The position numbers and the translations under genes are program-made. The notes under the pieces were generated by a model. The model was not told the origin of the DNA, did not search any database, and was given only the letters and a program-made list of their open reading frames with translations. A stretch of DNA of 64,000 nucleotides from Squalus acanthias. Taxonomy: Eukaryota. Location of the stretch: the NCBI GenBank assembly GCA_030390025.1, contig CM059432.1, positions 90,770,001 through 90,834,000 on the forward strand, read 5' to 3'. This document shows, one piece after another, positions 1-64,000 of this stretch; positions within the stretch are counted from its first letter, which is position 1, and the number at the start of each line of letters is the position of its first letter.

Positions 1-116
1 AGCAACGCCCCGCCAAATTTCTCAAGAGGTGCTTTTTCCCCCCCTCCCGGGCAATAAGCCCTTTTCGCCCCCTGGAGGCACTAACGGCAGGCGCAAAGGA
101 GCCGAATTTCTTGCCC
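1..116. mobile_element. Right end of a PIF/Harbinger-type MITE (TAGCGCC family), cut by the window edge
   Basis: Ends in GAATTTCTTGCCCC and resembles the right ends of the MITEs at 14417-14832 and 47058-47413. Confidence 0.6.
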
Positions 117-324
117 CAAATATTTCATTCGGGCTTGGTGCTACTCAGACACTCAACTAAGGTAAATGCAATAACATTTGCAAACAGTGGGCAAATGTCA
201 CGTGATTAAATATCATGCGAATAAGCATTACATGGGTGGTGTCGCATACTCAAATGCCATGTGATCAAATATCACAAGATCAAATCTCCAGGAATACGTC
301 GAACCAGAGTTGGCAACCCAAAGA

Positions 325-535
325 CACTCTTGTAATGTAGCGTATTGCAACAGCCAGGTTGGACACCGCAAAGTCCCACAAATAGCAATGAGATAAATAA
401 TCAAATAATCCGTTTTAGTGATGTTGGTTGAGGGATCAATTTCAGCTAGGACACTGGAAGAACTCCCCTGCTCTTTGAATAGTGCCAAGGGATCTTTTAT
501 GTTTACCTGAGAGGTCAGGTGGGGCCTCAATTTAA
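325..535 (-). mobile_element. Deu-domain SINE fragment (SacSINE1/AmnSINE-like)
   Basis: Reverse complement reads ttaaattgaggcccc...ctctcaggtaaacataaaagatccc...gagcaggggagtt...atccctcaaccaacatcactaaaac, which matches the Deu central domain as I recall it. Confidence 0.75.
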
Positions 536-683
536 GAACATACGAACATAAGTAATAGGAGCAGGAGTAGGCCATATGGCCCCTCGAGCCTGCTCCGCCA
601 TTCAATAAGATCATGGCTGATCATCGACCTCAACTCCACTTTCCTGCCTGATCTCCACATCCCTTGATTCCTCTAGAGTCCAA

Positions 684-1504
684 AGGGGAAAAATTGGGTA
701 TCGGCCATTTTGGGGCGCTAATATCGGCAGGGCGCAAAGTTTAGCGCCCGGCACTAATTATCGCCTCTGACTGCAAAATTCGCCTCTATCGCACTTGGAG
801 GTGATTTGAGCACTAAATCAAGCGCTACACACCTCTCTTAAGGCTAATGTCGGGGAGCGAGGTGCTACCTCAGAACGCTACCGAAGCTCAGGCAATGTCA
901 GTTACTATGGAAGCCCGATAGACATCCATTTCTTAAAGGTGAGGGCCCATCTTGCTGGCCAGCCACACCCTGCTCATTACAGCCTTGAATCTCGGCTTGG
1001 AGAGACCTCTAAAGCAATTGTGTTGGAAGCAGTAATGGATAGGCCCAGGGAAAGAGCTCGGCGCTTAGGAACCTCCAAAGTGGTTCTCAGGACCCAAAAC
1101 TCCTTTGGACAGCGTTGAATCTCTCCAGACGTCTCTCTCCCTCTCAACCTGTGTGTTCCAAAAATTTCACCGACAAGAAAAGGCAGGAAGCACTCGCCTT
1201 TAAATAGCACTCTCCCAGCCCCTTCCCGGCTTGAAAACGTTCCCCTCTACCTGTCGTTCCTAGCGGCAGGTGGTAAGGCAGGGGGCGCGACTCAATATCT
1301 GGTCCGGTGCACTGCCGGGTTGTTGCACACTCGACTGACGTCATGATCTGCAGGTGCAGGAGATCGTGGCGGTAGTGTTTAGCGCCGCTGCAAAACGACT
1401 GGTCAATTTCGCGAGCGGCGCTAAAATCGTCACGCTCGGGTGCTAAGTTCCTAGCTACCCCCGAAGGCGCTAATGGGAGGCGCTAACCAACAGAATTTCC
1501 CCCC
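684..1504. mobile_element. PIF/Harbinger MITE (TAGCGCC family)
   Basis: TIRs AGGGGAAAAATT / AATTTCCCCCC, 3-bp TSD CAA, many GGCGCTA/TAGCGCC subterminal repeats, Myb start remnant MDRPRERARR at 1035. Confidence 0.8.
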
Positions 1505-1548
1505 CAAAAAATCTATCTAACTCAGCCTTGAATATACTCAAAGACTCG

Positions 1549-2305
1549 GGGCTGGATTTTCAATGGCCCGTGGAGTCGGGTTTGGAGGCGTGTGGGGGGT
1601 TAAAGTTGCAGATTCGGGGGTCCCGACCCCATCCCACCTCCAACCCGCCTCCACGCAATTTTGACAAAATCGGTCGCGGGGTTCCCGACTCCGTCCTGCC
1701 TCCAAGAGGCGGGAGAGGCCATTAAAGCCCTTAACAAGCCCTAAATTGGCTCTGTAATGCCATTTTGAAACGTTTTAGCTAGTTTAACCCTTTTCCGACG
1801 TGAAGTACGCCTGGTGTGAAACACGCCAGTGAAACCTGGCGGGAGCACAAGTGGATAGCTGACTATCAGCTGCGGGTCTACTATTACAACGGAGATGTGA
1901 TGAAGGTAGTAGTAGTATTGTGATGAAGATAGTAGTAGTATTAGGTCTGAAAGTCGCCTCTGATGCTGCTGCATTGAATGTCTTCAGAGACTGCCTGGGA
2001 GGACTTGGTTGCAATCTCTCTCTGTCTCTCTCGCTCGCTCTCTCTCTCTCATATGCTGCTCATTTTGCATCCAGGTCCTCTCACAGCAAAGGCCAGGCAG
2101 TCTCTGACCTGCAATGATGACATCATCAGAGGCGACTTTCAGACTGAAACCACTAATTGGTTCATGGGTTCCCACATGCTGGAACTCAATTGCCCAATTA
2201 AGTGAAAATTGCATCATTCATCCACATTAATCTGGAGTCGGGGGGGGGGCAACACAAAATGCGGGTAACACGACCCCATCCCGACCCCAAGACAAAATCC
2301 AGCCC
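1549..2305. mobile_element. PIF/Harbinger MITE (GGGCTGGATTTT TIR)
   Basis: TIRs GGGCTGGATTTT / AAAATCCAGCCC; TSD TCG/TCA (one CpG-type mismatch). Confidence 0.8.
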
Positions 2306-2375
2306 TCAGTATCCACAGCCCTCTGGGGCAGAGAATTCCAGAGATTAACTGTCACTACAAAAGGAAAGCTGTTAG

Positions 2376-2735
2376 ACAACAAAACAGTTTGCTTTTATAT
2401 AGTAATGCCAAAAGTAATGTCTCATTGCTTCACAAGTGGCTAATAAGTATTGAAAAGGACACTGAGCCATAGAGGAAGAGATCGACAGGGGTAACCAAAA
2501 ATTTAGTCAAAAAAAATAGATTTTTTAGGTGGTTTTTAAAAAAGGAGAAAGAAATGGAGAGGCTTAAGGGTTTAGGGGGAGAAATCCAGAAAGCAGGGTC
2601 AAGGGAACTGGTGGCATGAAAGGGCAGGGGGATCCGCAAAGTTCAGTCCGAGGATCAAAGGGGGCAGGAATGGATATAAGGCTAGAGGAAATTTCAGAGA
2701 TATGATGGAGCAAGACCATGGAGGGAATTAGAACT
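2376..2735 (-). mobile_element. Decayed L2 LINE 3' end
   Basis: Resembles the L2 3' ends at 26849 and 37197 (acaac...tttatatag, accaaaa...gtcaaa, ccatggaggga). Confidence 0.65.
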
Positions 2736-2738
2736 AAG

Positions 2739-3455
2739 GGGCTGAATTTTGCCGGCGCTCAGAGGACAAGTTTGGAGGCGGGTCCGCTGTAAAAATCAAA
2801 AAGATTGACAGCGGGCCGGTATCCCGCTCTGAACCCGCCTCCTTGTCAGTTTCCCTAGTGCCAGCTCTGCCCGCGCTTTGCAGACACGGCACTAAGAGGC
2901 GGGTCATTCAATTGTGCTTGTTAGGAGTGTGTTTAAAGTAATTAAATCCTCATTTACCCAGTTCCAAAGCATTTTGCCAAGTTTTCCATGAGGTTCCTGT
3001 CGCTCGGGGATCACGCCAGGTAAGTATGTCGGGTTCGGAACAACTCTCCATTTCTTTCAATAGGTGACAGCTGCAAAAGTGGTTTAAAACCTGCCATTTT
3101 ACAGCTGGTCAGTTTCCGATCTCAGAAAGCTTGAGAGAACCCACTTTTGAGTTTTATGCACTTTTGAAGTGTTTGGAGTAATCTCTCTATCCACTGTCAC
3201 CTCCTTGTAACAACCTATCTCAACACTGACAGATTACTCCTGTCATCTCAACCTCACCTGCCATCTATTCCATCAGCATCGGTGCTGTTGAAAAAATCTC
3301 AACTTGGTCCTCAGAATCCTAAAACAATCAGCCCCAACACCAGCATCACCAGGCACACCAGCAACACCAACATCCACACCAGCCTTCTCCGCAATCAACT
3401 GATGCTGCACTGGACACAGGGCATCATCACCCGTGCACATTGCTGCACAGGGAAC
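2739..3455 (+). mobile_element. Truncated Harbinger derivative (transposase-side end)
   Basis: TIR GGGCTGAATTTT; colinear with 51577-52300, including the CCAG|GTAAGT donor and a Q/H-rich transposase N-terminal remnant; the right end is missing. Confidence 0.7.
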
Positions 3456-3458
3456 TAT

Positions 3459-3562
3459 AGAGTTCTGACGAAGGGTCATCGACCTGAAACGGTAACTCTG
3501 ATTCTCTCTCTACAGATGCTGCCTGACCTGCTGAGTATTTCCAGCATTTTCTGTTTTATTTT
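3459..3562 (+). mobile_element. Penelope-like element terminal (pLTR) fragment
   Basis: Near-identical to the 3' ends of the Penelope copies at 36580-36711 and 59890-60023. Confidence 0.85.
3461..3497 (+). ncRNA. Minimal hammerhead ribozyme motif (degenerate stem III)
   Basis: AGTT-CTGACGA-A-GGGTC ATC GACCT-GAAA-CGGT-AACT; the ACGT palindrome is mutated to ACGG. Confidence 0.6.
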
Positions 3563-4015
3563 GGGTCCCTTACAGGAGACATTATAATGGGGAATAAGGA
3601 AATGGCAGAGACATTAAACAAATACTTTTATCTGTCCTCACGGAAGAAGACACAAAAAAAATTCTGGAAATAGTGGGGAACCAAGGGTCTAGTGAGAATG
3701 AGGAACTTAAAGAAATTAGTATTAGTAAAGAAATAGTACTGGAGAAATTATTGCGACTAAAAGCCAACAAATCTCCTGGACCTGATGACCTACATCCTAG
3801 GGTTTTAAAAGAGGTGGCTACAGAGATAGTGGATGTATTGGTTTTGATCTTCCAAATTCCTTAGATTCTAGAACGGTACCCGCAGATGGAAGGTAGCAAA
3901 TGCTATTTCAGAAAGGAGAGAGAGAGAGAGAAAACAGGGAACTATAGACCAGTTAGTCTGACATCAGTAGTTATGCAAATGCTAGAATCTATTAGGGCAC
4001 TTAGAAAATCATAAT

Positions 4016-4780
4016 GGCCCAGAAATTGGAGTTCGATGGTTGCCGCGGGGGTAAGGATCCCCCGCGATATCGCACTCCGCGCCTACCTTTATGGTTTTGG
4101 CCCACACGAACTTCAGTTCCTGGGCCTCTCCCTGGTGCCGGCGCGCAGTGTGTGCGTGTCCGAGAGGCGCAGTTAGTGCGATGCGACCTCTGGGATCACA
4201 TGGGCCAGTTAGAGCCAATGGCAGCACACCATCTTTCATTCATAGTTTTGACAGCAAGAGCTGTCAAAACTATGAATACAACAAGCCCCCAAAAGAACAG
4301 CTAAACCTCAATTAAATTTAAAAAAAAGCCATCACATTAATAAAATAACTATAGTTAAATAAATTAACCACTTTAAACAAAAATTTAAATTTTTGAAAAA
4401 ATTTAAAATCTTTTTAAAAGTTATAAAAATAAACTTACCTTTCTTTAAAGTCTCTAAAAAAGATAAACCTGTTGAAAAAATTTTAAAATAATACTTAATT
4501 AACTACTTACCTTGTTAAAAGGGGGTCTTACGCCTGCTTTCTTTATGTGTAAAATCTTCAACACTTACCTGCGCGTTCAAACCTGAAAAAAAAACTAAGT
4601 GTGCTGCGTGCGCGCAACCTGTAGCGCACACGCGGTTCACTTAGGAACCGCCCCCTTTGCCATACACGAAGTGCCGGTTTCCCGCGCATGCGCAGTGCAT
4701 GCAGGAAACCGGCACTTCGGGACCTAATACGCGAGAGTACACAGTGCGTACTCTCCCGCATTAGGTCTAATTTTCGGGCC
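4016..4780. mobile_element. MITE with GGCCC TIR, AWT target and AT-rich core (probably Harbinger-type)
   Basis: TIRs GGCCCAGAAATT / AATTTTCGGGCC; TSD AAT/ATT; homologous to 17520-18260. Confidence 0.8.
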
Positions 4781-5140
4781 ATTATGATTGGGCTGAGTCA
4801 ACACGGATTTTTGAAAGAGAAATCCTCTTTGACAAATCTGTTAGAGTTTTTTGCGGTTGTAACTAGCAGGGTAGATAAGGGGGAACCAGTGGATGTAGTG
4901 TATTTGGATTTTCAAAAAGCATTCGATAAGATGCCACGCAAGAGATTATTACACAAAATTATGGCTCATGGGATTGGGGGTAATATATTAGCATGGATTG
5001 GGGCTTGGTTATCAGATAGTAAACAGAGAATAGGAATAAATGGTGTAGAGTTTCTGGGTCTTTGCCAATTAACCCTTTCACTCCTAAGTTCCAAAAGATT
5101 CGACTTGACCCATATTGGTGGCAGTAATTATATTTTATTC

Positions 5141-7837
5141 AGTGTAAGTGAGACAGGAAATAGTTGAGGCATGTAATAAGGGAACATCTATAATTATGGG
5201 GGATTTTAACTATCATATTAATTGGACAAATCAAATGGGGCAGAGCTGCCTTGAGGATGAGTTCATTGAGTGTATTAGGGATGGGTTTCTTGAGCAGTAT
5301 GTAACTGAACCGACCAGGGGGCAAGCAACCTTAGATCTGGTTCTGTGTAACGAGACAGGATTAATTAAAAATGTCCTAGTAAAGGATCTCCTTGGAATGA
5401 GTGACCATAACATGGTTGAATTCCATATTCAATTAGAGGGTGAGAAGGTTGGATCTCAAACAAGCGTGCTAAGCTTGAATAAAGGTGACTATGAAGGTAT
5501 GCGAGCGGAATTGAGTAGAGTGGATTGGGAAAATAGATTAAAGGGTAAGACGACACATGATCAGTGGTGTACATTCAAGGAGTTATTTTACAACTTCCAA
5601 AAAAAATATATTCCACTGAAAAGAAAAGGGTGTAAAAGAAAGGACAGTCATCCGTGGCTAAGTAAAGAAATTAAGGATAGTATTCGACTAAAAACAAGGG
5701 CATATAAGGTAGCGAAATCTAGTGGGAGGACAGAGGATTGGGAAAACTTTAAAAGGCAGCAAAAAATAACAAAAAGATTGATTAAGAAAGGGAAGATAGA
5801 TTATGAAAGTAAATTAGTAAAAAATATAAAAACAGATAGTAAGAGTTTTTATAGTTATATAAAAAGAAAAAGGGTGGCTAAAGTAAATGTTGGTCCCTTA
5901 GAGGATGAGACCGGGAAATTAATGGTGGGAAATATGGAGATGGCAAAAACACTGAATGAATTTTTTGTATCAGTCTTTACAGTAGAGGACACTAAGAATA
6001 TCCCAACACTGGACAAACAGGGGGCTATAGGGGGAGAGGAGCTAAACACGATCAAAATCACTAAGGAAGTGGTACTCGGTAAAATAATGGGACTCAAGGC
6101 GGATAAATCACCTGGACCTGATGGCTTACATCCTAGAGTCTTGAAGGAAGTGGCGGTAGGGATTGTAGATGCATTGGTAATAATTTTTCAAAACTCCCTG
6201 GATTCCGCTAAGGTCCCGGCAGACTGGAAAACTGCTAATGTAACACCCTTATTTAAAAAGGGCAGTAGACAGAAGGCTGGTAACTATAGACCGGTTAGCC
6301 TAACATCTGTGGTAGGTAAAATTTTGGAGTCCATTATTAAGGAAACAGTAACAGGACATTTGGATAATCATAATTTAATAGGACAAAGTCAGCATGGTTT
6401 TACGAAGGGGAAGTCATGTTTGACAAATTTGCTGGAGTTCTTTGAGGAAGTAACATATAGAGTGGATAAAGGGGAACCAGTGGACGTAGTGTATTTAGAC
6501 TTCCAAAAGGCATTTGACAAGGTGCCACACAAAAGATTATTGCTTAAGGTAAAAAATCACGGGATTGGGGGTAATATTCTGGCATGGATAGAGGATTGGC
6601 TATCTAACAGAAAGCAAAGAGTTGGGATAAATGGTTCATTCTCAGACTGGCAATCAGTAACTAGTGGTGTTCCACAGGGGTCAGTGCTGGGTCCCCAACT
6701 CTTTACAATCTATATTAACGATTTGGAGGAAGGGACCAAGTGTAACATATCAAAATTTGCAGATGATACTAAGATGGGAGGGAAAGTAGTGAGTGAGGAG
6801 GACATAAAAAACCTGCAAGGGGACATAGACAGGCTAAGTAAGTGGGCAGAGATTTGGCAGATGGAATACAACACTGGAAAGTGTGAGGTGATGCACTTTG
6901 GCAGGAAAAATCCTAGAGCAATTTATTATCTTAATGGCAAGAAACTGGAGAGTACTGAAGTGCAAAGGGATCTGGGGGTCCTGGTGCACGAAACTCAAAA
7001 GGTTAGTATGCAGGTGCAGCAAGTGATTAAGAAGGCAAATGGAATGTTGGCTTTCATTGCTAGGGGGATAGAATATAAAAATAGGGAGGTATTGCTTCAG
7101 TTGTACAAGGTATTGGTGAGACCGCACCTGGAATACTGCATACAGTTTTGGTGTCCTTACTTAAGGAAAGACATCCTTGCTCTCGAGGCAGTGCAAAAAA
7201 GGTTCACTCGGTTAATCCCAGGGATGAGGGGGTGGTCATATGAGGAGAGGTTGGGTAGATTGGGACTCTACTCATTGGAGTTCAGAAGAATGAGAGGTGA
7301 TCTTATTGAAACATATAAGATTGTGAAGGGGTTGGATCGGGCGGATGCGGGGAGGATGTTCCCGATGACGAGTGAGACTAGAACTAGGGGACATAGTCTT
7401 AGAATAAGGGGCTGCTCTTTCAAAACTGAGATGAGGAGGAACTACTTCACTCAGAGGGTGGTAGGTCCATGGAATATGCTGCCACAAAAAGCTGTAGAAG
7501 CTACATCATTAAATAAATTTAAAACAGAAATAGACAGTTTCCTAGAAGTAAAGGGCATTAAGGGTTACGGGGAGCGGGCAGGAATTTGGACATGAGTCTA
7601 GGTTCGGATCGGTCATGGCCCTGTGGGTAGTGGAGCGGGCCCAGGGACCGTGTAGCCTGATTCTGCTCCTATTTCGTGTGTGCAATTCTGTTAGATGCAG
7701 GAGATGGTTCTGTGATAGTAGATAGTAGATTGGCGGTTAGGATCAGATCAGCCATGATCTTATTGAATGGCGGAGCAGGCTCGAGGGGCCGTTTGGCCTA
7801 CTCCTGCTCCTATTTCTTATGTTCTTATGTTCTTATG
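5141..7837 (+). mobile_element. Young 5'-truncated CR1 LINE
   Basis: Uninterrupted ORF2 followed by the 3' UTR and (TTCTTATG)3 tail. Confidence 0.95.
5148..7595 (+). CDS. CR1 ORF2: C-terminal part of the APE endonuclease plus complete reverse transcriptase (815 codons, 5'-truncated)
   Basis: GDFN and SDH endonuclease motifs; RT motifs NYRPVSLTS, QHGF, DFQKAFD, GVPQGSVLGP, FADD; no stop codons. Confidence 0.9.
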   Translation: MRQEIVEACNKGTSIIMGDFNYHINWTNQMGQSCLEDEFIECIRDGFLEQYVTEPTRGQATLDLVLCNETGLIKNVLVKDLLGMSDHNMVEFHIQLEGEKVGSQTSVLSLNKGDYEGMRAELSRVDWENRLKGKTTHDQWCTFKELFYNFQKKYIPLKRKGCKRKDSHPWLSKEIKDSIRLKTRAYKVAKSSGRTEDWENFKRQQKITKRLIKKGKIDYESKLVKNIKTDSKSFYSYIKRKRVAKVNVGPLEDETGKLMVGNMEMAKTLNEFFVSVFTVEDTKNIPTLDKQGAIGGEELNTIKITKEVVLGKIMGLKADKSPGPDGLHPRVLKEVAVGIVDALVIIFQNSLDSAKVPADWKTANVTPLFKKGSRQKAGNYRPVSLTSVVGKILESIIKETVTGHLDNHNLIGQSQHGFTKGKSCLTNLLEFFEEVTYRVDKGEPVDVVYLDFQKAFDKVPHKRLLLKVKNHGIGGNILAWIEDWLSNRKQRVGINGSFSDWQSVTSGVPQGSVLGPQLFTIYINDLEEGTKCNISKFADDTKMGGKVVSEEDIKNLQGDIDRLSKWAEIWQMEYNTGKCEVMHFGRKNPRAIYYLNGKKLESTEVQRDLGVLVHETQKVSMQVQQVIKKANGMLAFIARGIEYKNREVLLQLYKVLVRPHLEYCIQFWCPYLRKDILALEAVQKRFTRLIPGMRGWSYEERLGRLGLYSLEFRRMRGDLIETYKIVKGLDRADAGRMFPMTSETRTRGHSLRIRGCSFKTEMRRNYFTQRVVGPWNMLPQKAVEATSLNKFKTEIDSFLEVKGIKGYGERAGIWT

Positions 7838-9133
7838 ATACATTACAGCATCTGAGCAGTAGTTAAACAAGGCGCAATCAATATTTATATTACCCGTTAT
7901 GCCCTGGGTAGAAGCCACGATCTCCACGAGTCTGCCCCCGTCGGCCCTGGCCTCTAGTCTGACTCGTCCGCCCGGTATGACGCATGTGGGTCCTTCACCA
8001 GTCTGAATCCCTCCTCGGCTCATCTGGTGGATGTTCCCAAGCTCTTTGCTGAATACCTCTACAACCTAAGTGTCTGAGAGACCCCTTCTTATACTTCTTT
8101 TTCCCAGCAAAGCCTAGTTAACCCAATCATTGACTTAAACCTGAAACCCCCTGTCCAATTACAGGGATGCCACGTACCTAATGACCCCACCTGTCCATGT
8201 CAAGCCATCATCTTATGACACCCTGACATCATCTGCTTTTTACCCTTGGAACCTTATCAGCCCGTTAACATACCGATGGTAGTGCCTTGCTCGAAGGAGA
8301 TGATGGCGTCCCTGTAATCAGTTATTTCAGTTTGAGACAGAAAACATCGGACTCCCTTTGCCTCTTATCTCAGTCACTGGAATTCCACTACCCTCTTGAG
8401 TCCTTTCCCACAGACATCTTTTCTGCTTTAGAAAAGTTTGCTGAGAAGCATTTCTTAATATTTTAGTCAAGGGAGGCCCAACGCCTCGGTTTCTTCCATT
8501 TTAAAATCTAACCGGGTCTACCCACTAGTTTAAAAGCATAATTATTCAGGCATTGTTGTGCATTGCGTACCAGTTACATAATACGAACTTGAACCTACAA
8601 CTAATAATACTTATTTCATTTAGTCCATGTTAGTTAGTAGGGAGAATTCGAAATGAAGATTTCCCATGATTCTCACAACGTGTCATTTTCGGGTTGGCAG
8701 GCTGTAACTAATGGGTTACCGCAAGGATCAGTGCTTGAGCCTCAGCTAGTTACAATCTATGTCAATGACTTAGATGAGGGGACCGAGTGTAATATGTCCT
8801 AGTTTGCTAACGATACAAAGCTAGGTGGGAAAGTAAGTTGTGAGGAGGATGCAAAGTGGCTGCAAAGGGATATAAATAGGTTAAGTGAGTGGGCAAGAAC
8901 ATGGCAGATGGAATATAATGTGGAGAAATGTGAAGTTATCCACTTTGGTAGGATAAATAGAAAAGCAGAATATTTTTTAAATGATAAGAAATTGGGAAAT
9001 GTTGGAATTCAGAGGGACCTGGGGGTCCTTGTACACGAATCACTGAAAGTTAACATACAGGTACAGCAAGCAATTAGGAAAGCAAAAGGTATGTTAGCCT
9101 TTATTACAAAAGGATTGAAGTATAAGAGTAAAG

Positions 9134-11094
9134 GGGGGGAAAATTTGGTTATTTTGCACCTCCCGTTAGCGCCCTAAGAGGGCGCTAATGGGACGCAAAG
9201 CAACGAGCACCCGGGCGTGGCGATGTTTGCGCCACTCACGAAATTGACCAGACATTTTGCGGCGGTGCTAAACACTACCGCCACGATCGCCTGCGCCTGC
9301 AGATCGTGACGTCAGTCGAGCGTGCAATGCCCCGGAGCGCAAGGACCGGATATTGAGTGGTGCCCCCTGCTTTACCGCCTGCTGCTAGCAACGACAGGTT
9401 GAGGGGAGCGTTTTGCAGTCGGGAAGGGACTGGAGGAACGCTATTTAAAGGCGACCGCTTCCTGCCTTTTTTTGTCAGCGACATTTTTGCACCACGCATT
9501 CTGTGAGAGAGAGAGAGAGAGACTTCTGGAGAGATTCAATGCTGTGTGAAGGAGTTTTGGGTACTGAGCAGCACTTTGCAGGTTCAATTTGATTTGACCT
9601 TCCTTGCATCGATTTAGAAGAGACTTGGGGGCTGCACTCTGAGCTCTTTCCCTGGGCCTCTCCATTGTTCTTTCCAGCAGATTTGATGTACAGGTCTCTC
9701 CAGGCCGAGATTCAAGGCTGCAATGAGCCGGGTGTGGATGGAGAGCAAGATCAACCCTCCCCTTTAAGAACTGGCCAGCGCCATTGTGTCTGTGTTCCAT
9801 TGCTGAGTGACATAGTCATAGAGTCATAGAGTTATACAGCACAGAAAGAGGCCCTTCGTCCCATCGTGTCCACGCCGGCCATCAAGCCCTATCTATTCTA
9901 ATCCCATTTTCCAGCACTTGGTCCGTAGCCTTATATGCTATGGCGTTTCAAGTGCTCATCTAAATGCTTCTTGAATGTTGTGAGGGTTCCTGCCTCTACC
10001 ACCCTTTCAGGCAGTGAGTTCCAGAAATCCAACCACCCTCTGGGTGAAAAAGTTTTTCCCTCAAATCCCCTCTAAACCTCCTGCCCCTTACCTTGAAACT
10101 ATGCCCCCTGGTTATTGACCCCTCGACTAAGGGGAAAAGTTCCTTTCTCTCTACCCTATCTATGCCCCTCATAATTTTGTACACCTCAATCAGGTCCCCC
10201 CTCAGCCTTCTCTGCTCTAAGGAAAACAACCCCAGCCTGTCCAGTCTCTCCTCATAGCTGAAGCGCTCCAGCCCAGGTAACATCCTGGTGAATCTCCTCT
10301 GCACCCTCTCCAATGCAATCACATCCTTCCTATAGTGTGGCGACCAGAACTGCACACAGTATTCCAGCTGTGGCCTAACTAGCGTTTTGTACAGCTCCAT
10401 CATAACCTCCCTGCTCTTATATTCTATGCCTCGGCTAATGAAGGCAAGTATCCCATATGCCTTTTTAACCACCTTATCTACCTGTCCTGCTGCCTTCAGG
10501 GATCTATGTACATGCACACCAAGGTCCCTCTGATCCTCTGTCCTTCCTAGGGTCCTACCATTCATTGTGCATTCCCTTGCCTTGTTAGTCCTCCAAAAAT
10601 GCATCACCTCACACTTTTCAGGGTTAAATTCCATTTGCCACTGTTCTGCCCATCTGACCAACCCGTCTATATCGTCCTGTAGCCTGAGGCTTCCCTCCTC
10701 GCTATACTCCACCAATTTTCGTGTCATCTGCGAACTTACTGATCATACCTCCTACATTCATATCTAAATCATTAATGTACACTACAAACAGCAAAGTACC
10801 CAGCACTGATCCCTGTGGTACACCACTGGACACAGGCTTCCAGTCACAAAAACAACCTTCGACCATTATCCTCTGCCTCATCACATGAGCTTCGCCAGCG
10901 CTCTGAGGTAGTGCCTCGCTCCTCGGCGTTAGCGCCTTAAGAGAGGTGTGTAGCACCTGATTTAGCGCTCCAATCACCTCTCGGGGCTATAGAAGCCAAA
11001 TTTGCAGTCGGAGGCAATAATTAGCGCCAGGCACTAAACTTTGCGCCCGGCCGATAATTGCGCCCCAAACAGGGCGATACCGAATTTCTCCCCC
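9134..11094. mobile_element. PIF/Harbinger MITE (TAGCGCC family), interrupted by a CR1
   Basis: TIRs GGGGGGAAAATT / AATTTCTCCCCC; TSD AAG; homologous to the uninterrupted copy at 25641-26530. Confidence 0.85.
9814..10877 (-). mobile_element. 5'-truncated CR1 LINE (RT C-terminus and tail)
   Basis: ORFs 10702-10977 and 9996-10727 (GVPQGSVLG, FADD, VRPQLEYCVQFW); (CTCTATGA)n-type tail. Confidence 0.9.
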
Positions 11095-11162
11095 AAGAAG
11101 TCTTATTGCAATTATTATAGGGTCTTGGTGAGACCACACCTGGAGTACTGTGTACAGTTTTG

Positions 11163-11802
11163 GGGGGGGGAAAATTGGGTTGCTTTGCGTCTCCTGTTAC
11201 ACAAAGCCCCGGACGCGGTGCCGCTAATGCCTCGCGTGAAATTCAGCGTGAGGTTAGCGGCAGCAGTAACCGGTAGCGCCCTGCGGCGATGACGTCATCG
11301 GTGTGCGCCGCGCCCGGCTGCAAGCTTCAGTTGCGCCCCCTGACCTATCGCTGGATGATATGTCCGACAGGGTCAGGGTGGCGCTTCTGCAGCCGTGGCA
11401 GTGCAATTTAAAGGGCAGGTGTCGGGCGGCCATTTCTTTTTTGGCCGCCTGCCAGCACCTGCCCCCTTCCCCATTTTTTTCCTCTTGAGTGCTGGGCTGC
11501 TTTCCCAGCACCCCGCTCCCTGGTGCATGCAGCGCTAGGCCCCTCCCCTCTAATCAGGGGAGGGAGGCCTGCAATACCGCGGCGCTACATGCCGACGCGC
11601 GTGGTTTTGTTGCACGTAGCGCCGCGATATTCACTTGTAGCGCCCCAGGAAGGAGGGGGAGCGCTTCCAGTAGCGCCCCGCCTCCTGCTTGGTGCGCTAC
11701 CACTGAATTTACGGCGCTGGGGTGCTAACTTTTTTGGGGCGCTAGAAGTAGCGCCCCAGCGAAGTTAGCATCCCAAAGGGGGCGTCACCGAATTTTTCCT
11801 CC
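11163..11802. mobile_element. PIF/Harbinger MITE (TAGCGCC family)
   Basis: TIRs GGGGGGAAAATT / AATTTTTCCTCC; TSD TTG. Confidence 0.8.
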
Positions 11803-12189
11803 TTGGTCTCCTTACCTAAGGAAGGATATACTTGCCTTAGAGGGAGTGCAACAAAGGTTCAATAGATTGATTCCTGGGATGAGAGGGTTGGCCATTTAGC
11901 ACTGAGATAAGGAGAAATTTCTTCACTTAGAGGGTTGTGAATCTTTGGAATTCTGTACCCCAGAGGGCTGTGGATGCTCAGTTGTTGAATATATTCAAGA
12001 CAGAGATAGATAGATTTTTGGATACTAAGGACACCAAGGGATATGGAGATAGTGCGGGAAAGTGGAGTTGAGGTCGAAGATCAGCCATTATCTTATTGAA
12101 TGGCGGAGTAGGTTCGAAGGGCCTACTCCTGCTCCTATATCTTATGTTCTTATGGTGCTTACCCTGAATGACTAACTTATAAGTGCTCT

Positions 12190-14330
12190 TGCCTACTCTG
12201 GTGAGTCCACGCAATACAACTCGAGTGGCAGCAGCACGCGAGATGGATGCCTGCTGAGATTCTGAAGAGGGAAGTTCAGATGTCCTCCTGCGACGCTATC
12301 GAGAGGCTGTGAGCTATGATGGCCCCGCCTCAGACTACACCATCTCAGCATGGGCTTCAGCAGTCTAGGCCGCCTGGCTGATAAGCAACTGCAAGGTCAA
12401 TGGTGGAGTGGCGGGGGAGGGAGCAGGAATTCTGCCATCCGGAAATAGGACAGTAGGTTCCTGATCCAAGATTACCACACCATTACCTCAGGGCATCTGT
12501 TCAGCCCATCCAGTGATCTGCTGGAGGACAGACCTGTGGTCATCGGAGACAATCTGCAAGCCCCTTTCAACCGAGGAGCCCAGAGCCACCATGGCATCTG
12601 CCTGAGTTTCCATTGCTGCACTTGGCCATTCCATGGAAGATGCAAGTAGTGCAATGAAGCTGTTTAGGTTTCCATTGCAGCACTTTGTCGTTCCATGCAA
12701 GCTGTTTGGTGTTCCATGGAAGCTGTTTGCCAGTCCACGGATGCTGCAATGACTGCAGTGGAAGCTGCGACCTCAGTCAGTGGACTCTGCATGATGTCGG
12801 GCTCCACAGGTTGCTGGAAGCAATTAGCCAGTTTCTCCATGTTGGAGAGGATGGGTTCCAGGCTCTGCATTAAGCCACAGGCCAAGCTGGAGGCGGTCGC
12901 CTCCATCCGTCTAACCACGATCCGTAAGCATTCAGGCAGGCTGTCCATTACACCCAGCATTTGGCTTGTCAACCCCATCAGCCTTCTCCTGAAGCTTGGC
13001 TCTCATCTGACTGCTCTACAGCAGAACTAGAATGCGATCTTGCCCCATGGCAAGGTGTCACCTGTGGTGTCCCACCCAATGTGGCTGCTGCCCACTCGTG
13101 CCCGGTGAGTCCCACTATGAGGATCCCTCTTCTACCCTAGCCTCTAAGCTATGCATGGTGCCGGTCTCCGAGCTGGTGCCTGCGATAATGGTAGCGATTG
13201 ATGCAGTGCCATCTTCCTCGCTCTCTTCCTCCTCCTCCTCCTCTGGGGGGGCAAGGTGGCTCTTCTGCCTCTTCCAGTTCCTCCGGGGGTGAGGTGGATC
13301 TTGCTCCCAATGATAAAGCTAAAAGGGTTAGTGTGCAGGATGTGTGGCCACTATAGGAGGTTGTGTGTGATGACACCATATGGAGCTTGGGAGTGAGAAT
13401 AGGTTTGGGGGATTAGGGATCAGGAATAGTTGTGGATCTGTAAGGAAGCTGGAGTGGCCACATACCTCTAGGCGATCTTCCCTCTGCTCTCCCCTCCCGA
13501 TCACTGCCAGCAGTGCCTCCTCAAGGGGAGTAATATCATGCAGTCATGCTTCTCCTACCCCTGGTGCATGTTATGTGCTACCTTGTCCTGGAAGAAAAAG
13601 AGTGGTGATTGTGAATGAGCGTATTAGCAGATGTGTTTGGTGATGCTTCACATGGTTGAAGAGCTGTGAGATATGTCTGAAGTGTGAGTAGTGCCTGTGA
13701 AGGATGCAATAGTGTGTGTGGGCTGTGTGAATGTCAGTGTATAGTTAGATGGTGGATGCAGTATGTTGCAGTTGTGATGCTGGAGGTGGTGCAGTTATTA
13801 AGCAGTGGGTTTGTGAGATGGACTCTTACCTTGACCACTCGTGTCAAGTCGTTAAATTTCTTGCAGAAACTGGGACCATGTCCTGGAGCCAGGGCTCCTG
13901 GCTGTTACATCCTGGGCGATCTCCCCCCCACATCCACCACATTAGCTGCTTCTGTGGCCTACTTCCCCCCCCCGGCGTACAGGAGATCCCTCCTCTACCT
14001 CTAGTGCCGCATCCGAGAACCTGTGCTTCCTCTCCCTCTGGCCCTGAGACATCCTGAAACGTTCCGTTGTGTCAGCCAGCACACTCCACAACTTCAGTGG
14101 AAGTGGGTGTGTGAAGGCTACATATACCACTCCAGGAAAATTGCTTCTAATCACTGCTCGAGTGCTAATCGTGCAGGTGTCCACTTTAGCACCTCCAGGC
14201 ACGTTTAAATCATGTTACTTATCAATTAACCCCAAAATTGCGGGCTAGAACCACACCTTCAAACAGGTGTTTCTTATTAGCACAGCAACAACTCAGCGCC
14301 TGTTTTCACCCTTTCAACAAAATAACCCCC
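12190..14330 (-). mobile_element. Harbinger derivative carrying a decayed multi-exon Myb/SANT-like gene and no transposase
   Basis: TIR AAAATAACCCCC at 14330; ATG at 14052 (MSQGQRERKHRFSDAALE), donor GTCAAG|GTAAG near 13830, exon 2 DKVAHN near 13587, acidic then helical last exon; left end not found. Confidence 0.75.
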
Positions 14331-14416
14331 TAAGATTGGCGTCACCTAACCACTACTTTATTTAGTATTTCTCCTACTATTTTCAACCTTGTTACTGTGC
14401 TGCACTATGGAACGTT

Positions 14417-14832
14417 GGGGGGAAAATTAGTTAGCGACCATTTTGGGTCGCTAGCATCGACGCCCGGCGAAAAAGACGCAACGGGCCGCGACAAGATTTT
14501 TTTCCCCCGCCCACCACCTCGCCTTTAGTTATCGCCCTGCGAGCCTCCTGCCTCTCCGTTCCCGTCCCCTGATTTGGTCTCTGTCATCGCCTGGCGCAGA
14601 TTCAAGGGGTGCGAGCCAATTATGCAGGCGGGGTGAAAACGGGGCGCTGCGCAGTGATGACGTCGTCATCGCCAGCGGAGCGGGGCGCTACCGGTTACCG
14701 CCACTTCTAAACTCCCGCTGAATTTAGCGGGAGTCGTTAGTGGTGTCGAGCCCAGGCAAAAAGGCCATTTGTGCCCCGATAGCGCCCCTGGGGGCCCTAA
14801 CGAGAGACATAAATGCACCAAATTTCTAGCCC
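14417..14832. mobile_element. Short PIF/Harbinger MITE (TAGCGCC family)
   Basis: TIRs GGGGGGAAAATT / AATTTCTAGCCC; GC-rich subterminal repeats. Confidence 0.75.
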
Positions 14833-15033
14833 TTTGCCCTTCTCATAGGCTTCTCAATTTAAAAAAAACATAAAATTCAAATTTTGCCATTTTGGTTGAT
14901 TCTCAAATATCAAATTTTATCCACTTTGGACTACCTGTTTTATCAGCTTGCCCTGCTTACAGCCTGAGAAAGGAAACATGGTGATCTGCACCTCAAATTT
15001 GCTGGAATTCGAGTGAGGGAGAACTTTGGATTA

Positions 15034-15480
15034 TAAGAACGTAAGAAATAAGAGCAAGAGTAGGCCATACGGCCCTTCAAGCCTGCTCCATCATTCAATA
15101 ACATCATGGCTGATCTTCTACCTCAACTCCACTTTTCCGCCCTATCCCCATATCCCTTGACTCCCTTAGTGCCCAAGAATCTATCGATCTCAGTACTGAA
15201 TATACTCAACGACTGAACCTCCACAGCCCTCTGGGGTAGAGAATTCCAAAGATTCACCACCCTCTGAGTGAAGAAATTTCTCATCTTAGTCCTAAAAGGC
15301 TGACCCCTTATCGTGAGACTATGTCCCCTAGTTCCAGTATCTCCAGCCAGGGGAAACAGCCTCTCAGCATCTACCCTGTCAAGCCCGCTAAGAATTTTAT
15401 ACATTTCAATGAGATCACCTCTCATTCTTCTAAACTCCAGAGAATATAGGTCCATTCTACTCAATCTCTCATAGGAATCA
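15034..15480 (-). mobile_element. CR1 LINE 3' fragment
   Basis: ORF 15123-15464 (LEFRRMRGDLIE...NFFTQRVVNLWN) plus tail. Confidence 0.9.
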
Positions 15481-15732
15481 ATCTAGTGAACCTATAGACC
15501 TCAACAAAAGTTCTCAAACCTTGTTGGTTGATATCCTTTTTCCTAATTGGAACAGTGGATGATGATATGCCTGTTCTTGATATTCTAAGGAGTCCACCAC
15601 AACCAGCAGATTAAAATTTTAGCTTTTTTAATATGTTAATTTTTTAATTGTCAAAACTAATTCCTGAACAACCCAGAATTTCCATCCCTAATATATAGTA
15701 TGGAGGATTGTGTTCCAAACAAACTAATCCAT

Positions 15733-16092
15733 TCTGAAATAAAAACAGAAAATACTGGAAATACTCAACAGGCCAGGCAGCATCTATAGAGAGAGTTAAC
15801 GTTTCAGGTCGATGATCCTTCGTCAGAACTGCTCGATGGCTTGATGTTTGGTAGTGGGGGAGATAGGAGGAGGTGTCAGAGAGTTGGTGTTCAGCTTCCG
15901 CTAGGTAGAGGTCGGTTTGCCAAACAACAACAGCGCCACCCTTGTTAGCAGGTTTAATGACAATGTTGGGGTTGGATCTGAGAGAATGGAGTGCTGCAAG
16001 TTCAGAGGGAGTTAGGTTGGAGTGAGTGAGGGGAGCAGTGAAATTGAGACAGCTGATATCACGCCGGCAGTTTACAATGAAAAGATCTAGAG
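15733..16092 (-). mobile_element. Internally deleted Penelope element (ORF N-terminal piece joined to the pLTR)
   Basis: NLTPSELAALHSLRSNPNIVIKPANKGGAVVV (KPADKG region of Penelope RT) directly followed by the pLTR. Confidence 0.85.
15794..15830 (-). ncRNA. Minimal hammerhead ribozyme motif
   Basis: Minus strand AGTT-CTGACGA-A-GGATC ATC GACCT-GAAA-CGTT-AACT; stem II has a mismatch. Confidence 0.65.
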
Positions 16093-17354
16093 AGGTTAAG
16101 TTGCTTTTGTAATCCATTCTGATCGCTTCTATGGTGATCAAAGGTTAATACTGTAAGTAGTTTCCTTAATTCATTGCACATTATTAGAAAAGTAACAATA
16201 TAGTTAAGAAACTCTTTTTCTTATAAGAAGGGAGAAAAAGAAAAATAGCTTTAATATCATGAGATAAGCAAACTGGTATAATTGCTGCATATAAAACAAG
16301 ATTGATTTTTCTCCAAATCTATGTGATATTGATTTAATAGATTATATATGTAAACACTTGAAGCATTCCATTTTACTCAAATTATATACATGCAAATTGC
16401 TATTAATGAGCTATAATACATTGTTAAAGCACGTTCCAGGGCCAGATCTACTAAATCATTTTATGCATATTAAAAAGCTGTTTGAGGAAAATGCAAACTA
16501 TATGAGCTATCAACTAAAAACCTGTAATGGAAATAATTGCACTATTTCAATCCCTACTATCTATAGTAGCAGTTAAAAGTTGTCAAAGAATGTGCAGCTG
16601 GGAAACTGGAAATTGTAATAATTTGCAGTATCGATTGTTTGAGACCGTGCAGCTGGGGCCCCTGGTGGAAAGGCAGAAATAGACACTTTATTGATTAAAT
16701 TTTACAGCCATACTTTCAAGACATCATTTTTACCTCTCATCTTTGTGCTACTGTGCCATGACAGTACTTTTCTTTGTTTCAAGTAACTCACTTCTTGTCT
16801 ACCCAAGGGGAAAGAGTACAGACCTATCTCCATTACATTTCCTTCAGTAACAGTCCTTTGAGACAATTGTTTCAGATATGCATACGCATGTTTCAGCTTT
16901 TCTTAAACAATTTGTTGTTATAAGAAGATTGTTTCAGAATTGACTTATTATTGTAACTTAAAAACAACTAAGTTTTTTTGTAACTTATTAATTGCATTGC
17001 TGCTCAAAAAGGCAAAATATGCCTAATTGATATTTAACACTTAACGATTTCATTAGTCAATATTCACTGAAAGCATATTTTAAAAAGAACAGACCTGGTG
17101 ATTTATTAACATTTACACCTGGATCTTCCTGCACAAAGTAATGTTGCCATTGATTTACCGCTGATTGCAGTATATTACCACTACCAATAATTCAACGCGT
17201 ATGGCAGTTACTATTGCTTTGCATTTTCCAAGGGGAAAGAGTACAGACCTGTAATAATCTGTTAATATTAAACCCAGTTTTAATAGAATAACATATGTTG
17301 ACAAAAATGACAATTGAGACAATTATTGGGAATAGATCTCATACGTCAAGTCAT

Positions 17355-18420
17355 AAAATTTTACAGCACAGAGGGAAACCATTCAGCAAATTGTGCCTGT
17401 GCCAGCTCTCTGACTTCCTTTTTCAAAGCTGTTATGGAATCTGCTTCTACCACAGCTGTCCTAAAAACCCTCTGTGTAAAATATATCTCCAAACTCTACC
17501 TTTGTTCTTGGATGATATTGGCCCAAAAATTCGTGAGGAAGCCTTCGTGCGAGGGTAAGGCTTCCCCGCGATCTCTCACTGCGCGTTGGCTTTTTCAGTT
17601 CCAGCTCGCACGAACTTGATGTTCTGGACAGCTGCTGTGCTGGGCTTGCGTATCCCACAGGCGTAGTTAATTCGTGCGAGCTGTGGGATCACGTGACTCA
17701 GTTAGAGCCAATGGCAGCACACCATCTTCCATTCATAACTTTCACATAAGTGCTGTGAAAGCTATGAATACTATAGCCCCCCAAAAGAACAGCTAAACCT
17801 CAATTAAATAAAAAAAAACCATCACATTAATAAAATAAGTATAGTTAAATAAATTAACCATTTTAAATAAAAAATTAAATTTTTGAAAAAATTTAAAATC
17901 TTTTAAAAAGTTATAAAAATAAACTTACCTGTCTTTAAAGTCTCTAAAAAAGATATACCTGTTAAAAAAAATTCAAAATAATACTTAATTCACTACTTAC
18001 CTTGTTAAAAGTGGGTCTTACTCCTCCTTTTTTTATGTGTAAAATCTTCCATACTTACCTGCGCGTTGAAACCACTAAGTGCACTGCGTGCGCGCAGCCT
18101 GTAGCGCGCACGCGGTTCACCTAGGAACCGCCCCCTTTTCCATTCACCAAGTGCCGGTTTTCAGCGCATGCGCAGTGCATGCAGAAAACCGGCAATTGGA
18201 GACAGAATACGCGAGAGTACACAGTGCGTACTCTCGCGTATCAACACAAATTTTTGGGCCATTAAATTTTTGCCTTCTAGTTACTGACTCACCAACCAGT
18301 GAAATATTTTTCCCTCTTTACCTTATCAAAACCACTCATAATTTTGAACATCTCCATTAGATTTTCTCTGTTCTAATGAAAAGAGTGTCAGTTTCTCTAA
18401 TCTTTCCTCATAACTAAAGC
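17355..18420 (-). mobile_element. Highly decayed CR1 3' fragment split by a MITE
   Basis: tacagcacagagggaaaccattcagc tail-like sequence and tctctgttctaatgaaaagag RT-end-like sequence flank the MITE. Confidence 0.55.
17520..18260. mobile_element. MITE with GGCCC TIR and AWT target
   Basis: TIRs GGCCCAAAAATT / AATTTTTGGGCC; perfect TSD ATT. Confidence 0.85.
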
Positions 18421-18464
18421 CGAGAACATGTCTTATAGCATAATCCAAAGAGGATTTTTACAGT

Positions 18465-18950
18465 AATAGCATGTTGCTGCATAATATTGCAACAGCTGGA
18501 TAATCAGGAGATGGGAGAACCAGGAGTTGCTTGAGGAGGAAGAGGAGCCTCCAGAAAGACACCAAAGCAATGAGGTACCAATTTGGAGAAATCTCATCCT
18601 GGACATGTTTCCTAAATGTTATACTACATCAAACCGCCATGCCGTTCCTCACTTTTAATCTTCCACTACAATAAAATGGCCCTTTAGCATCTGAAAAGGA
18701 TACATCCACACTATTTACCACCATCTACCAGCCTCATTTGCACCCTGCCAGCCAGCTGCCTGCCCGAAACAGGTTTTAAGTGGCAACTGGCTGGCTTTGG
18801 GGCAGATCAAAATTGCTGGGCCTGGAAGCCACCTACCTGCACCAAGGTAAGTAGGGAGGTGAAATCAGCATGTTTTGCAGGTGGGAAGGGAGGGTAGCCT
18901 AGGGTATCAGAGGTCCAGACATTCCTTGTGGGGCCGGAGGTACAGATCAC
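18465..18950 (+). mobile_element. Decayed Harbinger remnant (transposase C-terminus-like)
   Basis: ctgcataatattgca (LHNIA) followed by an acidic stretch, as in the transposase end at 22717-22974. Confidence 0.45.
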
Positions 18951-19230
18951 AGATGACAAAGGGGAATCCAGTAAGGATGGTGCACCTCGATGGGGGTACA
19001 TATAATGAAAGTGACTGAATACATTATTAACTCTGAAATATTTTGAAAACTAAAGCTGGAAAACAAGCTCTTAGCTTTTTTTAAAGTTTGGGGTAAGAGA
19101 AATGGTGGGGGAGAAGAAATGGGTGAGGGAAAGAGAGGAATAGGAATGTGAGATATTGAAGGCATGGGGTATGGGTGAGGCAAGAGGGAAGTAGTAAGGA
19201 GAAAAGGGTAGGGGTGATGTGGAGTGAGTA

Positions 19231-19473
19231 GGGTTTAATTTGTGGGAATGATTGGAAAGGGAGAGGGATCTTATTCCATTTATTTTTAATCTTCATGTTA
19301 TACTGCCAGATTTTCTTCTACACTGTTTTAAGGTTTAATTTGTGGGAATGATTGGAAAGGGAGAGGGCTGGGCGGGAGATGTTTTCCTCCTTGTTGTAAT
19401 TTAACTTCTGCATCTTATTCCATTTATTTTTAATCTTCATGTTATACTGCCAGATTTTATTCTACACTGTTTT
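19231..19473. repeat. Imperfect tandem duplication (about 100-bp unit; second unit about 43 bp longer)
   Basis: ggtttaatttgtgggaatgattggaaagggagaggg...atcttattcc...ctacactgtttta occurs twice. Confidence 0.9.
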
Positions 19474-19699
19474 AGGGTTTACTATCATTACACTGTTTGG
19501 GAATATTGATACAAAACTTTTCCATACTGTATAGCTCTTGACTGTCTGGGTGGACTTTCAACTTCAGCAGGGGTGTAAATCTGGCAGTTTCGGGTCTGCC
19601 ACTCGTTATACACTCTGTCCGATTTTCCTTTCTAGGCCTGTATAGGACGAAAAGGTTCAAGTTCTGGAGCATTGAAGCAAGTTGTGGAGCAATCAAAGA

Positions 19700-20575
19700 A
19701 ATACACCAAAAAGTGACCTTCAGCTGAATCGAAATGGCACCAATGTTCTTACAGATAAAGTAAATAGAGTGGAGATGGATTCAAACTAATTTGACTGGCG
19801 TGAGGAAAGTCTAGGCCTGAACAACATAGATAGGTGCAATATAATAGAAAAGGATAAGGGTGCTGGACTGGAAAAAGACAAATTCAGCAAGATAAGAAGG
19901 GATCTGGCCCAAATTAATTGGCAGAAAAGTGAGCAAATAGGTTGACAGATTAGCAGGTGGAAATCTTCAAATATGAGATAGATAGATCCCCAAGGGTTCA
20001 AATACATATTTCCCTGAAAATGTGGGTTACTCTATGCACCTATTTATGAAATCCAAAACATAATTGGAACAAAAGGTTTTAAAACTGTAAAGAGTGTACA
20101 GCTTAGATTCACCAGCACGATGCCAGGAATGGGAATCGAGAGTTAAGATGTGAAACTCAAGATACTGGGATTATTGTCACTGGAACAGGGAGGGCTAAGT
20201 GGAGATTTAATAGAGTTTTTTAAAATGATGAAGAGTTTTGATCGAGTGAATAGGGAAAGACTATTTCCTCTGGTTCTGAAGTCAGTGCCAAGGAGTCATC
20301 AATTTAAAATTGGCATTAAGGAAGTGAGCAATGACGATAGGAGAAACCTCTTTTCGCAGCAGGTTGTTGGAGCATAGAATGCATTGCCATAGGGAGTAGT
20401 TCAACAGTGCACCTTTCAAGGGAAAACTGGATAAATATTAGTAGCAGGGGATGATACAGGGCTATTTGAAGAGAGCAGGGCAGTGGAATTAGATTTGAAT
20501 TGCTCTAGCAAACAGCTCGCACACACATGATGGGACGAATAGCCTCCTGTGTGCTACAAACTTCTATGGATCTAT
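19700..20575 (+). mobile_element. Decayed CR1 fragments
   Basis: ORF 20150-20377 (LLSLEQGGLSGDLIEFFK) and a tail-like end. Confidence 0.7.
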
Positions 20576-20704
20576 TGACACCATTCCTCCAATTGTGCTC
20601 ATGCTTCCATAGAACTCTGCAGTCCCCATCACAACATCTAACCATACTTGGTTAAACAGTATTTTTGCTCATGTCTGAAATGGTTATTTTTGTTGTTTAC
20701 CCAG

Positions 20705-20858
20705 ACAAATAGAAGAGGAGCTGAAAAATGAACTGAATGTGAAAAAACAACAGCAGCAACAGAATTTCCAGGAAATCCTGAAGCATCAACAAGGTAGTCA
20801 GAAGACAGAGTTGGAACTGGCCATTGCCAAAGATCAGATCCAAACTCTGCAGCAACAG
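20705..20858 (+). CDS. Host gene exon, coiled-coil protein (xQIEEELKNELNVKKQQQQQNFQEILKHQQGSQKTELELAIAKDQIQTLQQQ)
   Basis: ttgttgtttacccAG acceptor, CAG|GTACT donor, open frame, E/Q/K/L heptad character, non-repeat context. Confidence 0.8.
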
Positions 20859-21279
20859 GTACTAGATCGTCAAAGTTGATTGTCAAATTTTTACACTGCA
20901 AAGAAAACAAATCAATACAAGTAAACACAAGCTTATCTATTTCTTCAGACCTAATCTGGAGTCAAGCCTACTTTTTGTAATCTAGTTTTGGTGATTCTGT
21001 CATTAATTTTTATCTGTTGCTACCTAGAGACACTAAAAATTCAGATCAGTACATTGATTTAACCTATTAAAGGAGAGCTTATTAACAATTATATCAAACC
21101 TATAATATGCAAGGTAAACGATAAGCGATAAAATTATAGGCCAGTTAGTTTTGCTTTGGTTGTGGGTAAACTTCTGGATTCCAAAATAGGGGATGAAATT
21201 AGTAAACACTTAGAAAGGCATGGGCTAAGCAGGGACAGTCAGCATGGAACTATGAAGGGCAGGTTGTGCTCGACTAATG

Positions 21280-21833
21280 GGGGCGTAAGTGCTCAGATAG
21301 ACCCGCTTGGGACCTTCACCACTCATCCTGCCAAAGTTCACAGGTTGGGAGAAGTCCTTTAATGTGGCTGCAAATGGAGTATGCCCAGGCCACTTGGGCT
21401 GCATCTAGGACACCTCACATTGTAAACATGCTGGAAAGTACAACAAAGGTGGTCCAGCAGGGGATTTTCCTCCCCGCCTTCCCCACCCACTGCCCCCCCC
21501 CGCCCAACCGAAACAAGAGCACTGCCCCTAGCGGCTCCAAGGAGGGACAACTTTAACATTTTTTTTTAAATGCAACCTTGAGAGTCCAGATCTCGACCAC
21601 AGCAAGGATTCCCAAGTGGTACATGTTGGCTGTGTTTGGGGCAGACAGAGGCTCTGAGGATGAACTTGGTCTTGGGCGACAGCACAAAACGGGAGATAGC
21701 GAATCGGAAGACCTCTTTAATCTCCATCCAATTTTTTCCCCATTGAAGTGAATTGAAAAGAAATCGGGCAGTGTGTGAAAAGGGATGCTGATTCACAATT
21801 GCCCATTTTGTGCTACCGCCCAATTTTACTCCC
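21280..21833. mobile_element. Decayed Harbinger-type MITE
   Basis: Termini GGGGCGTAAG / AATTTTACTCCC; TSD ATG. Confidence 0.6.
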
Positions 21834-22289
21834 ATGGTATTGAAGGGAAGGTGGCTTTATGGATAAGGGAATCACAATGGGACAAGAGCAAGGAGTAAGG
21901 GTTAAATGGATGTTTTGGTGCTCCAGGATGTGGGTAGTGGTGTGTCATAGGATCAGTGCTGTGACCTTTTTCTGTATCCTTTTATATAAATGATTTGGAA
22001 TTTGGAGGGGCGATTTTCTCACTGGAGGGGAGATGGAGGCGGGTTTCGGTTTAGGTGGGTTTGAAACCCGCCTCCACTGATAGTTTTCAAAAAATTGCGA
22101 TTTTCCCATGATTGGCTACTTGATTTCAGAGGTGTGGGATGCCCTTGGTTAATTAGTGTTTTGGGACTGAAACTCGCTTCTGCTGACATCACTTTTCCAG
22201 TCTGATTTTATGGCTTCTTGCTCCCTTGGCTCATTCCACAGGATTTCTGCCTATGCTGCACCACCTGCAACATATTCTGAGAAACCACT

Positions 22290-22535
22290 ATGTCCAATTC
22301 CAAGGCAAGGGCCTCCCTGAGGGGCTCGGATGAGGCGCTGCAAATGTTGTTTGAGGGGGTGACAGCAAGCAGGGAGGTGCTATTCCACTCATCTGGGAGG
22401 AAGAGGCCTCCCAAAGAAACCAAGGCTGTGTGGGTACAGCTGGCAAGGGATATAACCTCCAGATCTGTGTGCAGATTGGGAGAGTGTTTCTGTGTATTGA
22501 TGAAATGCCATCCCTGTTGGAAAACATTAAAATGA
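22290..22535 (+). pseudogene. Truncated Harbinger Myb/SANT-like ORF
   Basis: SDEALQMLFEGV...EVLF...KRPP...W matches the other Myb ORFs here, but the RTWxQCRKxFNDL helix is missing. Confidence 0.75.
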
Positions 22536-22716
22536 TTTGATGCCAAAATGTTGGCGTTATGGCATCTGTTCCTTCGCCTTAGGCAGCTCCACATTGTGGG
22601 CTCCACCACACTTGCGTTGTCAGGTTGGTGGCCTGAGTGAAAGGAGGCCAGAGAGTCATGTCCATTGTCAATGATGTCTTAGGATGGAGCTAAGGACATG
22701 TGCCAACTTAGGCAAC

Positions 22717-24020
22717 CTATGCAAATCTGGCCATGATAAGTTCATCCCTTGCATCCCGGGCAGTCATGTGCTCGCGTACTGCCGCTGCTGCTGGTCGATA
22801 CACCGGTGCTCTGACCTCCTCCTGCTCCTCCTCCTCCTCCTCCAGATCCTCCCCCTCCTCAGCCTCCTCCTCCTCCTCATCTGAGGAGGGCTGGAACTGA
22901 GCCACTTGCTCATCAGGAAGCTGCAAGCCACGACGCTGTGCGATGTTGTGTTGTGTACAGCAGACCATGACCATTCTGGAGACCCTGTATGGTGTATACT
23001 ACAGGGCTCCACCTGATCGGTCAAGGCAACGGAAGCGCATCTTCAACAACCCAATGGTTTGCTCGATGATGGATCTGGTCAAAGTGTGGCTGGCGTTGTA
23101 GTGCTCTTCAGCCTCGTTAGCTGGCCTCCTGATCAGCGTCATTAGCCACTTCTTCAGGGGGTAGTCTTTGTCACCAAGGAGCCATCCGTTAAGTTGGTTT
23201 GGCGGATTGAAAAGTGGAGGAACACTACAGTGCCGCAGGATGAAAGAGTCATGGCAACTACCACAGAACTTGGCGCAAACATGCAAGAACTCCTTCTTGT
23301 GGTTACACACCAGCTGTATGCTGAGGGAGTGGAAGCCCTTTCGGTTGACAAAGATAGCTGGGTTGTGATGGGGTGCCCTAAGGGCCACATGTGTGCAGTC
23401 TATGACACTCTGCACCATTGGCATGCCTGCCATATATGCAAAGCCAACCGAACGGGCGGTTACACTTGCTTGATCTCTTGAGAACTGGATGTAATTGTGG
23501 GCCTTAGCAAAAAGGGCATCGGTAACCTGCATGATGCAACTGTGGCCGGCCGACTGGGAGATGCTGCTGATGATCCCTGGAAGGAGCCTGAGGCAAAGAA
23601 GTTGAGTGCGGTGGTGACTTTGACAGCCACTGGTAAGGGGTGTCCACCTGTTCCTCTGGGCACCAGGTCTTGCTGCAGCAGTCCGCAGATCACTCGGACA
23701 ACCTCTCGCGAAAGTCTCAGCCTCCTTTGGCACTGCTGCTCACTCATGTTGAGGTAGCTCATCCTTTGTCTGTAAACCCTCTGTCGGGGGTATCTCCTGC
23801 GGCGAGGTGCCTCGATGCGCTGGCGCCTTCTGCCCTGTGCAGCATCAGGTGGCTGAGCAGGAGGTTGGGGCTCCTGCTGCTGTTGCTGCTGAGCTGCCTG
23901 AGCAGGAGGTTGGGGCTTCTGCTGCTGTTGCTCCTGAGCTGCCTGGTTCTGCTGCTGCCGTGGATGCTCCTCATCCTCATCTGAGGTCCATGGAGAAAGA
24001 AAACGAATAGTTCCCATCAT
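22717..24020 (-). pseudogene. Harbinger (HARBI1-like) DDE transposase with one frameshift near 23570 and one stop near 23000
   Basis: [57 protein letters not shown], acidic C-terminus. Confidence 0.9.
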
Positions 24021-25394
24021 GCTTGCAGATGCCTCCGTTGGGGAAGCGCTAATTGCAAGCGGGGAGAGGGTCTTCCAAGGAGGTCCCACAGTTGATAGAT
24101 TCAAGCTGCAGTACCTCTGACTTCGGAAGGCCTTCTAAAAGTGCTCAAAGACCTTTTAAAGCAAAGTTCTGGCACCTGCAGGTAATCCTTGATGAAATAA
24201 ACGATGTATTGTTAGACCTGCAGCTGTGAGGAGATCACTCACTTGTCAACCCACCAGGTTTAGCTGGCATGGTATAGGAGGGTCGTGGAACACGTCAAAA
24301 TGCTCCAAAAATCACGAGGGCCTCTCAAAATAGGCTTAGAGAGGCCCTTAACAAGCATTTAATTATGTTAACTAGCGCTATGGCCAGCTGGAGGCGGGAC
24401 CGTTTCCCGACCTCCAAAACCGGCACCGGCAAAATCCCGCGGAGGCGGGTTGGAGGCGGGTTCCGAACCCGCCCTCATTGTTTCTGATTTTCCCGCCTTT
24501 CCTGCCTCCAAACCCGCCTCCTCCGACATCAGTAAATCGCCCCCTAGGTAAAAGGAAATTATATCAAAGTTTGCTGATGATGCCAAATTTGAGGAATGAC
24601 AAACTGAGGAAGAATACAAGAGATTTCAGGATATTGGAGACAGGTTAGCAGAGTGGGAAGATAGGTGGCAGATACATAATGTGAAGTATCACATTTTGGG
24701 AAATCAGCAGTGAAAGGAAGTGTACCATAAATCGTAAAGCTCTTAACAGTGTGGAAGGGCAATCTATGGTTGTAGATACATAAATCTTTAAAGTGCAGGG
24801 AGTGCAGGTTGAACAGGCTATAAAAAGGCAAATAGAATTCTGGGTTTTATGCATAGGCCCATTGAATATAAAGGCCAGGAGGTGATATTTAATTTGCGCA
24901 AGACATTGGTTAAGCCATAGTTGGAGTATTGTATGTAGCTCTGGGGCCCCCACTATAGGAAAGATATTAAAGCTATGCAATGAGTACAATGAAGATTCAC
25001 TAGAATTATACCAGGAAGGAAAATTATAGTTATAAGGAAAGGCTCTAAAATGAATTATTTTTCTCTGGAACAGAGAAGATTAAAGAGGGATCTTTTAGAA
25101 GGTTTCAAGATAAGTAGTGAACGATTGTTTTCATTGGTTGCAGATTCTCTAAAGATTATTATGAGGAAAAAAAGGGAGAGTTAGATATTTTTTCACACAA
25201 AGGTTATTAGAGTACAGGTGTTATTGAGGGCGAGATTATTAAAAGGGAAAAGTATTTAAAAAGGAAGGATATAAGGAAAGAACAGGATATTGAGATTAGA
25301 GTGGACAGCTCCTGTTGGAAAGGTATCACTGGCATAGGCATAATAGGTAAAGTGACTCCATTCTATGATTGTAAGACATATCAAACCTGCTTAG

Positions 25395-25498
25395 ATCAGC
25401 AAATTCAGCAAATAGACTGAGGATTGAATCTGGTATTTTCCTGGTCTCGGTGGCTCAGTTACTTACTGGATAAACTCACTGAGCCATCAGTGGAGCTG
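25395..25498 (-). mobile_element. tRNA-derived SINE head (LF-SINE-like), decayed
   Basis: Minus strand tggctcagtgag...ctgagcca...gaccaggaa...gattcaatcc shows A/B-box-like motifs. Confidence 0.55.
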
Positions 25499-25640
25499 GA
25501 GTGATTTTTTTTTTACAGATGTTTCATGCAGATGGTCTTTCCTTGGCTATAAATAAATCTACTTTTCTTGATTTAAATATTATTTTTCTCTCTTTATTTG
25601 TAATTCTGCACCTTATTTGTCTAAATTTGTTCAGCTCTAT

Positions 25641-26530
25641 GGGGGGAAAATTCAGTTGGTTGCGCCTCCCGTTAGCGCCTTAAGAGGGCGCTAATGGGGC
25701 GCAAAGCAGCTAGCGCCCGGGCACGGCAATGTTTGCGCCGCTCGCGAAATTAACTAGACATTTTGCGGCTGCGCTAAACACTACCGCCACGATCTCCTGC
25801 GCCGGCAGATCGTGACGTCATTCGAGTGCGCAACGCCCCGGTATCGCCCCGGAGCGGATATTGAGTGGCGCCCCCTGCCTTACCGCCTGCCGCTAGCAAC
25901 GACAGGTTGAGGGGAGCGTTTTGCAGTCAGGAAGGGACTGGGGGAGCGCTATTTAAAGGCGACTGCTTCCTGCCTTTTATTGTTGGTGACACTTTTTGAA
26001 CCACACATTCTGAGAGAGAGAGAGACTTCTGGAGAGATTCAACGCTGTGTGAAGGAGTTTGGGTACTGAGCAGCACTTTGCAGGTTCATTTTTGATTTGC
26101 TCTTCCTTGTATCGATTTAGAAGAAACTGTGGGGGCTGCAATCTGAGCTCTTTCCCTGGTACTCTCCATTGTTCTTTCCAGCAGATTTGATGTACAGGTC
26201 TCTCCAGGCCGAGATTCAAGGCTGCAATGAGCAGGATGTGGATGGAAAGCAAGATCAACCCTCCCCTTTAAGAACTGGCCCGTGCCATTGTGTGTGTGTT
26301 CCATTGCTGACTGACATCACATGAGCTTCGCCAGCGCTCTGAGGTAGCGCCTCGCTCCTCGGCCTTTGCGCCTTCAGACAGGTGTGAAGCGCCTGATTTA
26401 GCGCTCCAATCACCTCCAGGGGCGATAAAAGTCAAGTTTGCAGTCGGAGGCGATAATTAGCGGCAGGCGCTAATCTTTACGCCCGGCCGATAATTGCGCC
26501 CCAAATGGGGCGATACTGAATTTCTCCCCC
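25641..26530. mobile_element. PIF/Harbinger MITE (TAGCGCC family), complete
   Basis: TIRs GGGGGGAAAATT / AATTTCTCCCCC; perfect TSD TAT. Confidence 0.9.
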
Positions 26531-26848
26531 TATATCTCTTGTATATTAAAAATGGTCACTAGTGATTGGTGCTAAGGTACTGCACCTTTAGGTGACAGTG
26601 TGAATGTAACATGTGAATTAATGACTGAAATGGAACAGCACCTAACATTATGCGACAATTAAAAGTATGACAGTAAAGAAATTGCTGTACCGGGAAGCAA
26701 AAATATTTCAAAGTAAGCTAAACTCATCTTTCAAATAGCGAGGACATCAGAAAGAGATCTAGACCAGATATTATAAGAAACAAAATTTTTCCTCAAAATG
26801 TCAGCCTAACTAGTTCATTGGCCACTGACCACAAAACCTTGTACGGGA

Positions 26849-29382
26849 AACAACAACAACTTGTATTTATATTGCGCCTTTAACGTAGTAAAACATCCCA
26901 AGGCGCTTCACAGGAGTGTTATAGGACAAAATATTGACACCGAGTCACATAAAAAATTAGGGTAGATGACCAAAAGCTTGGTCAAAGAGGTAGGTTTTAA
27001 GGAGCGTCTTAAAGGAGGAAAGAGAGGGGGAGAGGTTCAGGGAAGGAGTTCCAGAGCTCAGGGCCTAGGCAGCTGAAGGCACGGCCACCGATAGTTGAGC
27101 GATTATAATCAGGGACCCTCAAGAGGGCAGAATTAGAGGAGCGCAGCTATCTCGGGGGGGGCGGGGGGTTGTGGGGCTGAAGGAGATTACAGAGATAGAA
27201 AGGGGCGAGGCCATGGAGGGAATTGAAAACAAGGATGAGAATTTTGAAATCGAGGCGCTGCTTAACCGGGAGCCAATGTAGGTCAGCGAACACAGGTGTG
27301 ATGGGCGAACGTGACTTGGTGCGAGTTAGGACACCGGCAGCCGAGTTTTGGATGACCTCAAGTTTACGCAGGGTAGAATGTGGGAGGCCAGCCAGGAGTG
27401 CGTTGGAACAGTCAAGTCTAGAGGTGACAAAGGCATGGATGAGGGTTTCAGCAGCGGATGAGCTGAGGCAAGGGCGATGTTACGGAGGGGGAAGAAGGCG
27501 GTCTTTGTTATGCTGCGGATTTGTGGTTGGAAGCTCATTTCAGGGTCAAATATGACACCAAGATTGCGAACAGTGTGGTTCAGCCTCAGACAGATGTTAG
27601 GGAGAGGGATGGAGTCAGTGGCTAGGGAATGGAGTTTGTGGCGGGGACCGAAAACAATGGCCCGTAATTTCCGATAGAAGGCATCCTACGTGCGGATGCC
27701 TCCTATGGGGAAAAAATCTATGCCCTTACCTGAGGGCTCCCGAGGTCCGGACTCTTCCGATCCTGGGCCTTTCCTGGTGCGCGCGTGCAAAGGCCCAGGT
27801 ATCCCAGGGGCGCGCGTGCAAAGGCCCAGGTATCCCAGGGGTGCAGGCGGTTCGCAAGCGTCCCTGGGATCACGTGGGCCAGGCGAGCCAATGGGAGAAG
27901 GGAATCCCCCTTATACTTTTGACAGGTAGACCTGTCAAAAGTATGAATGGGAATCGCTGAAAAAAGACACTACAACATTAAATAATTTTTTTTTTAAATC
28001 ACATTTTTAAAATGAGTTAAAATTACATTAAATTAAATATTTTAAACAAAAATGTAATTTTTTGAAAAAAATAATTAAAGTTTTTTACGGTGCTAAAATT
28101 AAACTTACGTTTTTTAAAAATATTTTTACATTATAAATGAGTGAAAAAATTTATGTTTTTACTTTTTTAAACTCTTATGTTGGTAAAAGCAGTCCTTACG
28201 CCTGCTTTTACCAGGCGTAAGATTTTTAAAGGATTTCAGCGGGCGGAGGTTCTGCAGAAAGCGGAACTCTCCACCCGCAGAGGTCCTTCTCCAGGGCAGG
28301 CATGCGATCTGTCAAGAGGATTCTTGACAGATCGGAAGTGCCGGTTTTCAGCTCGTACACACTCGTAGGCATCGGAAATTATGGGCTAATAGCTTCGGTT
28401 TTCCCAATATTACTCATCCAGAACTGTGTGTCGGACAAGCAGTCGGGACAATTTAGACACCGTGGAGGGGTCGAGAGATAAAGTAGTGAAGTAGAGCTGG
28501 CTGTCGTCAGCGTACATGTGGAAACTGACGCTGTGTATTTGGATGATGTCGCCAAGGGGCAACATGTAGATGAGAAACTGGAGGGGGCCAAGGAAAGATC
28601 CTTGGGGGACACCAGAGGTAATGATGCGGGAGCAGGAAGAGAAGCTGTTGCAGGTGATCCTCTGGTTACGATTAGATAGATAAGAATGGAACCAGGCGAG
28701 TGCAGTCCCACCCAGCTGGATGACGGTGGAGAGGCGTTGGAGAAGGATGGAGTGGTCAACCGTGTCAAAGGCTGCAGACAAGTCAAGAAGGACGAGGAGG
28801 GTTAGTTTACCTTTGTCACAGCCACAAAGGATGTCATTTGTGACTTTGATGAGAGCTGTTTTGGTACTGTGGCAAGGGCGGAAACCTGATTGGAGGGATT
28901 CAAACATGGAATTGCCGGAAAGATGGGCACGGATTTGGGAGGCAACAACATGTTCAAGGACTTTGGAGAGGAAAGGGAGGTTGGAGATGGGGTGGTAGTT
29001 TGCAAGGACGGAGGAATCAAGCTTTGGTTTTTTGAGGAGAGGGGTGATGATGGCAGATTTGAGGGAGAGGGGGACAGTACCTGAGGAGAGAAAACCATTA
29101 AAAATATCAGCTAACATGGGAGCCAGAAAAGGAAGTTGGGTGGTCAGCATTTTGGTGGGAATAGGGTCGAGGGAGCAGGAGGTGGGTCTCATGGACAAGA
29201 TTAGCGCAGAGAGGTCATGAGGGGAGATCGGAGAGAAACTGGAGAAAGATGTGAGTTCAGGGCTAGGACAGGGAGGAACCTTAGAGGAAGTTTGGCCCAG
29301 TGGGCTAGGGGAAGGAAGGGAAGTGGCAGAGGCAGCTGAACGGATGGTCTCAATCTTAGAGACAAAGAAGTCTATGAGCTCT
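26849..29382 (-). mobile_element. L2 LINE, 5'-truncated, split by a MITE
   Basis: ORF 28410-29198 (LDPIPT, PISNLPFLSK, QSGFR, DLSAAFDTVDH, GVPQGS, YADD); (TTG)n tail at 26849. Confidence 0.9.
27659..28387. mobile_element. MITE with GGCCC TIR and AWT target
   Basis: TIRs GGCCCGTAATTT / AAATTATGGGCT; TSD AAT; internal tandem duplication of about 31 bp at 27779-27841. Confidence 0.85.
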
Positions 29383-30799
29383 CACATGGAACAGAAACAA
29401 AGAAAGAGGATGCGCATATCAGGAATTAAAACATAGAGAGAAAATCCCCAAAAAGCATTAACGGCTTGAATACAATGGCACAAAATTATTTTGCACAAAC
29501 CCTTCCAACCAAGACAAACTCCAATGCCGCTTCCTAGATCCAAAGAAATTCGAAACAACCCTTTCAGCAATCTATCCCCAACTAACACAAAGCGAGCTTC
29601 ATTCTTTCAGTTGTACAAGCTGAACTTCGTGAGCAACAACATCCCTATGCCCATAAAACAGGAACCAAGTAGCATACTCCAAATCCAGATGGTTCAAAAA
29701 TAGCAACTACACCGAAGACCAAAGTCAGCACTTGGTCCGTAGATAACCTCTCCTTAAACAGCGATCAGGCCCTAGATCGGAAGACAGTCTCCTGACCCAA
29801 GCGATCAGGGAGTCTCCGAACCCCCTCTCCCAAGCAAAGAGTGGACGCTAATCTACTGACCCCATTTCTTAGACTGTCACCAACAGAGGAAAGAATCTTA
29901 AACAGGAAACTGAAGCAAGTTGATGTTTGAGATAGAAACGGAAAGGAAAGCCGAAGAAGCCTAAAGCAGAAAATTATTCTCATAGCAAGTAATGGGACCC
30001 TTCAACACTGAGCAAGTAATGGAATAGCCTCAATGCACTGACAGTGAACCCACCTACAGCCATTTGGAGTGTTTTTATTTTGCCTTAATAATAGAATTCC
30101 ACCTGAATTGCTTTACCCTAATGTTCCTCCTTTAATTTGTGGATGGATGAAAATAAATCCCATTAAGTGATATTTTATCCTTCCTCATTGAATAGTGCCA
30201 CTTAGTTAATTGTTTGTCCCCATCACACTACTTGGCTTTCCTGTGAGCCTGTTCAAATCGCCCATCTCTCTGAAAGGGCACCTGAACATGTAAAAAAAAA
30301 TACAGCGGCAATGACTAACCTTGCCATGTCAGATACTAAAGCATACCCCCATCCCCCAAAAACCCTCCTCCTGTAGTAAAAACAGCGTTAGCTACTGCCT
30401 TCCTGGAGATTGGTGGGTCATTCTTGCTATAATAATTGAAACCCCAACGAGATGAACACTAGTGAATTCCCAAACACTGCTTTGGCCCACTTCCTTCCTT
30501 CCCCACCCGCTCCGCACCCCCCCCCGCCCCAGAATGTTTGTTCCAGCCAACATATCATGTTTAGCCCCTCCCCACTGAATGTATATGACCACCTTTCTCG
30601 ACCAGAACCCACCCCCCCACTCCCCATTCACCACTGAACCTCTTTACCTGAATCCATAGTAATTAACCCCCACCTTCCTAGCTCAAATTTAATCAAAGCT
30701 GGGGAAGGGAAGGAGAACAAAGCACTGTGCCCCCAGCCGAGATAAATATCTGGGCCTAATGGGCAGAAGAGATGCTCATCAACCGCCCACTAAGGTAGT

Positions 30800-31020
30800 T
30801 TCTCTGCCTTTGCTCCTCTGTTCCTGTCTCCATCCCCCCTCCCCCATTCAACACTTTTCTCCTCTTTCCCCTAACTCCTCTTTTCCGTATCCTTTTCCCT
30901 TTTTCCTCTTCTCTGCCTCCCCTTTCTGTCCATCTCCCCCATCCACTTTACCTCATTATCCTCTCCACCTTCCTGCTTCTCGCTCTTCCCATCTGCTTCC
31001 TCCCACCTTCCCCACCTAGG
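30800..31020. repeat. Pyrimidine-rich low-complexity tract
   Basis: Almost entirely C/T on the + strand. Confidence 0.7.
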
Positions 31021-31574
31021 TCCAATTATCCCAGTGCCCTCTAAAACTTTTTGACCTGAATACTGCTAATGGTCTTGACTCTCCGTGTGCAACACTACAG
31101 GAGATCATCTAGTATTATATTAAAAATCTGTCAATTGGCTTGTTCTTGCTGTCCACTAACCTTACTTCCGATGACATAATTTTGAATCACGATTTTGATG
31201 CCATTATTTAATATTGAAAACATATATAATGGGCAAATTCTATCTAAAGATGTAAACCTTTCTTTTGCCATCACAATTTGTTGATGAACCAATTGAATTA
31301 CTCAAAATTGTCCTTTATAATTTTCAATAGCTTCATTAAAGTCTTTACTTCAATGTCTCAACCTCTCTTGTAAACCTGGGTTTTGACTGAATATTTTTAC
31401 CTTACAGCAGTTGGAGAGATCTTTCAACTACACCTGTGCATTCTGAGCATGTGTAATCTGCAGAATTTCCCAGCATGCAATCTGTGCATTAACACGAGTT
31501 ATAGGATAGAAGGGTGTGTTTTCTCATTCAGTGAGGATTTGAGTTTCTTTGTATTTTCCAAACTTTGAAAACTA

Positions 31575-31906
31575 CAGGAAACTTTCGTTTATCCGGCACC
31601 CAAATATCCGGAATTCTCGCTTAACCGGCAAAAATCAGGTAAGTTTTATTATACACACAAGACCCCGATTCTGACCTTTCGCCCCCACGAAAGGGGGGTC
31701 AACGTTCTTCCGACTCGGACCTGTCGCCGCCACGGAGGAAAAAGCCGGAGTCACGTTTACCTTCCCTCTCCGGGTCCCAATTTTTAAACCTGTGGCCGTG
31801 TACGGGGCTCTCGTACCTTGGTAAGTATACCTCTCTGTAATCCGACACTTTCGATCAACCGGCACCACGCCGGTCCCGTCGGTGCCGGATAAACGAAAGT
31901 TTCCTG
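31575..31906. mobile_element. Tc1/mariner (pogo/Tigger-like) MITE
   Basis: Perfect 26-bp TIR CAGGAAACTTTCGTTTATCCGGCACC; TA TSD on both sides. Confidence 0.9.
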
Positions 31907-32949
31907 TATGTAGATTTTATTCTCTAAGCTTTATTTTATGTAATTCTGGATTTATTTAATTTTGTTTACTGCAGGTAGCACCTGTGAACAACAGCACCTG
32001 TGATAGTGGGGGGTTTTTATGGTTAGAAAAGAACACCCTTCCAGTATTCCCTGATCCCATCCGCAGTGTTCCCAGATCCTGAGACCTCCATTCTAAATGG
32101 CTCTAGATGCTGGGATCTCTCGCCCAGTGATCTCAAATCCTGGGACCTAAAACTCATGAAACCCTGGAACCCTTACGGTGCTCCCAAACTCTGAGACCCC
32201 CTCCCCCCTCAAAATATCGCTAGATCCTGAGACCCCCATTACAGTACTGTCATATACCAGGCCCTCTTCCCAATGCTCCCATGTCCCAAGGTCACTCCCC
32301 TTTCGTGTTAATAAGTCAATGCCCCTAGTAATGCCATGTCTTAACACCCTGTTCTTATAAAACCTTGGAAAATCTACCAGTAATTATAAAAACTGTACAA
32401 TAGTTTGTGCTTCTGATTACATTCATTCAAAATTAACTAGCATTTTGTAACATCCTGGCGTGCTAAATAGGCAAGCAAGGCTGACTAGAAAATGGTATAC
32501 GTCGCAACAATCTTATCAGCATTTATATATTTAAATCCAAAACCCACTCATTGATTACTTAGTTTAAGCCATATCTGTTAAACCTGATTTGATGTGAAGT
32601 TCATGCACTATACTTGCAAAGATAAAATAAGCAGGTTCAGGCAGTCAAAGTGTTCAAATAGTAGAAGTGGCAATGACTATTATACTATGTGAAAATAAAT
32701 CCATAATACAAATTGCTTTAGTGAAAACTGGATGAGCAGCTGATCTTTGTATTGAATTTCAGACTTCTCAGTGACCAGACAGGGAAGAGGAAAACGTAGC
32801 CTGGCTAGGGAAAGTTCTTACTTGATCAATACTTAGCGAATTATACTTGGCAGGTTTTTGTTGTAATCTGGAAAGAGTTTAAACTATTAAGCATGAGTAA
32901 AATCTTAGAGCAGTGAATTTCCCACTTGAAAAGCTCTGAGCACTTCTAT

Positions 32950-33577
32950 GGCACTAATATCACCCGTCTCCGCCCCTGCCTCAGCCGATCTGCTGCTGAA
33001 AACCTCATCCATGCTTTCGTGACCTCCAGACTTAACTATTCCAATGTCATCCTGGCCAGCTTCCCATCTTCCATGCTCCATAAACTTGAGCTCATCCAAA
33101 ACCTGCTGCCCATATCCTAACTCACACCAAGTCCTGTTCACCCATCACCCCAGTGCTCGCTGACCGAGATTAGGTCCTGGTTCACCAATGCCTCAGATTT
33201 AAAATTCTCATCCTCGTGTTCAAATCCCTATCTCTGTAACCTCCTCCAGCCCTACAACCCTCTGAGAACTCTGCGCTCCAATTCTGGCCTCTTATGCACC
33301 CCCATTTTTCTTCACCCAACCATTGGTGGCCATGCCTTCAGCTGTCTAGGCCATAAGCTCTTGAATTCCCTTCCTAAGCGCCTCTGCCATTCTACCTCTC
33401 TCTCCTCCTTTAAGACACTCCTTAAAATCTACCTGTTTGACCAAGCTTTTGGCCACCTGTCCTAATGTCTCCTTCTTTGGCTCGGTGTCAATTTTTTTTG
33501 TCTGATTATGCTCATGTGTAGCATCCTGGGATGTTTTACTACTTTAAAGGCACTATATAAATGCAAGTTGTTGTTGT
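32950..33577 (+). mobile_element. L2 LINE 3' fragment
   Basis: LIHAFVTSRLNYSN; ends tatataaatgcaagttgttgttg. Confidence 0.85.
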
Positions 33578-33977
33578 ATGATAGCCTGTCAATTAAATGC
33601 ATCGAATAAGGTGTTTTATCAGTAATTAAGAGGGTGGGCAAGCAATGCAGCCTATTCCCGATAATTGAAAGTCATCTTTGCATTAAAAAATGGAACTATT
33701 CAATCATTTAAATTAAGTAATGTAAATAACATAACAATGTGAGAATTCATTACTAAAAAACACTTGAATTATCAGATCATTTGAATTAAGTAATATTGAA
33801 TTTGCATTAGACTGCATTTTAAGAAACATTGAATAACCCGAGTAGCTTAGAATATCTGCAGAAATTAACTGGTCAGTAGCAAATTTAGGCAATATGAGTA
33901 TTCCTTTATAAAAAAAAATATTTTTGTGCACATTTTGTGTTGAATTTATGGAATGTTTGTATAATTTTGGACATACA

Positions 33978-35196
33978 GGGCTTGATTTTCCTTTCAATTA
34001 CTGCCCAATTTGGGGTGGTAAACAGAGTAAAATGGGGCAGTAATGTCTATCACCTCAAACGTCAGTCTAACATAGCACCAAAATTACCTCCCAAAAGAAA
34101 TCGGCCGTCTTTTTAAAGCCCACTAGGAGCCCACCCTGCTGCATTTAAATATGGTCAAGTGGGCATGGCTAACTTCTCCAACCCATTTTCCCAAATCTTC
34201 ACTCCAAACCCACCCCAGATTATCACCACCACTATATAATTGCCAGTAATACACTAGTAAAGTATTTCTGAGGCAGATACTGATTGGAGATCAGTTTGTT
34301 TACTTCAACTGAAGGTTGGTGTTACTTTGCATGCATAGCAACATATTTAATGTTTTGAAGGTTTTGTCAGGATTTTTGTTGCTATTTTTAGTCAGTTCTG
34401 TAAAAAGTAAATCTTTGGACTGGGGACATGGAATTCTCAGTCGCGATCTCTTTATTCCTTTGTTATGATCAGGAAAAGTGAGCCACCACAGAAGATGTTC
34501 CCTACACGCAGATACCCAGTCACCAGAATTTACAGACCAAGAAGATCGATACGAGAGGTTCCAGGTTCACACAGTGGACGTATTAGATGGGGGACATGGG
34601 GCTTGACCAGATTTTTCCACTTTGGCCCTTTCCCCACTCCTATTAAAATAGAATTTCTGTGCATTGTAAACATGCAGAGAGAGTAAGATCTCAGTGCTGG
34701 TTGGCTGCCAATACCAAAATTGGGCCAGCCAGCAGCTTGTAAAGGGTTGCAGCTGGCTAATAGAGGGGAGAAATTCCTTGGCAGGATTGTAGATTAGGAA
34801 AAACTGCATGCAAATTACCAGAAGAATTCTGGGCCAAGGAACGACCAGCTGAAGACATAGGAATGCTGCTTCCATAACTCAGTCACAAACAAACACATCA
34901 TCAATGTGGCATTTTCATATACCATTGCAAGGAGCCCCAAAGTAGTAAGAGTACTAGACTGAGGGAGTTGTGAAGTTCTAATGGGGACTGGCGCAATTGA
35001 ACCTTTGTGTCCCCCAGTTACAAGTCTGTCACTGCCACATTTGACAGACTGAGTGATCATTTAGAACAAGCAATAACAGCTGGCTTCACCAGTATTAGAA
35101 ACACGCTATGGCAAATCGTGGGACATCCATCTGGGAGGCATAGCCCTGAAGGTATAGCAGGACAAGTGTCTCAGAAGGTGGCCTTTTCTCATGCAG
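33978..35196 (+). mobile_element. Decayed Harbinger derivative
   Basis: TIR-like GGGCTTGATTTT; RRYPVTRIYRPRRS resembles the transposase motif [14 protein letters not shown]; a helical Myb-tail-like remnant lies near 35000-35190. Confidence 0.55.
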
Positions 35197-35398
35197 ATCA
35201 TAACAAGTTCCCCTCCCTCACCTCTTTTTCCGGTACATTGATGACTGTATCGGTGCCGTCTCCTGCTCTCGCCCTGAACTAGAACATTTCATTCACTATG
35301 CTTCCAATTTCCACCCTTCCCTCACCTTCACATGGTCCATCTCCGACTCTTCTCTTCCCTTCCTCGACTTCTCCATCTCCATCTCTGGGGATAGGTTA

Positions 35399-36304
35399 TT
35401 GACTAACATTCACTACAAGCCCACCGACTCCCACAGCTACCTGGACTACACTTCCTCCCACCCCGCCTCCTGTAAGGACTCTATTCCATTCTCCCAGTTT
35501 CTCCGTCTCCGCCGCATCTGCTCTGATGATGCCACCTTCCATACCAGTGCTTCCGACATGTCTTCCTTTTTCCTCAACCGAGGATTCCCCTCTACCGTGG
35601 TCGACACGGCCCTCGACCGTGTCCGTTCTATCTCCCGCACATCCGCCCTCACCCCTGCCCCTCCCTCCCGGAACCACGATAGGGTTCCCCTTGTCCTCAC
35701 CTTTCACCCCACCAGCCTCCACATTCAACGGATCATCCTCCGCCATTTCCGCCACCTCCAGCGTGATCCCACCACCAAACACATCTTCCCCTCACCTCCC
35801 CTTTCAGCATTCCGCAGGGACCGCTCCCTCCGCGACACCCTAGTCCACTCCTCTACCACCCCCAGCACCCCTTCCCCTTCGCCTGGCACCTTCCCGTGCA
35901 CGCGCAGGAGATGCAACACATGCCCTTATACCTCCCCTCTTCCCACTGTCCAGGGCCCCAAACACCCCTTCCAGGTGAAACAGCGATTTACTTGTACTTC
36001 CTGCAATTTAGTATACTGTATTCGCTGCTCACGATGTGGACTCCTCTACATTGGGGAGACCAAACGCAGATTGGGTGACCGCTTTGCGGAACACCTCCGT
36101 TCAGTCCGTAAGGGGGACCCCGAGCTCCCGGTGGCCTGTCACTTTAATTCACCGCTTCACTCCCACTCTGACCTCACCGTCCTCGGCCTAATACACTGTT
36201 CCACGGAAGCTCAGCGTAAGCTCGAGGAACAGCACCTCATCTTTCGTTTAGGCACGCTACAGCCCTCTGGACTCAATATCGAGTTCAACAATTTTAGATC
36301 ATAA
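35399..36304 (+). CDS. Penelope RT thumb, Cys linker and GIY-YIG endonuclease (open frame, partial)
   Basis: YKPTDSHSYL, SQFLRLRRICS, CTRRRCNTC, VYCIRCSRCGLLYIGETKRRLGDRFAEH, GLN. Confidence 0.85.
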   Translation: MTNIHYKPTDSHSYLDYTSSHPASCKDSIPFSQFLRLRRICSDDATFHTSASDMSSFFLNRGFPSTVVDTALDRVRSISRTSALTPAPPSRNHDRVPLVLTFHPTSLHIQRIILRHFRHLQRDPTTKHIFPSPPLSAFRRDRSLRDTLVHSSTTPSTPSPSPGTFPCTRRRCNTCPYTSPLPTVQGPKHPFQVKQRFTCTSCNLVYCIRCSRCGLLYIGETKRRLGDRFAEHLRSVRKGDPELPVACHFNSPLHSHSDLTVLGLIHCSTEAQRKLEEQHLIFRLGTLQPSGLNIEFNNFRS

Positions 36305-36580
36305 CCTCAGCTCCAATCACATTTATATTTTATTTTATCTACCCTTTTATTTGTCCCCCCCACCTTTTTTTTCCTCCTAGAAGCTGGCAGCTGTCCTTCA
36401 TTCTGCCAGTAGATTTCACACTTCATTCAGCCTTAATCTGTCACATTAACACCACCTCTAGCCTTGCATATCTCTTAATGTCTCTTAATGTCTCTTCATC
36501 TCCTCCTTTGTTCCTTTATCCCCTCCCCCTTTTCCCAGCTTTACCCTGGCCTTAAATCTATTTGATTTCCAGCTCTTCCC

Positions 36581-36617
36581 AGTTCTGATGAAAGGTCATC
36601 GACCTGAAACGTCAACT
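36581..36617 (+). ncRNA. Minimal hammerhead ribozyme motif (GUC site)
   Basis: AGTT-CTGATGA-A-AGGTC ATC GACCT-GAAA-CGTC-AACT. Confidence 0.75.
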
Positions 36618-36744
36618 CTCTTTCTCTCTCCACGGATGCTGCCTGGCCTGCTGAGTTTTTCCAGCGTTTTCTGTTGTTATTTCGGATTTCCAGCATCTGC
36701 AGTATTTTGCTATCATAACAAGTTCCCTCTTCAGTCAGGCCCCT

Positions 36745-38240
36745 CAAAGCGTTGTACAGCACGGAAAAGGCCATTCGGCCCATCGCATGTGTGCCAGCTC
36801 GCTAAACGAGCTGCCCACTTAGTCCATTTCCTCATACCCTTTTTTATTTTTCAATATTTATTATCAACTTCTCTTTTAAAAGCTATCCTGGATTCTGCTT
36901 CAACTACAGTTTCTGGTTTGAGCCCTTTGTATAAAAGTAGTTTTTTTTTTATCTTCTTCCTTCGTTCTTTTGGTGATAATGTTCACTTTAGGCCCTCTAA
37001 TTACCAATGCAGCAAGCAGTGGAAATAGTTTTTCCCAATTTACCTTATTAAAATTTCTCATAGTTTTGAACACCTCTATCAGGTCTCTTCTTAACCTTCT
37101 TTGTTTTAATGAAAAGAGTCCCATTTTCTCTTGTCTCTCCTCATAAGTAAAGCCCCTCATTCCTAGTATTATCTTAGTGACTCTCTTCTGTACTCTCAAC
37201 AACAACTTGCATTTATATAGCACTTTTAACATAGTAAAGCATCCCAAGGCACTTAACAGGAGCATTATCAGACAAAATTTGACACTGAGCCACATAAAGA
37301 GATATTAGGACAGTTGACCACAAGCTTGGTCAAAGAGGTAGGTTTTAAGGAGCGACTTAAAGGAGGAGAGAGAGAGGCGGAGAGGTTTAGGGAGGGAATT
37401 CAGAGTTTAGGGCCTAAGCAGCTGAAGACACGGCCACCAATGATAGAGCGAAGGAAATCGGGAATGTGCAAGAGGCCAGAATTGGAGGAGCGCAGAGTTC
37501 TTGGAGGGTTGTAGGGCTGGAGGAGGTTACAGAGATAGGGATTTAAACACCAGGATGAGAATTTTAAATTTGAGGCGTTGGTGAACCAGGATCTAATGTA
37601 GGTCAGCGAGCACCGGGGTGATGGGTGAACGGACTTGCTGTTAGTTAGGATACAGGCAGCAGAGTTTTGGATGAGCTTAAGTTTACGGAGGCGGTAGATG
37701 GGAGGCCAGCCAGGAGAGGCATTGGAATAGTTGAGTCTGGAGGTAGTAACGGCATGGATGAAGGTTTCAGCAGCAGATGGGTTGAGCAGGGGTGGAGACG
37801 GGTGGTGTTATGGATGTGAAAGTAGGCGGCCTTGATGATGGAGAGGATATGGAGTTGTAAGCTCAGCTCAGCGTCAAATAGGACGCTGAGGTTGCCAAAC
37901 AGTCTGATTGAGCCTCAAATAGTGGCCAGAGGGAGTTACTGTCTTCATGGCTTTGACAATCCTTTCTAATATAATATACCAAAAACTTCCACACTATTCT
38001 AACTGCAGCCTAACCAATGATTTGAACACGTTTAGAGCTTTACCTCTCTGTTTTTGTACTCTATTGCCTTATTTATAAAACCTAGGATCCCATATTTGTT
38101 TTAACCTGTTAGTGTTTATGTTCTCTCCTTATTCTTACTCCTGAAATTAATCACCTCAGATTTCTCTGCATTAATTTGCTTCTGTCATCCATCTGCCTAA
38201 TTTACTAAACTGTCTATACCCTCCGGAATTTTTACATAGC
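36745..38240 (-). mobile_element. Decayed CR1 3' region interrupted by an L2 fragment
   Basis: ORF 36900-37295 (RVQKRVT...LFSLKQRRLRRDLIEVFK); CR1-like sequence resumes after about 37935. Confidence 0.75.
37197..37935 (-). mobile_element. L2 LINE 3' fragment
   Basis: caacaacaacttgcatttatatagc tail; colinear with 26849-27620. Confidence 0.85.
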
Positions 38241-38299
38241 AATAGATATAGGTTACAACACGGAAACAGACCATTTGGCTCAATCTCTGAAGCAGGAGC

Positions 38300-40391
38300 T
38301 GCTGTTAAACCATACTGCAGACCATCGTGCCAAATGTGATATAGGTGATTTATTTAGTGCCAAATATGATAAATGCCTTCCATTCATTTCTCACCCGGCT
38401 GATCAACCCATAGTGCTTTTCTTCAAAGAAGGTTTTCTAACTCTACTACTCCTGTGAGGTGCTCCACAAATGGCCTAAGAAGAGCCAGTGGAAAGTCGCT
38501 GTTCATCATGTGGGGACCCTTGAGATGCTTATGGCCGGCGACTTCTGGGTGCTCGAGCCTGTGAGGGTCCGGCTGCAGGCTGCTACAACTCGGTTGACTT
38601 GCTAGCAGTATTGCAGGTATTGGTTGAGGGGGGATGTATGTGCAGGGGTGCTAACATCCTGAGAGAGGCCAGCATGTACTGCTCCCATTGCACCACTTCC
38701 ACTGATCTGCGCGAGAGCATATTGCATAAGGTAATCATCCCCTTCAAAGCCCCTGTCCTTTTGATCCACCAATCTCTCCATTGTGGAGCCCAGAGTCTGC
38801 ATGGCAGCTGTTTGAGCTTCCACCAGAGCTGGAAAGCATGCTAGTATGGTCTCCTGCCGTGAGGGCCCAGCTATCTTATTCCCACAGGTAACCACACTAT
38901 CCATGGTAGATTGCAGAGTGGTGATGTTATGCGCAATGACACCACAGAAGCTGGATGCGAACTTCTCCACACTTTCAGCCGTAGTAGTGAAACTTTTTGG
39001 CATGCCTTCCAATACCTTATAGAGCTTTTTATGTGAGGCCAGCAGTTTTCTTCTCCTGGCTGGGCCCTTGAAGTCCTCATCGCTGTCGTCCTCAGCAGAG
39101 CTAGGAGAGGGCCTCGCCTTCCAGTGAAGTCTCTCTTTGGCTATTCCTGCCACCAGTAGCTGCTGCTGCCCACTGGTGCTGGGTGTTTCACCATGTGCAG
39201 ACCCCTCTGCTCATTATCTAGCCAAAGCAGAGTGCCAATGTCTGAGCTGGTGCCTGGGAGGGGTAGAGCGCCTCAGGAAGATTGTCCTCCTCTGAGGTCT
39301 GTTCTTCTGCTGGAGCCTCTTGATGTTGAGAAGTCCTGCGAAGAAACAGAAAAGGGAGAAGAGTTAGGATGGGAGACAAAAGCTGTACATAATCAGGTGA
39401 CTGTGCTGAGAATGCATGCTTGCTGCATCTGAGCTGAGTTGAAATAAGTAATATACTGGCTCCCTTCTTGGGTACGCCACCAGTCTCTCCTTTCCCGATG
39501 CTCATGACCCTGCCTGGACCAGTGATGTCCAGGGCTTCCTGCTCTGCCTGTGTGAGGGTGATGATGTTGGAAACTCCTCCAACTGCCCTTTCCCTTGATA
39601 TGTCTTTAGGCGCGGTCTTGTCCTGTAGAAAGAGAGGGCATGGCTGTTGAGATGGTTAGCTGAAATGTGTGGGGCTTGTGCATATAGTGAATCTGTGGTG
39701 TGAAGAGGGGAAAGGAAGAGGTGTTTGTAATGAGCAAAAGAGGTGTTTTAGTTCTTGTGACTGTATGTTAAGTATGTGATAGAAGAGTGGTCATAGTTGA
39801 AAGTGGTTTTGAGATGGTGGGAGAGGAGTGTTGTGAGGTGCTGGTGAGAGAGGTGGAGAGATAAAGAGGTGTACTCATCCTTGCTACTCCTGTGAGGTCA
39901 TTAAACCTCTTTCTACATTGAACCCAGGTTCTGGGGTTGATGCTACTGACACTGACCCTATCAGCTACCTCTGTCCAGGCTTGCCTGACAGTGGCCTTGG
40001 GGATGCTCCAGCGGGTTCTGGGGAAGAGCACCTCCTTTCTGATCCTCATTTCTTCCACTGGGACTTCCAGGAAGGCATCAGGAAAGCAGAGGGCAGCCCT
40101 TTGACTCTGCAGGCAAAATGTTTTCCACAGTTGTTCACTGGAAAATGCAAGCAGAGGATGCAACCTCGCTTTAAGAGGTGCATCCTTGCATTAAGTACAG
40201 TCGGGAAATGCGGCAGAAATTGTGTAGGTCACGTGGGCAAGCAGCCCGATTCTGCAGGTAATCAGGTGGGTAGCCCATCCTTCAAACGTTAATGAGGCCC
40301 TGGAGTTAAAATGGCTCAGGTCTCACATCAACAATGTTATGGGGGCTTGTCAACCACCCGCACGATTCCCACCAAAGTTAAAATTGAGGCT
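38300..40391 (-). mobile_element. Harbinger derivative carrying a decayed three-exon Myb/SANT-like gene and no transposase
   Basis: TIR-like AAAATTGAGGCT at 40391; AWTEVADRVSVSSINPRTWVQCRKRFNDL; exon 2 acceptor near 39623; last exon ORF 38602-39153; left end unclear. Confidence 0.75.
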
Positions 40392-41335
40392 TTAGTCTTG
40401 TATCTATGGCCCCTTGGTCTTGAGTCTACAACTACTGTAAACAGTCTGCTTCTACCTACCCTGTTCCATCCTTTCATAATTTCACTTCCATCATATCACA
40501 CCATAATCTGCGTTGTTCTGACACAAAAAGACCCAGTTTTTTCAAGTCTTTCTTTATACTTATATTTTTCCATACCAGGCAGTATCCTAGTGGATCTGCA
40601 TTGTACTTTCTCTACAGCCTTAATATCGTTCCTATCTTGTGAGGCCCAATACGGCACACAGTACTCTAGTTGAGGTCTTATTAAAGTTTTAAATAAGGTC
40701 ATCATTACCTCTTGACTTTTACGTTCTGTACCTCGTAATAAAACCTAGAATTCCAAGATTTTTTTACAACCTTATCAACTTGAGATGCTGCCTTTAATGT
40801 CCTGTGAGCCTGTACCCCCAAATCCCTCCTTTTCCACAGTACCAAGGCTTCATCCATTCAGAGTATAATTACTGCTACTATTTTTTTTAAACCAAAATTC
40901 ATCACCTCACATCTGCTGACATTGAATTCAATTTTAACCTGTTCTCCCATTTTATCAATATCCTTTGTAGCTACCTTTGGTCTTTCAAAGAATATACCTC
41001 TTATTTTGGTATAAGCTACAAATTTCGACACCGCTCCTTCGAGGGCTATATCCACATCATTGATATACACAATGAATAGAAGTGGCTCTAGAACTGAACC
41101 CTGTGGGACACCGCTACCCACTTCCAACCCCTCTGATAAACTACCCTTAATTCCTACTCCCTTTTTCTCCCTTCTAGCCAATTTTTAATCCAGTTTTCTA
41201 AACTCCCCCTAATACTATACCCCTTAATCTTCTCTAGTAATCTCCAGTGTGGTACCTTGTGAAAGGCTTTCCTAAATTCCATGTACACTACATCCACTGC
41301 ATTTCCCCCGTCTACCACATCTGGTACTTCCTCAG

Positions 41336-43193
41336 ATAGTAAGAGCTACAAAAAGGGAGTATGAAAAGAAACTTGCAAGGGATATCAAAATAAACACACA
41401 TTTTTTTTACAATTATATTAGGAAACAGAGGGTAGTCAGGAGCAATGTGGGCCCCATAAAAACTGAAAGCGGTGATATTATTAATGATAATAAGGAAATG
41501 GTGGACATGTTGAATAATTACTTTGCGTCAGTATTTACAGTAGAGGAAGAGGATAGCATCCAGAAATCCCAAGGAAACTAAATCAGGGACAGGGACTCAA
41601 TAAAATTAACGAAGAAAATAATGGCACTAAATAGTGACAACTACCCAGGACCAGATGGTTTCTATCCCAGGGTTTTAAAGGAAGTAGGTGAGTACATTGC
41701 AGATGCCCTAACTATAATCTTCCAAAGTTTTCTCGATTCAGGAACCATTCCTTTAAATTGGCAAATTGCACATATCACTCCACTATTTAAAAATGGTGAG
41801 AGAGGGAAACCAGGGAATTATAGACCAGTTAGCCTAACATCTGTTGTTGGGAAATTGTTAGAGTCTATAATTAAGGATAGGGTGACTGAACATCTCGAAA
41901 ATTTTCAGTTGATCAGAGAGAGCCAGCATGGATTTGTGAAACGTAGGTCATGCCCGACAAAGCTGACTGAATTTTTTGAAGAGGTGACTAAAGTAGTGGC
42001 AGGGGAATGTCTATGGATGTTATTTATATGGACTTCCAGAAAACATTTGATAAAGCCTCAGATAAGAGACTGTTAACTAAGGTAGAAGCCCACAGAATTG
42101 AAGGTACATTATTGACCTGGTTAGGAAATTGGCTGAGTGGCAGGAGACAGAGAGTAGGGATAATGGGTAGGTACTCAAATTGGCAGGATGTGACTAGTGG
42201 TGTCCCGCAGGGATCTGTGTTGGGGCCTCAACTATTCACAGTATTTATTAACAACTTAGATGATGGCATAGAAAGTTATATATCCAAATTTGCCGATGAC
42301 ACAAAGATAGGTGGAATTGTAGGCAGTGTAGATGGAAGCATAAAATTACAAAGGGATATGGACAGATTAAGTGAATGAGCAACACTGTGGCAAATAGATT
42401 TCAATGTTGGCAAATGTGAGGTCATCCACTTTGGACCTAAAAAGGATAGAACAGGGTACTTTCTAAATGGTGAAAGGCTAAAAACAGTGGAGGTCCAAAG
42501 AGACTTGGGGGGGGACCAGGTACATAGATCATTAAAATCTCATGAACAGGTACAGAAAATAATCAAAGGGTGCTGGCCTTTATATCTAGAGGACTAAAAT
42601 ACAAAGGGGTAGAAGTTATGCTGCAGCTATACAAAACCCTGGTTAGACCACACCTGGAGTACTGTGAGCAGTTCTGGGCACCACACCTTAGGAAGGATAT
42701 ATTGGCCTTGGAGAGAGTACAACGTAGGCTTACCAGAATGATACCCGGACTTCAAGTGTTAAGTTACGAGGAGAAATTACACAAATTAGAGTTCTATTCC
42801 CTAGAATTTAGAAGGTTAAGGGGTGATCTGATCAAAGTTTTCAAGATATTAAGGGGAACAGATAGGGTAGATAGAGAGAAACTATTTCCACTGGTTGGGG
42901 ATTCTAGGACTAGGGGGCATAGTCTAAAAATTAGAGCCAAACCTTTCAGGAGTGAAATTAGGAAACACTTCTACACACAAAGGGTGGTAGAAGTTTGGAA
43001 CTCTCTCCCGCAAACGGTAATTGATACTAGATCGATTGTTAATTTTAAATCGGAGATTGATAGCTTTCTATTAACCAAAGGTATTAAGGGATATGGGCCA
43101 AAGGCGGGTATATGGAGTTAGGTTGCAGATCAGCCATGATCTCATTGAATGGCGAAGCAGGCTCGAGGGCCTGAATGGCACACTCCTGTTCCT
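41336..43193 (+). mobile_element. 5'-truncated CR1 with frameshifted ORF2
   Basis: ORFs 41621-42076, 42007-42378 and 42570-43121 with RT motifs; 3' stem-loop tail. Confidence 0.9.
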
Positions 43194-43673
43194 CAAATAA
43201 CTTTGAGGTTTGTCAAGCACGATTGTCTCTTTCAAATTCGTGCTGGCTACTTCTAACTATTTTCTCTTTATCTAGATAAGTGGTAATTTTATCCTTAATT
43301 AAAGATTCTAAAATGTCCTCTACCACAGATGTTTAGCTAACTGACCTGTAATTACATGGATTAGCTATGTCTCCCTTTTTTTAAAAATGGCTACTACATT
43401 GTACACTCTCCAGTCCTCTGGCACACATCCACACTCACTAGAGCCCTGAAGTAATATTTCTAGGTCCTCGGCAACTTCCTCCCTCATTTTCCTCAGGAAC
43501 CTAGGATCTATCCCATCAGGCCCTGACGCTTTATCTCCCTTTAACTTAACTGACTTATCTAAAATGTTCCTTTTATTCATCATAATTTCACTTCTCTTGC
43601 TCTCAATCACTTCAGGATTCACCTTCTCTCCAATATCCTTCTCTTTACTAAAGACCGATGCAAAGTACACATT

Positions 43674-44530
43674 GGCCGCGATTTTCTCGATCGATGCGGC
43701 TTGGGAGCGGGTCAGCTGGTTTCTGGGTTCCAGTCCCGCCCCCAACTTCATACAGCCCACGGATGTGATTTTAACTCAATTGGCCTTGTTAAGCCCGCCC
43801 TGCGGGCTTGCCGGCCAATTAAGAAGAAGCCGGTCAGATGACGTCATTTGATGACGTATCATCTGCCAGTTTTCTTAAAGGGACCACACACAATTTTTCT
43901 TTGACAGCTCATATCTCAGTGTTTGACAGCATTGAGGTGCTGCAAACACTGACAATGACTGTTCACAGGTGAGTTCTTGTCCAGTGACTCCCCCCTTAGG
44001 CTAGAACAGATGGCAGCTGCAGGTGAGGTTACAGAAGTGATCTGTCACTGGTGACAGAGGTTCTCCCAATGAGGTGAGACTACACATACAATTCAAAACT
44101 TGTTACCTACAGAAAAGTGTAAATGCATTAAAAATGAATTTCCCAACATTTTCTTACCTCTGAAACTCACCAGTGCACCATTGGATCCTTCACACCATTC
44201 TGCAGCTGTCATCAATGCAGAAACATTACAGCAGACTCACAACATGACACACTTACCTGACGTGGTGTCCGGACGTCGGGAAGCTCGAAGTAGAAGTGTC
44301 AAAATTGAAAAAGAGCCTGTTAACTGCCTGTTAACAACCTTTAACAGGCAGTTAAGTGGCTATAATCCTCTTCCTGCCGCTAGGTGTCGGGTCCATGCGC
44401 AAACCCGACACTTGGGAAGATTGATTGGAGGCGGGTTGACAGCGGGTTTCCTGCCCACTGTCAATCTTTGCGATTTTGCCAGCGGTCCCGCCTCCAAACC
44501 CACCTCCTGAGCGCCGGCAAAATTCCGGCC
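43674..44530. mobile_element. PIF/Harbinger MITE (AACCCGCC family)
   Basis: TIRs GGCCGCGATTTT / AAAATTCCGGCC; TSD ATT; both ends homologous to 51577-53375 in inverted orientation. Confidence 0.85.
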
Positions 44531-44694
44531 ATTAAATACATCTGCCATTTTTTAATCATCACACAATTGACAATCCTTTCCTCTCAGTGGTCCCACCTCA
44601 CCTTTAACGATTCTCTTTTTACTGATATACTTGATATAAAAACAGAAAATGCTGGAAATTCTCAGCAGGTCAGGCAGCATCTGTAGAGAAACAG

Positions 44695-44731
44695 AGTTAA
44701 CGTTTCAGGTCGATGACCCTTCGTCAGAACT
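44695..44731 (-). ncRNA. Minimal hammerhead ribozyme motif
   Basis: Minus strand AGTT-CTGACGA-A-GGGTC ATC GACCT-GAAA-CGTT-AACT. Confidence 0.72.
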
Positions 44732-46932
44732 GGAAAAAGTTGGAGATGTAACAGGTTTTTAAGCAAGTGTAGAGGCAGGGAGAGGGGGGAGGGGAGGAAA
44801 GAACAAAAGGGAAGGTCTGTGATACGATGGAAGGCAGGAGAGATTAAGAGACAAAAGGGATGATGGTACAAGGCAAAAGGAGATGGTAATGGGACAAGTT
44901 AAGAAACAAAAGATGACTCTAGATGAAGTGTAAATGGCAATGGCAGATTGATCGACAGCTGCCATGTGAGAGAGAGTAAAAAAAATAATGATGGGGCAGA
45001 GGTTATGGTCTGAAATTGTTGAATTCGATGTTGAGTCCAGAGGGCTGTAAAGTGCCTAATCGAAAGATGAGGTGCTGTTCCTCGAGCTTACGTTGAGCTT
45101 CATTGGAACAGTGTAAGAGGCCGAGGATGGAGAGGTCAGAGTGGGAGTGGAGCGGAAAATTAAAGTGACAGGCAACCAGAAGCTCGGGGTCACCCTTGCG
45201 GACTGAACGGAGGTGTTCCGCAATGCGGTCACCCAATCTGCGTTTTGTCTCCCCAATATAGAGGAGACTGCATCGTGAGCAGCGAATACAGTATACTAAA
45301 TTGCAAGAAGTACAAGTAAATCGCTGTTTCACCTGGAAGGAGTGTTTGGGGCCCTGGACAGTGGGAAGGAAGGAGGTAAAAGGGCAGGTGTTGCATCTCC
45401 TGCGCTTGCACAGGAAGGTGCCGGGGGAAGGGGTGTTGGGAGTGATAGAGGAGTGGACCAGGTTGTCGCGGAGGGAGCGGTCCCTTCGGAATGCTGAAAG
45501 GGGAGGTGAGGGGAAGATGTGTTTGGTGGTGGGGTCACGCTGGAGGTGGCGGAAATGGCGGAGGCTGATCCGCTGAATGTGGAGGCTGGTGGGGTGAAAG
45601 GTGAGGACAAGGGGAACCGTATCATGGTTCCGGGAGGGAGGGGAAGGGGTGAGAGCAGAAGTGCGGGAAATAGAACGGACACGGTCAACGGCCGTGTCAA
45701 CCACGGTAGAGGGGAATCCTCGGTTGAGGAAAAAGGAAGACATGTCGGAAGCACTAGTATGGAAGTGGCATCGCCAAAGCCGATGCGGCAGAGACGAAGA
45801 AACTGGGAGAATGGAATAGAGTCCTTACAGGAAGCGGGGTAGGAGGAAGTGTAGTCCAGGTAGCTGTGGGAGTCAGTGGGCTTATATTGAATGTTTGTCA
45901 ATAGCCTATCCCCAGAGATGGAGACAGAGAAGTCGAGGAAGGGAAGGGAAGAGTCGGAGATGGACCATGTGAAGGTGAGGGAAGGGTGGAAATTGTAAGA
46001 AAAGTGAATGAAATTTTCTAGTTCAGGGCAAGAGCAGGAAAAGGCACCAACACAGTCATCAATGTACCAGAAAAAGAGGTGATGGAGGGGACCCGAGTAG
46101 GACTGGAAAAAAGAACGTTCCACATATCCCACAAAAAGGCAGGCATAGCTAGGACCCATGCGGGTTCCCATAGCAACACCTTTAATATGGAGGAAGTGAG
46201 TGGAGTCATAGGAGAAGTTGTTCAATGTGAGAACAAGTTCAGCCAGGCGAAGGAGGATGGTGGTGGAAGGGGACTGGTTGGGCCTTTGTTCAAGGAAGAA
46301 GCGGAGCGCCCTCAGGCCATCCTGGTGGGGAATGGAGGTGTAGAGGATTGGACGTCCATAGTGAAAAGGAGACGATTGGGGCCAGGAAACTGGAAACTGT
46401 TAAAGTGGCAGAGGGCGTTGGAAGAGTCGTGGATGTAGGTGGGAAGAGACTGGACAAGGGGAGAAAAAATAGATTCGAGATAGGAAGAGATAAGTTCCGT
46501 GGGGCAAGAACAGGCTGAAACGATGGTTCTACCAGGGCAGTCTTGTTTGTGGATCTTGGGAAGGAGGTAGAAGCGGGCTGTGCGGGGTTGGGGAACTATG
46601 AGGTTGGCGGCCGTGGAGGGAGGATCTCCAGAGGAGATGAGGTCAGTGACAGTCTTGGAAACGGTGGCTTGATGTTCGGTAGTGGGGTCATAGTCCAGGG
46701 GGAGGTAGGAGGAGGTGTCGGAGAGTTGGCGTTCAGCCTCCGCTAGGTAGAGGTCGGTTCGCCAAACAACAACAGCGCCACCCTTGTCAGCAGATTTAAT
46801 GACAATGTTGGGGTTGGATCTGAGAGAATGCCTTCCATCCTATCATAGACCTTCCCTTTTGTTCTTTCCTCCCCTCCCCCTCTCCCTGCCCCTACAAATG
46901 CTTAAAAACCTGTTACATCTCCAGCTTTTTCC

Positions 46933-46969
46933 AGTTCTGACGAAGGGTCATCGACCTGAAACGTTAACT
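46933..46969 (+). ncRNA. Minimal hammerhead ribozyme motif
   Basis: AGTT-CTGACGA-A-GGGTC ATC GACCT-GAAA-CGTT-AACT. Confidence 0.72.
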
Positions 46970-47057
46970 CTGTTTCTCTCTCTACAGATGCTGCCTGACC
47001 TGCTGAGTATTTCCAGCATTTTCTGTTTTTATTCCTAAAACTACTACTAGTTTCCTG

Positions 47058-47413
47058 CGGGGAAAAATTCAGTATCGACCCTTTTGGGGCGCTAATGTTA
47101 GCACCCGGCGCAAATTAGCAGCGGCAACCGCAAAATTGAGTTTTAGCACCCCTTCTTAGGGCGCTAACGTCGGAGAGCAGGGGCGGAGACTTCAGCAGCG
47201 CTTTACACTGGGCTGTGCAGCGCTGTAGCGTTCAATGGCTCCTTCCCTCCCTTAAAGGGAAGGGCCATCACTGCAGGCTCTGCAATTTAAAAAGTACCTA
47301 CCTGGACCACCAAGGCAGCCGCGATCCCGCGCGATCAGCCCCGCGCCCGGTCGCAAAGCATTAGCGCCCCCGGGGGCGCTGACGGAGGCACAAAGTCACC
47401 CAATTTCACCCCC
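47058..47413. mobile_element. Short PIF/Harbinger MITE (TAGCGCC family)
   Basis: TIRs CGGGGAAAAATT / AATTTCACCCCC; TSD CTG. Confidence 0.8.
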
Positions 47414-47440
47414 CTGGTTTCTTAATGGAATATATTTATT

Positions 47441-48187
47441 GGTGCAGAAATTCCGATCCCTACGGATGTGTACACGCTGTGTACTCACCCGTAGGGACAT
47501 CGGAAATGCCGGTTTCAGGCATGCACTGCGCATGCGCTGGAAACCGGCATTTCCGTTCTCTCTTGACAGAACCTCCGGCTGCCCTGGAGAAGAGCCTCTT
47601 CGGGTGGAGAGTTCCGTATTTTGGAGACCCTCCGCCCGCAGAAAACACTTACAATTCTTGCGCCTGGTAAAAGCAGACATAAGGCCTGCTTTTACCAGGA
47701 TAAGAGTTGAAAAAAGTTTTTAAAAAAATGTTTCCACTGATTTATCATTTAAAAATACTTTAAAGAAAGGTAAGTTTATTTTTAGCCCCGTTAAAAACTT
47801 TAATTATTTTTTTCAAAAAATAAAATTTTTGTTTAAAATACTTAATTTATTGTAATTTAAAGTCATTTTAAAAATGTGATTTTTTAAAAAAAGTGTAAAG
47901 TTTTACTATGTTTTGGGGGTGATCTCTATTCATATATTTGACAGGTCTTCCTGTCAAATGTATGAAGGGAGATTCCCTTCTCTGATTGGCTCCCCATGGC
48001 CCACGTGATCCCAGGGACGCTGCGAATCGCCTGCACCTCTGGGATACGTGGGTCCCTGCGCACCGGCAGTTTGGAGAGGCCCAGCAGCGGAACTCTGCGC
48101 CACCCGGGAGCCTTCCGGTCTTGGTGCAGATTTTTCCAGATCGCAGCCCTCCGCCCGCGGGAGGCCTGTAATCGGAATTTCTGGGCC
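47441..48187. mobile_element. MITE with GGCCC TIR and AWT target (inverted relative to the other three copies)
   Basis: TIRs GGTGCAGAAATT / AATTTCTGGGCC; TSD ATT. Confidence 0.85.
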
Positions 48188-50151
48188 ATTATATTCTGTA
48201 CCTTTGTAATTCATTTTTAAAAGAAAAACATCCCACTGTTGCTGTACAGCCCCGTGTCAATTTTTTCTTCCACTTCACCTCAGCGAGCTCTTTCTAAGAT
48301 CTGCCCTGATCCAATTTGGTGTTATTGTTTTTGTACTAACTTTTTCCCTTTTTAGTTGAATCTTAAATCTTATAATCTGGTCACTACTCCCAAGTTGTTC
48401 ACCCACATTTAGCTCAGCTACCAGATCTAGCAATGCCTCTGCCCTTGTAAGCCAACTAATGTACTGCTTGACGAAGAAGTCCGATACTCCCTCTCTGTCT
48501 CAATCAATAAGTGGCTAATTAAAATCTCCCAGAACAATAATTTTGTTACTGCTACTCATCTCTCTAATCTGTCTGGAATTTCCCTCTTTCATTGCCTCCC
48601 ATATAACCCTATTAATTTGACAGGTCATTTTTTATCTTTGAGTTCCTTCCATATTGACTCTGATTGTACCCCTTCCTAGTTTACATCAACCCTCCCTACA
48701 CCATGTATTCCATCTTTCATCAATATTGCCACTCTGCCTCCTCCCTGTGCTGCAATTGATTTTCAAATCTGCTGCAGGAGTGTGCTTAGTTCTGTTACGG
48801 AGACTTTAGGAATTCAGTCGGCACAGGCAGGTATCTGTAGATAGGTCCAGATATGAGAGCCTGGCCCATGTACACACAAGTGGCAGCATAAGGGTGATTC
48901 AAAATGGGGTGTCTTTAAAGTGTGGGTTCATCTGTCTGGCATTCCTCCTTTGATGTTCATTCTCCAGAATCTGCAAATAAAGATGTGTACCCATAGGGAT
49001 ACCCACTAACAGCGTCAGCTGTGCATAATGTCACAGAAAGGAGATGCATTACGGCTTTAATTAGCTATCAGGAAGGCTCCAAAAAGTTCCTCTAATCACC
49101 AACCAGACAAAAATAGTCAGTTACTAAGAGATATAACAATGTATCTTTAACAACAAGGACCTCAATAAAGTTAACAGGCCTCTGTTATACAACTTATTTT
49201 ATATGGGCGAACACCTTATTGAGTGCTGCTCAGGACTTTAGACCACATTTCAAGGTCCTCTCCTTATTTAAATAACATTCAGCCTCCAGTGAGCCTTGTA
49301 CAAAGACTATGTGCAGGCTACCAGTGTTTCCCCAATCAAATAGATATGCGCAATGTGCATGTGGTATGGAGTATGGCTTAGGGCCTCTCCGCTCAATAAT
49401 ACGGCCTCAGGCACTGAGGTACAATAGTGCTTTGGGCATTTCCACTTACATTATCAACCCCATAAAGTCTTACTTTTTTTGAGAATTTTTTAAGCATGCC
49501 CATAAAATGCCCAAGTTCTGTTGGAAAACTGCTCAACAAGTTTTGACCCTGGGGGCCTTTCTCACTTGGATTTGTGCCTGCCTCTTTCCTGAAACTTGCA
49601 TTATCCATCTGCCCCCATCCTCCCGATATTTTTCAGTGTTATGCTTGTTCTCGCCCAATCTCCTATTCTCAGTGCCACTCTCTTATAGAAGAATTAAAGC
49701 TAGCTATTGGGTATGCTTGCTCTAGATGCAGCCATTCTGAGTCCCTGGGTGTGGCTGCCATCTGTGCTTCTGCCATTGCCACAACGTGCCTTCCTGGTGT
49801 GGCCATGGGCACATTCTTTCCTATGAATGTGCCTACACTTACAGTGTACTCCATGCAGATTCCTGTACATCCTACTTTTTTTATTCCGATGCTACTGTAA
49901 ATGCCTGCCGTCCTGATGTAGCTGCTTCTGCTTTCTGCGCTCTCAGATGGCTCCACTGTGCTTCAGACCCCTCCTCCAAATCGCTCCCAAATGCCAGCCA
50001 CCTCCAATGTTTGCTTCCTTAATAAGTTGCTGGACTTTGAAAATAATTCATTCTGTGTGAAGTACCTTGAAAATTTTCAACATGATAAGATGTTATATAA
50101 ATGCAAGTCTTTCTACCATATTACTTCAATATTCTCTTTTATTGCATCCAA

Positions 50152-51552
50152 GGGGGCGATTTTCTGATGTCGGAGGAGGCGGATTTGGAGGCGGGAAAGG
50201 CGGGAAAATCAGATTCAAAGAGGTTGGGTTCGGAACCCGCCTCCGTGGGATTTTGCCAGTGCCGCTTTTGGAGGTCGGGAAACGCTCCTGCCTCCAGCTA
50301 GCCATTATGCTATTAAAGATCCTTAAATGCTCGTTAAGGGCCTCTCTAAGCCTATTTTGAGAGGCCCTCGTGATTTTTCCAGCTTTTCAGCGTGATGCAC
50401 GCACCTCCTAAACCACGCCAGGTAAACCTGGCGGGTTGACTCGTGGGTGGCCTCCTCACCACTGCAGGTCTAACAAGACATCGTTTATTGCAGCAAGGAT
50501 TACTTGCAGGTGCCAGACCTTGGCTTTAAAAGATCTCTGAGCACTTTTAGAAGGCCTTTCCAAAGTCGGAGGTGCTGCAACTTGACTCCATCAACTGTGG
50601 GACCTCCTTGGAAGACCCTCTCCCCGCTTGCAATGAGCGCTTCCCCAAAGGAGGCATCTACAAGCAGCATGGGAACCATTCGTTTTCTTTCTGCATGGAC
50701 CTCAGAGGAGGAGGAGGAGGAGGGGAGGATGGAGGAGCAGGAGGTCAGAGCGCCGGTGTATCGACCAGCAGCAGCGGCAGTACGCGAGCACATGGCTGCC
50801 CGGGATGCAAGGGATGAACTTATCATGGCCAGATTTGCATAGGTTGCCCAAGTTGGCACATGTCCTTTGCTCCATCCTAGGACATCATTGATAATGGACA
50901 TGACTCTCTGGCCTCCTTTCACTCAGGCCACCAACCTGACAACGCAAGTGTGGCGGTGCCCTCAATGTGGAGCTGCCTAAGGCGAAAGAACAGATGGCAT
51001 AACGCCAACATTTTGGCTTCAAATCATTTTAATGCTTTCCAACAGGGATGGCATTTCATCAATACACAGAAACAGTCTCCCAATCTGCACACAGATCTGG
51101 AGGTTATATTCCTTGCCAGCTGTACCCATGCAGCCTTGGTTTCTTTGGCAGGCCTCTTCCTCCGAGATGAGTGGAAGAGCACCTCCATGCTAGCTGTCAC
51201 CCCCTCCAACAACATTTGCAGCGCCTCTTCCGAGAGCCTCGGGTAGGCCCTTGCCTTGGAATTGGACATAGTGGTTTCTCAAAAGATCTTGGAGGTGATG
51301 CAGGAGACGCAGAAAGGCTGTGGAATGAGCCAAGGGAGCAAAAGCCATAAAATCAGACTGGAAAAGTCCTGTCAACAGAGGCGAGTTTCAGTCCCTAAAC
51401 ACTAATTGAGCAAGGGCATCCCACACCTCTGAAATCAAGTGGCCAATCATGGGAAAATCGCAAATTTTTGAAACCTATCAGTGGAGGCGGATTTCAAACC
51501 CACCCAAACTGAAACCCGCCTCCATCTCCCCTCCAGTGGGAAAATCGCCCCC
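50152..51552 (+). mobile_element. Internal-deletion derivative of the 22006-24544 Harbinger
   Basis: TIRs GGGGGCGATTTT / AAAATCGCCCCC; perfect TSD CAA; colinear except for a deletion of about 1.1 kb in the transposase; same truncated Myb ORF (51024-51269, -). Confidence 0.92.
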
Positions 51553-51576
51553 CAAGCTTTCAATAGCGGTGATATA

Positions 51577-53375
51577 GGCCAGAATTTTACCGGCACTCAG
51601 AGTGCGGGTTTGGAGGCGAGTCCGCTGTCAAAATCACAAAGATTGACAGCAGGTCGGTATCCCGCTGTAAACCCGCCTCCTTGTCAGTTTCCCAAATGTC
51701 GGGTCTGTCATCCCTGAACAGACCCGACACCAAGCGGCGGGTCAGCCAATTTAGATACTTAAAAGGTTGTTAAAAGGTAGTTGAGCACCATTTTCCCATG
51801 TACTTGCCATTTTACCAGGTTTTTAATGAGGTTCCCGGAGAGCGGGTATCACGCCAGGTAAGTAGGTCGGATGTTGTGTCAGAATGGAATGATTTACTAA
51901 CCTGACAGCTGGAAATATTCAATGAAAGCTCCCATTTCATAGGTCTTCACTTTCCAAGGTTCGAAGCTGTTGTTTACTGCATTTGGAAGACAGATTGAGC
52001 TTTATGCAGGTTGCAAGTGATTGGAGCAAACTCTCTATCCAGTGTCACCTCATTGGAACAACCTCTCTCACCATTGACAGATTGCTTCTGTCATCTCAAC
52101 CTCACCTGCCATCTATTCCATCAGCATCGGTGCCCTTGAAAAAATCTCACCTTGGTCCTCAGAATCCCAGCACTGATCAGCCCCAACACCAGCAGCACCA
52201 GGCACACCAGCAGCACCAACATTCACACCAAACTTCTCCGCAATCAACTGATGCTGCACAGGACACAGGGCATCATCACCCGTGCACATTGCTGCCCGTG
52301 ACTCCAGCGATGGCCTCACCATGTCCAGATTGACTTCACTTAACACTGTACACCCTGGCTGCCACATGATGCACCAGGTTGGCACCACCCCATACCAACA
52401 CCATAAAGCATCCCTACAATGCCCAAACCATTCCTTTCACACTCATCACCATTGGGGTGGGGTGGGGGGGGGGGGCGGAGGTGGACGTTATATCTCACTA
52501 TCCAGCTGAACTCACTAAGACACTTCCAAAGGTGCACACAAATCTGTCCAAGAAGGCAAAGTGTTGAAAATAAAGATTTCAATGCTTGACAACACATTAA
52601 CAGAAACTTTACATGAACATTGGCTAAAGCACACAAGTGCCTACCCTTGTGTGTTATTAGTTTGAATGATTGGACAAGGATGAGGGTGAGTGTGAGGGTG
52701 GCTAGTGAGATGGGGAAGTGATAACGTAGACAGAGAGGGATGGGTGGAGGTGTAAGGTAAGTTGGTGTGAGTAAGGATGTGCAAGAGTAGGGTAGGGAAG
52801 GCAGAGTGATGGGGATGTGATGAGTGGCACAGCAGGATGAGATTGAGTGTGGCTTTGCAGTAACGTTTCGTAATCTACTGTGATCACATTGAAAGGTTTG
52901 CGCCACTGCACCCAGGTCATCCTGACAACAGCCCCGCTTGTGCACTCCTGTGCAATGTGCAACCAGGCTGCGTTGGTGTGCTGGGGAGGTGTCTTCCGCC
53001 CATGGGAAGGGAAGAGAACCTCCCTGTGTGCTGTGACTCCCTCCATAAGCATATGGGAGAGCCTGGGTGCAGCCGTGCCCCTTTGTGCAGTGCTTGTCAG
53101 TGTTTGCAGCACCTCAATGCTGCAGAACACTGACAGCACAACTGACAAAATCAATGTGTCCATGGTCCCTTTAAGGAAACCGGCTGATGACGCGTCATCA
53201 AATGACGTCATCAGACCCGCTTCCTATTAATTGGCCGGGAACCTCGCAGGGCGGGCTTAAGAAGCCCCATCAATGGAAAATCATGTTGGAGGCTGGGATC
53301 GAGACAGATGCGGGGTCCCCACACACCACGGACGTCGCCCGCCACGGACCCGCTGAGGTTGGAAAAATCCAGCCC
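51577..53375. mobile_element. Non-autonomous Harbinger with a transposase 5' remnant (+) and a convergent Myb exon 1 remnant (-)
   Basis: TIRs GGCCAGAATTTT / AAAATCCAGCCC; TSD ATA; AAPRLS...MEGVTAHREVLFP...W...MTWVQWRKPFN. Confidence 0.85.
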
Positions 53376-53557
53376 ATAATTTCTTATTACTAATGTTACT
53401 TGTCTGCCTAGATTAGCAGGTTTGTCCCATTGAAGAAAATCTAGGAGCTGACCTCAAAACAGATCTCTGAAATTTAAATTAGGTTATTTATGGATTTACT
53501 TATGTTCCCAGTACACAACAGTCACTGTAATCCATTACCATGGTATTTGTGTTGTAG

Positions 53558-53725
53558 TTTCAACAACAAGAGGATCTGGTGAGGTTTTTACGGGATGAGC
53601 TTAATCAGGAACGGAGCCAATATCAGGAGCAACAAAGGCAGCTCGTTAAATTGAAGTACCATACGTCTGAAATGGAGACAGAAGTGGATAACCTCAAAAT
53701 CAAACAAAAAAGCGAAATGCAGCTG
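53558..53725 (+). CDS. Host gene exon, coiled-coil protein (FQQQEDLVRFLRDELNQERSQYQEQQRQLVKLKYHTSEMETEVDNLKIKQKSEMQL)
   Basis: tttgtgttgtAG acceptor, CTG|GTAAAT donor, 168 nt, phase 0/0. Confidence 0.85.
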
Positions 53726-54609
53726 GTAAATAAACTTTCTATTATTGTAAGTAGTTCTGTTGTGACATTGCTCACAGGTAGTCCATGACAGGGGCCAGGG
53801 AATGGAGCAGTTTGGTTGAGAATGGAGCACAGAGTCAAAGAGCAGAGAAGACAGGCATAGTGGGAGTTTGAGTTGGACAGAAATTCGAGTTGAAGCAACG
53901 ATGGATTTCCTGCTTTGCCGGGAGCAGCAAAATCTCGAGGCTGAGGTGGGCGCAGGTGTCCCTGTGGCTCAGAGCAACTGTAGAGGCATATGTTGGGTTA
54001 AAGTTCAGACAAATGCTGGTGAGAGCAGCAGGGTTCGTTCTGTAAATACGTACATTTGTTTCCACTAGCCAGCAAGCACTAGCTCCTGGCAAAGTGCTAA
54101 ATTGTTAAAAAAAAATCTAATTTAAATGTCAAAGCACTTGCTGCCCATATAGGTTTTCAGATATTTGCTTTTAGGACTTAGGGAGGATTTTCCTTCTGAG
54201 TTACACTAGTTTTCCATTGTAAATTGTGCTGAATCTGTCTCAACAAGTCTCCGCCCACTTTTGCCTCTCTCTAGTGATCTTTCATTTGAGGTCAGAAGCG
54301 CCTGCCCAAAAATGGGTGAGGTAACCAAATAAAATAATACTGACAGAGTGATGTCAAATGTCACATTTTCCATTATTACAGCTATAGAAGGAACGCCTAT
54401 ATACAACAGCTATCCAGCACTGCTAAGGCTGGCGGAGACATAAAAAAAATTTAAAGGTCCATCCCAGAGAGTGCAATTCACACTCCCATACCAGTTATTC
54501 AGACAGGATGTCCAGAGAACAGACCCTCTCCTGACTAGGAGGAACATATCCCACTTTAAGCTGCTACAGGCATCAGGCCCTACAGCAGCAGGGCTTTACC
54601 TTCCTTTCC

Positions 54610-55882
54610 CACCACTTCTGCCTGCTTCACGACGACATGCAAGCCGTGATCCTGACCAACGGTTCCATCACAGACCCAATTCACGTACGGACCGGTGTCA
54701 AGCAAGGCTGTGTCATCGCACCAACACTCTTCTCGATCTTCCTGGCTGCAATGCTTCATCTCACCCTCAGTAAGCTCCCCGCTGGAGTGGAGCTAATCTA
54801 CAGAACAAATGGGAAACTGTTCAACCTCCGTCGCCTCCAGTCCAGATCCAAGGTCGTCCCATCTTCTGTCATCGAATTACAGTATGCAGACGACGCTTGT
54901 GTTTACGCACACTCTGAGGCTGAACTCCAAACCATCGTCAACACCTTCACCGAAGCGTACGAGAGCATAGGCCTTACACTAAACATCCGTAAGACAAAGG
55001 TCCTCTACCAACCTGCTCCCGCCACACATTACTGTCCCCCGATTATCAAAATCCACGACGAGGCCTTGGGCAACGTGGACCACTTTCCATACCTCGGGAG
55101 CCTACTGTCAACAAGGGCAGACGTCGATGACGAAGTCCAACACCGCCTTCAGTGTGCCAGTGCAGCCTTCGGTCGCGTGAGGAAGAGAGTGTTTGAAGAC
55201 CAGGACCTCAAACCCAGCACCAAGCTCATGGTCTACAGAGCAGTAGTGATAGCCGCCCTCCTGTATGCTTCAGAGACATGGACCATGTACAGCAGGCACC
55301 TCAAAGCACTGGAGAGGTACCACCAACGCTGCCTCCGCAAGATTCTGCAAATCCATTGGCAGGATAGGCGCACCAATGTCCGTGTTCTTGCTCAGGCCAA
55401 CATCCCCAGCATCGAAGCTTTGACCACGCTTGATCAACTCCAATGGACGGGCCACATCGTCCGCATGCCTGATACGAGACTCCCAAAACAAGCGCTCTAC
55501 TCGGAGCTCCGACACGGCAAGAGAGCCCCAGGTGGGCAGAGGAAACGCTTCAAGGACACCCTCAAAGCCTCCTTGAAAAAGTGCAACATCCCCACCGACA
55601 CCTGGGAATCCCTGGCCCAAGACCGCACAAAGTGGAGGAGAAGCATCCGGGAAGGCGCCGAACACCTCGAGTCTCTTCGCCGGGAGCAAGCGGAAGCCAA
55701 GCGCAAACAGCGGAAGGAGCGCACGTCAACCCAAGCACCCCACCCACCCGCCCCTTCAACCACCGTCTGCCCCACCTCTGACAGAGTCTGTAGGTCCCGC
55801 ATTGGACTCATCAGTCACCTGAGAACTCATTTTTAGTGTGGAAGCAAGTCATCCTCGGTTCCGAGGGACTGCCTAAGAGAAG
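54610..55882 (+). mobile_element. RTE-clade LINE, 5'-truncated
   Basis: Open RT/C-terminal ORF followed by a short 3' UTR and an (AAGAG)-like tail. Confidence 0.9.
54637..55836 (+). CDS. RTE reverse transcriptase C-terminal part (399 aa, partial)
   Basis: GVKQGCVIAPTLF, LQYADD, FPYLGS, LLYASETW, terminal C2H2-like remnant. Confidence 0.85.
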   Translation: MQAVILTNGSITDPIHVRTGVKQGCVIAPTLFSIFLAAMLHLTLSKLPAGVELIYRTNGKLFNLRRLQSRSKVVPSSVIELQYADDACVYAHSEAELQTIVNTFTEAYESIGLTLNIRKTKVLYQPAPATHYCPPIIKIHDEALGNVDHFPYLGSLLSTRADVDDEVQHRLQCASAAFGRVRKRVFEDQDLKPSTKLMVYRAVVIAALLYASETWTMYSRHLKALERYHQRCLRKILQIHWQDRRTNVRVLAQANIPSIEALTTLDQLQWTGHIVRMPDTRLPKQALYSELRHGKRAPGGQRKRFKDTLKASLKKCNIPTDTWESLAQDRTKWRRSIREGAEHLESLRREQAEAKRKQRKERTSTQAPHPPAPSTTVCPTSDRVCRSRIGLISHLRTHF

Positions 55883-56602
55883 ACATGGTGGGTTAATTGA
55901 TGGCAGATGGAAACCTCACTGGGAGCCCACCAAAAAAATGGAAATCGGGCTAACCTCAGAAACATCACTGGGTTAGCAGTGCATCTGTGAGGCAGCAGGG
56001 TGACCAGTACCACAATACTTACGGCAGCATAGCCACCAAGGAGGAAAATCCAAGTCATTGGCTCTTCTTGATCATTATTCTTTTTTTTGTGTGTGAAATT
56101 TTATACTGATGAAGCTGAGATGTTGGTTTTGGGAATGGGACACTTTCCTATCAGGCATCCAGTGTTAGGATTGAGCTCTTTCACGTCAGGTATACCATGA
56201 TTAGATGCAGATTAAAGCTCCCACTGCTCATCCTTATGAGTCGGCCTTGACTATAGAAGGACAATATCTACTGTGCCAGTGAGACATTTTTGATTTCCCT
56301 CCACAAATTAGAGCACTAAATAAGCAATCTTAGACCTAGCACACTGGTGTGGAAAAGATTAAAATATCGTGCAGGTACAGGTTGGTGCTGTGGACCCATG
56401 CCTACTATGAACTGGATTGCCCAAACTCATTTGGACCTATGGAGCCAGCAATTTATTTGAATTATAACTTCCATTTTACCTGTAAATCTTTCACAAATAT
56501 ATATTTTTTTTAAACAATTCTACGTGAGCATAACAGGCTGACAAATGTTAGATCCCAATATATTCTCCTTAAAATAAGTAGAATGCATTGGTGCTTTCAC
56601 AG

Positions 56603-56770
56603 ATTAAGGATCGGGAGAATCATATATCCACGCTGGAAGAAGAAATGAAACACCTGCAACATAAATATCATAGTATCTGTGAGGAGCTAATGAAAGAGAA
56701 GTCCCAATTCAAAGATCTTCAATTAAAGATGGCTACAGCTGAGATAAAGACAAAGAGCCACACTGAAGAG
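56603..56770 (+). CDS. Host gene exon, coiled-coil protein (IKDRENHISTLEEEMKHLQHKYHSICEELMKEKSQFKDLQLKMATAEIKTKSHTEE)
   Basis: ctttcacAG acceptor, GAG|GTAAAT donor, 168 nt, phase 0/0. Confidence 0.85.
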
Positions 56771-58581
56771 GTAAATTATAGTTTTATATTATAGTTAAGT
56801 GAAGAGGAAAATATATTACTGAAGTTATAGGCCTAGAAATGGGTTTGCCCTGGAAAACGAATGCAGGGGATCACGATGCGCGATTAAGAGGACTGCAGGC
56901 AGTATGCAAACTTCGTGCTACCTGCTTATTTCCATGATTGTGGCATTCAGCCCAGCGCTGAACACGCTGCTGAGTGGCTGAATGCTCAGCAAGGGGCCCA
57001 AGTTCGTGCGAGGCTTGCTCCGCTTAAAGCTAGCCTGCACTACTTAAAGGCAGTCTGCACCTCTTAAAGGGGAGATGCATTCTACCTGCAGCAGATCATT
57101 GAACTGGCTAGGGAAGACAGTGAAAAACAATTAATAATGGCACAACAGAGGAGAGAGCGTGCACCAAGGTTCTCGGATGCAACACAGGGAGGCCTTGGTG
57201 CAGGAGGTGGATCGGAGGATAGAGGCGCTGTTGCCACAGGAGGCCCTCCAGGCAATAGTGCAAAGTACAATGGGAGCGGATAGCCAATGTGGTGAATGCT
57301 AGCAGTGTACCCCTGAGGACCTGGACACAGTGCAGGAAGAAGTTTAATGACCTCACATGAGTGGTCAAGCTCAGTGAATTCATCTTCAAATGCCATATTC
57401 CACCATCTGCACCACTAGCCTCACACAATGCTCAATGCACCACACCCCATCACTCACCAACAATCTCTACCAAACACAAATCACACCTCACAGTCATAGC
57501 TTCACTAAACCCTTATACACTTACCATCGCTGCAAGCCTCACACCCACATCTCACAGCTCGCACACACTGCAAGTTATTCAACCATGACAGGCACATCAC
57601 CACACTCACTGACACACTTCCCTTTCTCTTGCAGGAAAAGGTGGCTCATAACCGGCTCAAGCAGCACCTAACCGGCAGGGGACAGGCTGGCCATTCTTCG
57701 GAGGGGCACCTTCCATCTCTTACTGACTATCACATCGTTGCTTGGCCACAGTGCAAAAATAAAACCCACACAAAATAAACATTCCAAACCAAATTTATAA
57801 ATTAAACCATGCCATATTGCATACCAAATGAAACTAATTACCCTTGTGCATTCCCTTAGTACCTGTCTTCTGTGTGCCTTTGCCTGTCCTTGTGCTCCTA
57901 CACAGTGCTACCCCAGTGGCTGCAGTATGGCTGGTGGAAGGCTGCTGACTTTCAGTGGAGGAGACTGCAGATGGCCATGCAGGACGACCTCAAGTAGCTC
58001 TAGGCCTAGTAGGCCCGGCTTTGGACTGCACCACCTCGGTATGGATGGCAGCAGTCTGGGCTGGCTGGCTGACAGGCAACAGCAAGGGCACTGGCAGAGT
58101 GGCAGTGGTGGGAGGACGAATGCTGTCATCCTGAGAGAGGACAGCAGATTCATGCTCCACAGAGTCACTGTCACTCCCCCAGGACGGCACCTCAGCAATC
58201 CTAGTAATCTGTTGGAGGACAGTTTGCTGGACTGATGTGACACCCTGCAAGCCACTTTCAACACTGGTAACCCCAGCCATGATGGCAGCAGTCTGCTTGC
58301 ATTGCAGCAAGCTAAGCTTGCATTACTTCAGTCTGAGCTTCCACTGCATCACTTGGGTGGCTTCTGCTTGTGCTGCAATGGAAGCTGAGACATCAGCCAT
58401 CAGACACTACATGATGGTTTGGTCCACAAGTGCGTTAATGGATTTGACCACGCCTTCCACGCAGGAAAGGATGAGCTCCAGGTTCTGCGCAAAGCCCTGT
58501 GCAACATTGGTGCTGGACTCCTCCATGCTCATGACATTACACTCAGGCTTTCTGGCAGGCCTGCCAATGCATCAAGCATTT

Positions 58582-60023
58582 GAACTAGAAAATTTCATTC
58601 ACTTTGCTTCCAATTTCCACCCTTCCCTCACCTTCACATGGTCCATCTCCGACTCTTCCCTTCCCTTCCTCGACTTCTCCGTCTCCATCTCTGGGGATAG
58701 GTTATTGACAAACATTCACTACAAGCCCACTGACTCCCACAGCTACCTGGACTACACTTCCTCCCACCCCGCTTCCTGGAAGGACTCTATTCCATTCTTC
58801 CAGTTTCTCCATCTCCGCCGCATCTGCTCTGACGATGCCACCTTCCATACCAGTGCTTCCGACATGTCTTCTTTTTTCCTCAACCGAGGATTCCCCTCTA
58901 CTGTGGTTGACACGGCCCTTGACCGTGTCCGTTCTATCTCCCGCACTTCTGCTCTCACCGCTGCCCCTCCCTCCCGGAACCACGATAGAGTTCCCCTTGT
59001 CCTCACCTTTCACCCCACCAGCCTCCACATTCAACAGATCATCCTCCGCCATTTCCGCCACCTCCAGCGTGATCCCACCACCAAACACATCTTCCCCTCA
59101 CCTCCCCTTTCAGCATTCTGAAGGAACCGCTCCCTCCACGACACCCTGGTCCACTCCTCTATCACACCCAACACCCCTTCCCCTTCGCCCGGCACCTTAC
59201 CGTGCAAGCGCAGGAGATGCAACACATGCCCTTATACCTCCCCCCTTCCCACTGTCCAGGGCCCCAAACACCCCTTCCAGGTGAAACAGCGATTTACTTG
59301 TACTTCTTGCAATTTAGTATACTGTATTCGCTGCTCACGATGTGGTCTCCTCTATATTGGGGAGACCAAACGCAGATTGGGTGACTGCTTTGTGGAACAC
59401 CTCCGTTCAGTCCGTAAGGGGGACCCCGAGCTTCTGGTCGCCTGTCACTTTAATTCACCGCTCCACTCCCACTCAGACCTCACCGTCCTCGGCCTCTTGC
59501 AGTGTTCCACTGAAGCTCAACGTAAGCTCGAGGAACAGCACCTCATCTTTCGATTAGGCACTTTACAGCCTCCTGGACTCAACATAGAGTTCAACAATTT
59601 CAGATCATAACCTCGGCCCCTATCATATATATTTTTTTTCCACACTTTTTTTTCTTCTCTCCCACATGGCAGCTGTCTTTCATTCTGTCAGTGCAATTTA
59701 CACTTCACCTAGAGCCGTCTTTTGTTTCTTAACCTGTCCCATTACCATCTCCTTTTGCCTTGTATATCTCTTAATGTCTCTTAACCTCTCCTGCCTCCTA
59801 TCCTATCACAGACCTTCCCTTTTGTTCTTTCATCCCCTTTCCCAGCTCCCACACTTGCTTAAAAATCTGTTCCATTTCCTGCTTTTTTCCAGTTCTGACG
59901 AAAGGTCATCGACCTGAAACGTTAACTCTGTTTCTCTCTTCATAGATGCTGCCTGACCCGCTGAGTACCTCCAGCATTTTCTGTTTTTATTTCAGATTTC
60001 CAGCATCTGCAGTATTTTCTTTT
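58582..60023 (+). mobile_element. Penelope-like element (Neptune-type), 5'-truncated, with premature stop
   Basis: Homologous to 35213-36711; 14-bp TSD TGCATCAAGCATTT (58568-58581 / 60024-60037). Confidence 0.92.
59891..59927 (+). ncRNA. Minimal hammerhead ribozyme motif
   Basis: AGTT-CTGACGA-A-AGGTC ATC GACCT-GAAA-CGTT-AACT. Confidence 0.72.
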
Positions 60024-62251
60024 TGCATCAAGCATTTCATTGTGCATACCCATCAGCCTTCTTCTGTTGGCTGCCCCATCAAAGTCCTCATCTGAGTTCT
60101 GTGCAGTAGAATCCGTGTGCGACCTCGCCCTCCAGAGAGCTGGCACCTGCGCTACCCTTTCCCCTGACCTGGTTGCAGCCCACTCGTGCCCGGTGACTCA
60201 CCACGTGCAGACCCCGCCCCTATGCTATCCTCTAATCTATGCGCATTACCAGTGTCTGAGCTGCTATCTGCGAGTGTGAGATGGAGTGATGGTGTTTCTT
60301 CTTCATCATCACTCTCCTCTTCCTCTTCCACCACTGTGTTCCCAGGTTGGAGTTTTTGGGTATCAGAAAGAAAAAAGGCACAAGTATAGGTTTGTGGTGA
60401 GGGGAGTGGGGGGGGGGGGGGAAGCAAAAGGTGCATGCTTACACATCTGCAACTTATAAATCAGAAGAGATTGTGGGTTGAAGGGAAAGTAGGATGTGAG
60501 AAGGAGGATTAGGTATAAGCTTGCATCATATTCACCGGCTCAGCCCCACCACTGGCCATGGCCTCAGTCACGGCCACTCCAATAATAGCGAGCACCGTCC
60601 CCTCGATCGGGGTAAGGTTTGCTGCTGCTGCCTACGGTTGTGTGCCACCTTGTCCTGTAAGAGAGAGGGAAGTGTATCAGTGAGTGTGATGCAATCCGTT
60701 TGGGTGATGTGGCTGTCATGGTTGAATAACTGGCGGTGTGTGCAAGCTGTGAGATGTGGGTGTGAGGCTTGCAGCAGTGGTAAGTGTGTGAGGCTGAGGT
60801 GGAGCATAGGAATGTGAGGTATGAGTCGTGATTGATAGAGATTGTTGGTAGATGAGTAATGGGGGTGTGGTGAACTGAGCAGTGTGATGCTAGTGGTGCA
60901 GTTGGTGTGCTATGGCATTTGAAGATGCATTCACTGACCTTGACCACTCGTGTGATGTCCTTAAACTTCTTTTGGCACTGTATCCAGGTCCTCGGGGCAA
61001 CAATGCTGGCATTGACCTCCACCGCTATCTGCTCCCACTGCCTTCGTAGTGTCTGCCTGGAGGGCTTCCTGGCCCCCTGTGGATACAGGACCTCTCCCTC
61101 CTTTCCACATCCTGCACTAAGGCCTCCAGTGCTGCGTCGGAGAGCCTTGGAGCCCTCTCTTTGGTCTGTGTTTCCCAGGTGATACTCCCTTCTGCAATGA
61201 CTTCCAGCACCTGCTCTCATCAAACTGCCTCTCCCCTTTAAGTGGTGCAGGCTGGCTTTAAGAAGTGCTGGCTAGCTTTATTGGTGCTAGCCTTGCATGA
61301 ACTTGGGCCCACTGCTGAGCATGCAGCCACTCAGCAGCACGTTTAGTGCTGGGCTGCACGCTGCACTCATGTAAATTAGCAGGCAGCACGAAGTTTGCGT
61401 GCTGCCTGCATCGGAACAATCGGGCGTGGGTTGATAGCGTATCACGATCACTGTGCCTGTTTTCAGACCTTATCCAATTTCTAGACCTGTGCTTTTAAGA
61501 AATGTTCCCCCTGAGCAGTCATCTGCCATTTATGAAACATCATTCTGGGGGGTGTCAAAAGTTTTTCCCTCCTCTTGTCATCAGCAGCAGATCCTCTTTA
61601 TTGATTCCTACACCAGAAAATTCCAATTGCCGTTTTTCAGTTTTCAGTTTATTATAGTACAATTGAAACTCGCCTGCACATTTTTGATTTGTAAAAACTT
61701 AAAAATACTTTTTGAGGTTTATGCTTGTAGCTTTTAGTTTGTAAAATTCTAAACTATTTGTACCACTGCCATTTTGACTTCAGTCTTGCCTCAAACAACC
61801 ACCTGTTTCTGGCTGGCCTGCCAGCCTCTTTCAACTCTGGACTTAACTTTTCCTATTATGTGCCACAGATTCTTTCCAACACAAGGTCCCATGACACATA
61901 TCATCATTCTGTTGTTGCATGACTTTTTAATCGAAGATCTTGACACAGCGGTCTTATTTACAAAATGTTGAAGCTTGAATCAACTTGGTGAAAAAGATTG
62001 AGGGATACAGTTCAGCAAAGAAGCAGTCTTCCACTCAAATGTTAGATGGAGAGTGGAAAGTGTTGGCAAGTTGATTTTCTTAAGGATGCACCAGCTGAGC
62101 TATGTTCAATATCGATTTGCATGGCCAAAGAGAAGGCACTGCTTAGCCTGCACAACCTCTGCAAACATCAGTCACAATCAGCCAATCTGATCAAGTAGTT
62201 CCACATGACAGGTAACAGTGATATTTTTATCTTTTGTTTCAATTCTCCAAG

Positions 62252-62425
62252 GAGGAAAATGAGAGACAGGGGGCTGACAAAAAGGGGAAGAGCGCCCATT
62301 ACAGGAGTTTTCTCAGGCCTCAATGGAAGCAAAGTAGTCAGTCAGCACACGTCTCATTTGATGAGTATCGTCACAAGATTGCTTCTCAGCATGGGGTTCA
62401 GCCACAGTCAAATCCTGGACAATAG
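62252..62425 (+). CDS. Possible terminal exon of the host gene (EENERQGADKKGKSAH...NPGQ*)
   Basis: Pyrimidine tract ending in ccaAG, phase-0 open frame to a TAG, non-repeat context; weak support. Confidence 0.3.
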   Translation, partial: EENERQGADKKGKSAHYRSFLRPQWKQSSQSAHVSFDEYRHKIASQHGVQPQSNPGQ

Positions 62426-63292
62426 ACATATGTACCAGCCATATATTTGCAGAGCTTCAATTACTAAACCCTATCTGGAAAATTGATTTCAGGAAGGGTC
62501 CTGTTCAGAAAACCACCCACTGAGTCACTAGTTGTTTTCAAGGTGAAGACAAAATATAGCAGGTCCCTATTTCAGAAAAGCTCCAGTTTCTCTTGAGAAG
62601 GAATCTAAGCAGCTGGGCATAAGAATTATAGAATCGTTACAGCACAGTAGAAGGCCATTCGTCCCATCGAGCCTGTGCCGGCTCTCTGCAAGGGCACTTC
62701 AGCTAGTCCCAATCCCCCGTCCTTTCTCCGTACCCCTGCAAATTCTTTTCCTTCAGGTACTTATCTAATTCCCTTTTGAAAGCCACGATTGAATCTTCCT
62801 CCACCACCCTTTCAGGCAGTGCATTCCAGATCATAACCACTCGCTGCGTAAAGAAGTTTTTCCTCATGTCGCCTTTGGATCTTCTGCCAATCACCTTAAA
62901 TCTGTGTCCTCTAGTTCTCGACCCTTCCGCCAATAGCAACAGTTTCTCTCTATCTACTCTGTCTAGATCCCTCATGATTTTGAACACCTCTATCAAATCT
63001 CCTCTCAATCTTTTCTGCTCTAAGAACAACCCCAGCCTCTCCAATCTATCCACGTAACGGAAGTCCCTCATCCCTGGAACCATTCTTGTAAATCTTTTCT
63101 GCACCCTCTCTAAAGCCTTCACACACTTCCTAAAGTGCGGTGCCCAGAATTGGACACAATACTCCAGTTGTGGCCGAACCAGTGTTTTATAACGGTTCAT
63201 CATAACTTCCTTGCTTTTGTACTCTATGCCTCTATTTATAAAATTGAGAGGTCGCACAACACCAGGTTATAGTCCAACAGTTTTATTTGAAA

Positions 63293-63330
63293 TCACAAGC
63301 TTTCGGAGCTATCGCTCCTTCCTCAGGTGA
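63293..63330 (-). ncRNA. Minimal hammerhead ribozyme motif (left arm)
   Basis: Exact reverse complement of 63343-63380. Confidence 0.72.
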
Positions 63331-63342
63331 AGTAAATTTACT

Positions 63343-63380
63343 TCACCTGAGGAAGGAGCGATAGCTCCGAAAGCTTGTGA
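63343..63380 (+). ncRNA. Minimal hammerhead ribozyme motif (right arm)
   Basis: TCAC-CTGAGGA-A-GGAGC GATA GCTCC-GAAA-GCTT-GTGA. Confidence 0.72.
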
Positions 63381-64000
63381 TTTCAAATAAAACTGTTGGA
63401 CTATAACCTGGTGTTGTGCGACCTCTCAATTTTGTCCACCCCAGTCCAACACCGGCATCTCCGCATCATGACCTCTATTTATAAAGCCCAGGATCCCATA
63501 TGCTTTTCTAACCGCTTTCTCAACCAGTCCCGCCACCTTCAATGATTTATGCACATATACCCCCAGGTCTCTCTGTTCATGCACCCCCTTTAGTTTATAT
63601 TGCCTCTCCTCGTTCTTCCTACCAAAATGTATCACTTCACACTTTTCTGCGTTAAACTTCACCTGCCACACGTCCGCCCATTCCACCAGCCTGTCTATGT
63701 CCTCTTGAAGTCTATCACTATCCTCCTCACTGTTCACTATACTTCCAAGTTTTGTGTCATCCGCAAATTTTGAAATAGTGCCCTGTACACCTAAGTCCAA
63801 ATCATTAACATATAGACCAAGAAAAGCAGTGGTCTTAGTACCGACCCCTAGGGAACACCACTGTCTACCTTCCTCCAGTCTGAAAAACAACCGTTCACCA
63901 CTACTCTCCGTTTCCTGTCACTTAGCCAATTTCGTATCCATGCTGCCACTGTCCCTTTTATTCCTTGGGCTTCAACTTTGCTGGCAAGACTATTATGCGG

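Follow-up and report, generated by a model that had tools for sequence, protein, structure and literature searches.

A general trait of Penelope-like elements (PLEs) is an adjacent, inverted and 5'-truncated copy, together with a tail of 30-40 bp on one end (PMC8557442; PMC8969392). The head-to-head junctions of PLEs carry palindromes, and their duplications are 8-10 bp long (PMC3846280). PAc is the Poseidon element of Anolis carolinensis. Its purified protein cuts the two strands and extends each of them; two start sites bound the tail, and the protein was modelled as a dimer (PMC11167929). The minimal hammerhead ribozymes of PLEs require a partner or a protein for cleavage (PMC4209133; PMC11167929), and opposite-strand pairs of motifs separated by 100-700 bp have been noted (PMC4209133). 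The steps that produce the inverted copies and the tails are still unresolved (PMC3846280; PMC8557442; PMC11167929). Spacer-less palindromes are generally prone to breakage (PMC7999016). A title and abstract search, with most subscription papers and Repbase outside its scope, found no report on wholly palindromic PLE stubs or on this shark-type family, and the part of PMC12910113 consulted contained nothing on inverted structures.

In this study, we analyzed a 64,000-nt stretch of Squalus acanthias DNA, hereafter called the window. Positions 63240-63433 form a perfect palindrome of 194 bp with 0 mismatches. Its arms, 63240-63336 and 63337-63433, are 97 nt each and 100% complementary, with no spacer, as the original prediction had stated. 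Thirty dinucleotide-matched simulated windows and positions 1-63200 of the window were used as a chance control; the longest loop-free arm was 10 nt over the 30 simulated windows and 9 nt in 1-63200. A 14-bp direct repeat, CCTCTATTTATAAA, is located at 63229-63242 and 63472-63485, and the insert proper (63243-63471) is 229 bp long. The first 3 bases of the palindrome are the last 3 A of the left duplication; hence, the left arm brings only 94 bp of new DNA. The features are listed below.

62638..64000, minus strand: host LINE with its RT region split at the duplication; the left boundary is approximate and the element runs past the window end
63229..63242, plus strand: left target-site duplication, 14 bp, its final 3 A overlapping the palindrome
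63243..63336, minus strand: inverted, 5'-truncated, tail-less copy of a probable Penelope-type terminus, 94 bp (97 bp including the shared AAA)
63293..63330, minus strand: minimal type I hammerhead motif of the left arm, the mirror of 63343-63380
63334..63339, no strand: head-to-head junction AAA/TTT, loop-free
63337..63471, plus strand: second copy of this terminus, 5'-truncated and tailed, 135 bp
63343..63380, plus strand: minimal type I hammerhead motif of the right arm, assigned from motif and pairing
63343-46/63377-80, plus strand: stem I of the right arm, 4 bp
63347-53, plus strand: hammerhead core of the right arm, with the extra A at 63354
63355-59/63364-68, plus strand: stem II of the right arm, 5 bp, closed by G-C
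63369-72, plus strand: GAAA box of the right arm, with the palindromic 15.2-16.2 at 63373-74
63376, plus strand: predicted cut after U17
63394..63451, plus strand: 9-bp stem (63394-63402 with 63443-63451) linking the tail with the segment downstream of the hammerhead, with the tail-less end inside it
63434..63471, plus strand: tail, right arm only, 38 bp (41 bp counted from 63431), ending ATG-A
63472..63485, plus strand: right target-site duplication, 14 bp

Read from left to right, the unit consists of a duplication, an inverted short copy, the junction, a short copy with an extension, and a duplication, and is therefore asymmetric. The extension of the right arm, 38-41 nt up to 63471, had been left uninterpreted in the original prediction. 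Both hammerheads face outward from the palindrome centre. From the junction (63334..63339) it is 10 nt downstream to core position C3 and 40 nt to the predicted cleavage site. Since both copies start 40 nt upstream of the predicted cut, the palindrome centre is not the cut site. The 3 A that end the left duplication match UUU of the tail-less end of the element, possibly as a priming microhomology. The stem enclosing the tail-less end was no more stable than shuffled sequences (fold z -0.5, weak).

The host LINE, which we take to be of CR1 type, matched Pfam RVT_1 with an E-value of 4.4e-5, under the curated cut-off. After removal of the insert and one duplication, an ungapped match of 157/207 to a paralogous LINE at 10329-10535 spanned the junction, and a minus-strand frame was open across the site. 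Excision thus restores LINE continuity, and the predicted 229-bp insertion with a 14-bp duplication inside a LINE holds. For comparison with other copies, 24 runs were listed, and contigs from 4 of them (organism A with two samples, B and C with one each) were aligned to 62300-64000 at 90% likeness. In each of the four runs, 210-296 contigs diverge at 63242 and then run on as LINE sequence. Joints skipping ~243 bases at the insertion site were seen in X4, X5, X6 and X7 and were rejected as empty alleles of the locus, because LINE paralogues yield the same joint. In the search for a host gene by Pfam, 5 of the 437 low-repeat ORFs of at least 38 aa were matched, all five by transposon domains; short exons could escape this search. 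The host intron and the Dicer or ADAR role raised in the original prediction thus found no support. The locus is a dead insertion within an older LINE, without sign of host function.

Several other repeats were observed in the window. An uninterrupted LINE frame of 815 aa, presumably also of CR1 type, is present at 5148-7595 on the plus strand. DDE_Tnp_4 transposase and Myb/SANT domains were found at 23002-24134, 39771-40190 and 52705-53223, a combination that we assume to be typical of Harbinger-type transposons. Hairpins of 12-18 bp at 4238-4277, 4667-4719, 27762-27832, 27913-27944, 28305-28334 and 47663-47699 lie within or next to a repeat family, possibly a non-autonomous DNA transposon, that has copies near 4319, 17809, 27986 and 47560.

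Each palindrome arm carries, in order, CUGANGA, one extra A, a G-C-closed stem II of 5 bp, GAAA, a two-base palindrome, and UU. The CUGANGA and GAAA boxes, the extra base 9/10.1, G10.1-C11.1 and the palindromic 15.2-16.2, which are listed for PLE hammerheads in PMC4209133, are all present. The two motifs are only 20 bp apart. The window holds six further hammerhead motifs in a separate PLE family, here called family 1; the terminus in the palindrome is called family 2. Relative to the six family-1 motifs, 6-8 of the 10 pairs are changed on both sides and the core boxes are unchanged in this two-family comparison; a single pair is disrupted, in one family-1 copy. Pairs were counted by motif position; the automatic two-family alignment slipped register after loop II. 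The comparison agrees with the original proposal that the parts and architecture are shared with the other pseudo-LTR hammerheads of the window, and that the wholly different stems support the fold. Rfam hammerhead models gave no match at E<=1 in the window or at E<=10 in 63330-63480, and the six family-1 motifs were likewise unmatched by these models. Rfam matches of the miRNA/snoRNA type were far under their cut-offs and were dismissed as chance. A loose end in X7 proved to be a variant differing at position 7 and in loop II, both of which are free positions. U at hammerhead position 17 is the weakest base for cleavage. It is found in family 2 (63376) and in 5 of the 6 family-1 motifs (3465, 15826, 36585, 44727, 46937 and 59895).

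According to the computed fold, RNA of the whole insert forms a hairpin of 95 bp with a 4-nt loop; the perfect 97-bp hairpin proposed earlier was not obtained. The computed pair probability of stem II is ~3e-16 in the whole-insert transcript of either strand, compared with 0.99 in a lone arm. Two back-to-back hammerheads had been proposed. Both motifs are present, but each strand has one sense and one antisense hammerhead and not two usable ones. Because each strand has a single sense motif, which depends on a partner or a protein for cleavage and is sequestered in the hairpin, the ribozymes are probably passengers here, i.e., pseudo-LTR passengers that, on the modelled fold, would be unable to fold in a read-through transcript. 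A non-LTR retrozyme was ruled out as the identity of the insert by the head-to-head layout, the single sense motif per strand, and the sequestration in the hairpin.

The family-1 units of the window were used as a control. Family 1 has coding fragments, with a GIY-YIG match that narrowly missed the cut-off (E=2e-4). Duplications of 16, 14 and 13 bp were found in three of the five family-1 units examined; in the other two, the head-to-head unit included, no target duplication was found. Some family-1 copies end in a tail of ~30 nt, and others lack it. In the unit at 44632-47033 on the minus strand, an inverted terminus is joined head to head near 46829. Its arms (44636-44836 and 46829-47032) are 94% alike over 205 bp, and the tail is absent at both ends. 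The 63243-63471 insert is a minimal form of this layout. A stem of 7-8 bp occurs in family 1 at the position matching the 9-bp stem of family 2, with different letters (z -2.4 and -0.9, weak). The units at 35197-36727 and 58568-60037 are 5'-truncated, tailed family-1 copies with duplications of 16 bp and 14 bp, respectively, and the former contains a 366-aa frame of the RT end and GIY-YIG. An internally deleted unit with a 13-bp duplication is located at 15725-16122 and a solo terminus at 3461-3564; in both, the terminus piece starts at hammerhead stem I. A pyrimidine-rich run with CAG after it contains or adjoins the inner end in family 2 (63420-63471) and in family 1 (59975-60000) alike; from its letters, this arrangement resembles a 3' splice site. 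The family-2 tail is closed by the only ATG of the arm, which may be a start codon.

The depth of the arm is about the same order as that of the host LINE, so the family-2 terminus is a major repeat. In the two samples of A, the depth at 63313 (loop II) was ~757,000 and 647,000; B reached 17 and C 282, against a single-copy depth of 8-16. Summed depth was not used as a copy number; a crude conversion gave ~4,000 to 350,000 in the two runs of organism A. The unique flank (62300-62650) is common to B and C and 3-4% diverged, with 14 and 12 differences in 351 bases. The contigs of B and C stop a few bases inside the host LINE, and there is a weak hint that this LINE predates the split from B and C. 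The family-2 subfamily is specific to A and nearly absent from its relatives B and C; hence, by this indirect dating, the insertion postdates their split. Of the earlier description as very young, the relative youth stands, from the near absence of the subfamily in two relatives; arm identity alone, with 0 differences in 94 bp, permits an arm divergence of up to 3.1%. No second copy of the family-2 terminus was found elsewhere in the window. The exact arm pattern had 0 matches in viral and metagenome contigs, and the exact tail pattern had 0 matches in metagenome contigs and prokaryote genomes.

Among the 15 joints listed of 669, nine are inside the palindrome, each leading from a point in the left arm to a point in the right arm, at nine different places. 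These joints rest on short contigs (shorter side 21-26 letters, likeness 90), and counting in X4 was incomplete. We read the nine as head-to-head junctions of other copies, whose centres vary. Seven of the nine are asymmetric, with 1-4 letters fitting both sides, and the remaining two are symmetric and sit on native hairpins. Joint 63309>63364, found in X4, X5 and X6, has its centre at hammerhead stem II and leaves 3-4 letters between its two sides, and joint 63288>63385 is on the near-palindrome 63381-63388. Joint 63299>63423 has a tailed arm that is shorter than the tail-less one. By a rough depth-bin arithmetic, the central 22 bases account for at most ~9% of the arm depth in X4 and for nothing in X5. 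No contig among the 32 pieces listed (348,229 more) spans the centre 63336/63337. The mapping of inversion points across copies, which had been suggested as a check, revealed other centres among the joints listed, which favours formation at the time of insertion. Deletions in the middle of a unit that had already inserted are another possible source of differing centres.

We consider the palindrome to be two PLE ends joined head to head, in a dead insertion made by a two-primer route, and assign this reading a probability of about 0.55. The family-2 terminus itself is very probably a PLE. The structural features of PLE insertions found here are an inverted 5'-truncated copy, a one-sided tail, a duplication, a hammerhead, and dispersed, variably truncated copies. 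No coding sequence linked to the terminus was found in the window or in the viral, metagenome and prokaryote collections. For the proposal of a young fold-back product of a second Penelope family, the head-to-head arrangement and the hammerhead of the same architecture stand, and the coding partner is putative. Granted that identity, we infer the following steps with somewhat more belief than disbelief. An autonomous PLE protein encoded elsewhere, with reverse transcriptase and GIY-YIG nuclease, would cut the LINE strands 14 bp apart, and each free 3' end would prime reverse transcription on PLE RNA. A start at the outer site would give the tailed arm, and a start at the inner site, which is U-rich and where target and RNA match over 3 bases, would give the tail-less arm. 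Both cDNAs would halt ~10 nt upstream of the hammerhead core and join via the short self-complementary end AAATTT to form the loop-free palindrome; gap-filling repair would then produce the 14-bp duplication. Two-primer joining accounts at once for the duplication, the loop-free centre, and the presence of the tail on one arm only. We propose it because of the PAc results, in which both strands were cut and extended from two start sites by a protein modelled as a dimer (PMC11167929). The geometry of the insertion matches that of the published PLE unit; only the exact symmetry and the extreme shortness of the locus are unusual.

The palindrome may instead have formed by snap-back, a possibility that we regard as the main rival, though a doubtful one. 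A single cDNA primed at the tailed end would fold on a short native hairpin, the reverse transcriptase would copy its own cDNA, and a nuclease would finally resolve the intermediate at the tail boundary. The identity of the two arms fits this route, as do the two symmetric joints on native hairpins (63309>63364 at stem II; 63288>63385). Self-priming was argued from junction palindromes in PMC3846280, the tail was attributed to nuclease resolution in PMC8557442, and yeast mutants undergo snap-back duplications driven by 5-9 bp inverted repeats (PMC7999016). However, ~10 bp of native palindrome would be required for a loop-free centre, joint 63299>63423 has its shorter arm on the tailed side, and both strands are extended in vitro (PMC11167929). 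The joint centred on stem II with a loop of 3-4 nt is the product expected of snap-back, but annealing of two cDNAs at that hairpin would yield it as well, and the two routes are not distinguished by these data. Tentatively, the mirror arm of PLE insertions could be made by cDNA snap-back at hairpins of the element itself, hammerhead stem II included. If this is true, the ribozyme helix doubles as a DNA self-priming hairpin, and the A-specific burst of thousands of young copies is a natural junction library on the formation of inverted pseudo-LTRs.

If the 229-bp palindromic unit were a small non-autonomous family with a fixed centre, the other junctions would be decay products or sister families. 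Some junctions do recur, up to ~20-38x single-copy depth; later central deletions could vary the centres, spacer-less palindromes being prone to breakage (PMC7999016), and non-autonomous PLE derivatives are known (PMC8557442; bioRxiv 10.64898/2026.07.22.740005). This reading is nevertheless improbable. The depth arithmetic leaves little for the centre 63336/63337, recurrence would be expected at microhomology sites among thousands of copies, an RNA of a 95-bp hairpin with a sequestered hammerhead is a poor template, and the known non-LTR retrozymes are head-to-tail tandems (bioRxiv 10.64898/2026.07.22.740005). The tiny non-autonomous ribozyme retroelement of the original prediction is not supported, as the ribozyme fold is abolished in the palindrome, a tandem pair is absent, and the centres vary. 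It is more improbable still that the palindrome arose after insertion by break repair in or beside a single inserted copy. Breaks at short inverted repeats can yield palindromic duplications (PMC7999016), but the mirror arm ends at the inner end of the element with at most 3 target bases, and the whole unit lies between intact 14-bp duplications, with the LINE collinear on both sides. An assembly or library fold-back artefact is the least credible explanation. Fold-back chimeras look like mismatch-free, loop-free palindromes, as this one does, and its centre is the one spanned by none of the 32 contig pieces listed. Against this, an artefact would mirror the flank too and would leave the 14-bp duplication, the collinear LINE, and the tail on one side only unexplained; family-2 head-to-head junctions were also found in independent runs X4, X5 and X6, from samples of three studies.

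The PLEs of Adineta vaga are among the known systems closest to the locus. Pen2a_Av, Pen2 and Pen3a also have a head-to-head inverted, 5'-truncated copy with a junction palindrome (PMC3846280; scheme in PMC8557442), and the A. vaga units and the general scheme share with this locus a tail of 30-40 bp on one end and a duplication around the unit (PMC3846280; PMC8557442). In contrast, the copies here are only 94-135 bp long and without an ORF, and the junction is exactly symmetric, with a palindrome that equals the whole arms; the palindromes in A. vaga are 18-38 bp (PMC3846280). The duplication is 14 bp here and 8-10 bp in A. vaga (PMC3846280). PAc resembles the locus in the hammerhead near the element end, the AT-rich target, the two alternative 3' ends bounding a tail, and the predicted stem-loop around the inner end (PMC11167929). 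The PAc ORF starts at stem II, with start sites 111-118 nt into the ORF (PMC11167929), whereas the only ATG of the arm here is at its very end. With the pseudo-LTR hammerheads of metazoan PLEs, the motif shares the extra base 9/10.1, G10.1-C11.1, the palindromic 15.2-16.2, the 4-bp helix I and the loop-less helix III (PMC4209133); the cleavage site here is a predicted one. Its stem II is 5 bp, compared with 7-8 bp in the Schistosoma families, and the 20-bp spacing of the motifs differs from the 100-700 bp of the opposite-strand pairs (PMC4209133). Non-LTR retrozymes are likewise non-coding and PLE-derived and carry a type I hammerhead; however, they are head-to-tail tandems with at least two hammerheads on the same strand, whereas here the copies are joined head to head and each strand has a single sense motif (bioRxiv 10.64898/2026.07.22.740005). 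Such insertions also add spacer-less palindromes to the genome, which may be fragile by analogy with the class known to be breakage-prone (PMC7999016). A single locus is of little weight, and its value is that of a clean specimen. The young and very abundant subfamily offers many junctions, and a junction census could separate two-primer joining from snap-back computationally. The layout has already been described for PLEs, and the locus is an ordinary, though unusually clean, example of it.
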